Origin: Spirochaetia bacterium
Lineage (GTDB): Bacteria > Spirochaetota > Spirochaetia > CADAEX01
Reading direction: 5' to 3'
DNA: 59,322 nt
Assembly: GCA_963662265.2 (NCBI GenBank)
Contig: CAXXHA010000009.1
Coordinates: 1 to 59,322 of the forward strand
The notes below the pieces were generated by a model. That model was not told where the DNA came from and ran no database searches. It saw only the letters and a list, made by a program, of their open reading frames with translations. The stretch's first letter is position 1, and each line of letters begins with the position of its first letter. The translations under genes were made by a program, and so were the position numbers. Shown here piece after piece: positions 1-59,322 of this stretch.

Positions 1-1
1 T

Positions 2-1687
2 GATACAGCTGTAATTTATCTCGATCTTGTTCCATACTCGAAAATAGATATTATTCACGGCAGCAGAGAAGTTGTAACTCCCCTGTGGCTTCTGAGACAG
101 ATTATAGACAGCCTGACGGAAAGCGGGGAAGAGTTCAGAATTAATACCCAGGAGAATATTCTGTACCAGATGGGTTATGATACACCTACACCTGCAGATA
201 TATATTTAAACAACAGCATTCCTTCAGTTTCACTGCTGAGTTCGGAAGAAAAAAAACAGAACAGCAGCAGGCTGGAAAGCATAACAGGTTTAAGAATGTT
301 TCTTGAAAATCTTTCCGGAAACATTGATATCAAATCACCGGAAAACTGGGACAGGCATTATTTCATGATGAATGCTGCCGGGGAAAATATAATTGCGGAT
401 GAATACAGTTTCATTATCATATATATAATATCAACAGGACTGCTGATTGCTTTTTCAGTTATTTCAGGGAAAAAAGTCTTAAGATATGCTGGTAAACTCT
501 TTAAGTATTTCTGGGTTTTAATCTATTTCTTTATACTGATTTTCCTGTTTCTTCTGATATCAACTTTTATCACAGTCATGATAACTGATATTAAATCGTC
601 ATATAATATCTGGAAAGAATCGCCTTTTTTTCTGCTGATACTGAAAATTTCAATTACAACGCTGCTCTTCTTTCTTTCCCTGTTTCTTCTGAAAAAAATA
701 AAGCTTCCTGTTTCCGGAAGTTTTTACTCAGCAGCTGCAATTTTTGTATTCCTGATAAATTTAATGATATTCCAGTTCATGAATGTCTCACTTTCCCTGT
801 TTGCTGTCTGGGGCCTGATATGGACAATGCTCTTTTCATTATTCAAAAGCCGGCTGATAAAAACTTTATGCATGCTTTTATCTTCTGTTTTTATTATCTA
901 CATTGTATTTTATACTTTCTCAAAACCGGCATACAATATCTGTGAAACTATTCTGTTTGATAAATTAAAGGGGAATATTCTCACTTCATTTGTAATTCTC
1001 CCGTATATCATGATGATAATCAGAATACTTATTTCACGGACACATATAGAATCAGCAAAATACAGGGCGCTCAGGAGAACGATATATTCAGGTACAGCGC
1101 TGCTGATAATATTCCTTCTTAACTTTTATATAAAGAACAATCCCTTTCCGCCGGGAAACATGCAGCCGGTCTCGTACAGCCAGACAACAGATATAAACAG
1201 AAATGAAACAGTCATCAATATAACAAGTCCCTACAGGACAGGGAATATATCATTTTTTTCAGGAAACAATGATTATTCAATAAATTCAGATAAAACAGAA
1301 TACATGGTTTCTGAAAAAAGCGACAGGCAGCTTTTAACAGTAAATAAAAAATCATCATCTTTTCTTGACAGAAAAAACATTATTCTGGAAATACAGGCAG
1401 AAGGATTTCCGGAAAATTTTTATATAGATTTCTTTACAAAGGATGACCCTGTTATTCTTGACTGTAATTACCCATTCACTTTGTTTAAGAATATAAACAA
1501 AGGTACTCTTCATATTGGTAAAAATCCCCCCTCCCCCCTTATAATAGATATGCTACTTCCTGAAGACACATCAATATGGTTCAGAATAAGAGCTGTTTCA
1601 GAGACTTTTCCTTTTGATAATAAACTTAAAGGGAATAACAAGGTTTTTAAACAGAAATTTGAGATCATAAAAAGTACAGATGGATAA
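2..1687 (+). CDS. Multi-pass membrane protein, 5'-truncated by the window edge, function unknown
   Basis: The reading frame is open from nt 2 into the 170..1687 ORF. There are about 8 hydrophobic TM segments between soluble N- and C-terminal domains, and the stop overlaps the dinB start. Confidence 0.75.
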   Translation, partial: DTAVIYLDLVPYSKIDIIHGSREVVTPLWLLRQIIDSLTESGEEFRINTQENILYQMGYDTPTPADIYLNNSIPSVSLLSSEEKKQNSSRLESITGLRMFLENLSGNIDIKSPENWDRHYFMMNAAGENIIADEYSFIIIYIISTGLLIAFSVISGKKVLRYAGKLFKYFWVLIYFFILIFLFLLISTFITVMITDIKSSYNIWKESPFFLLILKISITTLLFFLSLFLLKKIKLPVSGSFYSAAAIFVFLINLMIFQFMNVSLSLFAVWGLIWTMLFSLFKSRLIKTLCMLLSSVFIIYIVFYTFSKPAYNICETILFDKLKGNILTSFVILPYIMMIIRILISRTHIESAKYRALRRTIYSGTALLIIFLLNFYIKNNPFPPGNMQPVSYSQTTDINRNETVINITSPYRTGNISFFSGNNDYSINSDKTEYMVSEKSDRQLLTVNKKSSSFLDRKNIILEIQAEGFPENFYIDFFTKDDPVILDCNYPFTLFKNINKGTLHIGKNPPSPLIIDMLLPEDTSIWFRIRAVSETFPFDNKLKGNNKVFKQKFEIIKSTDG

Positions 1688-2861
1688 TATTTTTTTTCAT
1701 GTGGATATGGATGCATTTTATGCTGCAGTTGAACAGCATGACAATCCCGGCTTGAAAGGTAAACCTGTAATAATTGCAGGCAGGGCTGAACTAAGGAGTG
1801 TTGTATCGGCCTGTTCCTATGAAGCCAGAAAATTCGGAATCCACTCTGCCATGCCGGCAGTCAGGGCAAAAAAACTGTGCCCTCAGGGCATTTTTCTTCC
1901 AGGCAGGATGAGGAGGTACAAGGAAGTTTCTGAACAGATCATGGAAATTTTTGATTCCTATACCCCCTGTGTTATACAAATCTCCATTGATGAGGCATTT
2001 CTCGATATCAGCGGCATGGAAAAATACATGGGAAAAGCCAGGGAAATCGCCATGAAACTGAAAAAAGAGATTATTGAAAAAACAGGGCTTACAATTTCGG
2101 TGGGAATAGCGGAAAACAAGTATCTTGCAAAGCTTGCTTCTGATTACAGAAAACCTGACGGCCTTTACCGGGTACTTCCGGGTGATGAGGAGGATTTTCT
2201 TGATACACTGAAATTAAAGGATATCTGGGGTATCGGAAAAAAAACTGTCGAAAAACTTGAGAATATGAATATAAAGTCGGTGAAAAGGCTCAGGGAATAT
2301 CCTGAAACACTTCTTTCATCAATGCTTGGACCGGGCTGTGCCGGGTTTATCTACAAGGCAGTCAGAGGGATTGATCCCGGTATATTCAATTCAGCCCCGA
2401 GAAGCAAGTCAATAAGCAACGAACGGACATTCAGAGAAGATATATCATCTGATGAAACAATTAACAGGAATTTGCTTGAACTGTCTCATCAGCTAATGTT
2501 CCGTCTCATGAATTCAAATTACTGTTCAAAAACTGTTTCCCTTAAAATCAGGTATGAAGATTTCACCACAGTAACAACTCAGGTCAGGCAGGAAAACGAA
2601 TTAACATCAGGCGAGGAAATATACTGTATTCTGAAAAAACTCATGGAAACAAAGAGGGATTACCGGAGAGGGATAAGGCTGATCGGGGCAGCGCTTCTTT
2701 CTCTTGAAAAAAGAGATATAAACGGCTGCCAGCTTGATCTGTTTGAAAATTCATACAGGAAAAAAAACAAAGTCGAAAGAGCTATTCTTGACCTGAAAAA
2801 GAAAAATCCCGGTTTCAAGGTAATCAAAGCTTCCACAATGGAAAATAAAAACAAAAAATAA
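1680..2861 (+). CDS. dinB: DNA polymerase IV (Y-family)
   Basis: Motifs HVDMDAFYA, SYEARKFGI, SIDEAFLD and KLASDYRKPDG, plus a C-terminal clamp-binding-like QLDLF. Confidence 0.95.
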   Translation: MDNIFFHVDMDAFYAAVEQHDNPGLKGKPVIIAGRAELRSVVSACSYEARKFGIHSAMPAVRAKKLCPQGIFLPGRMRRYKEVSEQIMEIFDSYTPCVIQISIDEAFLDISGMEKYMGKAREIAMKLKKEIIEKTGLTISVGIAENKYLAKLASDYRKPDGLYRVLPGDEEDFLDTLKLKDIWGIGKKTVEKLENMNIKSVKRLREYPETLLSSMLGPGCAGFIYKAVRGIDPGIFNSAPRSKSISNERTFREDISSDETINRNLLELSHQLMFRLMNSNYCSKTVSLKIRYEDFTTVTTQVRQENELTSGEEIYCILKKLMETKRDYRRGIRLIGAALLSLEKRDINGCQLDLFENSYRKKNKVERAILDLKKKNPGFKVIKASTMENKNKK

Positions 2862-2864
2862 TAA

Positions 2865-4721
2865 TCAGTTGATATCCTTAATCAGTTCAGCAGTGTTTTC
2901 TGTTACCATGTAATAACTGCCGGAAGCATTCCAGAGTGTAAAGCCAGATGCCATGGTTCCGGAAAGCCCCTTGAGCTGCCTTTTAAGATAATCTGTATAT
3001 ACAGGTTTTTCAAACTCTCTCTCCCCGCCGATAAGAAATGCCTGTACAAACGGCCTGATAACTGACCTGCCTCTCACTATAGCTGCCGCCCTGCTGCTTC
3101 CCTCGCTGTATATACGCTCTGCTCTCTCCAGATATGGAGTTTTTTCAAGAAATTTCCGGGGGAAATGCGAAGGGTAAAACATCGGACTGATAACATCAAC
3201 ATACCTTGAAACCATATCAATCTGCTGCCCGTTCCAGTTCCCCATCCTGTACCATCCGTTAAATCCGTAAAGATCTGTGCTTATAGGTATACTTATCTCT
3301 TCCCGGGCTTTTTTAAGAAAAGATTCAAGAGCTTCATTATGAAGCATATTTTTTTTCCGGTACCGGTATTTAACCTTGCTCAGATCCCCGTCTGTAGGAA
3401 ACCTGATATAGTCAAACTGGATTTCATCAACACCTTTTTTCTCAAGCTCATGGGCAATTTCAATATTATAATCCCATACATCTTCAGAAAACGGATCAAC
3501 CCAGAACTCCCTCTGCTCAGGAGGATTATCTCCGTTTTTCAACATGTTCCGCCAGGGACCTTCACCTGATACATCCCAGGCTGCATAACTGTAATCCCTG
3601 TAATGATAAAGCTGCCTGTCTTTAAATACTACTATCCTCGCAATAACATAAATATTATTCTTTTTTGCCTTTTCAATAAAATCTTCAAGGTTAATGTAGT
3701 TTTTTACATTACCCATTTCTGCAGCTTTTTTTATTTCCGAATTATATGTCAGGTTTCCGAAATCATCCTTGAAATCGACAACAACAGAATTCATACGGTT
3801 CTTTTCGAGAAAGGTGAATATATCTCCTATCCCGTCCCCGGATGCCTTGTAGGCTGAAAGATAAACACCCTTTTTATCGGAAGCACTTTTCATCCTGAGT
3901 GTTTTTTTCGCATCAGTAATTTCAAGCGCAGGGGGAATGAATTCAACATTTTTTTCCCATTCAGCAGTTTTATAATTATAACTGAAACAGTACCTTCCGC
4001 TGTATACAGAAAGTAGATTTCTGCTGAAATCAGTTGTCATTGATTCAATCCCGTTGATACTGACAGATTCAGGCACTTTAATTTCTGACCAGTTATTTTC
4101 AAGATCAAGAGCATAGATTTTTTTTGTGTATCCTGAAGCGATGAATAGGTAATAGGGGCTGCTTCCGTAGGCGACAGCGCTTATATCATCATAAAACCCT
4201 GCCCCTTTTTCCATCCAGTCAAGACTCTTCCTGTAGTTCTTCCAGCTTTTGCCGCTGTCTCTGGTTTCAAAAAGTCCGCTGAAAGATGTTCCTATCAGAA
4301 ATGTATCAGAGGCATTCCCTTTAACTGCGGATGCTGTAATATAATATGATTTTTTAAAAGGATATTTTATATTTACCTGGGTCCAACTCTCTCCCCTGTC
4401 TGTGCTTATATGAAGCTCAGAAGGTGTAGTAACAGCGACTGAAGCGGGATTTTCAGGATTAACATTCAGCGAAGAAAAAGAGCGGATATCGGAACTGTCA
4501 AAAGGATAGACAATCTTGACAGGAAGATTAAGGTTTCTCTCTTCAAAATTCAGAACTTCCTTATCTGATATTTCAAATCCCCTGTTCCTGTTGACTGAAT
4601 AATAAAACTCATCAGTAGAAATTATTTTTTCATCCTCGGAAAAAACAGAAGACAGAAAAACTAATAAAAGCTGCATCATCAGGATGTATTTTTTCATAAG
4701 CAATTGTTCCAATAATAACAT
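2865..4721 (-). CDS. Exported putative glycoside hydrolase (DUF4015-like TIM barrel) with an N-terminal BNR/beta-propeller region
   Basis: Signal peptide (true start probably MKKYIL at ~4697), Asp-box-like motifs STDRGESW and TRDSGKSW, and the C-terminal motifs VDFKDD, ARIVVFKD, DEIQFDYIRFP and SPMFYPSH. Confidence 0.75.
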   Translation of the reverse strand: MLLLEQLLMKKYILMMQLLLVFLSSVFSEDEKIISTDEFYYSVNRNRGFEISDKEVLNFEERNLNLPVKIVYPFDSSDIRSFSSLNVNPENPASVAVTTPSELHISTDRGESWTQVNIKYPFKKSYYITASAVKGNASDTFLIGTSFSGLFETRDSGKSWKNYRKSLDWMEKGAGFYDDISAVAYGSSPYYLFIASGYTKKIYALDLENNWSEIKVPESVSINGIESMTTDFSRNLLSVYSGRYCFSYNYKTAEWEKNVEFIPPALEITDAKKTLRMKSASDKKGVYLSAYKASGDGIGDIFTFLEKNRMNSVVVDFKDDFGNLTYNSEIKKAAEMGNVKNYINLEDFIEKAKKNNIYVIARIVVFKDRQLYHYRDYSYAAWDVSGEGPWRNMLKNGDNPPEQREFWVDPFSEDVWDYNIEIAHELEKKGVDEIQFDYIRFPTDGDLSKVKYRYRKKNMLHNEALESFLKKAREEISIPISTDLYGFNGWYRMGNWNGQQIDMVSRYVDVISPMFYPSHFPRKFLEKTPYLERAERIYSEGSSRAAAIVRGRSVIRPFVQAFLIGGEREFEKPVYTDYLKRQLKGLSGTMASGFTLWNASGSYYMVTENTAELIKDIN

Positions 4722-4796
4722 ATAATATCAAGTAGGAACTTTTTTTTTCCGAAAAAAAAATATAGCTTTTTTTTATTTTATTTTCAGGGGAATTAA

Positions 4797-5249
4797 ATGA
4801 CTGACAAAAATTTACCGAACGATCTAAACTATCTACTAAATCTGATACGTTTTTTAAGCGATACCCTTGATATGAATCTAAACTTCTCAGTATTCAAAGA
4901 GAAAACAGTTTCAGATCTTTTTTACCTTAATTCTGCGATAAGAAAAATTGAAATCAATTTTACTGATGCAGATTTTTCACGTCTGGAATACCTGACACAT
5001 CTTAAGCGGATTAAATCTGTTAAAGATAATTATGTAATACTTCTGGAAAATATTATAAGAGGGGAATACCTCCAGTCTGAGAATCTGCTCTCATTTTTTC
5101 AGGAATTCTCACAGATTGCAGGAGAACATAAAATAAGTTCAAAACAGATCCAGGATAAACTGAGCAGGAAACACGGCTTTATGAGAAATGATAACCAGAT
5201 ATCAAGGGAAGAGCTGAAACACCTGTTTACACCGGGAGATATGGACTGA
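4797..5249 (+). CDS. Hypothetical helical protein
   Basis: 150-aa ORF with SD-like AGGGG upstream; no motif recognised. Confidence 0.7.
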   Translation: MTDKNLPNDLNYLLNLIRFLSDTLDMNLNFSVFKEKTVSDLFYLNSAIRKIEINFTDADFSRLEYLTHLKRIKSVKDNYVILLENIIRGEYLQSENLLSFFQEFSQIAGEHKISSKQIQDKLSRKHGFMRNDNQISREELKHLFTPGDMD

Positions 5250-5260
5250 TCCTGTTTCAA

Positions 5261-5289
5261 TTGACATTTGTTTCCTCCATATATATCAT
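5261..5289 (+). promoter_or_regulatory. sigma70-type promoter for the UDPGP-like gene
   Basis: TTGACA (5261-5266), 17 nt, TATCAT (5284-5289), with GGAG upstream of ATG 5315. Confidence 0.7.
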
Positions 5290-5314
5290 TTCCCAATAAA
5301 ATGGAGATTGCGAA

Positions 5315-6856
5315 ATGGTAAATAATACGACTGACATATTTGATTCTGAATTTTCGAATAAAATACTGAAAAGGATTAACAGCGGAGAAAACTGCAGTTC
5401 CGCGATCAAAGTTAAAGATATTCCATCTTTTGAAAACAAATCAATAATAAACATGTCTGAGCAGACTTTTACTGTTGAACTGGATCTTCAGAATGCTGAA
5501 AACAACCTGAAGCATTATACCGACATGGTGAAATTAAGAAACTATGGAATAATCAGCATGGGGAAAGCTATATTCGACAGAAAAGATCTTGAAGATATCG
5601 GCCTTTATCTTCTGCCCCTTGTTTCTGTTGGTATTCTAAACGGTGGGGCAGCAACCAGTTACACAGACAGTTTAAAGAACAGTTCATTCAGCAGCGGAAT
5701 ATATGAAGCATGTTATGATCAGTTCTATGCTTTGCGTGAATTATATAAAAACAGTCCCAAGGGGAATTACTCCTGCCTATATAAACAGCGATAATTCAAA
5801 CGGCGCAAGTTTTATTGAACTGAAAATGAGATCATTTCTTCTTAAAATAGAAAAATACAGGAAAAATTATAGGCAATGTGAGGAGATTCGTTATCCGTTT
5901 TTCCAGATGACAAGCAGACAGACAGACAGTGCACTTGCAGAGGAATATATAAAATACAGTAACAGTATATAGTCTCAGGGATCTGATCAGCAGAAATAAT
6001 ACAGATGTTACATCTGTGCTTACAGAAATCCAGCCTCTCATTGCAGCGTTTACCCATTCAGCAGAAGGTACTCCCAGAAGATTCTTCAGAATACTCCGGG
6101 GAAGAAATGCTTCTCCTGGGCTCGGGAGGACATGGACAGAATTTTTCTGTACTTAAAAATACATATAGAAAACTGCTTGAGGCAGGCAAGAAATTTGTCT
6201 ACCTGGGAAATGTTGATAATATCGGCTTTAATATTGATCTTGCGGAAATCGCACTGATGGCTCTCACAGGAAGCAGCGCAGGGTTTGATTTTTCACTGAA
6301 AACACCTGTCGATGTCAAGGGAGGGATACTGGTTGAAGATGAATCAGGAAAACTCAACTGCGGCGATATAGGCGCTGCAGTATCAAAACAGCATGTCATG
6401 GCATGAAGAAGCAGAAGAACAGGGGAAAAACGCATACTTTTCAACTGCGCAACCGGGCTGTTCAACCTTGAGTATCTATCCGGAAATATTGATTATATTA
6501 TAAACAATCTCCCCTTGAGAATATCAGACCAGGAAAAAGAGGCTGGAAAATATTCACAGGCTGAACAGATAACATGGGAAGTGATAAGCCTTCTTGATAA
6601 CTTTCTCATATTCGGCGTCAATAAATACAGGAGGTTTCTTGCTTCAAAACTTCTCATCGAAAATATAATGATAAGCAGACCAGAATGCTGCAGGACATAT
6701 TTCAAAAACCACCCTGAATCACCGCTAAATTCAGTCTCAGAAAACCTGAACCGAGGCTTGAAGCATATTCTTTCAGAAGAGATGAATATGGAAGAAAAGA
6801 ACGGGAAATGGCTTTCCCTGCTGAAATGCATAGTTATTTCACCGGCAAAGGTGTAA
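5315..6856 (+). pseudogene. UDPGP-family (UTP--sugar-1-phosphate uridylyltransferase) gene, split by several frameshifts as assembled
   Basis: Consecutive ORF fragments 5315, 5703, 6005 and 6515 carry colinear family motifs LNGGAATSY, GGHGQNF, YLGNVDNIG, KGGIL and KYSQAEQITWE. Frame changes lie near 5761, 5970, 6115 and 6405. The gene may be intact in vivo. Confidence 0.75.
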
Positions 6857-7000
6857 TCATCGTTCCCCGAATAATGAATCCACACCCGGAATACAAATTC
6901 GCTATTACAGACATGTAACCTGCACCGTCATCTGTGAAGGTTACTGGCGGCTGCAGATATTATTCTCCCCTTCAGGCCAGCATCTGAAGGTATAATAAAT

Positions 7001-7119
7001 TTACATCCTTTATTGCCTCGTTGATGTACAACTCCCCTGAAGGGGACAAACGAGTTACATCCTGTATTGCCTCGTTGATGTGCATCCATGCACACTCGGC
7101 ATAGTTACATCCTGTAACT
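7001..7119. repeat. Tandem REP-like palindromic repeat cluster
   Basis: 30-nt unit TTACATCCT(T/G)TATTGCCTCGTTGATGT(A/G)CA at 7001-7030 and 7055-7084 (28/30 identical), with a partial third copy at 7105-7116. Internal palindromes are TGTGCAT-CC-ATGCACA and AGTTACA-TCC-TGTAACT. Confidence 0.75.
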
Positions 7120-7154
7120 AAAAAAAAAGCTGCCCTGTTAATACAGGGCAGCTT
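7120..7154 (-). terminator. Rho-independent terminator of the ferredoxin gene
   Basis: Stem AGCTGCCCTGT-taat-ACAGGGCAGCT, followed on the minus strand by a 9-T run. Confidence 0.85.
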
Positions 7155-7177
7155 CTAAAGATTTTTAGCCGGACTTC

Positions 7178-7349
7178 TTAGTCAGCAATAATTGCTTCTA
7201 CTGGACAAGAATCAGCACATACACCGCATGATGTACATGTTTCCGGATCAATAACTCTTTTATCATCTTTTTCGCTGATTGCTTTCTACCGGGCATTCTG
7301 CTTCGCATACACCGCAGTTAGTACAATCATCAGTAATTTTGTAAGCCAT
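7178..7349 (-). CDS. 2x[4Fe-4S] clostridial-type ferredoxin (56 aa), one extra base as assembled
   Basis: Hand translation gives MAYKITDDCTNCGVCEAECPVE/AISEKDDKRVIDPETCTSCGVCADSCPVEAIIAD*, with two CxxCxxCxxxCP motifs and a GGAGG SD. A +1 frameshift lies at ~7283-7285. Absent from the ORF track. Confidence 0.9.
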
Positions 7350-7430
7350 TTCAGACCTCCCCTGTTTTTTCGCAATTATTCTATATTACCTGTTGTTTTT
7401 TTTTCAATCATTATGTACTAATTAATAGAC

Positions 7431-8703
7431 ATGTTATTTTGAAAAATATTCAGAAATATCACTTCTTACAGAAGATGATATACGCTCATTTGTCTATGAA
7501 ATAATTTCAAGTGCCGGAATTTTCGGCGATACAATTATATTGCCTCCGGATTATTCGAGGCTTTCATCTGGAACAGGGATAATAGCTGAAGCTGTTTACA
7601 AATGCATACCAGACAGGACCAAAATGGTTTATCCCTGCCCTCGGCACCCATACCGCAATGACAGAAAAAGAAATAACTGAAATGTTCGGAACTATTCCTT
7701 TAGATCTTTTCAGGAATCACAACTGGAAAGGAAATCTTGAAGCTGCGGGAACTATACCTGAATCTTTCATAAGGGGAAAAACAGGGGTCAGGGGAATGAA
7801 CATTCCGGTCAGACTCAACAGGGAACTCTTCACAAAAGGGACAGACAGGATAATATCAATCGGGCAGGTTGTTCCCCATGAAGTTACAGGCATGTCAACT
7901 ATAATAAAAACATACTTGTCGGTATGGGCGGAACAGAAATAATAAATGCAAGCCACTATGTCAGCGCTGTTTACGGCATGGAAAAATAATGGGAAAGGCG
8001 GAGAACCCGGTCAGGGAAATACTTGATTATGCAGAGGAGAATTTCCTTTCCCGTCTTCCGATTTTTTACATCCTGACTGTATCCGGTAAGGACAGCAGCA
8101 GGCAGTTACGGTATAAAAGGGATATTTGCAGGGGACAGCAGGGAATGCTATGAAAAAGCTGCTGCCGCATCTTTCAATGAAAAATATAACAGTACTCGGA
8201 AGCAGGATAGAAAAAATAATCATATCTCTGCCTGAAAACATCAGGAGCCTGTGGATAGGCAACAAGGCAATATACAGGAGCAGAATGGCTGTCAAAACAG
8301 GGGGAGAACTGATCATTATAGGTAAAGGGATATCCACAGCAGGTGAAGACAGGACTCTGGATGCATTGATAAGGAAATACGGGTACAGGGGGAACCGAAA
8401 AAATAAAAAATGCAGTAAGAGAAAACAGGGATCTCAAGGAAAATCTTGCTGCGGCTGCACACCTTATTCACGGCTCATCTGAAGACAGGTTTAAAATCAC
8501 ATGGAAAGACACAAAAATAACCGAAAGAGGAAATAGAATCTATGGGATTCAGTTCTATTGAAAAAGGCAGTTTTTACGACAGATATTGATGCGGAATAAA
8601 CTCACACCCGGGGTACAACAGCATAGGTAATGAGGATTTTTATTATATACCGAATCCCGGTCAGGGCTTATGGTCAGCTGCAGATAATTATAGCAGATTC
8701 TGA
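7431..8703 (+). pseudogene. Lactate racemase (LarA/DUF2088)-family gene, multiply frameshifted as assembled
   Basis: Colinear motifs across frames: ILPPDYSR, PALGTH, GQVVPHEV, NKAIYRSRMAV, AAAHLIHGSS and FYYIPNPGQGLW, ending at TGA 8701-8703. Confidence 0.75.
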
Positions 8704-8717
8704 TCTTTAATAAATAA

Positions 8718-8894
8718 CCCCTTTGTCACCAGTCCCTGTGGGTATTTTTGCAAGCTGAGAGGTATTAACCCCGCCCACAAGCCGGGTGTATTGTCAAATA
8801 AGCGGGATAAGTGGCTGTGTTGTATGCGGACTTTCCCAGAGAGTAAAAGACAGGTAGACAAGCCTTATTAGACCCGACCTGCGAATGAAAAGGA
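8718..8894 (-). ncRNA. Candidate structured ncRNA (~177 nt, rod-like, 6S-like in size and shape)
   Basis: The ends pair (CCUUUUCA / UGACAAAGG). Nested stems are GGGU/ACCC, CUGGG/CUCAG and AAGUCCGCAUACAA/UUGUGGGCGGGGUU, and G-U pairs favour the minus strand. There is no plausible ORF. The family is not established. Confidence 0.4.
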
Positions 8895-8952
8895 TAATCA
8901 TATTGATATGTAATATAAAAGTTCATATCAGGGATAAAAAAGTAAACCCTTA

Positions 8953-8992
8953 TAAATAAAACAGGGGCTGTCTTTTTTACAAGACAGCCCCC
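8953..8992 (-). terminator. Rho-independent terminator of dxs
   Basis: 11-bp stem GGGGCTGTCTT/AAGACAGCCCC with a T-rich tail on the minus strand. Confidence 0.8.
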
Positions 8993-9027
8993 TTATGTAA
9001 AAACCTGATATTTCAGCTGTTATTCTG

Positions 9028-10897
9028 TCAGTTATTTTCCTCAATAAAAGAGACAATACTTCCCGCATCCAGGCTGTTTTCCGCAATAAGTTCATCCCTT
9101 CCTGCATGTTCAGGGAAAAAATCATTTATTCCCCTTTGGAAGAAAACTGTTTTAAGTTTATTTGTATAAATTAGTGTCATCAGATATTCACCAATTCCGT
9201 TTATTTCCATGTTTATCGTCAAACAAAAATACTTTCTTATAGTTTTTAAGGATTGAAACAAGGTATTTTTCATCAACAGGTTTCAGAAATCTCATGTTAT
9301 AGATATCGTTTCTGATCCCTTTCCTGCTCAGTTTATCTCCAGCACGGACAATTTCCTCAAGATAGCCTCCGAACCCGATCATAAGTATTTCAGAGTCATT
9401 CTTATAAAGAAATTTACCCCTGCCTTCAACAAGTTCTTCGTCTGATCCGTTCTTTTCCGGACAGAGCGCCTTGGGATACCTGATAATCACCGGATGATTC
9501 GTATCTGCAGCATAATCAACCATTCTGACAATATCATCATGATCATAGGGAGCAAGAATACTCAGGTTGGGAACTGACCTGAAAAGAGATATATCAAAAA
9601 TCCCCTGATGTGTTTCTCCGTCATTTCCGACAAGCCCTGCCCTGTCTATAACCATTTTTACAGGAAGGTCGGGAAGTGCGACATCATGTATAACCTGATC
9701 GACTGCCCTCTGCATGAAAGTTGAGTATATAGATACAAACGGCTTCAACCCGGCAGCAGCCTGTCCTGCCGCAAATGTGACAGCATGCTCCTCTGTTATA
9801 CCTACATCGTAGAACCTGTCAGGGTATCTGAGCTGAAAATTCTTGAGACCTGTACCTTCAGCCATTGCAGCAGTTATTGCTGTAATTTTACTGTCAGTCC
9901 GCCCCTTTTCAATTAGAGCATCTGTAAATGCCTCAGTATATGAAAGCTGTGATTTCTTTTCTATCTTGCCGTCAACAACAGAAAACGGAGAAACCCCGTG
10001 ATACAGTGTGGGATCGCCTTCTGCGAAATCATACCCCTTGCCTTTTTTAGTGGACACATGAATTACAACCGGCTTGTCAATCTTTTTCACCCTGTCAAAA
10101 ACACTTACAAGCTGGTTTATATTATGCCCATCAATAGGACCCACATATTCAAAGCCGAGATCTGAAAACAGGTTTTCCTTGAAAAAGACTGCCTTTATCC
10201 CCTTCTTTATCCTGTAAACCATCTCATAAAGAGGTTTCCCGAAAAGAGGAATAAATTTGATAATTCTGTCAACATTTCTCCTGAATGTCTGATAGATGAG
10301 AGTCGTTGTAAGCTTGCTTAAATAAAGTGAAAGAGCGCCCACATTCTGGCTTATAGACATGTTATTGTCATTCAGCACAACGATAAGATCTTTTTTAAGA
10401 TGACCTGCATGGTTGAGCGCCTCAAAAGCCATCCCTCCTGTGAGAGAACCGTCCCCGATTACTGTAACAACCTTTCCCTCTTCACCCTGACTTCTCATTC
10501 CAGTAAGCATACCCAGGGCAGCGGATATTGAAGTTGATGCATGGCCTGTATTGAACGGATCATGTTCGCTTTCAGATCTTTTCGGAAAACCGCTTAAGCC
10601 CCCGTTTCTTCTTATGGTATGAAACTGGTCTTTTCTCCCTGTAAGTATCTTATGCGTATAACACTGATGCCCGACATCCCAGATTATTTTATCTGTTGGA
10701 GATTTGAAAACACGGTGAAGAGCAATTGTAAGTTCAACAACCCCGAGGTTTGATGCAAGGTGTCCGCCGTTGCTGCTGACAACCCCGATAATAAGCTGCC
10801 TTATTTCAGCTGCAAGTCGTTTAAGTTTCCTGTGATGTATGTTTTTTAAATCTTCTGGTGAATTTATTTCATTCAATATTGAATTTTCAGCTTTCAT
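9028..10897 (-). CDS. dxs: 1-deoxy-D-xylulose-5-phosphate synthase, one frameshift near the 3' end as assembled
   Basis: Motifs GGHLASNLG, WDVGHQCY, GDGSLTGGMAFEALN, YSTFMQRAVDQ and DRAGLVGNDGETHQG. The C-terminus continues in ORF 9028..9276 after a +1 shift at ~9211. Confidence 0.95.
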
Positions 10898-10909
10898 AAA
10901 TCGCCTCTC

Positions 10910-10960
10910 AAAAAAATACCCCGGAAATATAATATTATAAAAACATTATTAATCCGGGGT
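10910..10960 (-). terminator. Terminator-like hairpin between the small basic protein gene and dxs
   Basis: ACCCCGGA/TCCGGGGT outer stem plus an 8-bp inner stem, then a 7-T run on the minus strand directly before the dxs SD (GAGAGG). Confidence 0.6.
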
Positions 10961-11007
10961 TTAAAAAACTAGTAAAACGCATATTTTCTGCGTAAAGAAA
11001 ATGTTAA

Positions 11008-11097
11008 TTATTTCTTCTTATGTCTGTTTTTTCTGAGTTTCTTTTTTCTCTTGTGAGTTGCAATTTTATGTCTTTTTCTTTTTCTACCGCAAGGCAC
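11008..11097 (-). CDS. 29-aa basic protein, AURKAIP1/COX24-domain (bS22/mS38-like small ribosomal protein)
   Basis: GTG start with an AAGGAG SD; translates as MPCGRKRKRHKIATHKRKKKLRKNRHKKK*. Absent from the ORF track. Confidence 0.85.
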   Translation of the reverse strand: MPCGRKRKRHKIATHKRKKKLRKNRHKKK

Positions 11098-11235
11098 CGC
11101 AGCACTCCTTCTAACTATTAATTATCAGAGCTTTTTAAAAATAATAATTTTTAAAAAGCTTTAATGGGGTCGAACATTTTAAATATTAAAATGTTCTAAA
11201 GGCTTCTGTCACTCCAGAAGAGTGACTTATCAAAT

Positions 11236-11264
11236 ATTATGCTTATCGTAGATAATAGAGTCAA
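11236..11264 (-). promoter_or_regulatory. sigma70-type promoter for the small basic protein gene
   Basis: Minus strand TTGACT, 17 nt, CATAAT. Confidence 0.7.
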
Positions 11265-11285
11265 CCCCCTGAAACATAAATACTG

Positions 11286-11314
11286 TTGAAAGATTCATGA
11301 TTAAAGGGTATATT
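11286..11314 (+). promoter_or_regulatory. sigma70-type promoter for the hypothetical-murD operon, probably leaderless
   Basis: TTGAAA, 17 nt, TATATT; the ATG follows 8 nt later with no SD. Confidence 0.6.
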
Positions 11315-11322
11315 TTTTCTAT

Positions 11323-12263
11323 ATGGAACAGATATTAAACATAATTCCTATCTATTATACTAATAATGAAATTAATGGATTATTAAAAAAAAGTAAAGAC
11401 AAAACAGCTGATTTTTCTCTTCATTTTACCCAGAATGAGGATTTTTTTTTAAATACCTGGCAGACATTCAACATACCCCATATTCCCATACATCACGATA
11501 TCAATAAAAAAAACCTGATTCAAACTATATAACATTTCTGAAGTCTGTACTTGAGACAGTAATCCCTCTCACAGCCCCGCTGCTGGAAGATACTGAATAC
11601 TTTTTTGACCCTGCTGAACTTTTAAGGCCCTGTTTCTATAAAATCTATAATTACAAAAATAATGACTATATTTATATTGTGAGGCTGGATTTCAGCTTCA
11701 AACCGAATTACTGCGATATAATTGAAAAAGGGAACAATGATATAAACCATTTCTTCTCAACAAAGTCGGTATTTCTGGATGTGGATATACATCCTGTCGA
11801 TAAAATCGTTAAAAAGGCAGACAGGACTGAAATACATATAAAACAGTCAATTTCACAGACATGGATAGGAGAAACAGGAAGGGGATATTTTATTCAGGGT
11901 ATCTGGATAGATACAGAGCTTACCAAGTTTTTCACAAAGATTTTCACAAGTGAATCTGTCAGTACATATCCCTATTACCCTTTCTCATGTAAATACAGGA
12001 CTGTTTCCCATTTTCCTGTCAATTTCAATTCAGAAGGGAGAAAAAAACATCTCCACCTGCTTGACTCAGCATACAATTTTATTTATCCATACATGAGTGA
12101 AATAGAATCTGTACTTAAAAACAATGAATTCTCACCGGAACTGCCACTTTTCAGAGAGATTAAATCTAAAACAGATCCGGATTTCAGCAGTTTTTTTTCA
12201 AAATACAGCATCAGAAGATATCTGAACGAAAAAGGGATGAAAGAATATGAGCTTGAATATTGA
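11323..12263 (+). CDS. Hypothetical protein, one frameshift as assembled
   Basis: ORF 11323..11532 joins the frame of ORF 11679..12263 if the A-run at ~11505-11512 is corrected. The stop overlaps the murD start. Confidence 0.65.
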
Positions 12264-13642
12264 AAAACTTGAAGTTTCCGACCTTAAGGGACTGAAAATA
12301 ACAGTAATGGGACTTGGCCTTAACGGAGGGGGGCTTGCATCTGCTCTCTTTTTCGCCTCAAAAGGATCCTCAGTTACAGTAACCGACCTCAGGGAAGGGG
12401 AAATACTTGCCCCTTCCATTGAAAAGCTGAAACAATACAATATCAGATATGTTCTCGGAAAACATGATATCGAAGATTTCAGGAATGCAGATATTGTCAT
12501 AAAAAATCCTGCAGTGAGAAAATCATCACCCTATCTTGAAGCTGCGGATATCATTGAAACAGATATTTCCATATTCTTACGTCTTTGCAGAAAAAACAGG
12601 ATAATTGCTGTAACAGGAAGCAAGGGGAAATCAACCACAGTATCTGCGCTTTATCATGCTCTTAAAACAGCAGACAGCAGGGCAAAACTGGGGGGAAACA
12701 TAACAACATCCCCTTTAACTTTCATAGATGAAACAGAAGAAAATGATCCTGTAATACTTGAGCTTTCATCATGGCAGCTTGCTGACCTTAAAGACAAAAA
12801 CCTCCTCCATCCTGAAGTCTCTGTAATTACAAATATACTGCCGGATCATCAGAACAGCTATGACTGCATGGATGACTATGTTGAAGATAAAAAGCTTATT
12901 TACAGAGGACAGAACGGAAAACAGAAAACTCTCTGCCCTTATGATGATGCATACGGTGAGTTTTTTTATAATGAAACACCGGCTGAAGCTGCATACTTCT
13001 CAAAAAACCCCCTCCCTGACGGAATAAACGGGGGCATATCTTGACAGTGACGGATCAGGTTATTACAGAGACAGAAGCGGTACAGTTAAAATACTTGACA
13101 GCAGCATTGAAATAAAGGGAGAGCATAACAGGCTGAACCTTCTTACTGCGGCTGCTGCACTATACTTCTTCGGCATAGAACCTGAAAAAACAATGCCTGC
13201 CCTGTCCTTATTCAGGGGAATTCCTGACAGAATGGAGCTGGTGGCAGAGAAAAGAGGGATAAGCTTTTACAACGATACTACAGCAACTATTCCCGAGGCA
13301 GTAATTGCTGCTGTTACAAGTTTTAAAAACGGGGTAAGGCTTATTGCCGGGGGAACAGATAAGGAACTTGACTTTAATATTTTCACAGAACTGAAAAACA
13401 AAACTGAAATGATATATCTCCTCAAGGGGAGCGGAACTGATAAAATAATTCCTGTACTGGATGAAAACAGTATAATTTTCAAAGGTCCCTACAGTTCTCT
13501 TCAGGAAAGCTTCATAGATGCAGTTTCAGATGCTCATCCCGGTGACAAAATAATAATGTCCCCCGGATGTGCATCATTCGGAATGTTTAAAAATGAATTT
13601 GAGAGAGGTGAAACATTCAGGAAGCTTGTCAGGGAGATTTAA
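12247..13642 (+). CDS. murD: UDP-N-acetylmuramoyl-L-alanine--D-glutamate ligase, one frameshift as assembled
   Basis: Motifs MGLGLNGGG, AVTGSKGKSTT, GGNI, LELSSWQL, FYNDTTAT, LIAGGTDK and SPGCASFGMFKNEFERG. There is an extra G in the GGGGG run at 13031-13035. Confidence 0.93.
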
Positions 13643-13645
13643 GCT

Positions 13646-14170
13646 TCAGATAAGTGCAGATTCCTCAGCCCTTTTAATGAGTTCATATATGGAATTGTCA
13701 GATCCCTGATATGAACTTATCCCCATTTTTATGCTGAATTTTATCCTGTTTTCTTCATAATCAACAGTAAAAGCATTCAGAAACCCCTTTACCCGGTTAA
13801 AGGCTCTTTCCCCGTTATTAAGCCCTGTATCCTCCATCATGACAGCAAAATTATCGCCGCTGATCCTGCCTGTGACATCAGTACCTCTTGTCAGGCTGTC
13901 GATTTTCCGGGCAACTGTTTTCAGCAGAAAATCACCCGCATCAAAGCCGTATTCCCTGTTGATGGCATCCATATTGACAATATCAAGAACCAGAATACTC
14001 AGTTCCTTTCCATATCTGGAAGTCCTCGAAAAAGCCTCATGTGCTTTTTCATAGAAATTTGTCCTGTTATATACACCTGTCAGCTGATCCCTTTTCCGCA
14101 GAGTCTTAAGTTCCTGCTCAAGTTTTTCAACTTTTTCAAGAAGTTCCTCGTAACTGTATTCTTTTTCCAT
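13646..14170 (-). CDS. Small GGDEF-domain protein with a degenerate active site
   Basis: N-terminal coiled coil, DQLTGVYNR, YGFDAGDFLL, I-site RGTD and A-site SGDNF. Confidence 0.85.
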   Translation of the reverse strand: MEKEYSYEELLEKVEKLEQELKTLRKRDQLTGVYNRTNFYEKAHEAFSRTSRYGKELSILVLDIVNMDAINREYGFDAGDFLLKTVARKIDSLTRGTDVTGRISGDNFAVMMEDTGLNNGERAFNRVKGFLNAFTVDYEENRIKFSIKMGISSYQGSDNSIYELIKRAEESALI

Positions 14171-14359
14171 ATCAAACCCGTAAAATATTTAAAATTATCA
14201 GTTTATATTCCTGATCATACAATCCGAAAATATATATTTCATTCTTCAAGCTTTACAAATCATAATATCGCTGTAAAATCCATTTAGCATAATATTATTT
14301 CATATATTAATAATTATAGAATATTTAACTGCAATTTCCTGAACGTAATTTTAAAGATA

Positions 14360-15454
14360 TTAACGTTTTTTCAGTTTTTTATAATAAAAATTCCGTATAT
14401 TTTCCGCAATTCTGTAGAAAGCAAAGGATATCCTGTGAAAAGGATAATCATAACAGCCGTAGCGGTGGATTAATTTGCCTCCGAATCCGGTTTTAAAACG
14501 GTAAAGTCCATGCATTGGGTGGGACGGATCATCAGCAGGAGGGATTCCGAAAAAATCATAACTGGTGCATCCTTCTGCCTTTGCATCCATTATTGCCTTC
14601 CACTGGAGGGAATATGCCGGCATAGTCTCCCTTTTTTTATTCAGTGAAGCGCCGTATAGATATATTGCATTGCCGCCGTAAAATGATGTGATAATACCGG
14701 CTATGTTTTCCCCGTCAACTTCAGCCATGTAAATCCTCAAATCAGGTGAATCTTTTTCTGATTCTGAAAGTGTAAAAAGCTTTTTATAATATTCCATCCT
14801 GTGAAGCGCTATTTTATCCCGCTCAGCAGTTTCTCTGTAAATATCGTACCATTCTTCAAGAGCCTCGACACCGCACTGTTTTACAACAACCCCTTTCCTC
14901 GCAGAAAGACGGATATTATAACGAGTCTTTGATTTCATCCCTTTCAGGATTTCATCCTCATTTTTTGTTAAATCAAGTACAACTGTAGAGGGGGGCTGAA
15001 TATCAACAGATGATTTTACCAGTTTTGAAAGATAATTTTCTGCTTCCTGTTTTTTTCCGGCACAGGCCGCATCAGTTTCAGATGGTCCGGAATTATTATT
15101 CCCGCTGTCTTCTGATTTATTACCTTTACTGTTAAGTACAGTTTTCTCCCTGATCCAGGGGAGATCATATCTTATGAAAAGTGTGTTTCCGGGCAGATAC
15201 TTTTTAATTTTTTCAGAAATTTCCAGAATACTTTCCCCTTCTCCGTAATCAGGAGCAAAAGGAACATAGGCAATGGAAAAAATCCCCCTGAAAGTCCTTA
15301 CAAGAACAATGAAGTTTTTTCCATTTATCAGAAAGTAATAGGGTTTCCACCCGAAAAAAGATTTAAAGGAAGCCCAGAATCCGCTCTGGAACAATGAACT
15401 TCCCCTATTTATATTCTTTATATCTGATGCTTCAATAACAGGAAGACTGCTCAT
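14360..15454 (-). CDS. FemAB/FemX-family peptidoglycan bridge aminoacyltransferase
   Basis: Motifs LFQSGFWASFK, MKSKTRYNIRLSARKGV, YLYGAS, YDFFGIPP and GLYRFKTGFGG. Confidence 0.9.
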   Translation of the reverse strand: MSSLPVIEASDIKNINRGSSLFQSGFWASFKSFFGWKPYYFLINGKNFIVLVRTFRGIFSIAYVPFAPDYGEGESILEISEKIKKYLPGNTLFIRYDLPWIREKTVLNSKGNKSEDSGNNNSGPSETDAACAGKKQEAENYLSKLVKSSVDIQPPSTVVLDLTKNEDEILKGMKSKTRYNIRLSARKGVVVKQCGVEALEEWYDIYRETAERDKIALHRMEYYKKLFTLSESEKDSPDLRIYMAEVDGENIAGIITSFYGGNAIYLYGASLNKKRETMPAYSLQWKAIMDAKAEGCTSYDFFGIPPADDPSHPMHGLYRFKTGFGGKLIHRYGCYDYPFHRISFAFYRIAENIRNFYYKKLKKR

Positions 15455-15463
15455 AAATTATGC

Positions 15464-17638
15464 TCAGCCTACTTCCCCGTCAGAAACTTTTTCAGTTACA
15501 AGCTTCTGTCCTGAAACAATCAGAGGTTTCTTTCCGCAGAATACAGAATTACTCTTTACAGTGAGCGGTATCTCAAAAAACCTGTCGATTGAAAGTTTTT
15601 TCTTTTTTACATCAGTTTTAACTTCAGAGCCTTCAAGAACTACAGGAGTTCCAGGCTCAACAGAATCGTCAGCAAAAAGGACTTCAACAGTCTTATCCTC
15701 ACCTTCTGCCGCAAGAAGCATACCGTAGCTCTTAACACCCCTGAGCTTTGCCGGCTTAAGGTTTGCTACATGGATGATATTTTTTCCAAGAAGCTCTTCC
15801 TCTGTGTAATAGGGAACAAGACCTGATACAATCTGAGTTTCCTCTTCTGCACCTGTATCAATTGTCTCTATATAGAGTTTCTCTGCCTCGGGGTGTCTTT
15901 CAATCTTTGTGATTTTAGCCACTCTCAGGTCTATTTTTGCATCAAACTGCTCTTCAATTGACAGTTCTTCTTTCTTTTCTTCCATTTCTCTCTCTTTCTG
16001 AGTGCCTGTGAATCTGGCCCTCATTTTTTCAATAAAATCATCCTCAAGCTTTGTAAAAAGGATTTCGCTCTTACCAACCTTTATTTCCCCTTCAGGAATA
16101 CCAAGCCTGTCCCAGCTCATATCATCAGTGCTGAGGAATGATGCAACTTTTTCTGAAGTTGAAGGTGTATATGGTTTTATGAGATACGCAAGGTCTCTCA
16201 CAAGGTATATAAGGTCTGAGAGAAGTTTTTTTGTTCCTTCAGGATCATCCGCCTTTGTCTTCCACGGCTCTGCTTCCTGGAAAACCTTGTTTCCGTATGC
16301 GGCAAGCTCGAAAATTGTATGGTATGCATCCTTGAGTTCTGCTTTCTCAAAGTGGGAAGTGATCTTATCTTCAAGAGTTCTTGCTGTTTTCCAGAATTCT
16401 GAATCCCTGTCTCCCTCGACAACTTCACCATCAAAAAACCTTGATATGAATGTAATTGTCCTGTTGACAAGGTTTCCGAGGTTTCCGATAAGCTCGGAAT
16501 TCACCTTTTCCTGGAAATCCTTCCATGTGAAGAGAGAGTCTGATTTTTCCGGCCTGTTGTAGAATATATAGAATCTCCATACATCGGCAGGAATACCTGT
16601 TTCACGGCAGTCAGTTCCGAAAACGCCGACTCCCTTGCTCTTTGAGAATTTACCACCCTCATAGTTGAGGTATTCCGATGAAGACATGTGGTAGAGTTTT
16701 GTCCACTCTTCGCCCGATCCTATCAGGGTTGAAGGGAATATAACTGTGTGAAAGGGAATATTATCCTTTCCGATGAACTGGAAAAGCTCAACCTCATCAG
16801 GATTTTTCCACCATTTTTCCCAGTCATCAGTGTGGTTAGCGGCAATTGAAATATAACCGATAGGCGCATCGAACCATACATAGAAGACCTTGTCTGTGTA
16901 TCCCTCCTTGGGAACAGGAATACCCCATTTAAGGTCCCTTGTTATACACCGCTCTTTAAGCCCGTCCCTGATCCAGCTCTTTGTCATCTGGAGAGCATTT
17001 CTTGCCCAGAAACCTTCTACAGATCTCTTTTCGATCCATTTCTCGAGTTCCGGCTTGATTGCAGGAAGATCAATGTAGAGATGTTTTGTTGATTTCACCT
17101 CGGGGGTAGCGCTGCAGACGCCGCACCTTGGTTTTTCAAGCTCTGTGGGATCGAGTAGCTTTCCGCAATCCTCGCACTGGTCCCCTCTTGCATCATCATA
17201 ACCGCAGTGAGGGCACACGCCCCTTACATAACGGTCGGCAAGGAACCTGTCGCAGCTTTTACAGTAAAGCTGCTCAAGAGTCTTTTCGCTGATAAATCCC
17301 CTTTCATCCAGTTTATTGAATAACCCTTGAGTGATTTCTGTCTGCTTGGGAGTCGATGTACGTCCGAACTTATCGAAATCAATCCTGAACCATTCATATA
17401 TATCTTTATGGATAAAATGGAATTTATCACAGAGTTCCTGCGGAGAAACGCCCTCTTCAAGGGCCTTGGTCTCTGTCGCAGTTCCATACTCATCAGTACC
17501 GCAGATATAAAGTGTTTCATACCCTTTCATTCTGCAGAAACGGGCAAAAACATCTGCCGATAAAACCTGTATAAGGTTTCCAAGATGAGGAATATTATTT
17601 ACGTAAGGTAATGCTGATGTAACAAGTCTTTTTTTCAT
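15464..17638 (-). CDS. metG: Methionyl-tRNA synthetase with C-terminal tRNA-binding (EMAP/Trbp) domain
   Basis: TSALPYVNNIPHLGN (HIGH), zinc-knuckle CxxC pairs, FIGKDNIPFH, KFSKS (KMSKS) and HPEAEKLY. Confidence 0.97.
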   Translation of the reverse strand: MKKRLVTSALPYVNNIPHLGNLIQVLSADVFARFCRMKGYETLYICGTDEYGTATETKALEEGVSPQELCDKFHFIHKDIYEWFRIDFDKFGRTSTPKQTEITQGLFNKLDERGFISEKTLEQLYCKSCDRFLADRYVRGVCPHCGYDDARGDQCEDCGKLLDPTELEKPRCGVCSATPEVKSTKHLYIDLPAIKPELEKWIEKRSVEGFWARNALQMTKSWIRDGLKERCITRDLKWGIPVPKEGYTDKVFYVWFDAPIGYISIAANHTDDWEKWWKNPDEVELFQFIGKDNIPFHTVIFPSTLIGSGEEWTKLYHMSSSEYLNYEGGKFSKSKGVGVFGTDCRETGIPADVWRFYIFYNRPEKSDSLFTWKDFQEKVNSELIGNLGNLVNRTITFISRFFDGEVVEGDRDSEFWKTARTLEDKITSHFEKAELKDAYHTIFELAAYGNKVFQEAEPWKTKADDPEGTKKLLSDLIYLVRDLAYLIKPYTPSTSEKVASFLSTDDMSWDRLGIPEGEIKVGKSEILFTKLEDDFIEKMRARFTGTQKEREMEEKKEELSIEEQFDAKIDLRVAKITKIERHPEAEKLYIETIDTGAEEETQIVSGLVPYYTEEELLGKNIIHVANLKPAKLRGVKSYGMLLAAEGEDKTVEVLFADDSVEPGTPVVLEGSEVKTDVKKKKLSIDRFFEIPLTVKSNSVFCGKKPLIVSGQKLVTEKVSDGEVG

Positions 17639-17646
17639 AACAATTT

Positions 17647-17676
17647 AATATATGTTTTTACTTTCTATATTGTCAA
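17647..17676 (-). promoter_or_regulatory. sigma70-type promoter of metG, probably leaderless
   Basis: Minus strand TTGACA, 18 nt, TATATT; the ATG follows 8 nt later with no SD. Confidence 0.6.
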
Positions 17677-18061
17677 TAAGCATGCTGATGTTGAAACAAA
17701 GAGTAATGAATATCATGGTTTAATACTGATTATTAAGGTGCCGAATTTCTGATATTTTCAATTAATATTTAAATATCATACGCAAACAATCAACTGAGTC
17801 ATAACTTAAGCAGGAACAGCTTCATCATACCCATTAAAAACTGTTTTTCCTTGACTATATAGATTCTCTTCATTACCCTTAAGTTATGTATTTTAAAAAT
17901 TCTGACCTCTCCGGCTTTCAGCTGAAAAGGTCGGAATTGAAAAAAATGATTTAAATACACAGAGCTGTCTGATATTATGCATAAAACAGTTCTGAAAACA
18001 GAAAATCAACACACTCGTTACTCTACAGGAGTGTCAGAATTATTTTAAAAAAGGGGGAAAT

Positions 18062-19042
18062 ATGGGAGACAGCAACCAGATGCCTTTCAGACCGCCGCAG
18101 CTGAAGATAAAACCTAAAATGATAATAATACTTATTATTGTCGTTCTTGCAGCAGTAATGGGTGTGTCAAGTTTTTATATGGTTGACCAGACAGAAGAAG
18201 CTGTAATCCTGAGGCTTGGAAAATTCAACAGGATAGCTTCTCCAGGTCTTCACTACAAAATGCCTTTCGGTATTGAACAGAATTTCAATGTACCAACTCA
18301 GGTGATCCAGAACATGTCATTCGGATTCAGGACGGAAAAATCAGGAGTAGAGACTATCTATTCAAGAAATGATTATCCTGAAGAATCTGTAATGCTTACA
18401 GGAGACCTGAACATTGTTGATGTTGAGTGGATTATTCAGTACAGGATTGTAGATCCTGTTGCATGGCTTTTCAATGTTGAGAACAGGACAAAAACCATAC
18501 GTGATATTTCACAGTCAACTATTAACAGGCTTGTAGGCGACAGAGGTATTTTCGACGTTATCGGTAAGGAAAGGGTAAATATTGAAACTAACGGACAGGA
18601 ACAGCTTAACGAGGTACTCAAGAGCTATAATCTTGGAATCAGGGTAACAACAATAAAACTCAGAAACATTGTTCCTCCAATCGGTGCAGTACAGGACTCT
18701 TTTGAAGATGTCAACAAGGCACAGCAGGATATGAGCAGGCTTATCAATGAAGGTAAGGAAGCATACAACAAGGAAATACCGAAAGCCAGAGGGGAAGCAG
18801 ACAAAATCATACAGGAAGCTTACGGTTATCAGGCAGAGCGTGTTAACCAGGCAAAGGGGGATGTTGCAAGGTTCAATGCAGTATATGACGAATACAGGAA
18901 AAGCAAGGACATAACAAGGTCACGACTTTATATAGAAATGATAGAGGAAGTTTTCAAATCTGAAGAAAAAACAGATCTAATTGACAAAAACCTTGATAAT
19001 TTTCTCCCTCTTAAAAATCTTCAGAGCGGAGGCACACGATGA
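18062..19042 (+). CDS. hflK: FtsH protease modulator HflK
   Basis: Single N-terminal TM, SPFH domain (MLTGDLNIVDVEW) and IPKARGEA...AKGDVARF...TRSRLYIE. Confidence 0.95.
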   Translation: MGDSNQMPFRPPQLKIKPKMIIILIIVVLAAVMGVSSFYMVDQTEEAVILRLGKFNRIASPGLHYKMPFGIEQNFNVPTQVIQNMSFGFRTEKSGVETIYSRNDYPEESVMLTGDLNIVDVEWIIQYRIVDPVAWLFNVENRTKTIRDISQSTINRLVGDRGIFDVIGKERVNIETNGQEQLNEVLKSYNLGIRVTTIKLRNIVPPIGAVQDSFEDVNKAQQDMSRLINEGKEAYNKEIPKARGEADKIIQEAYGYQAERVNQAKGDVARFNAVYDEYRKSKDITRSRLYIEMIEEVFKSEEKTDLIDKNLDNFLPLKNLQSGGTR

Positions 19043-20052
19043 ATAAGAAATTAACCACTATAATACTCACACTTATTGTTCTCGCTGTTGTTCTTATATT
19101 GATGGGTCCGTTCTATATACTCGAAGAGGGACAGCAGTCTGTTGTAATAAGGTTCGGTAAGATTGTTGATTCACACCAGGATGCAGGGCTGAAATTCAAG
19201 ATGCCTTTTGTTGATAATGTTGTAAAATATTCCAACAGAATACTTGCATGGGACGGTGAAGCACAGAGAATACCAACTAAGGAAAACCTCTTCATATGGG
19301 TGGATACAACTGCAAGATGGAAAATCTCTGATCCGGCAAAATTCTATGCATCTGTTACTTCATATGAAAGAGCATACGGAAGGCTTGACGAGGTTATTGA
19401 TTCTTCTGTAAGGACAATTATCTCAAAGAACTTCTTAAGGGAAGCTGTAAGAAACTCCAACCAGATCAATCTGGAAGATGAAGCTGCGGTGGAAACAGAA
19501 GGAATTGAGGGTTCTGAAGTTGAAGACACTTCAATGCAAAAAGAATTAAAAGAACTTGCGAATTTTGCGGAAAGTAAAACATCATATGAAACTATTGAAA
19601 AAGGAAGGCTAAACCTTTCTGATGAGATGTTTGTCGCTGCTAAAAAGCTCACTCCTGAATATGGTATTGAACTAATAGATATTATTATCAGGCAGATAAG
19701 ATATTCAGATGATCTTACCGAAAGTGTATACAACAGGATGATAAAGGACAGGAACCAGATTGCACAGGCCTACAGATCATTCGGGGAAGGTAAGAAGGCT
19801 GAATGGCTCGGTAAGCTTGAAAATGAGCAGAAAAGTATTCTTTCAGGAGCATACAAGACTTCCGAGGAAATCAAAGGTAAGGCTGATGCCGAGGCTACCC
19901 GAATTTATGCACAGTCTTATTCAAAAGACAGGGACTTTTTCGAGTTCTGGCGGTCAATTGAAAGTTACAAGAAGACAATGCCGAAATTCAGCAAAACCCT
20001 TACTACAGATATGGAATACTTTAAATTCCTGAATGAGAAATCACCCAGGTAA
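19039..20052 (+). CDS. hflC: FtsH protease modulator HflC
   Basis: SPFH domain, WVDTTARWKISDP and IKGKADAEATRIYA...FFEFWRSIESY; ATGA overlap with hflK. Confidence 0.95.
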   Translation: MNKKLTTIILTLIVLAVVLILMGPFYILEEGQQSVVIRFGKIVDSHQDAGLKFKMPFVDNVVKYSNRILAWDGEAQRIPTKENLFIWVDTTARWKISDPAKFYASVTSYERAYGRLDEVIDSSVRTIISKNFLREAVRNSNQINLEDEAAVETEGIEGSEVEDTSMQKELKELANFAESKTSYETIEKGRLNLSDEMFVAAKKLTPEYGIELIDIIIRQIRYSDDLTESVYNRMIKDRNQIAQAYRSFGEGKKAEWLGKLENEQKSILSGAYKTSEEIKGKADAEATRIYAQSYSKDRDFFEFWRSIESYKKTMPKFSKTLTTDMEYFKFLNEKSPR

Positions 20053-20114
20053 GTATTGTTTTTAATCGGTTTGTCTTATTCGCGATAAACCGCATAATAT
20101 CATATTTGATGTTT

Positions 20115-20150
20115 AAAACCGCCCTCAGCTGCACTGGGGGCGGTTTTTTT
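20115..20150 (+). terminator. Rho-independent terminator after hflKC, likely bidirectional
   Basis: AAAACCGCCCTCAG...CTGGGGGCGGTTTTTTT between convergent genes. Confidence 0.85.
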
Positions 20151-20168
20151 ATGCCCGGATAGAATAGC

Positions 20169-20594
20169 TTAGCTCCTGTAAAAACTGCTTTCCAGCATGC
20201 ACCTGATCCCGCTTCGGCTTGCTTCGAAGTGGGGTTCCGGCAGGTTTTCAGGAGCCGCCCATATCCAGCCTTCACATTTATCAGGCTCCTTCAGTTCCAC
20301 CTTCCCTTCATAGCTTTCTGCAAGAAGTATAACAGATATGTAATGCCTGCCTGACTCTTTAAATGTTTCCAGATCGTTTGTAACAGCTATGACTCGCATA
20401 TTTTCAGGATTGATGACAATACCTGTCTCCTCAAGGATTTCTCTTGCCCCACAGCTTTCAAAGCTCTCACCCTCTTCAAGATGACCTCCGGGAATTGAAT
20501 AGTAGGGGGCATGAGATGTTTTTCTCCTGCCGACAAGAATTTCCCCTTCTCTGTTTTTTATGATGACACCCACTCCTACCCTTACAATTCCCAT
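20169..20594 (-). CDS. NUDIX hydrolase (NUDT15/MutT-like)
   Basis: Nudix box GGHLEEGESFESCGAREILEETGI, plus EPDKCEGWIW. Confidence 0.9.
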   Translation of the reverse strand: MGIVRVGVGVIIKNREGEILVGRRKTSHAPYYSIPGGHLEEGESFESCGAREILEETGIVINPENMRVIAVTNDLETFKESGRHYISVILLAESYEGKVELKEPDKCEGWIWAAPENLPEPHFEASRSGIRCMLESSFYRS

Positions 20595-20757
20595 TGTTAT
20601 TCTCTCCTGTAAAAACCCATTAAAATATCAGTACACCATCCGATCCAGAAAAAAAATCCCACCAGATAGAATTCAATTAAATCAAAATACAATCTATATC
20701 TTTACTTATTTTCAAAATTACGCAGCAAACAGCAGGACATTAAACCCGGCCTGCGAA

Positions 20758-20793
20758 TAAAAAAACAGACAGCCCTGTATCAACAGAGGCTGC
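20758..20793 (-). terminator. Rho-independent terminator after the P83/100 gene
   Basis: CAGCC-CTGT/ACAG-A-GGCTG stem with a T run on the minus strand. Confidence 0.6.
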
Positions 20794-20824
20794 CCTTCCT
20801 TTTATTAATCACTGCTTATGTAAA

Positions 20825-22375
20825 TCACTCAACCGGTGACAATGTTTCAGTATTGAGAGCTTTAATCTCCCCGCCGCTGTTTTGGAAGAATATTTTCCTG
20901 TTTTCAGGATCATGGAAAATAAAAGTATCAGCAAGCGCAGTTTCATCTGAAGAGGACTCAAGAACCAGATCGGCCGAAAATTTACCGATTTTATAACTTC
21001 CGTTATCATCAACAACAGCATAGATAAATCCGCTCTTTTCACAGATAACAGTATCGCGGTAAATATTCGCTTCGGAGCGTGCTTTAACCGAGAGAGTATT
21101 TTTGTCTATTTTCATGAGGTTGAACTTATTTCCGTCATCTGATCCTGTAATCAGGAGAGATGAGCCCGGGAGTTCCATGAAGCCCCGGATCCCCGACTTT
21201 TTAACAGAAGCTTTTTCTCCAACCTCTCCTGTGCTGCTGTCAAGAAGCACTATTTCGCCATACTTGCCGTCGCTGTCTGTTAATACCTTTATAAAGAAAG
21301 TTTCATCAGATTTTCTTATTTCTCCAGTGACAGATGATGTTTCCTCTGCTTCAGTTTTATTATCAAGCAGCTTGTTTGTATCAGCTGCAATAACATCCCG
21401 CTCTTCTGATATTTCAGCTTTTTCCTCTTCAATTGCCTCTGTTTCTGCTTTTACTTTTTCAATTTCCTTATCAAGGTCATCCTCTTTTTTTACAATTTCC
21501 TCTTTCTTGTCTGAGAGTTTCTTTTTTTCCTCTTCATATTCCTTTTCAGTCACAGTGCCTGCAGTTTTCTTTTCTTCAAGCTCCTTTATATCCTCTTCAA
21601 CTTTTTCCTTTTCCTCTGAAGCCTTTTCCTTTTCCTTTACAATCTGCTCCTCTTTTTCCGCTGCCTTATCAAGATCTTTTTCAAGTTCCTTTTCCCGGAG
21701 CTCGACCATCTCCTTCCTGGGTCCTACACCCATATCCTCGTTTTTCCTGAGATCCTCGATAACTTCCTTGTCAGACAGCTCTCCGGGACTTAAAGAAGGG
21801 GCATCCCCGTTTTTTCCATTCCTGAGAGGTATAACAATCCGGGTCTTCCCGGGCCAGTTTTTGTAGTGAATATCAAGGCCTGCGTTTTCTGAACTTATAT
21901 TAACAAGAACCATGTTGTTGTATTTTGTTTCAAAATACTCTGTCTTTCCCCTGAATACAGCGTTGTAGTAGGTTATGAACTCTGCAAGAAGAGATGAATC
22001 GCTGTCTGAATACCCATAGGCAGTCTTGAGATAACCGGAGAGGATAAGCCGTAAATTTCTTATATGGTCGACATTTGCGTGTTTTTCAAGAATAAAGATA
22101 TCTGCGCCCAGTTTTTCAGGTTCTGTCGGATCTACAAGATGAAGTACCCTGTATTTCCCTGACAGCGAAACATTCTGCTTTCCCTGTATATCATATCCAA
22201 GTGATGTACCTATTGAATATATTTCCTTCCTGGTATCAATCTTGTCATGTGTGCCAGTATAATTTATGAATTCCACTTCCTGCTTATTCATTTCAAGTTC
22301 TTCCCGGTCCACATCATATGCAAACAAATTGAAAGCAACAGCAGAAATAAACAGACTGATTAATAACTTTTTCAT
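20825..22375 (-). CDS. P83/100-family spirochaete periplasmic protein
   Basis: Signal peptide, VEFINYTG, GADIFIL...VDHIRNLRLILSGYL, YNAVFRG and WPGKTRIVIPL, then an E/K coiled coil and a beta-rich C-terminus. Confidence 0.85.
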   Translation of the reverse strand: MKKLLISLFISAVAFNLFAYDVDREELEMNKQEVEFINYTGTHDKIDTRKEIYSIGTSLGYDIQGKQNVSLSGKYRVLHLVDPTEPEKLGADIFILEKHANVDHIRNLRLILSGYLKTAYGYSDSDSSLLAEFITYYNAVFRGKTEYFETKYNNMVLVNISSENAGLDIHYKNWPGKTRIVIPLRNGKNGDAPSLSPGELSDKEVIEDLRKNEDMGVGPRKEMVELREKELEKDLDKAAEKEEQIVKEKEKASEEKEKVEEDIKELEEKKTAGTVTEKEYEEEKKKLSDKKEEIVKKEDDLDKEIEKVKAETEAIEEEKAEISEERDVIAADTNKLLDNKTEAEETSSVTGEIRKSDETFFIKVLTDSDGKYGEIVLLDSSTGEVGEKASVKKSGIRGFMELPGSSLLITGSDDGNKFNLMKIDKNTLSVKARSEANIYRDTVICEKSGFIYAVVDDNGSYKIGKFSADLVLESSSDETALADTFIFHDPENRKIFFQNSGGEIKALNTETLSPVE

Positions 22376-22386
22376 AATATACCCCT

Positions 22387-24162
22387 TTAATACTGCTTTT
22401 TCACAAGCAGTCTGATTATTTTATTTTTAAGTTCACTGTCTTTATGAATATCCATGATCCCGAGAAGCAGTCTGCTGTATTCGGCAGGCAGATATCCGTT
22501 GTATGATGCTATATCAGATGCTGCATCGGCAACAGCTGTACAGATTCTCCTGTCGTAATCAGTCCTTTCAAGAACATCTTTGAATGCATTGAAAGTCTGA
22601 AGATCAGGATCACTTCCCCCTTTTCCGAGAAGTTCTATATCTTTAATAATAACATATTCATCATTTTCTGCATTAATCATTTTTCTTATCATTGATAAAG
22701 ACCTGACTGTTCCCGCAGAATATATAAGAGAAGAAGCCCTGCTCCGCATCAGGGCGCCGCCGTCGTTTGAAGAATTGTTACGGTTAATCGTAACAGTCCC
22801 CTCTGTCCCGAGCCGGAAGAGTATATCAAGTATTTCATATTCATATCCCGACATTCCCCCCTCCTGAATCAGGTCTTCAATGAGGGAAAGTGATTTTAGC
22901 CTGTTTTCATATCTTTCCGACAGGGAGAGTTCATTGATATACCGGAGGGAAGCGGATAGATTATTCCCGGAGGATTCGCTGTTCAGGGGATATTTTTCTT
23001 TAACTGACCGGTCTTTATCATTTACTCTGAAAAAATAAAGAATCCAGTCAAGTCCCCCGAAAACCATGCTGTTCTCCCCTGCATAGCATGGAGACGGGAA
23101 TTCACCCCCTGATGAATCACTGAATCCGTGTACAGATTCACCGGGAACAGCTATCCTGTCAAGGAATTCAAGATCCCTGCTGTATATCCTGACATGGCTG
23201 TCGCGGTTTATAAGGTAGATATAATTATCAAGAACAGTAAATTTACCTCCCCCTCCGCTTAATTTTTTCTTTTTCAGTATTGTGCCGGATTTGTCAATCC
23301 TGTAAAGAGTGCTTTCCGATGTGAGAAGATAAATTATTCTACTGTTTATTTTTATATCTTCAGGAACACTGTCTGTCTTAACAGACCACTTCTCCCTGAA
23401 ATTCCTGTCAAGAAGAGAAACCTCACAGTTTTCTTTATTCCGGCTTTTAACTGTATCTGAACCGGCTGTATTTGCATCAGCTGTACCTGATGCTTTTCCG
23501 CCGGATACAGGGATTCTGTCTACCTTAAAAAGATATCCTGATACAGAAAAAAAAGAAACTGTATTCTTCTGTTCAGGGACAGATCCTGTCTTCCCCCTGT
23601 CTGTAATATACATGAACTTTGAATTATCATGGTAGATAATCCCCCGGTAAGCGGAAACAGGGTTTATCTTTTGATTTATTTCAACCTTTTTTTCCCATCT
23701 GAGCCTTCCGTTCAGCGCATATGACTTTACAGTATTGCCTGAGCAGAAAAGTACTATGTTGCCGCTGCTGTTTACAAGCGGGGGAAACATAGGCAGCTTG
23801 TTCTGCTTTACAAGCCACAGAAGCTTCCCTCCCCTGTTATATGCGCGGAGCGTCCTGTCGGAAAAATAACAGTAGAATGTTCCGTCTCTTCCCTCTGCAG
23901 GAGAAAAGCGGGGTGATGATGTGAGTTTGATTTTTCTGATGAGCCTGCCGCTTTTATATATGTAGAGCCTTGAATCTTCCGAAAAGAGATAAAGTTTATC
24001 TGTATCTTCAGAATAGAAGGGGGTAAAATATTTCCCCCCGGATGAGATCCTGTTTTCAATCCCAATCATGCTGTTCAGGCTTTTAGCCTCTTTTAAATCA
24101 AAACCACTCAGGTTGAGAGCTGTAAAGAGAATAAAAACCGGCAGAAGAATTATTTTCCTCAT
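22387..24162 (-). CDS. Exported PQQ-like beta-propeller repeat protein with a helical (HEAT-like) C-terminus
   Basis: Signal peptide, repeats such as LRAYNRGGKLLW and VKSYALNGRLRW, and a helical C-terminal third. Confidence 0.7.
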   Translation of the reverse strand: MRKIILLPVFILFTALNLSGFDLKEAKSLNSMIGIENRISSGGKYFTPFYSEDTDKLYLFSEDSRLYIYKSGRLIRKIKLTSSPRFSPAEGRDGTFYCYFSDRTLRAYNRGGKLLWLVKQNKLPMFPPLVNSSGNIVLFCSGNTVKSYALNGRLRWEKKVEINQKINPVSAYRGIIYHDNSKFMYITDRGKTGSVPEQKNTVSFFSVSGYLFKVDRIPVSGGKASGTADANTAGSDTVKSRNKENCEVSLLDRNFREKWSVKTDSVPEDIKINSRIIYLLTSESTLYRIDKSGTILKKKKLSGGGGKFTVLDNYIYLINRDSHVRIYSRDLEFLDRIAVPGESVHGFSDSSGGEFPSPCYAGENSMVFGGLDWILYFFRVNDKDRSVKEKYPLNSESSGNNLSASLRYINELSLSERYENRLKSLSLIEDLIQEGGMSGYEYEILDILFRLGTEGTVTINRNNSSNDGGALMRSRASSLIYSAGTVRSLSMIRKMINAENDEYVIIKDIELLGKGGSDPDLQTFNAFKDVLERTDYDRRICTAVADAASDIASYNGYLPAEYSRLLLGIMDIHKDSELKNKIIRLLVKKQY

Positions 24163-25385
24163 TATTTCCTGACCAGGACTGCAAGCGTCTCGGCATGCGG
24201 AGTCTGGGGATAAAAATCATATATTTTAACCATTTTTATATTATAACACTCTGAAAGATCGCCTGCATCCCTCGCCATTGTCGCATAATCACATGAAAGA
24301 TAAATAAGGATTTCCGGTGATATATTTTTCAGGTATCTCCTGACATCCTTTGACAGCCCTGTCCTCGGGGGATCGGTAATAACAGTATCAGGGTTTAAAA
24401 CAGGGTTTTTCCCCTTCTTTCTTCCCCTGCCTGAGCTTATATACTTCTCAACAGTACAGGGAAAGAACTTTTTCTCAAGGTTGTCCCTACCTGGAATATT
24501 TCTCTTTCCGCACTCAAGCGCCCTGCTGTTTTCTTCAACCGATATTATCCTGCTGAATTTATCAGAAAGCGCTGTCCCGAAAACTGCAGCTCCTGCATAG
24601 AGGTCAAGAAGAGTATTCCCAGCTGCATGTTTTCTTATTTCTTCTATTGCCTTTTTAAAAAGACTTATATTGCTCTGGAAAAAAGATCCCGGATCTGTTT
24701 CTATCTGGAAATTTCCAAGGCCTACCTTTACAGGGCTGTTATCATCTGTCGAAAGATAAACCTCCCTGCTGTCAGGGGAAAACACAACTGTCCTCTCCCC
24801 TATCTTCCTCTCCCCGGATGACAGATATGAGTTTATCCCGTCATTGCACACAGGGCAGCTTTCAACAGCAACTACCCTGCTTCCTTTTCTTTCCCTGAAT
24901 CCGCTTTCCCCATCACCTGCGGGGTGTAGCTGTATCCTGCACCTGTAGCTGTATGGGGAGCCTGAAACAATTTCAGGCTCAGGTATGCTTATCCTGCCGT
25001 TACGCATAAAAGCTTCAGTCACAAGCTCTTTCTTTATTTCAAGCTGCCTCTCATAGTTTATATGCTGAAGTGAACATCCACCGCATCTTGTATAGTATCT
25101 GCATGGGGCATCAACACGGTCTGGAGAAGACTCGACTACTTCGAGAAGCCTGCCTTCAAGGAATTTTTTTCCTGAAAGGTCTATTTCAGCAAGAATTCTT
25201 TCCCCCGGGACAGTGAACGGAATAAAAACAGCCCTGCCCGAGTATCTGGCAAGGCCGCATCCGTTTGATATTATTTTTTCTATTACAAGTTCTGTTTTTA
25301 TTTTATCAGATTGAGAGTCTGTTATGTCCATGGTAATAGCTGTCTCTAAGCTTTTTAATATCTTCATCAACAAGATAATCGTCAA
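24162..25385 (-). CDS. rlmD: RlmD/TrmA-family RNA (uracil-5)-methyltransferase with TRAM domain
   Basis: AVFIPFTVPGE, CRYYTRCGGC [4Fe-4S] motif, SFFQSN, DLYAG, DPPRTGL, YLSCD and DFYPQTPHAE. The true start is probably ~25331. The exact paralogue is uncertain. Confidence 0.85.
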   Translation of the reverse strand: MTIILLMKILKSLETAITMDITDSQSDKIKTELVIEKIISNGCGLARYSGRAVFIPFTVPGERILAEIDLSGKKFLEGRLLEVVESSPDRVDAPCRYYTRCGGCSLQHINYERQLEIKKELVTEAFMRNGRISIPEPEIVSGSPYSYRCRIQLHPAGDGESGFRERKGSRVVAVESCPVCNDGINSYLSSGERKIGERTVVFSPDSREVYLSTDDNSPVKVGLGNFQIETDPGSFFQSNISLFKKAIEEIRKHAAGNTLLDLYAGAAVFGTALSDKFSRIISVEENSRALECGKRNIPGRDNLEKKFFPCTVEKYISSGRGRKKGKNPVLNPDTVITDPPRTGLSKDVRRYLKNISPEILIYLSCDYATMARDAGDLSECYNIKMVKIYDFYPQTPHAETLAVLVRK

Positions 25386-26943
25386 ATCTCATCATTTTAT
25401 CAATAACATTATTGTCGGGACAGAATTCGATGAGCCGGGTTGCAACTGTATCTACAAACTGATGGTCATGGGACGCAAAGAGAATTACTTCAGTAAAATC
25501 AATGAGGCCTGTATTGAGCGCCTGTATTGATTCAAGGTCAAGGTGGTTTGTAGGCTCATCAAAAATAAGAACATTTGCAAATGAAAGCATGATCTTTGAA
25601 AGCATGCATCTTACCTTTTCACCCCCGGAAAGAACACTCACCTTTTTCTGTGTCTCATCGCCGGAAAAAAGCATTCTGCCGAGGAAGCCTCGTACCTCGC
25701 TCTCCTCTTCAATATCAGTGTACTGCCTGAGCCAGTCAACAAGGTTTAAGTCTGTATCAAAGTATTCTGTGTTGTCTTTGGGATAGTATGAATGATTTAT
25801 TGTAACACCCCATTCAATACTACCAGAATCAGGCTCAAGTTCTCCCTCAAGTATCTGGAAGAGTGTTGTCTTTGCAAGGTGGTCGGGGCCTACAAATGCT
25901 ATCTTGTCCCCCTTCTGAATCTCCATATTGAAATTCTTGAGAACTTCAATACCGTCCACTGTCTTGCAAAGGTCATCCACTTTGAGAATAATCTTTCCGC
26001 ATTCTCTTTCAGGCTTGAAATTAACATACGGAAATTTTCTTGAAGTGGAAGGCATATCTTCGAGTGTGAGCTTGTCAATAAGCTTTTTCCTGGAGGTTGC
26101 CTGTCTTGCTTTTGACGCGTTTGAGCTGAACCTCTGGATAAACTCCTTGAGTTCGCTTACCTTGTCCTCTCTTCTCTTTTTCTCATCTTTTCTCTGTTTC
26201 GCCGCAAGCTGGCTTGCCATATACCAGAAGTCATAGTTCCCTACATAGAGACTTATTTTTGCAAAATCAATATCTGCAATATGGGTACATACCTGGTTGA
26301 GGAAGTGCCTGTCATGGGATACAACAATTACAGTGTTGTTGAATTTTGAGAGGAAATCCTCCAGCCACTTGATTGATTCAAGGTCAAGGTGGTTGGTCGG
26401 CTCATCAAGTAGAAGAATGTCGGGATTGCCGAACAATGCCTGTGCAAGAAGAACTCTTACCTTCTCACCACCTTCAAGTTCGCTCATTTTCTTTTCATGG
26501 AGATCTTCTCTTACTCCAAGACCAGAAAGAAGAATACCTGCCTCGGATTCTGCTTCCCATCCGTTAAGATCCGCAAAATCACTTTCAAGCTGGGATGCTC
26601 TCATGCCGTCCTCTTCAGAGAAATCCTCTTTCATATAGATTTCATCTTTCTCAACCATGATATCATAGAGCTTTTTGTGTCCCATGATTACAGTATGCAT
26701 AACTGTATAATCATCAAATTCAAAATGGTCCTGCTTAAGAACAGCCATTCTCTCACCCGGAGTTATAATTACATCTCCGTCGTAATTATCAATATCATTG
26801 GACAATATTTTTAAAAATGTAGATTTTCCCGATCCGTTGGCCCCGATGAGACCGTAGCAGTTCCCCGGAGAGAACTTCAGGTTAACATCTTTGAATAATA
26901 CTCTTTCACCGAATTTAAGAGTTACATTACTGGTACTGATCAA
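25306..26943 (-). CDS. ABC-F family ATPase (YbiT-like translation factor)
   Basis: Two ABC domains (GANGSGKST, LLLDEPTNHLD; LSGGEKVRC, FDEPTNHLD), no TM segments, TTG start. Confidence 0.92.
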   Translation of the reverse strand: MISTSNVTLKFGERVLFKDVNLKFSPGNCYGLIGANGSGKSTFLKILSNDIDNYDGDVIITPGERMAVLKQDHFEFDDYTVMHTVIMGHKKLYDIMVEKDEIYMKEDFSEEDGMRASQLESDFADLNGWEAESEAGILLSGLGVREDLHEKKMSELEGGEKVRVLLAQALFGNPDILLLDEPTNHLDLESIKWLEDFLSKFNNTVIVVSHDRHFLNQVCTHIADIDFAKISLYVGNYDFWYMASQLAAKQRKDEKKRREDKVSELKEFIQRFSSNASKARQATSRKKLIDKLTLEDMPSTSRKFPYVNFKPERECGKIILKVDDLCKTVDGIEVLKNFNMEIQKGDKIAFVGPDHLAKTTLFQILEGELEPDSGSIEWGVTINHSYYPKDNTEYFDTDLNLVDWLRQYTDIEEESEVRGFLGRMLFSGDETQKKVSVLSGGEKVRCMLSKIMLSFANVLIFDEPTNHLDLESIQALNTGLIDFTEVILFASHDHQFVDTVATRLIEFCPDNNVIDKMMRFDDYLVDEDIKKLRDSYYHGHNRLSI

Positions 26944-27160
26944 CTGATTTTCCTGCCTTTGTATATGAGTTTCAGGCCTGAAATAGTGCCTGATTTTATA
27001 TTAAATTACCGATATCAATGCGGTATAATTTCTCAGATAAGTTTAGCCGTATAATATAATTACTGCGGGGTTTTTTCAAGGGGCGGGGAATTTTATCTGC
27101 CTGTTAAAATTTCAGGCTGAGAAACATATTCCCCTCTGAAATTATATCAGAAAATACTGC

Positions 27161-27925
27161 TCAAGTCTTTATTCTGCCAAGAATTCGAAGCAGGCCGTCA
27201 AGAATTGTCACAGGGTTCGGGGGACAGCCGGGAATATACAGATCGACAGGAATAACTGAATCAACACCGCAGAGAGTCGCATCATCATCTGAAAAAAGTC
27301 CCCCCGATATTGCGCAGCTTCCGACAGCAATTACTATTTTGGGTTCCGGGACTGCTTCGTAAGCCTTCAGAAGAGCATCTTTCATGTTTTCTGTTACAGG
27401 TCCTGTAACAAGAAGGCCGTCTGCATGCCGTGGTGATGCTGTAAATTTAATGCCGAATCTGCCAAGGTCCCACCCTACTGTTGTAAGCACATTTGTGTCA
27501 GCTTCACATGCATTACAGCCTCCTGCACTGACCTGCCGGAGGGAGAGAGATCTTTTGAAAATCCTTAGCATTTCCCTCTTCAGAGTTCCTGTTTTCTCAA
27601 GGATTGTTTTATCAGTAAGAAGAAGAGAAGATCTTTCAGACACAGCCATGCTGAAATCCTTTGAAAATGATATGCAGTTATAAGCGCATGCATCAGAGCA
27701 TCTCCTGCAGAAGATACATTTTCCGAGATCAAGTACCGGCTTCCCCCCTTTTTTTGAAAGAGCATCCACAGGGCATATATCAATACAGATCTTACATTCA
27801 TCCGGGCAGCTTTCAGCTTTTAAAACAGGTATCCCGAGGTATCTTTCCGGCATTTCAGGAGACACTGCAGGGAATTTCATTGTTCTGTATTTCTGATGTA
27901 TTCTGGACTTTAGGATTTTAAACAT
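27161..27925 (-). CDS. ehrS: Ehr/hydrogenase-4-like small subunit (NuoB/HycG-like) fused to an N-terminal 2x[4Fe-4S] NuoI/HycF-like domain
   Basis: CPDECKICIDICP and CIFCRRCSDAC clusters, then GGCNACE, SPRHAD, GSCAISGG and PGCPP. Confidence 0.88.
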   Translation of the reverse strand: MFKILKSRIHQKYRTMKFPAVSPEMPERYLGIPVLKAESCPDECKICIDICPVDALSKKGGKPVLDLGKCIFCRRCSDACAYNCISFSKDFSMAVSERSSLLLTDKTILEKTGTLKREMLRIFKRSLSLRQVSAGGCNACEADTNVLTTVGWDLGRFGIKFTASPRHADGLLVTGPVTENMKDALLKAYEAVPEPKIVIAVGSCAISGGLFSDDDATLCGVDSVIPVDLYIPGCPPNPVTILDGLLRILGRIKT

Positions 27926-27934
27926 AAACTACCT

Positions 27935-29509
27935 CTATAAATCGAATCCGCAGTATGAAAGATTGAAACTCTTGTTACACACAGGGAAATCAGATATTTC
28001 CTCCCCTCTCAGGGCAAGGGCAAGACCGAACCAGTTGTGAAAAGAGGGATCAACAATCTTGTACTTAAGCAGCTTTCCGCTGCTGTCAGTTACAGCTGTA
28101 TGGCAGACTTCACCTCTCCACCCTTCAACAAGAGAAACAGATATTGAATCGGGAGAAAGATTTAAATCAGCTTCCTTTCTTATCTTTCCGGATGGGAGTT
28201 CCTTAAGCATTTTTTCGATGAATTTCACAGATTCAAGCACCTCAAGCCATCTTACATAGCCCCTGGCATAGACATCGCCTCTCTGGGAAGTAGAAACAGG
28301 AAGGTAAGAAAACCTGTAGGAACCGGAAGGATGGTCTTTCCGGATATCCCTTACACATCCGGAAGCCCTCGCAGAGGGGCCGACCATTCCGATAAGTTCA
28401 GCAGTTTCCCGGGAAAGTTTCCCTGTTTCATCAAACCGTGCAAGTACTGAAGGGTTGTCCCAGAGAAGAGAGACTGCGCTCAGAAAATCTTTCCTTCCTT
28501 CATCGAGTCTTTCAAGAAGCATATTTATTACTTTATCATCAATATCAAAACCGCATCCCCCCGGGACAACAGCACCGCGGCCGAACCTGTTACCGCATAT
28601 CAGGGCAGTCATGTTGAGGAAATCCCCCCTGATCCTTCCGCAGTAGGAAGAGGTGGGTAGAAAACCGATATCACCCGCAAGAGCGCCTATATCGCCGATA
28701 TGGTTTGCGCATCTTTCAAGCTCAAGAGCAACAGCTCTGACAGCCTCACCCCTTGCAGTGGTCCCGGATTCCGAGAGCACTTCCATATTCTGGCAGTATG
28801 CAGTCGAGTGGGCTATTGTTGAATCCCCGGAAGCAGCACCTATTCTGTATAGTGTATTTTTAAAAGGTCCACCTTCAAGGCTTTTCTCAATACCCCGGTG
28901 CTGATATCCAAGTGAAATCTCAAGGTGATATACTTTTTCCCCGTGGCACTGGAACCTGAAATGCCCGGGCTCGATAATCCCTGCATGTATAGGTCCTACG
29001 CCGACCTCATGAATCTCATCTCCTTCAATCCTGAAAAAATCCATATCCCCTGCTTTTAGACACTTATCTTCACTATCCCTGCTGCCTTTTTCGGAGGACA
29101 TCTCATTTCCCTCGAAGGAGGGACTGACGGATCCCTTTTCAGCCTTTTCATTGCATGAGGGAAACCTCACAGGTTTCAGCCAGGGATGGCCTTCAGGTTT
29201 AATTCCTGACTGTTCATATATTTCCCTTTCAAAGAGATGAAACTGCGGGGCTAAGGGGGTAAGTGATTCGAAGGAGTTTTCTGTAACAATCATGGAGAGA
29301 AGATTGAGAGTTCCTTTTGCATCATCGCATATGACAAGGTAAAGGACATCATCCCCCCTGCAGTTTTTCATTGCAAAAAATGAACTGACCCTGCATCTTG
29401 AATAAATCATACCGAGAGCAGCATTTCTGAACTCATCCTCACCAAGGAGAGGAATTGCATTAACAGGTATGATTTTATTATGTCTTATTACAGTGCTGCT
29501 GTTTTTCAT
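27935..29509 (-). CDS. ehrL: Ehr large subunit (HycE/HyfG/NuoCD-like) lacking the NiFe CxxC motifs
   Basis: FEREIYEQ..GHPW, GPIHAGIIEPGHFRF, GYQHRGIEK, ELER..NH and VEGWRGE. The L1 position reads ASGDSTIAH and the C-terminus reads SFNLSYCGFDL. Confidence 0.88.
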   Translation of the reverse strand: MKNSSTVIRHNKIIPVNAIPLLGEDEFRNAALGMIYSRCRVSSFFAMKNCRGDDVLYLVICDDAKGTLNLLSMIVTENSFESLTPLAPQFHLFEREIYEQSGIKPEGHPWLKPVRFPSCNEKAEKGSVSPSFEGNEMSSEKGSRDSEDKCLKAGDMDFFRIEGDEIHEVGVGPIHAGIIEPGHFRFQCHGEKVYHLEISLGYQHRGIEKSLEGGPFKNTLYRIGAASGDSTIAHSTAYCQNMEVLSESGTTARGEAVRAVALELERCANHIGDIGALAGDIGFLPTSSYCGRIRGDFLNMTALICGNRFGRGAVVPGGCGFDIDDKVINMLLERLDEGRKDFLSAVSLLWDNPSVLARFDETGKLSRETAELIGMVGPSARASGCVRDIRKDHPSGSYRFSYLPVSTSQRGDVYARGYVRWLEVLESVKFIEKMLKELPSGKIRKEADLNLSPDSISVSLVEGWRGEVCHTAVTDSSGKLLKYKIVDPSFHNWFGLALALRGEEISDFPVCNKSFNLSYCGFDL

Positions 29510-30981
29510 AGCCTGATTCCTTTTTCAATAATTTCTGCGGCACTGGAAAGAAAATCCTGATATCCCTGGGGAAGATAAAGACCTGTTACAAGCAGTACAG
29601 AAAGAGACAGCAGGATAATAATCATTTCAAGCTTCCCCTGTTTACCAGTATTTTTTACCCTGCATGCCTGCCGCGACAAAACCATATCAAGAATATTTTT
29701 CAATATGCTTATAAATACTGCAAGTAAGCAGAACAGGAAGAGGGAAAACAGGAGAAACCGTCCCTTTTCAAACATTTCCCTCAGGATCATGAATTCGCTG
29801 AAAAACAGGGAGAACGGTGCAACCCCTATCAGGATGAGCATTGAAACAAGAAATGAAAATCCCCTTACAGGCATATTCTTCAGCACAGCTGTGATTTTAT
29901 TCATATCCCTTGTGCCGTAACTGTTGATTATAGATCCTGAAGTGAAAAAAGCAATCATCTTGGACAGGGAATGGTTTACAGAATGAAAAAGGGCAGCAAA
30001 TATTCCAACCCCTCCGAGTCCGAGCCCTATTGCAATTATCCCCATATGTTCTATGCTGCAGTAGGCCAGGAGCCGTTTCACATCTTTCTGGACAGGTATG
30101 AAAACCGCTGAAATCAGAAGTGAAAGAAATCCGAGCAGCAGAAGTATGGAATGTGCATCCCGGCTTCTCCCCATTGAAGCATCAACAACAGGCAGATACC
30201 GCATAATCACAAAAAGTGCAGCATTGAGCATGACGCTTGAAAAAACTGCTGATACAGGGGTAGGAGCCTGGCTGTGTGCATCAGGCAGCCATGTATGCAT
30301 CGGGGCAAGCCCGGCCTTTGTACCGAATCCCGCTGCTATAAATATAAATGCAAAAAGCATGATTTCAGGATTGAGTTCAGAGGCATGACTGCTGAGAAAA
30401 GTGAATGTATAAACCGGTTCAGCAGCAGAAACATCTCTTAATGATGCTGCAATCAGAAGGGTTCCTATAAATGCAAGTCCGATACCGACAGAACACACAA
30501 GCAGGTATTTCCACATAGCTTCAAGCGAAAGAGATTCATTTTCAGATATAATCAGAAACGCCGAGATTACTGTTGTTGCCTCAACAGCAACCCATGTAAA
30601 ACCTATGTTGTTTGACAGTATCACCATAAGAAGCATGAGGTGGAATCCCTGCCACAGCATGGAAAACCGCCTGAAGTGAAAGGCTGTTGATATCCCTGAA
30701 AAATATCCTGACATATAAACAGCGGATGAGAAAAAAATAATATTTACAAGCAGAATATGGAAAACTGCCAGATGGTCAATTACAAAAAGGTTACCGAAAA
30801 ACATGAAAGGACCTGATTTGAAAAATTCCGCAATCGGGAAAACTGACAATATCAGGGCTGATAACGAAGTATACAGAATAACCTTTATCATATCCTTTTC
30901 TCTTTTCATCAGTAACTCGGATGAAATACCTGCTGCAAAAAATAGCGCTGTGAGAACAGCTGATGTCTCTACTGAAATCAT
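29506..30981 (-). CDS. hyfF: Proton-pumping antiporter-like membrane subunit (HyfF/NuoN-like)
   Basis: WVAVEATT, LEAMWKY, GFGTKAGLAPMHTWLPDAHSQAPTPVSA and KRLLAYCSIEHMG. Confidence 0.88.
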   Translation of the reverse strand: MISVETSAVLTALFFAAGISSELLMKREKDMIKVILYTSLSALILSVFPIAEFFKSGPFMFFGNLFVIDHLAVFHILLVNIIFFSSAVYMSGYFSGISTAFHFRRFSMLWQGFHLMLLMVILSNNIGFTWVAVEATTVISAFLIISENESLSLEAMWKYLLVCSVGIGLAFIGTLLIAASLRDVSAAEPVYTFTFLSSHASELNPEIMLFAFIFIAAGFGTKAGLAPMHTWLPDAHSQAPTPVSAVFSSVMLNAALFVIMRYLPVVDASMGRSRDAHSILLLLGFLSLLISAVFIPVQKDVKRLLAYCSIEHMGIIAIGLGLGGVGIFAALFHSVNHSLSKMIAFFTSGSIINSYGTRDMNKITAVLKNMPVRGFSFLVSMLILIGVAPFSLFFSEFMILREMFEKGRFLLFSLFLFCLLAVFISILKNILDMVLSRQACRVKNTGKQGKLEMIIILLSLSVLLVTGLYLPQGYQDFLSSAAEIIEKGIRL

Positions 30982-31628
30982 TTATATAGCCTCTCGAGTG
31001 AATCTGTGTTTACTGAATCAAAATGGATATGAATATAGTTTACTGCTGCCACCATGATTACAACCCCTGCAAGAAGATCAAGAAGAACACCTAATTCAAT
31101 AAATAAAGGCTGACCCGATGCAATTGAAATCCCGAGGATAAAACCAGCATTTTCAAAAACCAGATACCCTATTATTTGTGCAATGATGTTTCTTCTTCCC
31201 GCAATTATAAACATCCCGACAATGACAGAGGCAAATCCTGCGGCAGTATGGAAGGGGGAAATACTCAGGTAAAAAAGAGGCAGTTTCCTGACAAGGTAGA
31301 ATGATCCGTAGGTTATCAGCAGACCTGAAACAACAGAAACTGAGTAACCTATATACGGATTCAGTTCTTTTTTAACCTTGACATTTTCAGATACCTTCCT
31401 GAGATAATAAGGGATGACAAGTCCCTTGATAACTATACTGAGAAAGGAGAGAACAAGAATTTCAGCAATATTTCCGAATTCAAAGTGGATGAAAAAAGGA
31501 AGAATACTTATAACAGTCCCCTGAAAAGCAATCCCCCTGATCATCGCCCCTATCCTGCTTGTTCCCAGAAGATAGATATTACTCAATACTATTAAAAGAG
31601 ATAATAATAAAAATAAATTGTTTCCCAT
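30978..31628 (-). CDS. hyfE: HyfE-like membrane subunit
   Basis: About 7 TM segments; QIIGYLVFENA and IELGVLLDL. Confidence 0.85.
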   Translation of the reverse strand: MGNNLFLLLSLLIVLSNIYLLGTSRIGAMIRGIAFQGTVISILPFFIHFEFGNIAEILVLSFLSIVIKGLVIPYYLRKVSENVKVKKELNPYIGYSVSVVSGLLITYGSFYLVRKLPLFYLSISPFHTAAGFASVIVGMFIIAGRRNIIAQIIGYLVFENAGFILGISIASGQPLFIELGVLLDLLAGVVIMVAAVNYIHIHFDSVNTDSLERLYK

Positions 31629-31632
31629 AATG

Positions 31633-32556
31633 CTAACCCAGAACCTTACTGAAAGATAGAAAAAAACCGAGAAAAGCTGCTGTCCCTGCGCTGAAAATCA
31701 GCTTAGGAACCTTTAACAGGGACGCCCTTGCAAGAACTGACTCAACCACACCTGCCGATGCAGCAACAAGAAATATAAAAAAAATCAGAATAAAGGGTTC
31801 AGCTATCGGAGTGACAGGAAGCAGAGTCATAACTGCCCTTGCAATAATAAGTGAAAAGACCCACATCTTTACTGCTGATGCATATTCATAGAGGGCAAGA
31901 TCAGGCCCGCTGTTGTCAAGTATCATCACCTCATGGATCATTGTCAGTTCAAGGTGGGTCTCAGGATCATCAAACGGGATTCTTGCATTTTCAGCAAGCA
32001 TCACAATAAAAAGGGGAATTACTGCAAGAATCATAATAACAGGATTACCTGTATAAGCCTTAACCAGGGCATCTGCGAAAACTGTTGTGTCCTGAATCCT
32101 CAGTATTGTGATTACAGATATGAATGCGGCAGGTTCGCTTAAGGAAGAGAAAAAAGCCTCCCTGGATGCGCCCATCCCTTCGAAAGATGATCCTGTATCA
32201 AGAGCGGAAATAATCATGAAAAACCTGCCGAAGGCAAGAAGGTAAAAAAGCAGTATGAAGTCCCCTGTAAAGGAGACTGCTTTTAAAGTTGATGCAACAG
32301 GTATAAAAACAGCTGATATGACAGTCACTGTAAAAATAATTACAGGTGAAATAAAAAAAACAGATGATGTTACGCTGCTTATGACAAAACCTTTTCTGAA
32401 AAGTTTTGCAAGATCATAATAAAGCTGTAAAAGAGGAGCCCCTTTCCTCCCCGCAAATGCTGCCTTTGTCTTTTTTATAATTCCTGAAAGAAGGGGGGAA
32501 ATTACAAGGGCAGAAAGTATAGAGATAAAAATATTTAACATAGCACAAACTTCCAT
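31633..32556 (-). CDS. hyfC: NuoH/HycD/HyfC-like membrane subunit
   Basis: GRKGAPLLQLYYDLAKL, LDTGSSFEGMGASRE and AENARIPFDDPETHLELTMIHE. Confidence 0.9.
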   Translation of the reverse strand: MEVCAMLNIFISILSALVISPLLSGIIKKTKAAFAGRKGAPLLQLYYDLAKLFRKGFVISSVTSSVFFISPVIIFTVTVISAVFIPVASTLKAVSFTGDFILLFYLLAFGRFFMIISALDTGSSFEGMGASREAFFSSLSEPAAFISVITILRIQDTTVFADALVKAYTGNPVIMILAVIPLFIVMLAENARIPFDDPETHLELTMIHEVMILDNSGPDLALYEYASAVKMWVFSLIIARAVMTLLPVTPIAEPFILIFFIFLVAASAGVVESVLARASLLKVPKLIFSAGTAAFLGFFLSFSKVLG

Positions 32557-34517
32557 ATTATCAGAACAACAACTGTCAGGGCGGCATAAAGAACATATAC
32601 TCCCGCCTTACCACACTGAAACCATCTTAAAAGAGAAAGAATCCTGTCAGCAGCTTTCACCGCCCTCACATATATTCCCGACAGAAACCAGTCGTCAACT
32701 CCTGAACTGAAAGACCAGTTTTTTTCAGGAAACAATTCCTCTGTGAAATTCTTTTCCCTGGAAAGAGCTGTAATCCCTTTAAACTTGTCAACAGCAGCAT
32801 CTGCATATGATGAAGATGTATACTGCATTTTACTTGAAGGGAACAGGTACCCGCACCCCCAGGTTTCTCTGATATTTTTAAATCTTTTCCTGTAAACCCT
32901 TCTTTTGAGTGCCGAAATAACAAGAATAAAAACCAGGGATACTGAAAGAACCAGGCTGACTGTTACCAGGTTATCCTCAAGCATGCTGAAATAAGGGGCT
33001 GTAATATTTCCGGTAAATACTGAAACCGGCTTTTCCAGGAAAGGGAGCAATGCAAATGAAGCAAGCCCGGTTAAAAGTGTGAAAAAGGCAAGTACCAGCA
33101 TGCTTATTCTCATTACCAGGGGTGCTTTCTCAACCGGTGAAAGATCTGTCTTTCGCGGCAGCCCCTGGAAAACAACACCAAAGACTTTGGAAAAACAGAG
33201 GGACGAAAGCCCCCCCACCGCAGCAAGAGAAATCACTGTTACAGAGGAAACCATAGGAAGAAATGAGTCGCTTCCCTTCACTGCGCCTGTAACCGATGAT
33301 ATGTAGATAAATATTTCGCTTATAAAACCGCTGAAAAAAGGGAGCCCTGAAATTGCTATTGAACCTGAGAGAAACAGATAACCTGTCCACGGCATTTTTT
33401 TAAAAAGCCCACCGAGCCTGTCAATTTCTCCGGTACCTGTCTGCCTGATGACAGCACCAGCACAGAGAAACAAAAGCCCCTTGTAAAGAGCATGGTTGAA
33501 TATATGGAGAAAAGCTCCGGCAAATCCGAATATTGAAACAATTTCATTATTATATATCTTACCTGTTATCCCCATGCCGAGGCCGAGCAGAATTATTCCA
33601 ATATTCTCCACACTGGAAAATGCAAGCAGCCTTTTAATATCATGCTGGCCCGAAGCAAACAGTATACCGAGTATCCCTGAAAAAGAGCCGAGAATTATAA
33701 GAGTTACCCCCCACCAGAGCTGAAGAGGAGCAAGGAAAAGGATAATTCTAATTATCCCGTAAATCCCCATTTTTATCATAATCCCTGACATCAGGGCTGA
33801 AACATGGCTAGGAGCTGCAGGATGAGCAAGGGGAAGCCATATATGAAACGGGATAAATCCTGCTTTAAGGCCGAATCCGATCAGGGCTGTGATAAAAATA
33901 AGGTTCATTTTATCAACAGGGAAACTGAATAGCCTGAATGCATTAAAATCAAAACTCCCCGAACATGATGAGAGGAGGAAAAAAGCGGTAAACAGAAAAG
34001 CTGTCCCGACATGTGCTGTTGCAAAATATATCCACCCCGCCCTTCTCACTTTTTTATCTTCATAATCTGTTATAACCAGAAGAAAAGAGGAGAAAGACAT
34101 TATTTCCCATGAGATAATGAAAAGCACGGCATTCCGGGAAAGAAGAACCATTACCATACCTGAAGCAAGCAGGGAATAACTGAACCAGTGCATTCTTCCA
34201 GCCCCGCTGCCTTTAAAATATCTTATTCCGTATGCAGAACATACGGATGTCAGAAACAAAAGAGGTATTAAAAAGAAAAGAGAAATATAATCAATACCGA
34301 TTTTAAATTCAGCAAAAGGAAGCTGCCAGTCTAATGAATATATTTGATCGGCGAAAGTATTGTATCCTGTCACGATTATCAGAAGCAGAGCCAGGCTTGA
34401 GAGGATACAGACGGCAGGGAATATATTCCTGCCTGCAGATTTTTTCCCGCCGGTTTTTATACTGATAATACCTGTAAAAATAATAAGTACAGTATAGAAA
34501 AAAATTATTAAAAGCAT
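32535..34517 (-). CDS. hyfB: Proton-pumping antiporter-like membrane subunit (HyfB/HycC/NuoL-like)
   Basis: WEIMSFSSFLL, KAGFIPFHIWLPLAHPAAPSHVSALMSG, KRLLAFSSVENIG and TWGCGY...MQYT. Confidence 0.9.
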   Translation of the reverse strand: MLLIIFFYTVLIIFTGIISIKTGGKKSAGRNIFPAVCILSSLALLLIIVTGYNTFADQIYSLDWQLPFAEFKIGIDYISLFFLIPLLFLTSVCSAYGIRYFKGSGAGRMHWFSYSLLASGMVMVLLSRNAVLFIISWEIMSFSSFLLVITDYEDKKVRRAGWIYFATAHVGTAFLFTAFFLLSSCSGSFDFNAFRLFSFPVDKMNLIFITALIGFGLKAGFIPFHIWLPLAHPAAPSHVSALMSGIMIKMGIYGIIRIILFLAPLQLWWGVTLIILGSFSGILGILFASGQHDIKRLLAFSSVENIGIILLGLGMGITGKIYNNEIVSIFGFAGAFLHIFNHALYKGLLFLCAGAVIRQTGTGEIDRLGGLFKKMPWTGYLFLSGSIAISGLPFFSGFISEIFIYISSVTGAVKGSDSFLPMVSSVTVISLAAVGGLSSLCFSKVFGVVFQGLPRKTDLSPVEKAPLVMRISMLVLAFFTLLTGLASFALLPFLEKPVSVFTGNITAPYFSMLEDNLVTVSLVLSVSLVFILVISALKRRVYRKRFKNIRETWGCGYLFPSSKMQYTSSSYADAAVDKFKGITALSREKNFTEELFPEKNWSFSSGVDDWFLSGIYVRAVKAADRILSLLRWFQCGKAGVYVLYAALTVVVLIIWKFVLC

Positions 34518-35203
34518 TACATGTTGCTCCCCGAATCATTCAAATCAACAGCTTCAAGAAAAGCATCAAGTATTTCCTCTCTTGATTTATCACTGTTTAT
34601 TTTTTCCCTCAGTTGCCTGTTGTTGAGTACATAGCTTAACCTTGAAAGAATATATAAATGCTCCCTTATATTGGACGTAATAATTACAAAAAGAATATCT
34701 ACAGCCCTGCCGTCCGGTGCTTCAAGATCAACAGCCTTTTCGAGAAAACAGAGTCCTATAATCGGATTCTGAAGATCAAAAACTATCGGGTCCCTGACAT
34801 GTGGGATAGCAATCCCGTTTCCTATGGCAGTGGTTCCAAGCCTTTCCCTTGCCTTGAGAGCATCTGATAAATAATCCCGGTCTATGTAATCGGGAAGATT
34901 TATTACATTTACAACAGATTCAAGAACTTCACATGGAGTCCTTCCTGATACGCGGTAATAGATCCCCCCCCTTTTCAGGCTTTCATAAAGGGTAAACGGT
35001 GTTATTTCCGATTTATTTCTGTCATCAAATATTTCATCGGGAACATTCAGTTTTTTCCGGTTTGTCCATTCAAGAATTTCAGCCTGGTTGAAACGGTAGC
35101 TCTGGCCTACTCTGTAAACTGGTATCTCTTTCTTTGCAATCCATCTGTAAACTGTCTTTTCCGACACAGCAAGAAGCTGCGCAACCTTTTTAACATCAAG
35201 CAC
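34517..35203 (-). CDS. Excisionase/MerR-like HTH (HTH_17) fused to a PTS EIIA (Ntr/Fru-type) domain; putative operon regulator
   Basis: N-terminal VKKVAQLLAVSEKTVYRWIAKKEIPVYRVGQSYRF and C-terminal RERLGTTAIGNGIAIPH with the phospho-His retained. GTG start; the stop overlaps the hyfB ATG (TAATG). Confidence 0.9.
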   Translation of the reverse strand: MLDVKKVAQLLAVSEKTVYRWIAKKEIPVYRVGQSYRFNQAEILEWTNRKKLNVPDEIFDDRNKSEITPFTLYESLKRGGIYYRVSGRTPCEVLESVVNVINLPDYIDRDYLSDALKARERLGTTAIGNGIAIPHVRDPIVFDLQNPIIGLCFLEKAVDLEAPDGRAVDILFVIITSNIREHLYILSRLSYVLNNRQLREKINSDKSREEILDAFLEAVDLNDSGSNM

Positions 35204-35235
35204 TGTATTTATCCAGTTGTTTTTTCACATCTGTA

Positions 35236-35285
35236 AACCTAACAGCAAGGGCAAATACTGTCAACAAATGTCCAAAGATGTCCAA
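35236..35285 (-). promoter_or_regulatory. Promoter of the Ehr operon with three phased direct repeats
   Basis: Minus strand TTGACA (35264-35259), 17 nt, TAGGTT. Plus-strand TGTC(A/C)A occurs at 35259, 35269 and 35279, an exact 10-bp period. Confidence 0.65.
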
Positions 35286-35486
35286 TGGATGAGACTGAAA
35301 TAACTTTATATATCTTAAGTAAATAATTAAAAAATTTTTTTTTGATTTTTTTCATGTTTATGGGAAAACTTTATACTGATTACAAAACAGCTGAATAATC
35401 AGACAGCAGCTGGGAAAACAGGGGATTTTAGAAATACTGAATTACATAATTATTATATACAGGGAAAAACTGGTAAAACAGTTTTT

Positions 35487-36101
35487 TTAGAAATTCCCAT
35501 ATTCAAATACCAGAAAAATATCATCTGTAAATGAACCATCTGCCTCTTCATACGGGTCTTTATCAGAGCTTAGCAGTTTAAATCCGTTTTCACTGAAGAG
35601 AGATATTATATAATCAACTTCAAAGTAGTTATAATATATTTCATCCTTCGCAAAACTGGACAGTTCATATCCCGGTTTTTTCCCTGTCATGAAACTTATA
35701 TAGACTCTGCCGCCCTCTTTTACCAGATGAGGAAGTGTATTGATTAATTCTTCAACCTGTTTGTTTTCAAGATGGACAATAATAAAGGAAAGGCATATAC
35801 CATCATATTTTTTATCTGTATCAAGCTCTTCAACACTTTTATTATGGAAAATACCTTCAGGACAGTTTTTCTCGGCAAGTCTTACCATCTCTTCTGAAAA
35901 ATCTATGCCAGTTACCGACATTTTCTTCTCCGCAAAGAGAGCCGAGTTCAGCCCGGGACCGCAGCCCACATCAAGGATTGAGCTGCCTTCAGCAAAGAAA
36001 GAGGAAAACGAAAGAGCATGGTTTCTGTATGTCAGATTTTTACTGAATTTATCTTCATAGGCAGAAGCACTGTTATTATATGCAAAAAGAGTTTTATTCA
36101 T
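35487..36101 (-). CDS. Class I SAM-dependent methyltransferase
   Basis: ILDVGCGPG, GIDFSEEMV and YDGI...LVKEGG. Confidence 0.9.
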   Translation of the reverse strand: MNKTLFAYNNSASAYEDKFSKNLTYRNHALSFSSFFAEGSSILDVGCGPGLNSALFAEKKMSVTGIDFSEEMVRLAEKNCPEGIFHNKSVEELDTDKKYDGICLSFIIVHLENKQVEELINTLPHLVKEGGRVYISFMTGKKPGYELSSFAKDEIYYNYFEVDYIISLFSENGFKLLSSDKDPYEEADGSFTDDIFLVFEYGNF

Positions 36102-36271
36102 CCTGAGACCTTCCTTGGCTGCTTAATAAAGAAGCTTTCCGGTTTTTTAATACATGATATTGCCTGCCTTACTCTGCAGTGAGAATTGCAGGAATTCATG
36201 ATTTTTTAATAAAATACTCTGAAAATTAAATAAATTCCATACAGAAAGAGTCATATTTCATTGCTGATGAA

Positions 36272-37126
36272 TTATTCAGGATTAACAGTTTTAAAATATT
36301 TTTCGAAAAGCCTTTTATATTTCTCCGATTTTTTAAATTCCCCGAGCTCTTCAGAAAATCTTGCAACAAAGAGGAGATCAACAGTTATTTTGGAAAATAT
36401 CATATAAAGTCCTTCCCTGCTTAAAGCATTTCCTGCCCTGACAACTTTATCCCTGAACTCCTCTTCAGATAAGAAACAATCACTTCGGTGTTTTGACATG
36501 ATAAAGCAATCGATTCGGCTGTTGAGAAGTTTCCGTACCATGGTTTCTTCATCTTTAGAATAATCAAGAGTCCCATGTGTTCTTATGTAGTCAATATAAT
36601 GTTCCGGATACCCGTAACCGCTTACAACTCCGACTATCCTGTTTTCAAGATCAGCCTCAGACTTGTATCCCAGACTCTCTTTGTTTTCAGCTTTCACAAA
36701 AAGATACATTTCTGTTGTTATGAAAGGTTCAACAGGATAATAACAATATCTGCCCCTTTCAGGTGTATAAAAAGCCGTGCAAAGCGCATCTATCTCGCCC
36801 TGAAAAACATTATAAATTCCCCTTCTCCAGGGATATTCTATTATGCTGTATTTTATATCCATATTTCTGAAAACTTCATCAAGGATTTCAGTGCTGAAAC
36901 CGGGATTTTTAATGTCAGTAATTCTGTTATAGGGAAACCAGTTGTCCGTACCTATTTTAAACTCTTCAGAATAAACAGATGCAGAAGGAAGCAGAAGAGA
37001 AAAAAGAATAACAAGAAATGAAATTTTCCTCATGATATATAAATTATAAGTCAAACCGGTTAAAAATATTATTCTATATATAAAAATAATATATTTCTGA
37101 AAAAAAACATTATATAATTTTAACAA
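36272..37126 (-). CDS. Periplasmic substrate-binding protein (SBP family 3-like)
   Basis: Signal peptide (true start probably MRKISF at ~37033), WFPY, PWRRG...GEIDA and VGVVSGYGY. Confidence 0.8.
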   Translation of the reverse strand: MLKLYNVFFQKYIIFIYRIIFLTGLTYNLYIMRKISFLVILFSLLLPSASVYSEEFKIGTDNWFPYNRITDIKNPGFSTEILDEVFRNMDIKYSIIEYPWRRGIYNVFQGEIDALCTAFYTPERGRYCYYPVEPFITTEMYLFVKAENKESLGYKSEADLENRIVGVVSGYGYPEHYIDYIRTHGTLDYSKDEETMVRKLLNSRIDCFIMSKHRSDCFLSEEEFRDKVVRAGNALSREGLYMIFSKITVDLLFVARFSEELGEFKKSEKYKRLFEKYFKTVNPE

Positions 37127-37133
37127 TATTATT

Positions 37134-38009
37134 ATGGATGCGTATATGGAAAAAAACTGTAAAAAACTCTTTTTATTATCTGTTTTTCTTTTAACATGCA
37201 GCTTTTTGTTTTCAGATATACAGAAAATAAAATATTTTCAGGTAGACAGTGACTATTCATACCAGATTGATCTCCTGAAACTCATACTGGAGAAAACAAA
37301 AGATGAATTCGGAGAAGCAAAGGCTGTCACAGTTAATACAAAAATGACAATGGAACGGGGATTATCAGCTCTCGAAAAAGATTCAGGTGTTGATATTGCC
37401 TTCATGCCTGCAAACAGGGATTATGAGAAGACTTTCAGGGCTGTGAAATTTCCAATCATGCAGGGGCTTCTTGGTTTCAATGTTTTCATGATAAAAGAGG
37501 AAAAAGTCCCTGAATTCAACTCGGTAAACATTCTCCTTGAACTCAACAGGAAAATGACTGCAGGGTTCGGAAAGAATAAAACTGGAATAGAAATTCTAAG
37601 GCATAACAGAATACCTCTGGATGACTCTGAATATATAAACGAAAAACTCTATAAAATGCTTGATTCAGGTAGTTTTGATTACCTGCCGGTGGGTTTATGT
37701 GAAGCATGGCCGGAGCTTGTAAAACTCAGAAAGAAGTATCCCGGGCTGACTATTGACAGAAAAAGCGGTTTTTACTACCCCTGCCCTGTTTACTTCTTTG
37801 TAAACAAAGATAATAAATACATGGCCGGAAGAATCAGGAAAGGGCTTGAGACTGTTTATTCAGACGGTTCAATGAAGGAACTTTTTTTCAGTCACTTTAA
37901 AAATGTCACGGAACAGGCAGAACCGGAAAGAAGGAACTATTTCAGGCTGGAAAATCCAATGCTTTCTGAAAACACACCTGATCCTGATACTTCATGGTGG
38001 AAAAAGTAA
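37134..38009 (+). CDS. Periplasmic substrate-binding-like protein (type 2 PBP fold)
   Basis: Signal peptide, FPIMQGLLGF, LYKMLDSGSFDYLP and YPCPVYFFVNK. Confidence 0.75.
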   Translation: MDAYMEKNCKKLFLLSVFLLTCSFLFSDIQKIKYFQVDSDYSYQIDLLKLILEKTKDEFGEAKAVTVNTKMTMERGLSALEKDSGVDIAFMPANRDYEKTFRAVKFPIMQGLLGFNVFMIKEEKVPEFNSVNILLELNRKMTAGFGKNKTGIEILRHNRIPLDDSEYINEKLYKMLDSGSFDYLPVGLCEAWPELVKLRKKYPGLTIDRKSGFYYPCPVYFFVNKDNKYMAGRIRKGLETVYSDGSMKELFFSHFKNVTEQAEPERRNYFRLENPMLSENTPDPDTSWWKK

Positions 38010-38019
38010 AATATCAGGT

Positions 38020-38433
38020 TTATTTAATCCCTGTAATTTCTATCTCTTTCTTAAACGGGTTACCTGTTTCTCTGATCCTGCCGGTGACAGTAACAGTCTT
38101 TCCAAGATATTCTTCAAGCTCAGAAGCTGATTCTGCATCTGGATAATAGCTTACCCGTGATTTAGATGATGGATTTTCCACTATTGATATTCTGTTCCTG
38201 AATCCCCTCTCAACAAGGCCGGTTATTTCCATATCTTCTGTACATATCCCGGCTGGAGGCAAACCTGAAGACTCATTATCAGCTGATTCAAAAACTGAAT
38301 TACTATCCTGCATAGATTCTGAACTGATATCTCCCGGAACATCGGTTTTTTTCTCCTTTTTCCCGAAAGAGAAAACCGGAAAAATGGAAAAAGATAAAAT
38401 CAGCAGTATTATTAATATTTTTTTCATTTTCAT
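38020..38433 (-). CDS. Small exported hypothetical protein (possible OB-fold C-terminus)
   Basis: Signal peptide ending FSFGKKEK, and YLGKTVTVTGRI. Confidence 0.7.
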   Translation of the reverse strand: MKMKKILIILLILSFSIFPVFSFGKKEKKTDVPGDISSESMQDSNSVFESADNESSGLPPAGICTEDMEITGLVERGFRNRISIVENPSSKSRVSYYPDAESASELEEYLGKTVTVTGRIRETGNPFKKEIEITGIK

Positions 38434-38449
38434 TCCTACCGTTGTTTTA

Positions 38450-39943
38450 TTAATAAGAATCAGGAGGATAGTCGTTTAAAGGATCATACCAGCTTTCAAG
38501 AAGCTCCTTCCATGTTTCCACAGTATCGGATAGTGATCCTGTATTACAGAAATCAAGTTTACCATAGAGAAAATTACTTCCAAGAATTGCCTGAGTATCC
38601 TTGTTTGTATACCACCACTGAAAACGGTATTCAATCTCAGTCTGACTAGATAATGTTACTTCCCTGTTCCCCTCGGGAAGGAAAAAAGCAAGACCGTTTT
38701 TGCCATCTTCATAACCCGGATAGCTACTCCCCCCCCAGGATTTAACAACGCATTCATCTACAGATATTTTAAGATTATCAGCTGCAGTTGTTATAGATGA
38801 AGATGAAGAAAAACCGCTGTAAGATGAAACACGAGAGGCAAAATCATAAAGGTCAAAGTGGGGATTATTCACCCATTCATAATCACTGTCTTCATTGAAA
38901 TATTCAAGAGTATTGGAATTCTGATAACTTCCCCTGATCGCATCAATATCAGTTCTTTTATCCACCAATAATGCAGAAAGAGCATCAAGTTTACCTTTTA
39001 CATCCTCAATTCTGGAAAGATCATATGCAGCCATTGTTTCATTAGAATATGAACTGAATTCCCTCTTATGTTCAACAACAATAGCCTTTGACATGGTAAT
39101 TGCCGGATTATTAAAGCCGTCCTCAGAAGCGCCTGTAAAGCAGTTCAGGATCCTGTCATATTCCCAGCCGTCACCCTGTACATTTGCTGCTGATGCAGAC
39201 ATTGCCTCGGCACTGAAATCCCCTGTACCGGGTCTGTATTCATACGCAACTTCAGCCATCCCCATTAGACAGGCATCAAAACCAAGAAAATCAACATTTT
39301 CAGTATCTGTAAGAATATCCTTGATTTCCCCTATATACAATGCATCACTGCCATCTGTATCATCCCAGCAGATTGCCTTGGGCAGTGTCAGATAATCATA
39401 ATCAATGAAATTAAACCTCTCAGACCCCTTAACGCCGCCTCCATGATTCCATAATATAAGTGCATAATTATCAGAAGGATAATTTGTTTTACAGTATGAG
39501 ATAAAATCTTTTAGGTTATCAGCATCGCCCATATTTACTTCTGCCATATCATCAAGAAGCTCAGATCTTATTCTTGCATCTCCTGTTACAGAATCCGGTT
39601 TTATCTTATATCTTCTTGTATTTTCCCAGTCATCCTCGCCGTCATATCCGCCAGAGAGATAGCCTGAGGTCCTGTCAATCTGGACAATAACAGATATATT
39701 ATTCTCAACAGAAGAATTTCTCCTGATTGCATTATAAAGTCCGAATTCCATCTCATTAAAGTCATTTAACGCTGCTGGTTCCAGGTTGTTATCGCCATCA
39801 AGCCATACCATTATTGTCCACTTGCCGGGAACTGTGATTATCGGGTCATCAAGGTATCTGTCACCTGAAGCTCCGGTATCACAGGAACTTAGCAGGAAAG
39901 ATAGAAATATTATAAATATATTGAACAGTGTAATTCTTTTCAC
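38450..39943 (-). CDS. Clostripain-family (C11) cysteine peptidase lipoprotein
   Basis: Lipobox LLSSC, WTIMVWLDGDNNLE, EVNMGD, catalytic His in WNHGGG and catalytic Cys in FDACLMG. Confidence 0.92.
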   Translation of the reverse strand: MKRITLFNIFIIFLSFLLSSCDTGASGDRYLDDPIITVPGKWTIMVWLDGDNNLEPAALNDFNEMEFGLYNAIRRNSSVENNISVIVQIDRTSGYLSGGYDGEDDWENTRRYKIKPDSVTGDARIRSELLDDMAEVNMGDADNLKDFISYCKTNYPSDNYALILWNHGGGVKGSERFNFIDYDYLTLPKAICWDDTDGSDALYIGEIKDILTDTENVDFLGFDACLMGMAEVAYEYRPGTGDFSAEAMSASAANVQGDGWEYDRILNCFTGASEDGFNNPAITMSKAIVVEHKREFSSYSNETMAAYDLSRIEDVKGKLDALSALLVDKRTDIDAIRGSYQNSNTLEYFNEDSDYEWVNNPHFDLYDFASRVSSYSGFSSSSSITTAADNLKISVDECVVKSWGGSSYPGYEDGKNGLAFFLPEGNREVTLSSQTEIEYRFQWWYTNKDTQAILGSNFLYGKLDFCNTGSLSDTVETWKELLESWYDPLNDYPPDSY

Positions 39944-40115
39944 TACATCCCCTGATTACAAGTGTCTTTAATTATATAAAGATACACATCATAAAAATAG
40001 TATTATAATAAATAGTAGCACAGATAGAAGTAATTAAGAACCAGCAAAAATTATATTGCTTTTCAAACAACAGAGGGAATTTTCCCCTGTCCATCTTATC
40101 TGAACCTGATGAGTC

Positions 40116-40124
40116 TGTTATAAT
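40116..40124 (+). promoter_or_regulatory. Extended -10 promoter for the SSS transporter
   Basis: TG-T-TATAAT about 30 nt upstream of the ATG, followed by a GGAG SD. Confidence 0.5.
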
Positions 40125-40155
40125 TAAATCAGATTTTTCCCCCGGAGATAAAAAA

Positions 40156-41550
40156 ATGACTATTTTAATTATTTATCTGCTGTTCCTTCTGACTATAGGT
40201 ATCATGGATTTCAAAAAGGTTAAGAGTTTTAATGACTATGTACTTGCCGGAAGAAAACAGAGTCTGATAATTGTAACAATCAGCCTCATGGCGTCAATGA
40301 TTGGCAGCGGTTCAACAATGGGACTTGCAGACAAGACATTTGCAAAAGGATTTCCCGCAATCTGGTTTCTTGCAGTGGGTGGAATAGGTCTTATCCTTCA
40401 GGCAATTTTCCTTTCAGAAAAGGTAAGAGCATCGGAAGCTGTAACACTACCCGATCTTGCTGAAAAAACAATGGGAAATAATACCAGAATACTTGTTGCA
40501 TTTATCATTACTGTTACATGGATAGGAATAATTGCAGCACAGTTCATCGCAGCAGGGAAAATAATAACCGCACTCACAGGTCTTGATGCATTCTGGGTTC
40601 TGACTCTGGCAGCAGCAGTTATTGTTATTTATTCATACCTGGGAGGACAGGCTTCAATCCTGAAAACAGACTTCCTCCAGTTCACAATACTGTTTATAGC
40701 TGTAGTTTTTACAGTTATGTTTCTCTATTCTGTAAAACCTCCTGCACCCGGTGCAGTTAAAGTTGAACTTTTAAATCAGTATTTTACCGGAAGAGACCTG
40801 TTCTTTTATCTTACAGTTGTTATGGGATCATACTTTATATGTCCAATGATGTTCAGCCGTCTTTTAACTGCAAAAACACCTGTAACTGCAAGGAAATCAA
40901 GTTTTATTGCAGGTTTCGGAGTTCTCATTTTTGCAGTAATGATTGTACTGATCGGACTGTGGGGTAAATCAAGTATTGAGGATCCAGGAAGAGCAGGTGT
41001 AATATCATGGATATTTGTAAATGAACTTCCCAAAGCAGGGGGTATAATCCTTATACTGGGTATTCTTTCCGCAATTATCTCTACTACAGATACATGCCTT
41101 TTAATGACTTCAAGCATTATAGAACACGATATAATATACCCTCTAACAGGTAAGGGAAGCGAAGATGAGAAAAAATCAGGTGTGAGTCTTACAAGAATGC
41201 TTGTCCTTGTTCTCGGACTGCTCGGCTACCTTACTGCATTATGGGGCAACTGGGACATTATAGGTCTCCTCCTTGAAGCTTTCGAATTCTATACTGCCGG
41301 AATTGTTCCTGCAATGTTTATAGCACTCCTTGTAATAAACAGAAAAACGCTTGATCCTAAGTGGTCTTTCTATGCTGTTCTTGCCGGGGGGATTTTCGGC
41401 ATCATGCCTAAAATAACACCTCTTATAAATATTCTGAGCAGCGCAATACCGGGTTTCTGGGTTAAGTCTCTTCCTGTAACAGGAATGGCCCTGTCTCTTA
41501 TACTGGCATTGATTGCATCAGCAAAAGGAAAAGAAAAAACAGCTGTATAG
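40156..41550 (+). CDS. Sodium:solute symporter (SSS) family transporter
   Basis: DYVLAGR, ASMIGSGSTMG, YSYLGG...TDFLQ and SAIISTTDT; about 13 TM segments. Confidence 0.92.
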   Translation: MTILIIYLLFLLTIGIMDFKKVKSFNDYVLAGRKQSLIIVTISLMASMIGSGSTMGLADKTFAKGFPAIWFLAVGGIGLILQAIFLSEKVRASEAVTLPDLAEKTMGNNTRILVAFIITVTWIGIIAAQFIAAGKIITALTGLDAFWVLTLAAAVIVIYSYLGGQASILKTDFLQFTILFIAVVFTVMFLYSVKPPAPGAVKVELLNQYFTGRDLFFYLTVVMGSYFICPMMFSRLLTAKTPVTARKSSFIAGFGVLIFAVMIVLIGLWGKSSIEDPGRAGVISWIFVNELPKAGGIILILGILSAIISTTDTCLLMTSSIIEHDIIYPLTGKGSEDEKKSGVSLTRMLVLVLGLLGYLTALWGNWDIIGLLLEAFEFYTAGIVPAMFIALLVINRKTLDPKWSFYAVLAGGIFGIMPKITPLINILSSAIPGFWVKSLPVTGMALSLILALIASAKGKEKTAV

Positions 41551-41601
41551 AAAATATTATGCAGTAAGCAATAATCTGATCTTTATTCAGGACTTAATAA
41601 C

Positions 41602-41637
41602 AGCCCTTTCAGGATATACCTCTGAGAGGGTTTTTTT
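41602..41637 (+). terminator. Rho-independent terminator after the SSS gene
   Basis: AGCCCTTTCAG...CTGAGAGGGTT stem followed by a T run. Confidence 0.8.
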
Positions 41638-41682
41638 ATAATTACTTGATACAACAGAACATACAGTGATCATCATTTGACT

Positions 41683-41785
41683 GGACATGTCCCCCGCCCG
41701 CTTAGACATGTCTATTTTTTTTCCTGTTTTTTTTCCTTCTTACAGGCTCTCAAGTATTGACCTTCATCATTTAACCTCATAGGAT
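41683..41785 (+). promoter_or_regulatory. MCP promoter with two upstream GACATGTC palindromes
   Basis: GGACATGTCC (41683-41692) and TAGACATGTCTA (41703-41714); TTGACC, 17 nt, TAGGAT at 41757-41785. Confidence 0.5.
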
Positions 41786-41840
41786 AATTTAAATAAATAT
41801 TTTTTTACTTATTCACTATATAACTGAACAGGATGTATTT

Positions 41841-43703
41841 ATGAAACAGAAAAATATCAGGCACTACATGTTATTCAATGTTGGACTTCCAGTTATAACA
41901 GGATATATTTTCTTTTTTCTCTCGCTCAATTTCATTCTTTCTTCACAGAACATGCTCTGGCTTTCAGAAGCTGAAACTCTTTTCATTGAAAAATACCGTC
42001 AGGAATTAAAGAGCACTACCGAGATAGCAGCAGGAATTATTGAAACAGTATATTCAGATAATGAAATGTCTGATGAAGAAAAATTATCCCTTTCAAGAAG
42101 ATTGGTTCGTCCCCTCCGCTTCGGAGAAGAAGGATACTTCTATGTATATGAAAAAGGAAATGGAATAAATGTAATTCACGGATCAAAACAATCTCTTGAA
42201 GGAAAAAACCTGTGGGATATGCAGGATCCTGAAAAAACCCAGTTTATCATAAGGGAACTGGACAGGACTGCTGAAAACAACTCGATGTTTCATGAGTTCT
42301 ACTGGACCAAATTGAATTCTGACAAGTTGTATCACAAACTCGGAACAGCACTGGCTATTCCAGGTACAGATATGTGGATTGGAACCGGAGCATATACAGA
42401 TGATATGAACCATGAACTTGCCATAATAAAAACCAGTATTAACAAGAAAATCAATAATTTTGAAACACTTATATTTTCAATACTGTTTGTTGTTGCCTTT
42501 ATTTCACTTTTTTTCATTATCAAGCTTTCCGGTAATCTCGCCCGCCCTGTAATTGATCTCAGAAATCTGCTGAATAAAAGCAGTGGTAAAGATTTTACAC
42601 AGAGAGGTAATTACAGCGAAAAACGTAAATGCCGGGAAATTCAGGAACTTTACAATGCAATAAATTCCTTATTTGATGAATTTTCAAAAGTTGTTATTCA
42701 TACAAAGGAAAATACAAATTCCGCCCTAAACATGAGCAAACAGCTTTCCATGATATCTGCCTCATCAAATAAAAATGTCAATGAGATGAACAGCAAGCTT
42801 TCCAGGCTTTCCAGTGAAGCAGACAGGCTCCACGATAATATAGGCAGTTCTTTTGAAACAACAAAGGAATTTCAGAATTTCATCAGCAATGTAGACCTGC
42901 TTATAACTGACCAGGCTGCAGCGCTTGAAGAATCAACTTCTGCAGTGGAACAGATGATAAGTTCCATAAACAGCCTTGCAAAAGGAACAGAAAAGAGAAA
43001 TAACATTGCCCAGAAACTTTCTGAAACATCAAAGAAAGGAAAAGAGGATATGAAAGCATCAATATCCAATATGCAGGCAATAAGCAAAGCAACAGAAGAA
43101 ATCAGCAATATGATAAATATAATCAATGATTTATCTGAACAGACCAATCTTCTTTCAATGAATGCAGCGATTGAAGCTGCACATGCAGGATCTTCTGGAG
43201 GAGGTTTTGCCGTTATTTCAAAGGAAATCAGGGCATTATCAATTAATTCATCAAAAAATGCAAAAATCATTTCAGATTCGCTTCAGTCAATAACAGCACA
43301 GATCAAGGAAAATGAAGTAATGACAACTGTGAGCGGAGAATACTTCGAAGCCATGGCTGACAGTATAAATGAAATATCTGAGGGACTCATGATTACACGG
43401 AACGCAACCCATGAAATTGCAGCAGGAGGACACCAGCTTATTGATGCAATCCATACGCTAAGGGAAATGAGTATCCGTGTTTCCAATTCATCATCAATGA
43501 TCAAGGAAAAAATCAACGAGATAAGCGGGACATTCGGAAATATCAAGGATATTGCAAAGATGACAAACACTGAACTTGCAAATGTTGTATCTGATCTTGT
43601 CAGCATTGCAGGAGACATGGAGGAACTTGCGAAGTCTGGAACAGAAAATGAGGAAAGTCTTAATTACCTTGAAGAAAGTCTTTCAATGTTCAGGGTTAAA
43701 TAA
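41841..43703 (+). CDS. Methyl-accepting chemotaxis protein with a periplasmic single Cache (sCache_2-like) domain
   Basis: Two TM segments flank LRFGEEGYFYVY...LEGKNLWDMQD; signalling hairpin QTNLLSMNAAIEAAHAG...GFAVISKEIRALS. Confidence 0.93.
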   Translation: MKQKNIRHYMLFNVGLPVITGYIFFFLSLNFILSSQNMLWLSEAETLFIEKYRQELKSTTEIAAGIIETVYSDNEMSDEEKLSLSRRLVRPLRFGEEGYFYVYEKGNGINVIHGSKQSLEGKNLWDMQDPEKTQFIIRELDRTAENNSMFHEFYWTKLNSDKLYHKLGTALAIPGTDMWIGTGAYTDDMNHELAIIKTSINKKINNFETLIFSILFVVAFISLFFIIKLSGNLARPVIDLRNLLNKSSGKDFTQRGNYSEKRKCREIQELYNAINSLFDEFSKVVIHTKENTNSALNMSKQLSMISASSNKNVNEMNSKLSRLSSEADRLHDNIGSSFETTKEFQNFISNVDLLITDQAAALEESTSAVEQMISSINSLAKGTEKRNNIAQKLSETSKKGKEDMKASISNMQAISKATEEISNMINIINDLSEQTNLLSMNAAIEAAHAGSSGGGFAVISKEIRALSINSSKNAKIISDSLQSITAQIKENEVMTTVSGEYFEAMADSINEISEGLMITRNATHEIAAGGHQLIDAIHTLREMSIRVSNSSSMIKEKINEISGTFGNIKDIAKMTNTELANVVSDLVSIAGDMEELAKSGTENEESLNYLEESLSMFRVK

Positions 43704-43734
43704 TTGTTTTAACAATAACGTGATGAGACAGTAT

Positions 43735-44853
43735 TCAGATCCTCATCACGTTATCAAGAACAGTAAATGCCTGTTCAAGAAGATCTGTATCTGCCTGGTT
43801 ACCCATGTGACCGAAACGGAATACTTTTCCTGAAAGACCTGCAAGACCCCCTGCACATGAAAGCCCCTCTCTTTTCAGCTGCTTTATTAAAAGCCTGCCA
43901 TCCACCCCTTCAGGAACCCTGACAGATGTGACTGTGGGAGACATAACTGCAGAATCACAGGGATAAAGAATATATCCCCTTTTTTTCAATTCATTCCTGC
44001 AGAAAGATGCTGCTTTTTCATGTCGGCTGAAAACAGCGTCAAGCCCTTCATCAAACAGAAGATCAACAGCCTTGTTCAGAGCAGCAACCCCGTGCCAGTG
44101 AGGTGTATATGGGAATTTCGCCTTTTCATCAATATTCCGGAAGGGAAGAAGCTCATCATACCCCTGGTATTTTACATCTTCTATAATTTCCCATGCAGCA
44201 TTGCTTACTGAAAGAAAACATTCTCCCGGTGTTGAGGAAAGGCATTTCTGAGCACCGCAGACAAGAAGATCTATATGCCATTTATCTACTTCAACAGGAG
44301 TCCCGCCGAGGGACGCAACTGCATCAACATAAAAAAGAGGGATACCGAGTTCTTTCTTGAGCCTCCCCAGGCCTTCCAGAGGGTTCAGTGTTCCTGAAGG
44401 TGTATCACAGTGAACAGCTGTAACCATGAGAGGTTTTTCTTTTTCAAGTATTTTTCCAATTTCTGCAAGATTATCGATTGTTGTATCATAGGGCTGCTCA
44501 ATACGGGTAACTTCTGCGCCTAAAGATTCCGCCATCTGGGCAATTCCATCGGCAAAAACCCCTGTTATAACAGAAACAACCTTATCACCCGGCCTGATTG
44601 TATTTTTGAGTCCTGCCCACAGGGCAAGCATTGCCTCCCCTGTCATCAGTACAACATCACTTTCAGTACCCATCAGGGATGCAAGTTTTGATGATGTATC
44701 GCTGTAAAGCAATCTGTATTCATCATCAAGGTTTCCGTTACCGTAATCAGCCCCTGCAAGATATCCCACTTCGGGATCCAGCGATACAGGCCCCGGAAGC
44801 ATCGGCACTCTGCAGTAAGTTTTATAGTTTTTATTGTCGCCAATTTTATACAT
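43735..44853 (-). CDS. PLP-dependent class V aminotransferase (alanine-glyoxylate/PucG-like)
   Basis: MLPGPV, VHCDTPSG, VDAVASLGG, GAQKCLS (PLP Lys) and FRFGHMG. Confidence 0.92.
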   Translation of the reverse strand: MYKIGDNKNYKTYCRVPMLPGPVSLDPEVGYLAGADYGNGNLDDEYRLLYSDTSSKLASLMGTESDVVLMTGEAMLALWAGLKNTIRPGDKVVSVITGVFADGIAQMAESLGAEVTRIEQPYDTTIDNLAEIGKILEKEKPLMVTAVHCDTPSGTLNPLEGLGRLKKELGIPLFYVDAVASLGGTPVEVDKWHIDLLVCGAQKCLSSTPGECFLSVSNAAWEIIEDVKYQGYDELLPFRNIDEKAKFPYTPHWHGVAALNKAVDLLFDEGLDAVFSRHEKAASFCRNELKKRGYILYPCDSAVMSPTVTSVRVPEGVDGRLLIKQLKREGLSCAGGLAGLSGKVFRFGHMGNQADTDLLEQAFTVLDNVMRI

Positions 44854-44945
44854 TTCTATTCCCCGCTGTATATCCGGATAATTATTGATTTTTTCTAATC
44901 ATACATCATATGCTTGATGCAGTACATCGGAAACAGAGGCTCTTT

Positions 44946-46115
44946 TCATGTAAAATATTTCCGGTAAATCCCCCTGAACTGATCATAGCTGAGGTTTAAA
45001 AGGGAAGCTGCATGCTTCTGATTGTTTCCTGTATCTGAAAGTGCTGATGATATGAGTTCTTTTTTGACAATATCTGTTATTTTATGAAAATCGGCGCCCC
45101 TTTCAGAATTACCAGCCCCTGCAATCAGAGCCTGTATAAGCTTTTTCATGATACTGCCTTCAAAACTGCCTGAAACACAGTCAGCAGAAACCTGGTAAAG
45201 AGAATTATTATCTGAACCGGAATCCAGTTGTGTTTTATCAGCTGCAGGTATAATTTCTCTTTTTCCATCAGTTCCTGTACTGCCTGACTGTTCTGAAGAC
45301 ACCTCTTCATGACTGTCTGATTTTTCAACAGTTATTTCAGTATAGGGATTTACAAACGGGTCGAGAACAACATCCTCGATAACATTGCCTGATGCTCTGT
45401 ATACTGCCCTTTCTACAGTATTTTTCAGCTCCCTTATATTACCGGGCCATCCGTATCCTGTAAGTTTTTCAGCAGCACTGTCAGAAAAGCTTATTCTCCC
45501 CTTCCTGCCAAGCTCCTTGCCCATTTTCTGCGCGAAATGTTCGGCAAGCACTGTTATATCACCCTTCCGGGCCCGGAGAGGCGGTACAAACAGAACTTCA
45601 AAGGAAAGCCTGTCAAGAAGATCCTGCTTGAACTTTCCTTCCCGGCACATAGCGGGAAGATCCTGATTTGCTGCCCCGATAATTCTTACATCAATCTCTT
45701 TTGTTTCAGAACTCCCTACCCTTTCAAAAGTCCCGTACTCGACAACCCTCAGAATCTTTTCCTGTACTTCAAACGGGATAAGACCAATTTCATCGAGAAA
45801 AAGGGTTCCACCGTCAGCCTCTTCAAAACGTCCCTTTCTTTCCCTGTCCGCACCTGTATAGGCACCTTTTACATGGCCGAAAAGTTCAGACTCGATAAGT
45901 GAAGGAGGAAGCGCTGCACAGTTGAGCTTGACAAAGCTGTTGTTCCATCTTGATGACAGATAATGGAGGCGGGAAGCTGCAAATTCCTTTCCCGATCCCC
46001 TTTCTCCGATCAGAAGCACCGACCTGTCAACAGAAGCGGCTCGCCTGAGATTTTCCTGAAAACTGTAGAATTCTTCAGATTCACCAATCTGATTATTATT
46101 AAACATTTCTGCCAT
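44946..46115 (-). CDS. pspF: PspF-type sigma54 enhancer-binding activator
   Basis: No N-terminal regulatory domain; GERGSGKE, ESELFGHVKGAYTGA, GTLFLDE, DLLDRL, WPGNIRELKN and HTH NQKHAASLLNLSYDQFRG. Divergent from pspA. Confidence 0.9.
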   Translation of the reverse strand: MAEMFNNNQIGESEEFYSFQENLRRAASVDRSVLLIGERGSGKEFAASRLHYLSSRWNNSFVKLNCAALPPSLIESELFGHVKGAYTGADRERKGRFEEADGGTLFLDEIGLIPFEVQEKILRVVEYGTFERVGSSETKEIDVRIIGAANQDLPAMCREGKFKQDLLDRLSFEVLFVPPLRARKGDITVLAEHFAQKMGKELGRKGRISFSDSAAEKLTGYGWPGNIRELKNTVERAVYRASGNVIEDVVLDPFVNPYTEITVEKSDSHEEVSSEQSGSTGTDGKREIIPAADKTQLDSGSDNNSLYQVSADCVSGSFEGSIMKKLIQALIAGAGNSERGADFHKITDIVKKELISSALSDTGNNQKHAASLLNLSYDQFRGIYRKYFT

Positions 46116-46181
46116 GGTTTTTTCTACCTCTTACAGGTATTATACACCTTTCTGCGCTTAATTTTAAAGGTTTTAATCACC
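46116..46181. promoter_or_regulatory. Three putative PspF upstream activating sequences
   Basis: GGT-N7-ACC dyads at 46116-46128, 46136-46148 and 46169-46181, about 110-170 nt upstream of the sigma54 promoter. Confidence 0.65.
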
Positions 46182-46288
46182 ATGGAATTAAAGAAAAATC
46201 ATTATCTTATGAGATTTTTATCAACAATGACTTAAAAAATGCTGTTTCACACAGATTCAAGGAAAGAATAGTAATAATTTACAGAAAT

Positions 46289-46304
46289 TGGCACACTTAA
46301 TGCA
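46289..46304 (+). promoter_or_regulatory. sigma54 (-24/-12) promoter of pspA
   Basis: TGGCAC-ACTTA-ATGCA matches the TGGCAC-N5-TTGCW spacing. Confidence 0.85.
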
Positions 46305-46359
46305 TAGATATTATAAAGTCTTTTAAAGGCTTTACACTATTTGTTTAAAGGAGAATCTT

Positions 46360-47019
46360 ATGGGAGTTTTTACAAGATTCAAAGATATAATATCATCTAA
46401 TATCAATGCACTGCTTGATGAAGCTGAAGACCCGAAGAAAATGCTCAGAATGATGATACAGGAGATGGAGGATACTCTTATTGAACTGAAATCATCCTGT
46501 TCCATGAAGATGGCATCAAAAGAGGAGCTTGAGGATGATATTGAAATTGCACAAAACAAGGTTGAAAGATGGGCGGAAAGAGCAAAAAAGGCACTCTCTG
46601 CAGGGGAAGAGGAACTTGCAAGGGAAGCTCTTCTTGAAAAGAGAAAAATAAGCAAAAACCTCGAATATCTCAAGAATGATCTCGAAGAGTATGATAAAAT
46701 CATAGATGAATCAAAAAATGATATAGCAAAACTTCAGAATAAACTTGAAGAAGCTATAATGAAGCATGATATACTTATCGAAAGAAGCAATCATGCAAGG
46801 GACAGAATAAAAGCCCAGAGAGCGGTCAGGAATTCCGAAAGTTCAAAAGCAGGTGAAAGATTCAGAAGATTTGAATCTGCTGTAAGAGATCTTGAAAATG
46901 AAGCATCATTTGACGGGAATGAGGAAAACTGGACTCTTGATCAGAAGTTTGAAAAGATGGAAACTGAGCAGGAGATTCAGTCTGAACTGGACCAGCTCAA
47001 GAAAGAGATTAATGAATAA
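46360..47019 (+). CDS. pspA: Phage shock protein A (PspA/IM30)
   Basis: MGVFTRFKDIISSNINALLDEAEDPKKM, GEEELAREAL and coiled-coil sequence. Confidence 0.95.
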   Translation: MGVFTRFKDIISSNINALLDEAEDPKKMLRMMIQEMEDTLIELKSSCSMKMASKEELEDDIEIAQNKVERWAERAKKALSAGEEELAREALLEKRKISKNLEYLKNDLEEYDKIIDESKNDIAKLQNKLEEAIMKHDILIERSNHARDRIKAQRAVRNSESSKAGERFRRFESAVRDLENEASFDGNEENWTLDQKFEKMETEQEIQSELDQLKKEINE

Positions 47020-47411
47020 TGGGGACCTGTATGCATCATAACAGACATTTTTATTCCAACGGTAAAAGGCTTTACCGTTCAAGAGAAAGGATGCTTTTCG
47101 GAGTATGCAAGGGAATAGCTGAATGGAAAGACCTCCCTGTAGGCTGGGTAAGGTTCTTTACAGTGCTGGCATTTATGAGCACAGGATTCTTTCCTGTAGG
47201 GCTGATATACCTGATTGCAGCGATAGTAATACCGATTGAACCGCCGGGGTACTACAGAAACAGCAGCCATGATTCTTCATTCAGTCACAATGATTATGAC
47301 GACAGATTTGATTCTTCAGACAGGTATGATGAGGGGAAATATAAAAGGCGTTATGACAACGAAGATGACTGGGACAGACGTTTCTCGAGAAAAAAAAGGG
47401 GGGATCAGTAA
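47019..47411 (+). CDS. pspC: PspC-domain membrane protein
   Basis: KRLYRSRERMLFGVCKGIAE, a hydrophobic segment ending YLIAAIVIP, and an acidic tail; TAATG overlap with pspA. Confidence 0.9.
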   Translation: MGTCMHHNRHFYSNGKRLYRSRERMLFGVCKGIAEWKDLPVGWVRFFTVLAFMSTGFFPVGLIYLIAAIVIPIEPPGYYRNSSHDSSFSHNDYDDRFDSSDRYDEGKYKRRYDNEDDWDRRFSRKKRGDQ

Positions 47412-47416
47412 TATAA

Positions 47417-48016
47417 ATGTCAAAGAAAGAGGTCAGGGTAAAAACTGAAAAAGATAAAAACACAGACAAGTCAGTTTTTTCTATTGATTATTTCAGCTCT
47501 CCTGATAAGGAAAATACAAGGTTTAATCTGTATTCTTATCTGATGGAAAGCAGAAATACAGTTCTTCACATAAATACAAACATGTCAGCTTCAGTAAGCC
47601 CTGAGAAAGACAGGGACAATGTAATAGCTTTGAGAGATATGTGCAGTGAAGATAATTTTGACTTCTATATGGCTCCTGCAGCCCGGGAAAACAGCGGCGG
47701 TTTCCTGGGCAAATTTTTAAACAAGGAGGGAAACAAGCATACCGCCTATAATATCCTGATAAATATTCCTGAAAAAACCTTTAACAGGGATATATTTGAC
47801 AGATATATGTGCAGCTATTTTATCAGGCTTGGAATCGGTTTTGAAACTGACAAATATGACAGTATCAAGTCTGATTTCCAGACAGGGCTTCTTGTCCCGG
47901 ATGAATTCTACAGGGTATTTGAATATGATCTTTTTGATGCCTTTGAATTCAATCACATAAAGCTTATTTCAGATACAGTTTCAAAAACAGAGCTGGAAAG
48001 GATCTTTTCAAAATAA
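47417..48016 (+). CDS. Hypothetical soluble protein, likely co-transcribed with pspAC
   Basis: 199-aa ORF starting 5 nt after the pspC stop; no motif recognised. Confidence 0.7.
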   Translation: MSKKEVRVKTEKDKNTDKSVFSIDYFSSPDKENTRFNLYSYLMESRNTVLHINTNMSASVSPEKDRDNVIALRDMCSEDNFDFYMAPAARENSGGFLGKFLNKEGNKHTAYNILINIPEKTFNRDIFDRYMCSYFIRLGIGFETDKYDSIKSDFQTGLLVPDEFYRVFEYDLFDAFEFNHIKLISDTVSKTELERIFSK

Positions 48017-48224
48017 CAAAGAGAATTATTCCCTTTAAAAACTTATCACCCCTTTTAAAATCAATATTGCTGTTTCCTTTCAAAATCTTTAAAATAAGAC
48101 AATATCACAGGGTAAACTTACAATATTTTATAGTTGCCATGATAGCAAACTGAAATCCTGTTTTAATCTGCGGATGATCTGAATATTCCGCCTGATTTCA
48201 GCAAACAATATTCAGAGGAAAAAA

Positions 48225-49007
48225 ATGAACAACCTTACAGAAAGTTTCAGCAATTTCTACGAAATAATTACAAGACTCAGGAGTCCTGAAGGATGTCCAT
48301 GGGACAGAAAGCAGACAGCAGAGACACTCAAAGGAAACCTGCTTGAAGAATCCTATGAATGTATCGAGGCAATTTCAAACAGGGATGATGCACATATACG
48401 TGAAGAACTCGGAGATGTTCTACTGCTGATCGGGATGATAAGCCGGATCAAGGAGGAGGAAGGAAGCTTTACCTTTTCCGAGGTGATAGATGAAGTATCT
48501 GAAAAGCTTGTAAGGCGGCATCCCCATGTTTTCGGTGAAGATAAAATAAACGATGCAGATGAAGTTAAAAAGAAGTGGGAAGAGATTAAAAAGAATGTAG
48601 AGAAAAAAGACAAATCACTCCTGGACGGGATATCGAAAAACATGCCCCCCCTTGAAAGGGCCTACAGGTTCCAGAAAAAGGCATCTGGAGCAGGATTTGA
48701 CTGGATAGATACAGAAAGTGTATGGAACAAGGTTTATGAGGAACTTGAAGAATTCAGGGATGAAAGCATAAATTCAGACCAGGACAGGATGGAAGAGGAA
48801 TTCGGAGACTTCCTTTTTTCAATCGTCAATATCGGAAGATTCATGAAAATAGATCCCGCAATTGCTCTTCACAGGACAAATGAAAAATTCCTTAGGCGTT
48901 TCCAGCATGTCGAAAAAAACATGGAAAAGGAAAACATGGAGCTTGGGGCTGAAAATTTCGATAAAATGGATGCCTTATGGGATGAGGCTAAAGAGCTTGA
49001 GAAATAA
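48225..49007 (+). CDS. mazG: Nucleoside triphosphate pyrophosphohydrolase MazG
   Basis: LRSPEGCPWDRKQT, EELGDVL, KLVRRHPHVF, GFDW and EEEFGDFLF. Confidence 0.95.
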   Translation: MNNLTESFSNFYEIITRLRSPEGCPWDRKQTAETLKGNLLEESYECIEAISNRDDAHIREELGDVLLLIGMISRIKEEEGSFTFSEVIDEVSEKLVRRHPHVFGEDKINDADEVKKKWEEIKKNVEKKDKSLLDGISKNMPPLERAYRFQKKASGAGFDWIDTESVWNKVYEELEEFRDESINSDQDRMEEEFGDFLFSIVNIGRFMKIDPAIALHRTNEKFLRRFQHVEKNMEKENMELGAENFDKMDALWDEAKELEK

Positions 49008-49013
49008 AATATT

Positions 49014-49047
49014 AAATAAAACCCACCGCAAAAAAGGGTGGGTTTGT
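49014..49047. terminator. Bidirectional terminator between mazG and the radical SAM gene
   Basis: AAACCCACC...GGTGGGTTT stem between convergent genes. Confidence 0.75.
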
Positions 49048-49075
49048 CATTATACTGGATCAGTTTATAAATGAT

Positions 49076-51757
49076 TTAATCAATATTCCTGTAAAAATCG
49101 AGAAAACTGCCCATCCCTGTATCTTTCCATGATGCATAATTCTCAAGAACTGCCACATCGACACGGGAAAGAGGATATTCACTCTCTGTAAGCTCTTTAA
49201 GCATCTTGAAAAGGTTTCCCTTTTTATTGCCCGGCTTTATTACTGTATCAATACATTCATCTTTAACAGATGCACATACAAACTCTGAAAGCTCATTCTC
49301 TTCTATGTATTTTTCAATTTTTTCATATAATTCAGAAACATTACTGCTTTTAATCAGGTATCGTGTTCCTGAATAGAGAGACATGAGAGAATATATCTTG
49401 TCTCCCCGGTTTATTTTATAAATTACAGTGTCCCTGATCTTCATCCCCTCAGGCAGGGCTGCATTCATTTTATCAATAAAAATTTCAGGATTAATTTCAT
49501 CTTTAAGCTCTACCGATGCAATTTCGGCCAGAGATTCCACTCCGAGTGAAAGGGGATGTGCGAATTCTATCCTGGGTTTAGGGTTGAATCCCTGGGTATA
49601 GTTAAGCTCAAGACGGCTTCTCAGGAAAGATTTCTCAAAGACACGGAGAACATTGAGATGTCCAAGGTAAATCTGTTTATCTCTCTTTTCGAATGAGAAA
49701 ACAGCCCTGTACCTGACCTTTTTTGCGTTTTTGTTGGCCTTTTCAGAAAGTTCCTTCATTCTTCTTTTTTTATCAGAAATTTGCTGAACTTCTTTTCCTG
49801 TTTCTGATTCAGGGCTGTTTCCTTCATTATTTTCAGGGTTTTCTTTTTCTGTAAAAGCTGCAGCTGATGACTCATTTTCAGGAGATGATATATCCTTTTC
49901 AGAAGTGTTTTTATTAAAGCTTTCATTATTTTCAGCCTGGTGATTTTCAGCATCAGCATCAGATGGAAGATCAAAAGCCTGGTCCCTCCGGTTTACAACT
50001 TTAACGTCCTTTCCACATATCCCGCAGTTGTGGTCACACTCATCATCACATACAGGGGTGAGAACCTTTTCTTCAGACCTTTTATATTCTTTTTTATAAT
50101 AGCTGCTGCTTACGCCCATGCTGATGCTGTTCCAGGGGAGTATCTCATCATCTTCCCTTTCCCTGCATGTTTCCTTTTCAACATCCCAGTCCTGGCTTTC
50201 AATCACTTCGCGCCAGATTTTTCGGTCAACATACTCTTCCCAGGCATCGAGCCTCGCCCCCTTCCTGTATGCCTGGAGAAGGAGATCCCCCGCCCTTTCA
50301 TCGCCTCTTGAGAATATCCCTTCAAGAAACGACATAAACGGTGAATGGAATCCCAGCTTTATGTTTCTCTTTTTGAGGTTGTTCTTGATTTTATATATTC
50401 TCTCAAGTGCATCCTCCTCATATAACTGATGTGATCTCTGGTAGGGAGTATGAGCCTTTGGAATAAATGTTCCTATATTCACATTCAGGTTCATTTTTGT
50501 CTCATCATGGACCCTGAACAGAAAATCAAGAATCATATCTGTCTCATCCTCCCCTCCTGACGGGGGAAGGCCGATCATGAAGTAGAATTTTGCGACTCTC
50601 CATCCGGCTGCCTTTGCTTCTTTAATAACATCAATTGTCTGCTCAATATTTACTTCCTTGTTAAGTCCTCTCTGCCATTGAGGGTCAGGTGTTTCAACAG
50701 CAAAGGTCAGGCCGCTTTTTCTAACCGCGCTTAACCCCTTTAAGAGGGGAAGTGTGAAACTGTTCAGCTTGAGGGAGGGAAGAGCAAAGGAAACTCCATG
50801 CGATGAATACCTGCTGTTCAATGAAGTTATAACTTCAGATATTGTACTGTAATCGCCTGATGAAAGAGATGAGAGAGTTATCACCCTGTAGCCGCAGTTA
50901 AATACAAGATCGTCAATCTCTTCAGCTATGGCAGTGAATTCCTTTTCCCTTTTAGGCCTGTAATAAATTCCGGCATGACAGAATCTGCATCCGTTTGGAC
51001 ACCCTCTCATCACTTCCACAACACCGTGGTCCTGTACAGACTGCACAGATGGAACCGGATAATGGGAAACACCCTTGTGCTGAATTTCTGATCCGAAATC
51101 ACCCCAGATATCCCTTTTAACCTTTTCCTTCTTTCCCGCATGCCAGATACAGCTGAAGCTCCCTATAAACTCGCATATTTCAGCCCGGGAGGCATTTTTC
51201 ATTTTAAGGGAGTAGACCCCTTCAAGAATTTCAGTAAGAGTCTTCTCAGCCTCGCCAATATAAAAGAAATCGATAAAACTGCCGTAAGGTACAGGATTTG
51301 TCACTCCAGGCCCGCCTGCAATCACGACAGGATGGTTTTCATTTCTTTCACTGTTTAGAAGCGGTATCCCCCCTGTATCAAGAATTGATAGTACATTTGT
51401 GGCTGTCAGTTCATATCCGAATGAAAAAGCCATAATATCAAGTTCATGAAGAGGTGTTCTGCTTTCCAGCGAATAGAGCGGGACATTGTATTGGCGAAGC
51501 ATCTTTTCAAAATCCGGTGCAGGGGCAAATACCCTTCCGCATGTGAATTTTTCATTGCTGTTAAGCATGTTGTAGAGGATTTTAACTGCATTGTTTGACA
51601 TACCTATCTCATAAAGATCAGGATATGTTACTGCAATATTCAGCTTATCATCAGAAGGTTCAATATTATATGAACCGAACTCTCCCCCTGAATATCTTCC
51701 CGGATTATCAACCCTCATGAGTATGTTTTTTATATCTGAAACTGCAACTGTTGTCAT
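49076..51757 (-). CDS. TIGR03960-type radical SAM protein fused to a TIGR03936/DUF2344 domain
   Basis: PGRYSGGE, YPDLYEIGMSN, RGCPNGCRFC (CxxxCxxC) and KFYFMIGLP; C-terminal YLGHL...YTQGFNPKPRIEFAHPLSLGVES. Confidence 0.88.
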   Translation of the reverse strand: MTTVAVSDIKNILMRVDNPGRYSGGEFGSYNIEPSDDKLNIAVTYPDLYEIGMSNNAVKILYNMLNSNEKFTCGRVFAPAPDFEKMLRQYNVPLYSLESRTPLHELDIMAFSFGYELTATNVLSILDTGGIPLLNSERNENHPVVIAGGPGVTNPVPYGSFIDFFYIGEAEKTLTEILEGVYSLKMKNASRAEICEFIGSFSCIWHAGKKEKVKRDIWGDFGSEIQHKGVSHYPVPSVQSVQDHGVVEVMRGCPNGCRFCHAGIYYRPKREKEFTAIAEEIDDLVFNCGYRVITLSSLSSGDYSTISEVITSLNSRYSSHGVSFALPSLKLNSFTLPLLKGLSAVRKSGLTFAVETPDPQWQRGLNKEVNIEQTIDVIKEAKAAGWRVAKFYFMIGLPPSGGEDETDMILDFLFRVHDETKMNLNVNIGTFIPKAHTPYQRSHQLYEEDALERIYKIKNNLKKRNIKLGFHSPFMSFLEGIFSRGDERAGDLLLQAYRKGARLDAWEEYVDRKIWREVIESQDWDVEKETCREREDDEILPWNSISMGVSSSYYKKEYKRSEEKVLTPVCDDECDHNCGICGKDVKVVNRRDQAFDLPSDADAENHQAENNESFNKNTSEKDISSPENESSAAAFTEKENPENNEGNSPESETGKEVQQISDKKRRMKELSEKANKNAKKVRYRAVFSFEKRDKQIYLGHLNVLRVFEKSFLRSRLELNYTQGFNPKPRIEFAHPLSLGVESLAEIASVELKDEINPEIFIDKMNAALPEGMKIRDTVIYKINRGDKIYSLMSLYSGTRYLIKSSNVSELYEKIEKYIEENELSEFVCASVKDECIDTVIKPGNKKGNLFKMLKELTESEYPLSRVDVAVLENYASWKDTGMGSFLDFYRNID

Positions 51758-51939
51758 TCTATTTTCCCGAAATATAATAACAGGTCTGTATTTTTTACTG
51801 ACCTGTAAAAATATAATAATTTTATTGTTTATTCTGAATAATCAGCACTGTTTTTAAATTTTCATACGACTATAGTAATGAGATCTGTTATTTTTATCAC
51901 AATTTTCATTAAATGGATAGAATTCCAGCTGCCTGCTTT

Positions 51940-53250
51940 TCAGTATCTGTAGCGCCTGAAATAGACATTAATAAGAAGTCCTGTACCTATCATGGCTGTC
52001 CAGAGAGATGATCCCCCGTATGAGAGGAAAAGCAGAGGAATACCTGTTATAGGCATTATCCCCATAGCCATGCCTATGTTGACAATGAAATGAAAAAAGA
52101 CCATTGCAACAACACCTGCGGCAATGAATGATCCGAACCTGTCTTTTGCAGCACCGATTATTATTATTCCCCTTATTATAATAACAAGAAACAGCAGAAA
52201 AATAACAAGAGACCCTGCAAAACCAAGCTCTTCAGCCATGATTGAAAATATGAAATCAGTAGTCTGCTGGGGAAGATACCTGTAATGGCTCTGTGTACCG
52301 TTCAGAAATCCTTTTCCCCACACACCTCCGGAGCCTACAGCTGTAATAGACTGAATAATATTCCATCCAGCACCCTTGGGATCAATATAGGGATCGAGAA
52401 AAACAATGAGTCTCATGATCTGGTATGACTTGAGCACTTTCTGGGCAGCAAGTGATCCGAGCATTGAAATAGACATGATTGAAGATGAATACATTATCCA
52501 GTAGTAATACCGCTTTTTAGCTATATAATAACCGGTCAGTGATATGGCAGATACTGCTATAAAAGTCAGCAGTATATAAAGATATATGTTGCTGGCGGAA
52601 ATTACAGATATGATCTTCCGGGTGTTTTCGGCAGCAAAATCCTCCCAGACAGGTATAATCACAAGTATAATCATCACAGATCCTGTCAGCAGAAGATACA
52701 TTATGTGACGGAGTGATGATCCTGCAATATATGCAGTTATAAGAAAAATAGGAATATATACAAGCGCTGTACCCATATCAGGCTGTACCAGGATAAGCAT
52801 CATCGGTATGAGTGTAATTATAAAGCCTTTGATAAATGTCTGAAGCTCCCTGACATCTTTTTTATGAGCTGAATAAAATGATGAGAGCATGAGTATTGTA
52901 GCAATCTTTGCAAATTCCGACGGCTGTATCCCGAAATCCATAATTCCAAGCCAGGATCTTGCCCCGTTTACCTTGTTGCCGGCAAAAAGGGTAACTACAA
53001 GGAGGAATATAAAGAATACATACAGGTATACAGAATAATCCTGGACTTTCTTGTAGTTGAAAACAATTACAGTAATTAAAACTGCAACTCCAAGGACAGC
53101 CCAGACAATCTGCTTTATATATTCATTTGATACAACTGAACCGTCAGATGCGACACAGCTGGAATAAATAAAAAAGATACCTGTTACTACAAGAGACATT
53201 ACGCTTAAAAGTATATAGAAATCAAAACTGCCGCTGTATTTTCCTCTCAT
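51940..53250 (-). CDS. rodA: Rod shape-determining protein RodA (SEDS)
   Basis: GARSW, IQPSEFAK, QPDMGT, TDFIFSIMAEELG and PITGIPLLFLSYGGSS. Confidence 0.96.
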   Translation of the reverse strand: MRGKYSGSFDFYILLSVMSLVVTGIFFIYSSCVASDGSVVSNEYIKQIVWAVLGVAVLITVIVFNYKKVQDYSVYLYVFFIFLLVVTLFAGNKVNGARSWLGIMDFGIQPSEFAKIATILMLSSFYSAHKKDVRELQTFIKGFIITLIPMMLILVQPDMGTALVYIPIFLITAYIAGSSLRHIMYLLLTGSVMIILVIIPVWEDFAAENTRKIISVISASNIYLYILLTFIAVSAISLTGYYIAKKRYYYWIMYSSSIMSISMLGSLAAQKVLKSYQIMRLIVFLDPYIDPKGAGWNIIQSITAVGSGGVWGKGFLNGTQSHYRYLPQQTTDFIFSIMAEELGFAGSLVIFLLFLVIIIRGIIIIGAAKDRFGSFIAAGVVAMVFFHFIVNIGMAMGIMPITGIPLLFLSYGGSSLWTAMIGTGLLINVYFRRYRY

Positions 53251-55124
53251 TCTACCCTTCCGCTTACAGGATGCTTGTTATTTCTCAGGTACCATAGGTT
53301 AAGATCATCAACAGCTTCCTCATATGTCTGATCAGCGAAAATACCCTGGAAAATAACATTACAGGCCTTTCCGGCCCACCATTCCCATTCATTCTCCGCT
53401 TCAACCATGACAACAACCACAACCTGCTCATCAGGATCCTCGGCGCCGTATGGGCCGTAGGATGCAAACCAACTTGTCCATCTGTCTTTATAGCCTACCT
53501 CTCCTGTTCCTGTCTTACCTGCAATCTCAACCGCATCTGTTGTCATTATTACCCTTGCAGTACCCTTCGTTATAACTTCCCTCATATTTCTCTTCACTTT
53601 GCTGAAAGTTTCCTTTCTTATCAGCGAATTATGCAGAAGCTGAGGTTCCACCTCCTCTATAACTTCCCCTGTAACCGGATCACGCACCTGCTTGAGAAGG
53701 TGGGGAACATAATTCACGCCGTCATTTACAACCATGGCTATTGAATTTGCCACCTGTACAGGAGTTGTCTGAAGAGAACCCTGACCTATTGAAATATTAT
53801 ATGTGTCGCCGCCTACCCATGGAGTGTGATATGTTGATTCCTTCCAGGAAGGGGTCGGAACAAGCCCTTTTGATTCACCGGGCAGATCAATACCTGTTTT
53901 CTCTCCGAAACCGAAACGTCTTGAATATTCAACTATTTTATCAATACCCAGATACTCCCTTCCGACTGTCCAGAAATAAACATCGCAGGATTCCGCAAGC
54001 GCTTCCTTCAGGTTGAGCTTCCCGTGCCCTGTCTTCTTGTGGCAGTTAAAAAGCCTGTCGCCGAGCCAGATCTTTCCTGTACAGTCAATCTCCTCTTCTT
54101 CGGGAAATATCTCCTCCTCGATAATTGCTGCAGTCATAACAATCTTGAAAACTGATGCTGGAGCATATGAAGACTGTACCGGCCTGTTCAGGAAAGGATA
54201 CTTTGAATCAAGTGAAAGTTCCTTGTAGTACCTGCTGCTTTCATCAGTATAGAAAATATTCGGATTATAAGATGGATAGGAAACAAGAGCCAGGATTTCC
54301 CCGGTTCCCGGTTTCATCACAACTACAGAACCCATCCTCTTTCCAAGCGCTTTCTCGCAGAGTTCCTGAACATGCCTGTCAATCGTCAGCACAAGATTCT
54401 TACCCAGCACAGGAGGTTTCTCCATATAGGCGCTATCCCCGATCTGGCGCCCCCTTACATCTACAGTATTATACCTGATTCCCTCTTTCCCTCTCAGGTA
54501 TGAATCATACTGCTTTTCAAGACCGCTTTTCCCCAGTTCCGAGTTGGGAGCATAGCCCTTGTTATAAAGCTCCTGTATCTCCTCCCTCGTGATATCTCCC
54601 ACATATCCCAGTACATGAGATATTGAACCGGTTGCAGTGTAGTTCCTTATCGGCTTACTTCTCCAGATTATACCGGGGAACTTATCCTTGTGCTCTGCCA
54701 GGTACAGTATTTTTTCATATTCCACATTATCCCTTATTTCGACAGGGTTGTAGTAGTTTTTATATCTTGAAGGAATAACAGCATCAATATCCTCTGGACT
54801 CATATTAAGCACTTCTGAAAGCTCTTCAAGAATACTTTCTATATCATCCGGAAGGTTTGCAGGGATCACCTCAACAGCAAAAGAGTCAACATTCATTACA
54901 AGGGGCGTATCATAGTTTCTGTCGAAAATCTCTCCCCTCTGAGTGGGAATAACCTGCTCCCGTCTTGCAACATCTCTTGCCCGTTTCTTGTATTCACCGC
55001 CCTGAATAATCTGCAGCGAAAAAAGATGCACTGAATAGACAGTAAATACAGAGACAATAATAAGGGAAAGGACTATCATCCTTATTTTAAGAGATTCTTT
55101 AAGAGAAAATTCCCGCTGCGGCAA
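53247..55124 (-). CDS. mrdA: Penicillin-binding protein 2
   Basis: RGEIFDRN, GKSGLEKQY, SVFK (SxxK), SCD and KTGT; located in the mre operon. Confidence 0.95.
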   Translation of the reverse strand: MPQREFSLKESLKIRMIVLSLIIVSVFTVYSVHLFSLQIIQGGEYKKRARDVARREQVIPTQRGEIFDRNYDTPLVMNVDSFAVEVIPANLPDDIESILEELSEVLNMSPEDIDAVIPSRYKNYYNPVEIRDNVEYEKILYLAEHKDKFPGIIWRSKPIRNYTATGSISHVLGYVGDITREEIQELYNKGYAPNSELGKSGLEKQYDSYLRGKEGIRYNTVDVRGRQIGDSAYMEKPPVLGKNLVLTIDRHVQELCEKALGKRMGSVVVMKPGTGEILALVSYPSYNPNIFYTDESSRYYKELSLDSKYPFLNRPVQSSYAPASVFKIVMTAAIIEEEIFPEEEEIDCTGKIWLGDRLFNCHKKTGHGKLNLKEALAESCDVYFWTVGREYLGIDKIVEYSRRFGFGEKTGIDLPGESKGLVPTPSWKESTYHTPWVGGDTYNISIGQGSLQTTPVQVANSIAMVVNDGVNYVPHLLKQVRDPVTGEVIEEVEPQLLHNSLIRKETFSKVKRNMREVITKGTARVIMTTDAVEIAGKTGTGEVGYKDRWTSWFASYGPYGAEDPDEQVVVVVMVEAENEWEWWAGKACNVIFQGIFADQTYEEAVDDLNLWYLRNNKHPVSGRVE

Positions 55125-55631
55125 TCAGATCCCCCTGTCGTCAATCCTGTACAGCTTAAAAAGCTTCATGAGGGCAAACACAAACGGTGCTGCAACAGAA
55201 TTGAGAAGAATTTCAATACCGAATCTTGAAGTAAAAACCATAGGCGCATTTCCCGACTTCAGAAAAAGGGAAGCTACAAGAACAGCAAAAAACCCTTTGA
55301 GAAGTGTGGCAACTGCAGCAAGTATTACAGGAAAGAGAATCGGGTCGAAATATACTTTATTACGTGTCAATCCCAGGATAAAGCCCATAACTGTTTTAAT
55401 CATGCAGTTGAATCCGAGAGGAGAAAGACTGATAAAGTCTTCAGTCAAACCTGAGGCAAAACCGCAGAGCTGCCCCTCCATACGTCCCCTGGAATTCGCA
55501 TAAAATATAATAATAACAAGACCGAGGTCCGGAAGTATAATATCCTTGAAAAAAGTTCTTACAACTGTACTTTCAATAACTGTTACCGCAATAAGCAGCA
55601 CAATAATAAGTAATAGGTTTTTTTTATTCAT
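55125..55631 (-). CDS. mreD: Rod shape-determining protein MreD
   Basis: Hydrophobic 168-aa protein with PDL and GFASGLTEDFISLSPLG, between mreC and mrdA. Confidence 0.92.
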   Translation of the reverse strand: MNKKNLLLIIVLLIAVTVIESTVVRTFFKDIILPDLGLVIIIFYANSRGRMEGQLCGFASGLTEDFISLSPLGFNCMIKTVMGFILGLTRNKVYFDPILFPVILAAVATLLKGFFAVLVASLFLKSGNAPMVFTSRFGIEILLNSVAAPFVFALMKLFKLYRIDDRGI

Positions 55632-56484
55632 TGGCGCCTGTATCCTGTTTCAAAATAAAAACATATTCAAGCCTGGAAAAATCAACTGTCGGTTCAATTT
55701 CCAGCTGCAGAGATGTTTCATACTCCCTTGCGCTGATGCTTCTCACCCTTCCTATATATATCCCTTTAGGATATATTGACTCCATTCCCGAGGTGATTAC
55801 AAGGTCACCGTAACTGATTCTTTCCTTGCCGTTTTTATTTACATAACTCATCAATATACTGTTCTTTGAATTGCTGCTCCCGTTTATAAGCCCTTCATAC
55901 CTCAAATTCTGAAGACGGGCAGCTGCGTAGAAAGATTTATCATAGAGGGGTACTACTTTTGATGATGAATATCCTGTTTCAACAACTCTTCCCACAAGTC
56001 CCTGAAATCCTTCGTAAAAAGCAACAACAGGCATATCCTTTACAACGCCGTCTTTCTGCCCCTTGTCAATTATAAGTGTATTGAATATATTCCCGGGATC
56101 ACTTCCTATGATTACAGCAGGTATTTTTTCAACAGCTGAATTTTTTTCAAAACCAAGCTGCTTCCTGAGTTCAGTATTTTCCCTTTCTATTTCCCGGTAA
56201 TTTTTCTCGAGAGACTCGTATTCGGCAATCCGTTTAATTAATTTACTGTATTCAGACCTGACTCTTTTCAGTTCGCTTATGGAATTCAGTGTACCGGAAA
56301 AAAAACCGGCAGTATATGTAAAACCTTTCTGAAAGACAGAAACAAACGACAATCCAAGCTCGGAAGGTTTTAGAGCATCCTTGGAACGTGAGTCTGTAAC
56401 AAGCAATAATGTATTAATCAACAAAAGCAGGACAAAAACTATAGCATTTTTTTTTGTCCTGCCCTTTTCCCTTAAATTAAGCAT
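55624..56484 (-). CDS. mreC: Rod shape-determining protein MreC
   Basis: TM, coiled coil ENTELRKQL, IDKGQKDGV, GLVGRV and VITSG...YPKGIYIG. Confidence 0.95.
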   Translation of the reverse strand: MLNLREKGRTKKNAIVFVLLLLINTLLLVTDSRSKDALKPSELGLSFVSVFQKGFTYTAGFFSGTLNSISELKRVRSEYSKLIKRIAEYESLEKNYREIERENTELRKQLGFEKNSAVEKIPAVIIGSDPGNIFNTLIIDKGQKDGVVKDMPVVAFYEGFQGLVGRVVETGYSSSKVVPLYDKSFYAAARLQNLRYEGLINGSSNSKNSILMSYVNKNGKERISYGDLVITSGMESIYPKGIYIGRVRSISAREYETSLQLEIEPTVDFSRLEYVFILKQDTGANE

Positions 56485-56488
56485 ATTA

Positions 56489-57529
56489 CTAATTTATACT
56501 GTTATAAATTGCCCGGTCAGATGAACTTTTTGCATGCTCAAAATACATACCAGCTCCGAGTGCAACACAGAGAAGAGGATCTTCCGCAAGGATTACAGGG
56601 ACCCCTGTTTCCTTGGAAATAAGGGTCGGAAGCCCAGCAAGAAGCGATCCGCCTCCTGTCATTACAATACCTCTTTCAACAATATCTGCTGCAAGTTCAG
56701 GAGGAGTCTGGCCAAGTGTCCTTTTTATCTCCTCGATAACTGCATTTACCGGCTCCTGGAGAGATTCCCTCACTTCGATTGAATCCATCTCGAGTCTCCT
56801 TGGAAGCCCTGTTATTGCATCAGTTCCCTTTATTTCCATTCTTTCAATCTTCTTATCTGAATATGCATTACCTATTTTCATTTTCAGGTTCTCTGCAGTT
56901 GTTTCACCGATAATAAGATTATGCACGCTTCTTACATGCTTTATAATAGCTTCATCAAACTCATCGCCACCAAGCCTGATTGCGTTACTTACAACCATAC
57001 CTCCGAGAGATATTACGGAAATCTCAGTAGTTCCTCCCCCGATATCACAGACCATGTGACCTGCAGGTTCAAATATAGGGATATTGGCACCGATTGCCGC
57101 AGCAAGAGATTCCTCAATAACCTTAACTTCTCTTGCGCCTGACTTATAAGCGCACTCTTCGACTGCTCTTCTTTCAACCTCTGTGATACAGCTCGGCACA
57201 CCTATAACCATTCGGGGTTTTACAAACCACCTCTTGGGCATAACCTTCATAATAAAATATCTGATCATTTTTTCTGTTGTTTCAAGATCAGCGATAACTC
57301 CGTCTCTCAAGGGACGGATTGCGATTATATCTCCAGGTGTTTTCCAGAGCATCTTCTTGGCATCAGAACCTACTGAAACAACTTTTTTTGTTCCGCGCTC
57401 AACAGCAACAACAGAAGGTTCACTTATTACAACACCTTTACCCCGTATATAAACAAGAGTGTTACATGTACCAAGATCAATTCCTATATCCGATGTAAAT
57501 GCATTTGCAATATTGCCGCCAAAACCCAT
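56489..57529 (-). CDS. mreB: Actin-like rod shape-determining protein MreB
   Basis: [33 protein letters not shown] and TGGGSLL. Confidence 0.98.
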
Positions 57530-57577
57530 ATAACCCTCCCGGTTTCTTTTATAATTTATTTCACTTTAAGCTTTTAC

Positions 57578-57606
57578 AGTATAAGTTAAAAAAATAATTA
57601 TGTAAA
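57578..57606 (-). promoter_or_regulatory. sigma70-type promoter of the mre operon
   Basis: Minus strand TTTACA, 17 nt, TATACT, with a GGGAGG SD before mreB. Confidence 0.7.
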
Positions 57607-57624
57607 TTAATCATTTAATTTTTT

Positions 57625-58569
57625 TTAAAATAACTTTAACCGGGCACCGTAATGCTCGGGATCAATCCTGAGAGCTTTTCTCCATTCAGAACGGGCTTTT
57701 ACATTGTCACCGCTTCTTTCATAAATTTCTCCCAGCTTGTAATAAGCATCAGCAGAGCGGGGATTATTCTGAAGGATTTTATTCAGCATATCCTCCATCT
57801 TGATAATATCATTTCTCTTCTCATAAATTTCTGTGAGAAGGAAATAACTTTTTTCTTCAAGTTCCTTATCGGTAGTCTTGTTTGAAGTTCTTATCAGATA
57901 TTCTTCAGCCTTGTCATTCCGGTCAAGCTCAAGATATACCTGGGCAAGAGCAAGGTATAGAAGGTCTGACGGATTTTTCTCCACAGCCTTTTCGAAACAT
58001 TCGGCACTCCTGCTTTTCTGTCCTGTTGAGGAATATATCAGCCCCAGATACTCATAAACATCTTCCCCGACAAATCCGCCTTCGATGGATTTCTCAAGAT
58101 ACTTTGCAGCCAGGTCTGTATAGAAATGTCCCTTATGATAATATGCCTTACCCAGTACATAATATATTTCAAGGGCAAGTTTCTGATTTTCAAAAACAAG
58201 TGCTTTTCTGAGAGTAACAACTGATCTGTCTATAAAGGGGATTCTCTCTTCAAGTGAAAAACGGGAAAGACCTTCGTAGAAATTGGAAAAACCGTTAAAA
58301 ACGAGAGCATTAAAATCTGTGCTGTTCTTCATAAGAAGTTCATCAGTATATGCGATCAGTTCAGCATACTGATGGTTTTCCCACAATGTGACGATTTTTT
58401 CATTCTTTCCCGGTTTTTTATCAAAAGGAAGAGTTATCTTGTCGTTTTTTATCAGATTATAAACAGGATAGGAAACAGCCAGTATCATTAGAATTAATAT
58501 TAGTTTTCCGCTGATTCTCTTTTTCTTTCTTCTCTGCTTGAAACTGAATCTTTCGCCTGGCAGCTGCAC
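57625..58569 (-). CDS. Membrane-anchored tetratricopeptide repeat protein
   Basis: Basic N-terminus, one TM and several TPRs (e.g. ADAYYKLGEIYERSGDNVKARSEWRKALRIDP); GTG start with AAGGA SD. Confidence 0.88.
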   Translation of the reverse strand: MQLPGERFSFKQRRKKKRISGKLILILMILAVSYPVYNLIKNDKITLPFDKKPGKNEKIVTLWENHQYAELIAYTDELLMKNSTDFNALVFNGFSNFYEGLSRFSLEERIPFIDRSVVTLRKALVFENQKLALEIYYVLGKAYYHKGHFYTDLAAKYLEKSIEGGFVGEDVYEYLGLIYSSTGQKSRSAECFEKAVEKNPSDLLYLALAQVYLELDRNDKAEEYLIRTSNKTTDKELEEKSYFLLTEIYEKRNDIIKMEDMLNKILQNNPRSADAYYKLGEIYERSGDNVKARSEWRKALRIDPEHYGARLKLF

Positions 58570-58603
58570 TTATTAAATCCTTAATAATAAATTATATATA
58601 AAA

Positions 58604-59029
58604 AAGCAGGTCTGTAAGCCGGGTTCTGTCACCCTGTAAAGGGTGGATTACCATCTGTCTGTCAGAAAGATTGCCCTTCCTGTATAGCAGCCTACCCGCA
58701 GACCGGTCCGAAGACCCGGGCGAGCAACCCTGTCTGCTGCTTGGCTTTGCTCCTGATGAGGTTTACCATGCCTCTTCCGTTGCCGGAAAAGCGGTGAGCC
58801 CTTACCTCGCCTTTTCACCCTTACCAACAACAAACACCAAAGGTGTTCATCAGAAGGCGGTATATTTTCTGCGGCACTTTCTATCGCCGTAGGGATAAAC
58901 CCGGCGCTGCGCCCGAAAGCGCCTACCTGGCTTTGGTCCCGAAGACGTCCGGCCGTTAGCCGGCATCATGCTCTGCGGAGCCCGGACTTTCCTCCGGTTT
59001 TTTCAAACCGGCGGTAATCCGACCTGCTT
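58604..59029 (-). ncRNA. rnpB: RNase P RNA, bacterial type A
   Basis: GAGGAAAGUCCGGGCUC, AGUGCCGCAGAAA, GGGUGAAA...GGUAA, GGUAAACC...GAGCAA and ACAGAACCCGGCUUAC; P1 ends AAGCAGGUC/GACCUGCUU pair. Confidence 0.98.
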
Positions 59030-59112
59030 ATATATTAAAATCTGTTTTAAATATTGCCTTTTCCTCTTTAAGATAATGAAAAGCGGAAAAGTTTCAGCTG
59101 AATCTGAAAAAA

Positions 59113-59322
59113 CTAGTTTTCATATTCACTGTCTTCGTCATCCTCGCCTTCTGCCTCTTCCTCAGCTACAGCATCCAGGCTTTCTTCCATTGAGTCATCT
59201 TCGAAATCTTCTTCTTCCTCTTCTTCCTCAAAATCCTCTTCTTCTTCAAAATCATTATCTTCATCAAAATTATCATTATCAAAGATTTCAGGACTCTCAA
59301 AGAAATTACTGTTATCATCATA
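59113..59322 (-). CDS. 3' end of a gene with a highly acidic C-terminal tail, truncated by the window edge
   Basis: An open frame of 69 codons, YDDNSNFFESPEIFDND...EEEAEGEDDEDSEYEN*, ends at TAG 59115-59113. Confidence 0.75.
   Translation of the reverse strand, partial: YDDNSNFFESPEIFDNDNFDEDNDFEEEEDFEEEEEEEDFEDDSMEESLDAVAEEEAEGEDDEDSEYEN

Follow-up and report, generated by a model that had tools for sequence, protein, structure and literature searches.

The window analysed here is a 59,322-nucleotide stretch of DNA from a Spirochaetia bacterium, and it carries a predicted operon of seven minus-strand ORFs at positions 27161–35203 in which neighbours overlap or are separated by at most 9 nt (junctions in transcription order, from the regulator to the small subunit: -1, -22, +4, -4, -4 and +9 nt). 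The first gene (34517–35203, GTG start, 228 aa) encodes a regulator with the Pfam domains HTH_17 and PTS_EIIA_2, and it shares a 1-nt overlap with the gene for a HyfB/NuoL-like antiporter-type membrane subunit of the EhrA type (32535–34517, 660 aa). Then come genes for a HyfC/NuoH-like membrane subunit (31633–32556, 307 aa, Pfam NADHdh, 4e-29), a HyfE-like membrane subunit (30978–31628, 216 aa), a HyfF/NuoN-like antiporter-type membrane subunit (29506–30981, 491 aa), the large subunit EhrL, which is a NuoC-NuoD fusion (27935–29509, 524 aa, Pfam Complex1_30kDa and Complex1_49kDa, the latter at 2.2e-38), and the small subunit EhrS of NuoI plus NuoB type (27161–27925, 254 aa, Pfam Fer4 dicluster and Oxidored_q6). 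Both antiporter-type subunits match Pfam Proton_antipo_M, and NCBIfam identifies them as hydrogenase 4 subunit B (1.3e-162) and subunit F (2.1e-109); the HyfE-like protein has no Pfam match and hits the NCBIfam hydrogenase 4 membrane subunit model at 2.4e-18, under the curated cut-off. Seven overlapping or nearly abutting genes were what the original prediction had described, and the ORF coordinates and domain assignments bear this out; its endpoint for the unit, 35285, lies past the regulator ORF, whose outer bound is 35203, and falls at the first of three TGGACAT-like boxes.

A group 4 [NiFe] hydrogenase carries the motifs RxCGxCxxxH and DPCxxCxx(H/R) in its large subunit, and both are absent from EhrL. 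In an alignment of EhrL to HycE, HyfG and NuoCD of E. coli, the HycE segment RVCGICGFAH falls on AASGDSTIAH, and DPCYSCTDR with its 32-residue extension falls on NLSYCGFDL followed by a stop, so that none of the four Ni-ligand cysteines of HycE and HyfG is kept and EhrL terminates at the point where HycE is cleaved. The loss of both motifs and the lack of a cleavable C-terminal extension had been proposed earlier, with the presence of four Ni-ligand cysteines in such a HycE/NuoD alignment named as grounds for abandoning the idea; the alignment has 0/4. The protein nevertheless belongs to the group 4/complex I fold: its top sequence match is HycE of the E. coli formate hydrogenlyase (7Z0S_E, phmmer 2e-41), and the top Foldseek match is again HycE, with a TM score of 0.74. 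In the phylogenetic tree, cysteine-less large subunits form one clade (support 100/99), within which EhrL and its Geobacter and Geomonas homologues make up a 100/100 subclade, separate from HycE, HyfG and NuoCD; these Geobacteraceae proteins are other than the G. sulfurreducens GSU0739-45 proteins, two Geobacter subclades exist, and none of the Geobacter homologues of EhrL bears a source name with "Ehr". The loss of all four Ni ligands, the fold, the Hyf-like membrane subunits and the clustering with Geobacteraceae homologues uphold the classification as Ehr, and the system in the window is a member of this known family rather than a new kind.

EhrL is among the most conserved parts of the complex, with about 55% identity across phyla and matches in at least 594 genomes, which argues for a working protein. 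It has six near-invariant cysteines (Cys188, 290, 305, 469, 511 and 520) that HycE, HyfG and NuoCD all lack; four of the six are clade-specific. An AlphaFold2 model built from 67 sequences has a mean pLDDT of 77.9, with values below 50 for residues 112–201 and 502–524, the stretches that contain Cys188 and the C-terminal motif.

The small subunit fuses a HycF/NuoI-like domain for two [4Fe-4S] clusters to a HycG/NuoB-like [4Fe-4S] domain, and all 12 Fe-S ligand cysteines (4+8, aligned with HycG/HyfI and HycF/HyfH) are kept. Among the 73 related loci with a small-subunit match, 66 align with the whole of this fused EhrS in a single tblastn piece. Channel residues are retained as well: the HyfB-like subunit has E138, K218, K249 and E401 at the columns of NuoM E144/K234/K265/E407, and the HyfF-like subunit has E134, K222, N253 and E396, the same pattern as E. 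coli HyfF. Subunit set and order thus resemble those of E. coli hydrogenase 4 and formate hydrogenlyase (Hyf, Hyc; 7Z0S), HycE being the nearest relative of EhrL and HycF plus HycG the equivalent of EhrS; unlike those systems, the window lacks the Ni ligands, the C-terminal extension, HyfA/HycB, a formate dehydrogenase and a maturation protease gene, and it joins the HycF- and HycG-type domains in one protein. With Ehr of G. sulfurreducens (GSU0739-45) it shares a group 4/NuoD-type large subunit without NiFe cysteines, a NuoB-type small subunit and HyfB/C/E/F-like membrane subunits, the antiporter-type ones lying in the same operon. EhrL is 51-53% identical to the Geobacteraceae homologues with which it clusters, whose loci have two HyfB-like genes whereas the window has one. 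A supercomplex of Ehr with formate dehydrogenase has been proposed for Margulisbacteria and Geobacter; here the formate dehydrogenase alpha subunit was not found in the 90.6%-complete assembly, and we set this arrangement aside.

In the regulator, HTH_17 occupies residues 1–50 (Pfam 7.8e-16) and a PtsN-like PTS_EIIA_2 domain residues 86–216 (6.9e-24), the nearest solved chains to the latter being PtsN 3URR and 4GQX (1.2e-16). All 20 homologues compared keep A132, P134, H135 and H182, and His135, within a GIAIPH motif, is the predicted phosphorylated histidine. The G-x-A-I-P-H histidine and the second conserved histidine are as in PtsN/EIIA-Ntr (3URR, 4GQX, 2A0J, 1A6J); the window protein differs in its N-terminal HTH_17 fusion and in heading an Ehr operon rather than lying in the rpoN cluster, whose members here are rpoN, hpf, hprK and ptsH. 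The genome encodes three HPr-type and four EI-type proteins. That the first gene ties the operon to PTS phosphorylation had been proposed earlier, and the invariant GIAIPH histidine, the conserved boxes and the genomic HPr and EI genes favour this, with control by phosphorylation itself being the probable reading of these features.

The boxes, TGGACAT, TGGACAT and TTGACAG (35258–35284, minus strand), lie 55–81 nt upstream of the regulator start and are helically phased with a period of 10; judged from their sequence and placement they are likely an operator, and the third also serves as a -35-like hexamer. The exact double box occurs once in the window, and the 3.77 Mb assembly has no second pair of this kind. 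Of 33 regulator genes that head an operon, 15 are preceded by a phased TGGACA/TGTCCA pair, whereas shuffles gave a mean of 0.02 and none of 254 control windows had one; by the criterion used the pair is absent from the other 18 upstream regions. No convincing sigma-70 promoter was found at the boxes, the -10-like TAGGTT fitting 3/6 positions, and a sigma-54 reading (TGG...TTGA) was dropped because of a mismatch at the -12 element and because the boxes come as 10-bp direct repeats.

The pairing of this regulator with Ehr is widespread. Of 58 informative loci, from at least 10 labelled phyla, 42 have the regulator and 16 do not; among the best 25 regulator loci of 201 sampled Spirochaetota genomes, 24 have a HyfB-like gene next to the regulator. 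Six loci of Verrucomicrobiota type have the regulator gene inside the operon and lack the boxes. The pairing, for which the original prediction had called for a survey, is a trait of the family across phyla and not a peculiarity of spirochaetes. Our literature search found no paper on an HTH_17+PTS_EIIA_2 regulator paired with Ehr, and the accessible portions of the Ehr literature make no mention of a PTS-type regulator.

Together, these features make it probable that the operon encodes a clade-1 Ehr: a six-subunit, complex-I-like machine derived from group 4 [NiFe] hydrogenases that has lost the NiFe cofactor and works as a ferredoxin-driven ion pump under a dedicated, PTS-switched regulator. 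The sequence shows which genes are present, that the Ni ligands are gone while Fe-S ligands and channel residues remain, and that pairing and boxes are conserved; the donor, the acceptor, ion pumping, DNA binding and phosphorylation are our inferences for this operon. Reduced ferredoxin, for which the genome has a PFOR, would deliver electrons to two surface [4Fe-4S] clusters of EhrS, from which they would pass to the NuoB-type cluster and on to a rebuilt site where EhrL, EhrS and the NuoH-like subunit meet and where an acceptor would be reduced; this redox reaction would drive cation or proton translocation via the two antiporter-like subunits. The regulator would be a dedicated one-component system that binds the phased TGGACAT boxes of its own promoter through HTH_17; HPr~P or NPr~P would phosphorylate His135 and thereby switch the PtsN-like EIIA domain, so that Ehr synthesis would follow PEP/carbon-nitrogen status.

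An H2-metabolising enzyme with a non-canonical active site is the alternative that fares best, and we consider it unlikely. Its model is the "endo-hydrogenase" Hyq of Azorhizobium caulinodans, a precedent that was not taken into account earlier: the seven-gene hyqRBCEFGI operon, with its regulator first, is in print (PMC2650096). As reported in the available portions of PMC3357923, its deletion raises H2 evolution 15-fold at 20 uM O2, deletion in a hup mutant abolishes most microaerobic H2 evolution, and the authors describe HyqG as lacking both CxxC motifs; the mutants thus show in vivo phenotypes in both H2 uptake and H2 evolution, and H2 chemistry may survive the loss of the cysteines. The likeness extends to the gene order R-B-C-E-F-G-I without hyfA and hyfD, to a G protein of about 504 residues that is likewise a NuoC-NuoD fusion, and to the GDS and CNKSFN signatures common to EhrL and a Rhizobium pTA1_4 homologue. 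On the other hand, the Hyq evidence is genetic, a cell-free assay not being at hand according to the same portions of PMC3357923, and 0/4 Ni ligands remain in EhrL. Hyq proteins also form a sister subclade, separate from that of EhrL, at 33% identity, and share two of its six conserved cysteines. The small subunit of the Rhizobium homologue (177 aa) has Oxidored_q6 (NuoB) only, with no NuoI-like domain and therefore without the two extra clusters, and its R protein is a 104-aa XRE-type HTH protein without EIIA, unrelated to the window regulator; Hyq is moreover under NifA/sigma-54 control in a diazotroph host. The genome does have maturation genes, hypF, hypD, hypE, hypA and hypB, on another contig, yet they adjoin a Hox-type NiFe hydrogenase that accounts for them, and for that reason their presence is uninformative on the Ehr complex. 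By the same token, the original prediction was correct that the window's ORFs include no hyp genes, but this is no argument because the genome carries them. Its conclusion that the complex is not an H2 enzyme is likely, yet short of certain in view of the phenotypes of the cysteine-less Hyq.

It is somewhat less probable still that the complex is a minimal complex I-like ferredoxin:quinone oxidoreductase. NuoH-, NuoB- and NuoD-like subunits are the builders of the complex I quinone cavity, and the genome has two UbiA-type prenyltransferases and one ETF-QO-like gene. The columns of the quinone head-group ligands of NuoD, which we take to be His224 and Tyr273 in E. coli, are however occupied in EhrL by invariant Ile179 and Gly227, a departure from complex I, and the MenA score of 72 bits lies below the curated cut-off of 102.

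Comparably improbable is that the regulator acts mainly by contact with the antiporter-like subunit, in the manner of PtsN, and not as a transcription factor. E. coli PtsN regulates K+ transporters by binding, and several arrangements fit such a role: the regulator–HyfB-like pair stays intact at three loci (L014, L043 and L050) where it is inverted relative to the remaining operon, and at six loci where it is embedded between two HyfB-like genes. A regulator paralogue in the same genome overlaps and precedes a Na+/H+ exchanger gene, a pairing repeated at four other Spirochaetota loci; a metagenome scan with the paralogous regulator returned five loci, too few to count, among them L097, which again pairs the regulator with an exchanger, and L098, which is degraded. 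Against a main role in contact stand the conservation of HTH_17 from residue 1, a conserved and genome-unique candidate operator at the promoter, and two loci (L068 and L078) whose regulator gene lies ahead of those for the large and small subunits and has no HyfB-like neighbour. DNA binding and protein contact are compatible modes and do not exclude each other. Very improbable, finally, is a redox-independent ion transporter with its peripheral arm as a structural relic, a notion in line with the treatment of Geobacter Ehr as non-functional in the accessible part of a 2026 paper (PMC13194489) and at odds with the 12/12 Fe-S cysteines retained and with EhrL, with its six near-invariant cysteines, being so highly conserved.

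Going beyond the preferred reading of a ferredoxin-driven, PTS-regulated Ehr, we tentatively suggest, as a possibility more doubtful than that reading, that HTH_17-EIIA proteins are a class, so far undescribed, of one-component switches controlled by the PTS and dedicated to cation/proton-translocating machines (Ehr in many phyla, Na+/H+ exchangers in spirochaetes), and that the NiFe pocket of clade-1 EhrL has been rebuilt, with the six near-invariant cysteines, into a cysteine-based redox or metal site that would reduce an acceptor with ferredoxin electrons.

Ehr complexes are intermediate between group 4 hydrogenases and complex I, and one scan found them in at least 594 species; their function is called unknown in the available text of PMC10284858 and PMC6349859, and papers as late as 2023 and 2026 still describe it as unknown or non-functional, respectively. 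A dedicated regulator with a predicted PTS input and conserved boxes offers a guide to conditions and mutants in cultured carriers such as Geobacter and Geomonas, and the six conserved cysteines of EhrL are mutational targets for the catalytic site. With a regulator paralogue linked to a Na+/H+ exchanger, ion homeostasis suggests itself as the physiological setting.

An association between the regulator and Ehr genes is evident from the comparison of related loci; the pairing is real and extends across many phyla. The original prediction had proposed a survey of how often HTH_17+PTS_EIIA_2 genes precede ehr operons; of 80 related loci, 22 were too short upstream and were left out, and a regulator homologue is present in 42 of the 58 informative loci, a fraction slightly inflated since loci with a regulator match were scored as informative even if short. 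At most loci the regulator stands at the operon head; in six Verrucomicrobiota-type loci it has a HyfB-like gene on either side, in three Geobacteraceae-type loci it forms a divergent pair with HyfB, and in two Planctomycetota loci it lies immediately before the large and small subunit genes. Regulator-less loci occur in Riflebacteria, Elusimicrobiota, Holophagaceae/Geothrix and some others. When the search was reversed across 201 Spirochaetota genomes, a HyfB-like gene was next in 24 of the 25 best full-length regulator matches (E <= 2.8e-46). Ala132, Pro134 and His135 of the GIAIPH phosphorylation motif, together with His182, are kept in 20 regulator homologues, and the nearest solved chains are PtsN proteins. 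The source records of 2319 relatives name them only 'PTS sugar transporter subunit IIA' or 'nitrogen regulatory IIA', and our literature search returned no report of the regulator-Ehr pairing in searchable papers.

Two side observations concern the upstream regions. In three Holophagaceae/Geothrix loci (L051:28-2856, L065:623-3109, L071:73-2883) an ORF of 830-940 aa with no Pfam match stands in the regulator's position, immediately ahead of the first Ehr gene. In a Geobacteraceae MAG (L019:96-3000), the stretch upstream of the Ehr operon holds a HyfB-like gene and, after it, a gene with a weak match to the catalytic domain of CsoSCA (carboxysome carbonic anhydrase), a pair reminiscent of DAB-type CO2 hydration systems.

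In the window, the gene layout of the predicted seven-gene operon, regulator first, is borne out by ORFs, junctions and domain calls (Pfam and NCBIfam): seven minus-strand ORFs span 35203 to 27161, their junctions being -1, -22, +4, -4, -4 and +9 nt. They encode, in order, the regulator (34517-35203; 228 aa; HTH_17 plus PTS_EIIA_2), a HyfB-like protein with Proton_antipo_M (660 aa), a NuoH/HyfC-like protein (307 aa), a HyfE-like protein (216 aa; NCBIfam match alone, under cut-off), a HyfF-like protein with Proton_antipo_M (491 aa), the large subunit (27935-29509; 524 aa), which fuses Complex1_30kDa and Complex1_49kDa, and the small subunit (254 aa), which fuses Fer4-dicluster and Oxidored_q6. 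The neighbours, a methyltransferase and an ABC-F ATPase with a promoter-like site of its own, are unrelated, and no electron-input module was found across the whole window. Some 10 kb from the operon, a sigma-54 activator gene lies divergent to pspA-/pspC-like genes (44946-48016), forming a phage-shock-type membrane stress unit.

Upstream of the regulator start, TGGACAT, TGGACAT and TTGACAG recur with exact 10-nt spacing (35258-35284) and form a probable operator. We counted TGGACA/TGTCCA pairs 10-11 nt apart, allowing a single mismatch over both boxes, within the 160 nt that precede each regulator; there is a phased pair at 15 of 33 operon-heading regulators and at 0 of 6 embedded ones (shuffles, mean 0.02; control windows, 0/254); the whole assembly holds one such pair, at the regulator. 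The boxes read ATGTCCA at 13 loci, mostly between -32 and -63, and TGGACAT at two Spirochaetota loci, the window's own and L025 of Rectinemataceae, where their positions are -81/-71 and -79/-69 and they overlie a -35-like TTGACA. The -10-like hexamer in the window is weak (TAGGTT), and a promoter scan at these boxes called none; given this position and the weak hexamer, one could speculate that the candidate boxes serve activation in this spirochaete lineage. A one-mismatch double-box copy (TGAACATCATTGGACAT) at 40839-40855, within a gene for a sodium:solute symporter on the opposite strand, is probably due to chance, as 3 of 100 shuffles gave equally many matches.

The genome also encodes a regulator paralogue (contig C36:55739-58049, L093:5739-8049; 215 aa, 28% identical) with both domains; it overlaps a Na_H_Exchanger+CBS gene at that gene's start, and three phased GTTTGTTGC-like repeats lie upstream of it. 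In four more Spirochaetota loci (L127, L128, L130, L131) the order is HTH-EIIA, a second EIIA and an exchanger.

The complex is a further member of the known Ehr family, a name used in two papers for such complexes of unknown function, with spirochaetes among the carriers (PMC6349859, PMC10284858). Relatives of the large subunit number in the thousands (at least 8000 scored candidates at E <= 0.001; at least 594 places when each species was represented by one genome), with homologues of ~55% identity in Planctomycetota, Verrucomicrobiota, Myxococcota and Geobacteraceae; in own-class samples, 16 of 151 genomes, this one counted, carry a large subunit of Ehr type (>=46% identity). The assembly (3.77 Mb, 41 contigs, 90.6%-complete; the window is one entire contig, C9) is placed in Spirochaetota because the window holds a gene of the Borrelia_P83 family and because of named relatives. 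In the tree, every cysteine-less protein falls in one clade (100/99) separate from HycE, HyfG and NuoCD, and the window sequence lies in a 100/100 subclade (clade-1) with Geobacter and Geomonas sequences, its closest neighbour being a Fibrobacteres MAG and no spirochaete; the intermingling of phyla there suggests that the large subunit spread laterally. A 2026 paper terms the Geobacter Ehr complex non-functional (PMC13194489), a reading disfavoured by the strong conservation in the present data.

When the large subunit is aligned with the HycE, HyfG and NuoCD sequences annotated in the E. coli K-12 record, the earlier claim of altered nickel motifs and no C-terminal extension is confirmed: AASGDSTIAH aligns to HycE RVCGICGFAH and NLSYCGFDL to DPCYSCTDR, the four Ni-ligand columns hold Ser, Ser, Ser and Gly, and the protein ends exactly at the HycE cleavage point, so that no extension is left. 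Its top match is HycE of the solved formate hydrogenlyase (7Z0S_E; sequence, 2e-41; fold, TM 0.74). Invariant Ile179 and Gly227 occupy the columns of the two NuoD quinone ligands. Across 194 clade-1 large subunits, Cys188, Cys290 and Cys305 never vary and Cys469, Cys511 and Cys520 are present in 185-189; all six positions are non-cysteine in HycE, HyfG and NuoCD. Cys520 adjoins the fourth Ni-ligand column, and Cys469 precedes the conserved His of an RG..H motif.

In the small subunit, residues 1-110 align with HycF/HyfH at each of the eight cysteines for two [4Fe-4S] clusters, and three to four proximal-cluster cysteines (GGCNACE, C204, C234) align with HycG/HyfI/NuoB; of the 73 related loci where a small subunit was hit, 66 match the fused form full length in a single tblastn piece, and in the other 7 the match is split or cut. 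Glu138, Lys218, Lys249 and Glu401 of the HyfB-like subunit are retained at the E. coli NuoM columns Glu144, Lys234, Lys265 and Glu407, and the HyfF-like subunit has the residue pattern of E. coli HyfF at the corresponding columns. With Fe-S cysteines and channel residues kept and Ni and quinone ligands replaced, the electron wire and ion channels look intact, and the hydrogenase and complex I sites are both lost.

A similar system overlooked in the original prediction, Hyq of Azorhizobium caulinodans, is already in print. The hyqRBCEFGI operon comprises seven closely packed genes without hyfA and hyfD under NifA/sigma-54 control (PMC2650096); HyqG lacks both CxxC motifs and retains three other cysteines, and hyq deletion mutants show altered in vivo H2 uptake and evolution, a cell-free assay being reported not to exist (PMC3357923, 2012). 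A Hyq homologue on a Rhizobium ruizarguesonis plasmid has the gene order of the window's operon, and the GDS and CNKSFN signatures recur in its large subunit; however, that subunit is 33% identical, belongs to a sister subclade and has just Cys290 and Cys511 of the six clade-1 cysteines, the small subunit is NuoB-only rather than fused, and the R gene encodes a 104-aa XRE-type HTH protein with no relation to the window's regulator. Since Hyq differs from the window's complex but has H2 phenotypes, the original prediction that the latter is not an H2 enzyme stands as the likelier reading, though unproven.

The assembly contains no complex-I/Hyf-type locus other than that of the window. Candidate phosphoryl donors are three HPr-type and four EI-type genes, with an rpoN-hpf-hprK-ptsH cluster. 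An 808 aa Enzyme I homologue carries an N-terminal GGDEF-like domain (contig C10:365545-367971, L141:1046-3472), and a stand-alone PtsN-like EIIA (149 aa) follows universal stress protein and V-type ATPase subunit D genes (contig C18:52540-55115, L081). A Hox-type soluble NiFe hydrogenase (HoxF-, U-, Y-, H-like) adjoins hypF, D, E, A and B (contig C3:22000-41000, L092); there, hypF in two ORFs and a 168-aa hypE stub point to frameshifts or decaying genes in the assembly. Short ORFs in the window at 6005-6406, 12247-13044 and 13646-14170, with only partial matches to UDPGP, Mur ligase and GGDEF families, may be more frameshifts or pseudogenes.

In Geobacter, every Ehr subunit increases on formate (PMC7894505). 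In the 90.6%-complete assembly no formate dehydrogenase alpha subunit was found, and a MenA search gave scores under cut-off; the genome carries PFOR, two Rnf-type clusters and a V-type ATPase subunit gene. All that we say on the function of the complex and its regulator is inferred; from PFOR, the Rnf-type clusters and the formate dehydrogenase result, the most plausible electron donor of the complex is thus ferredoxin.
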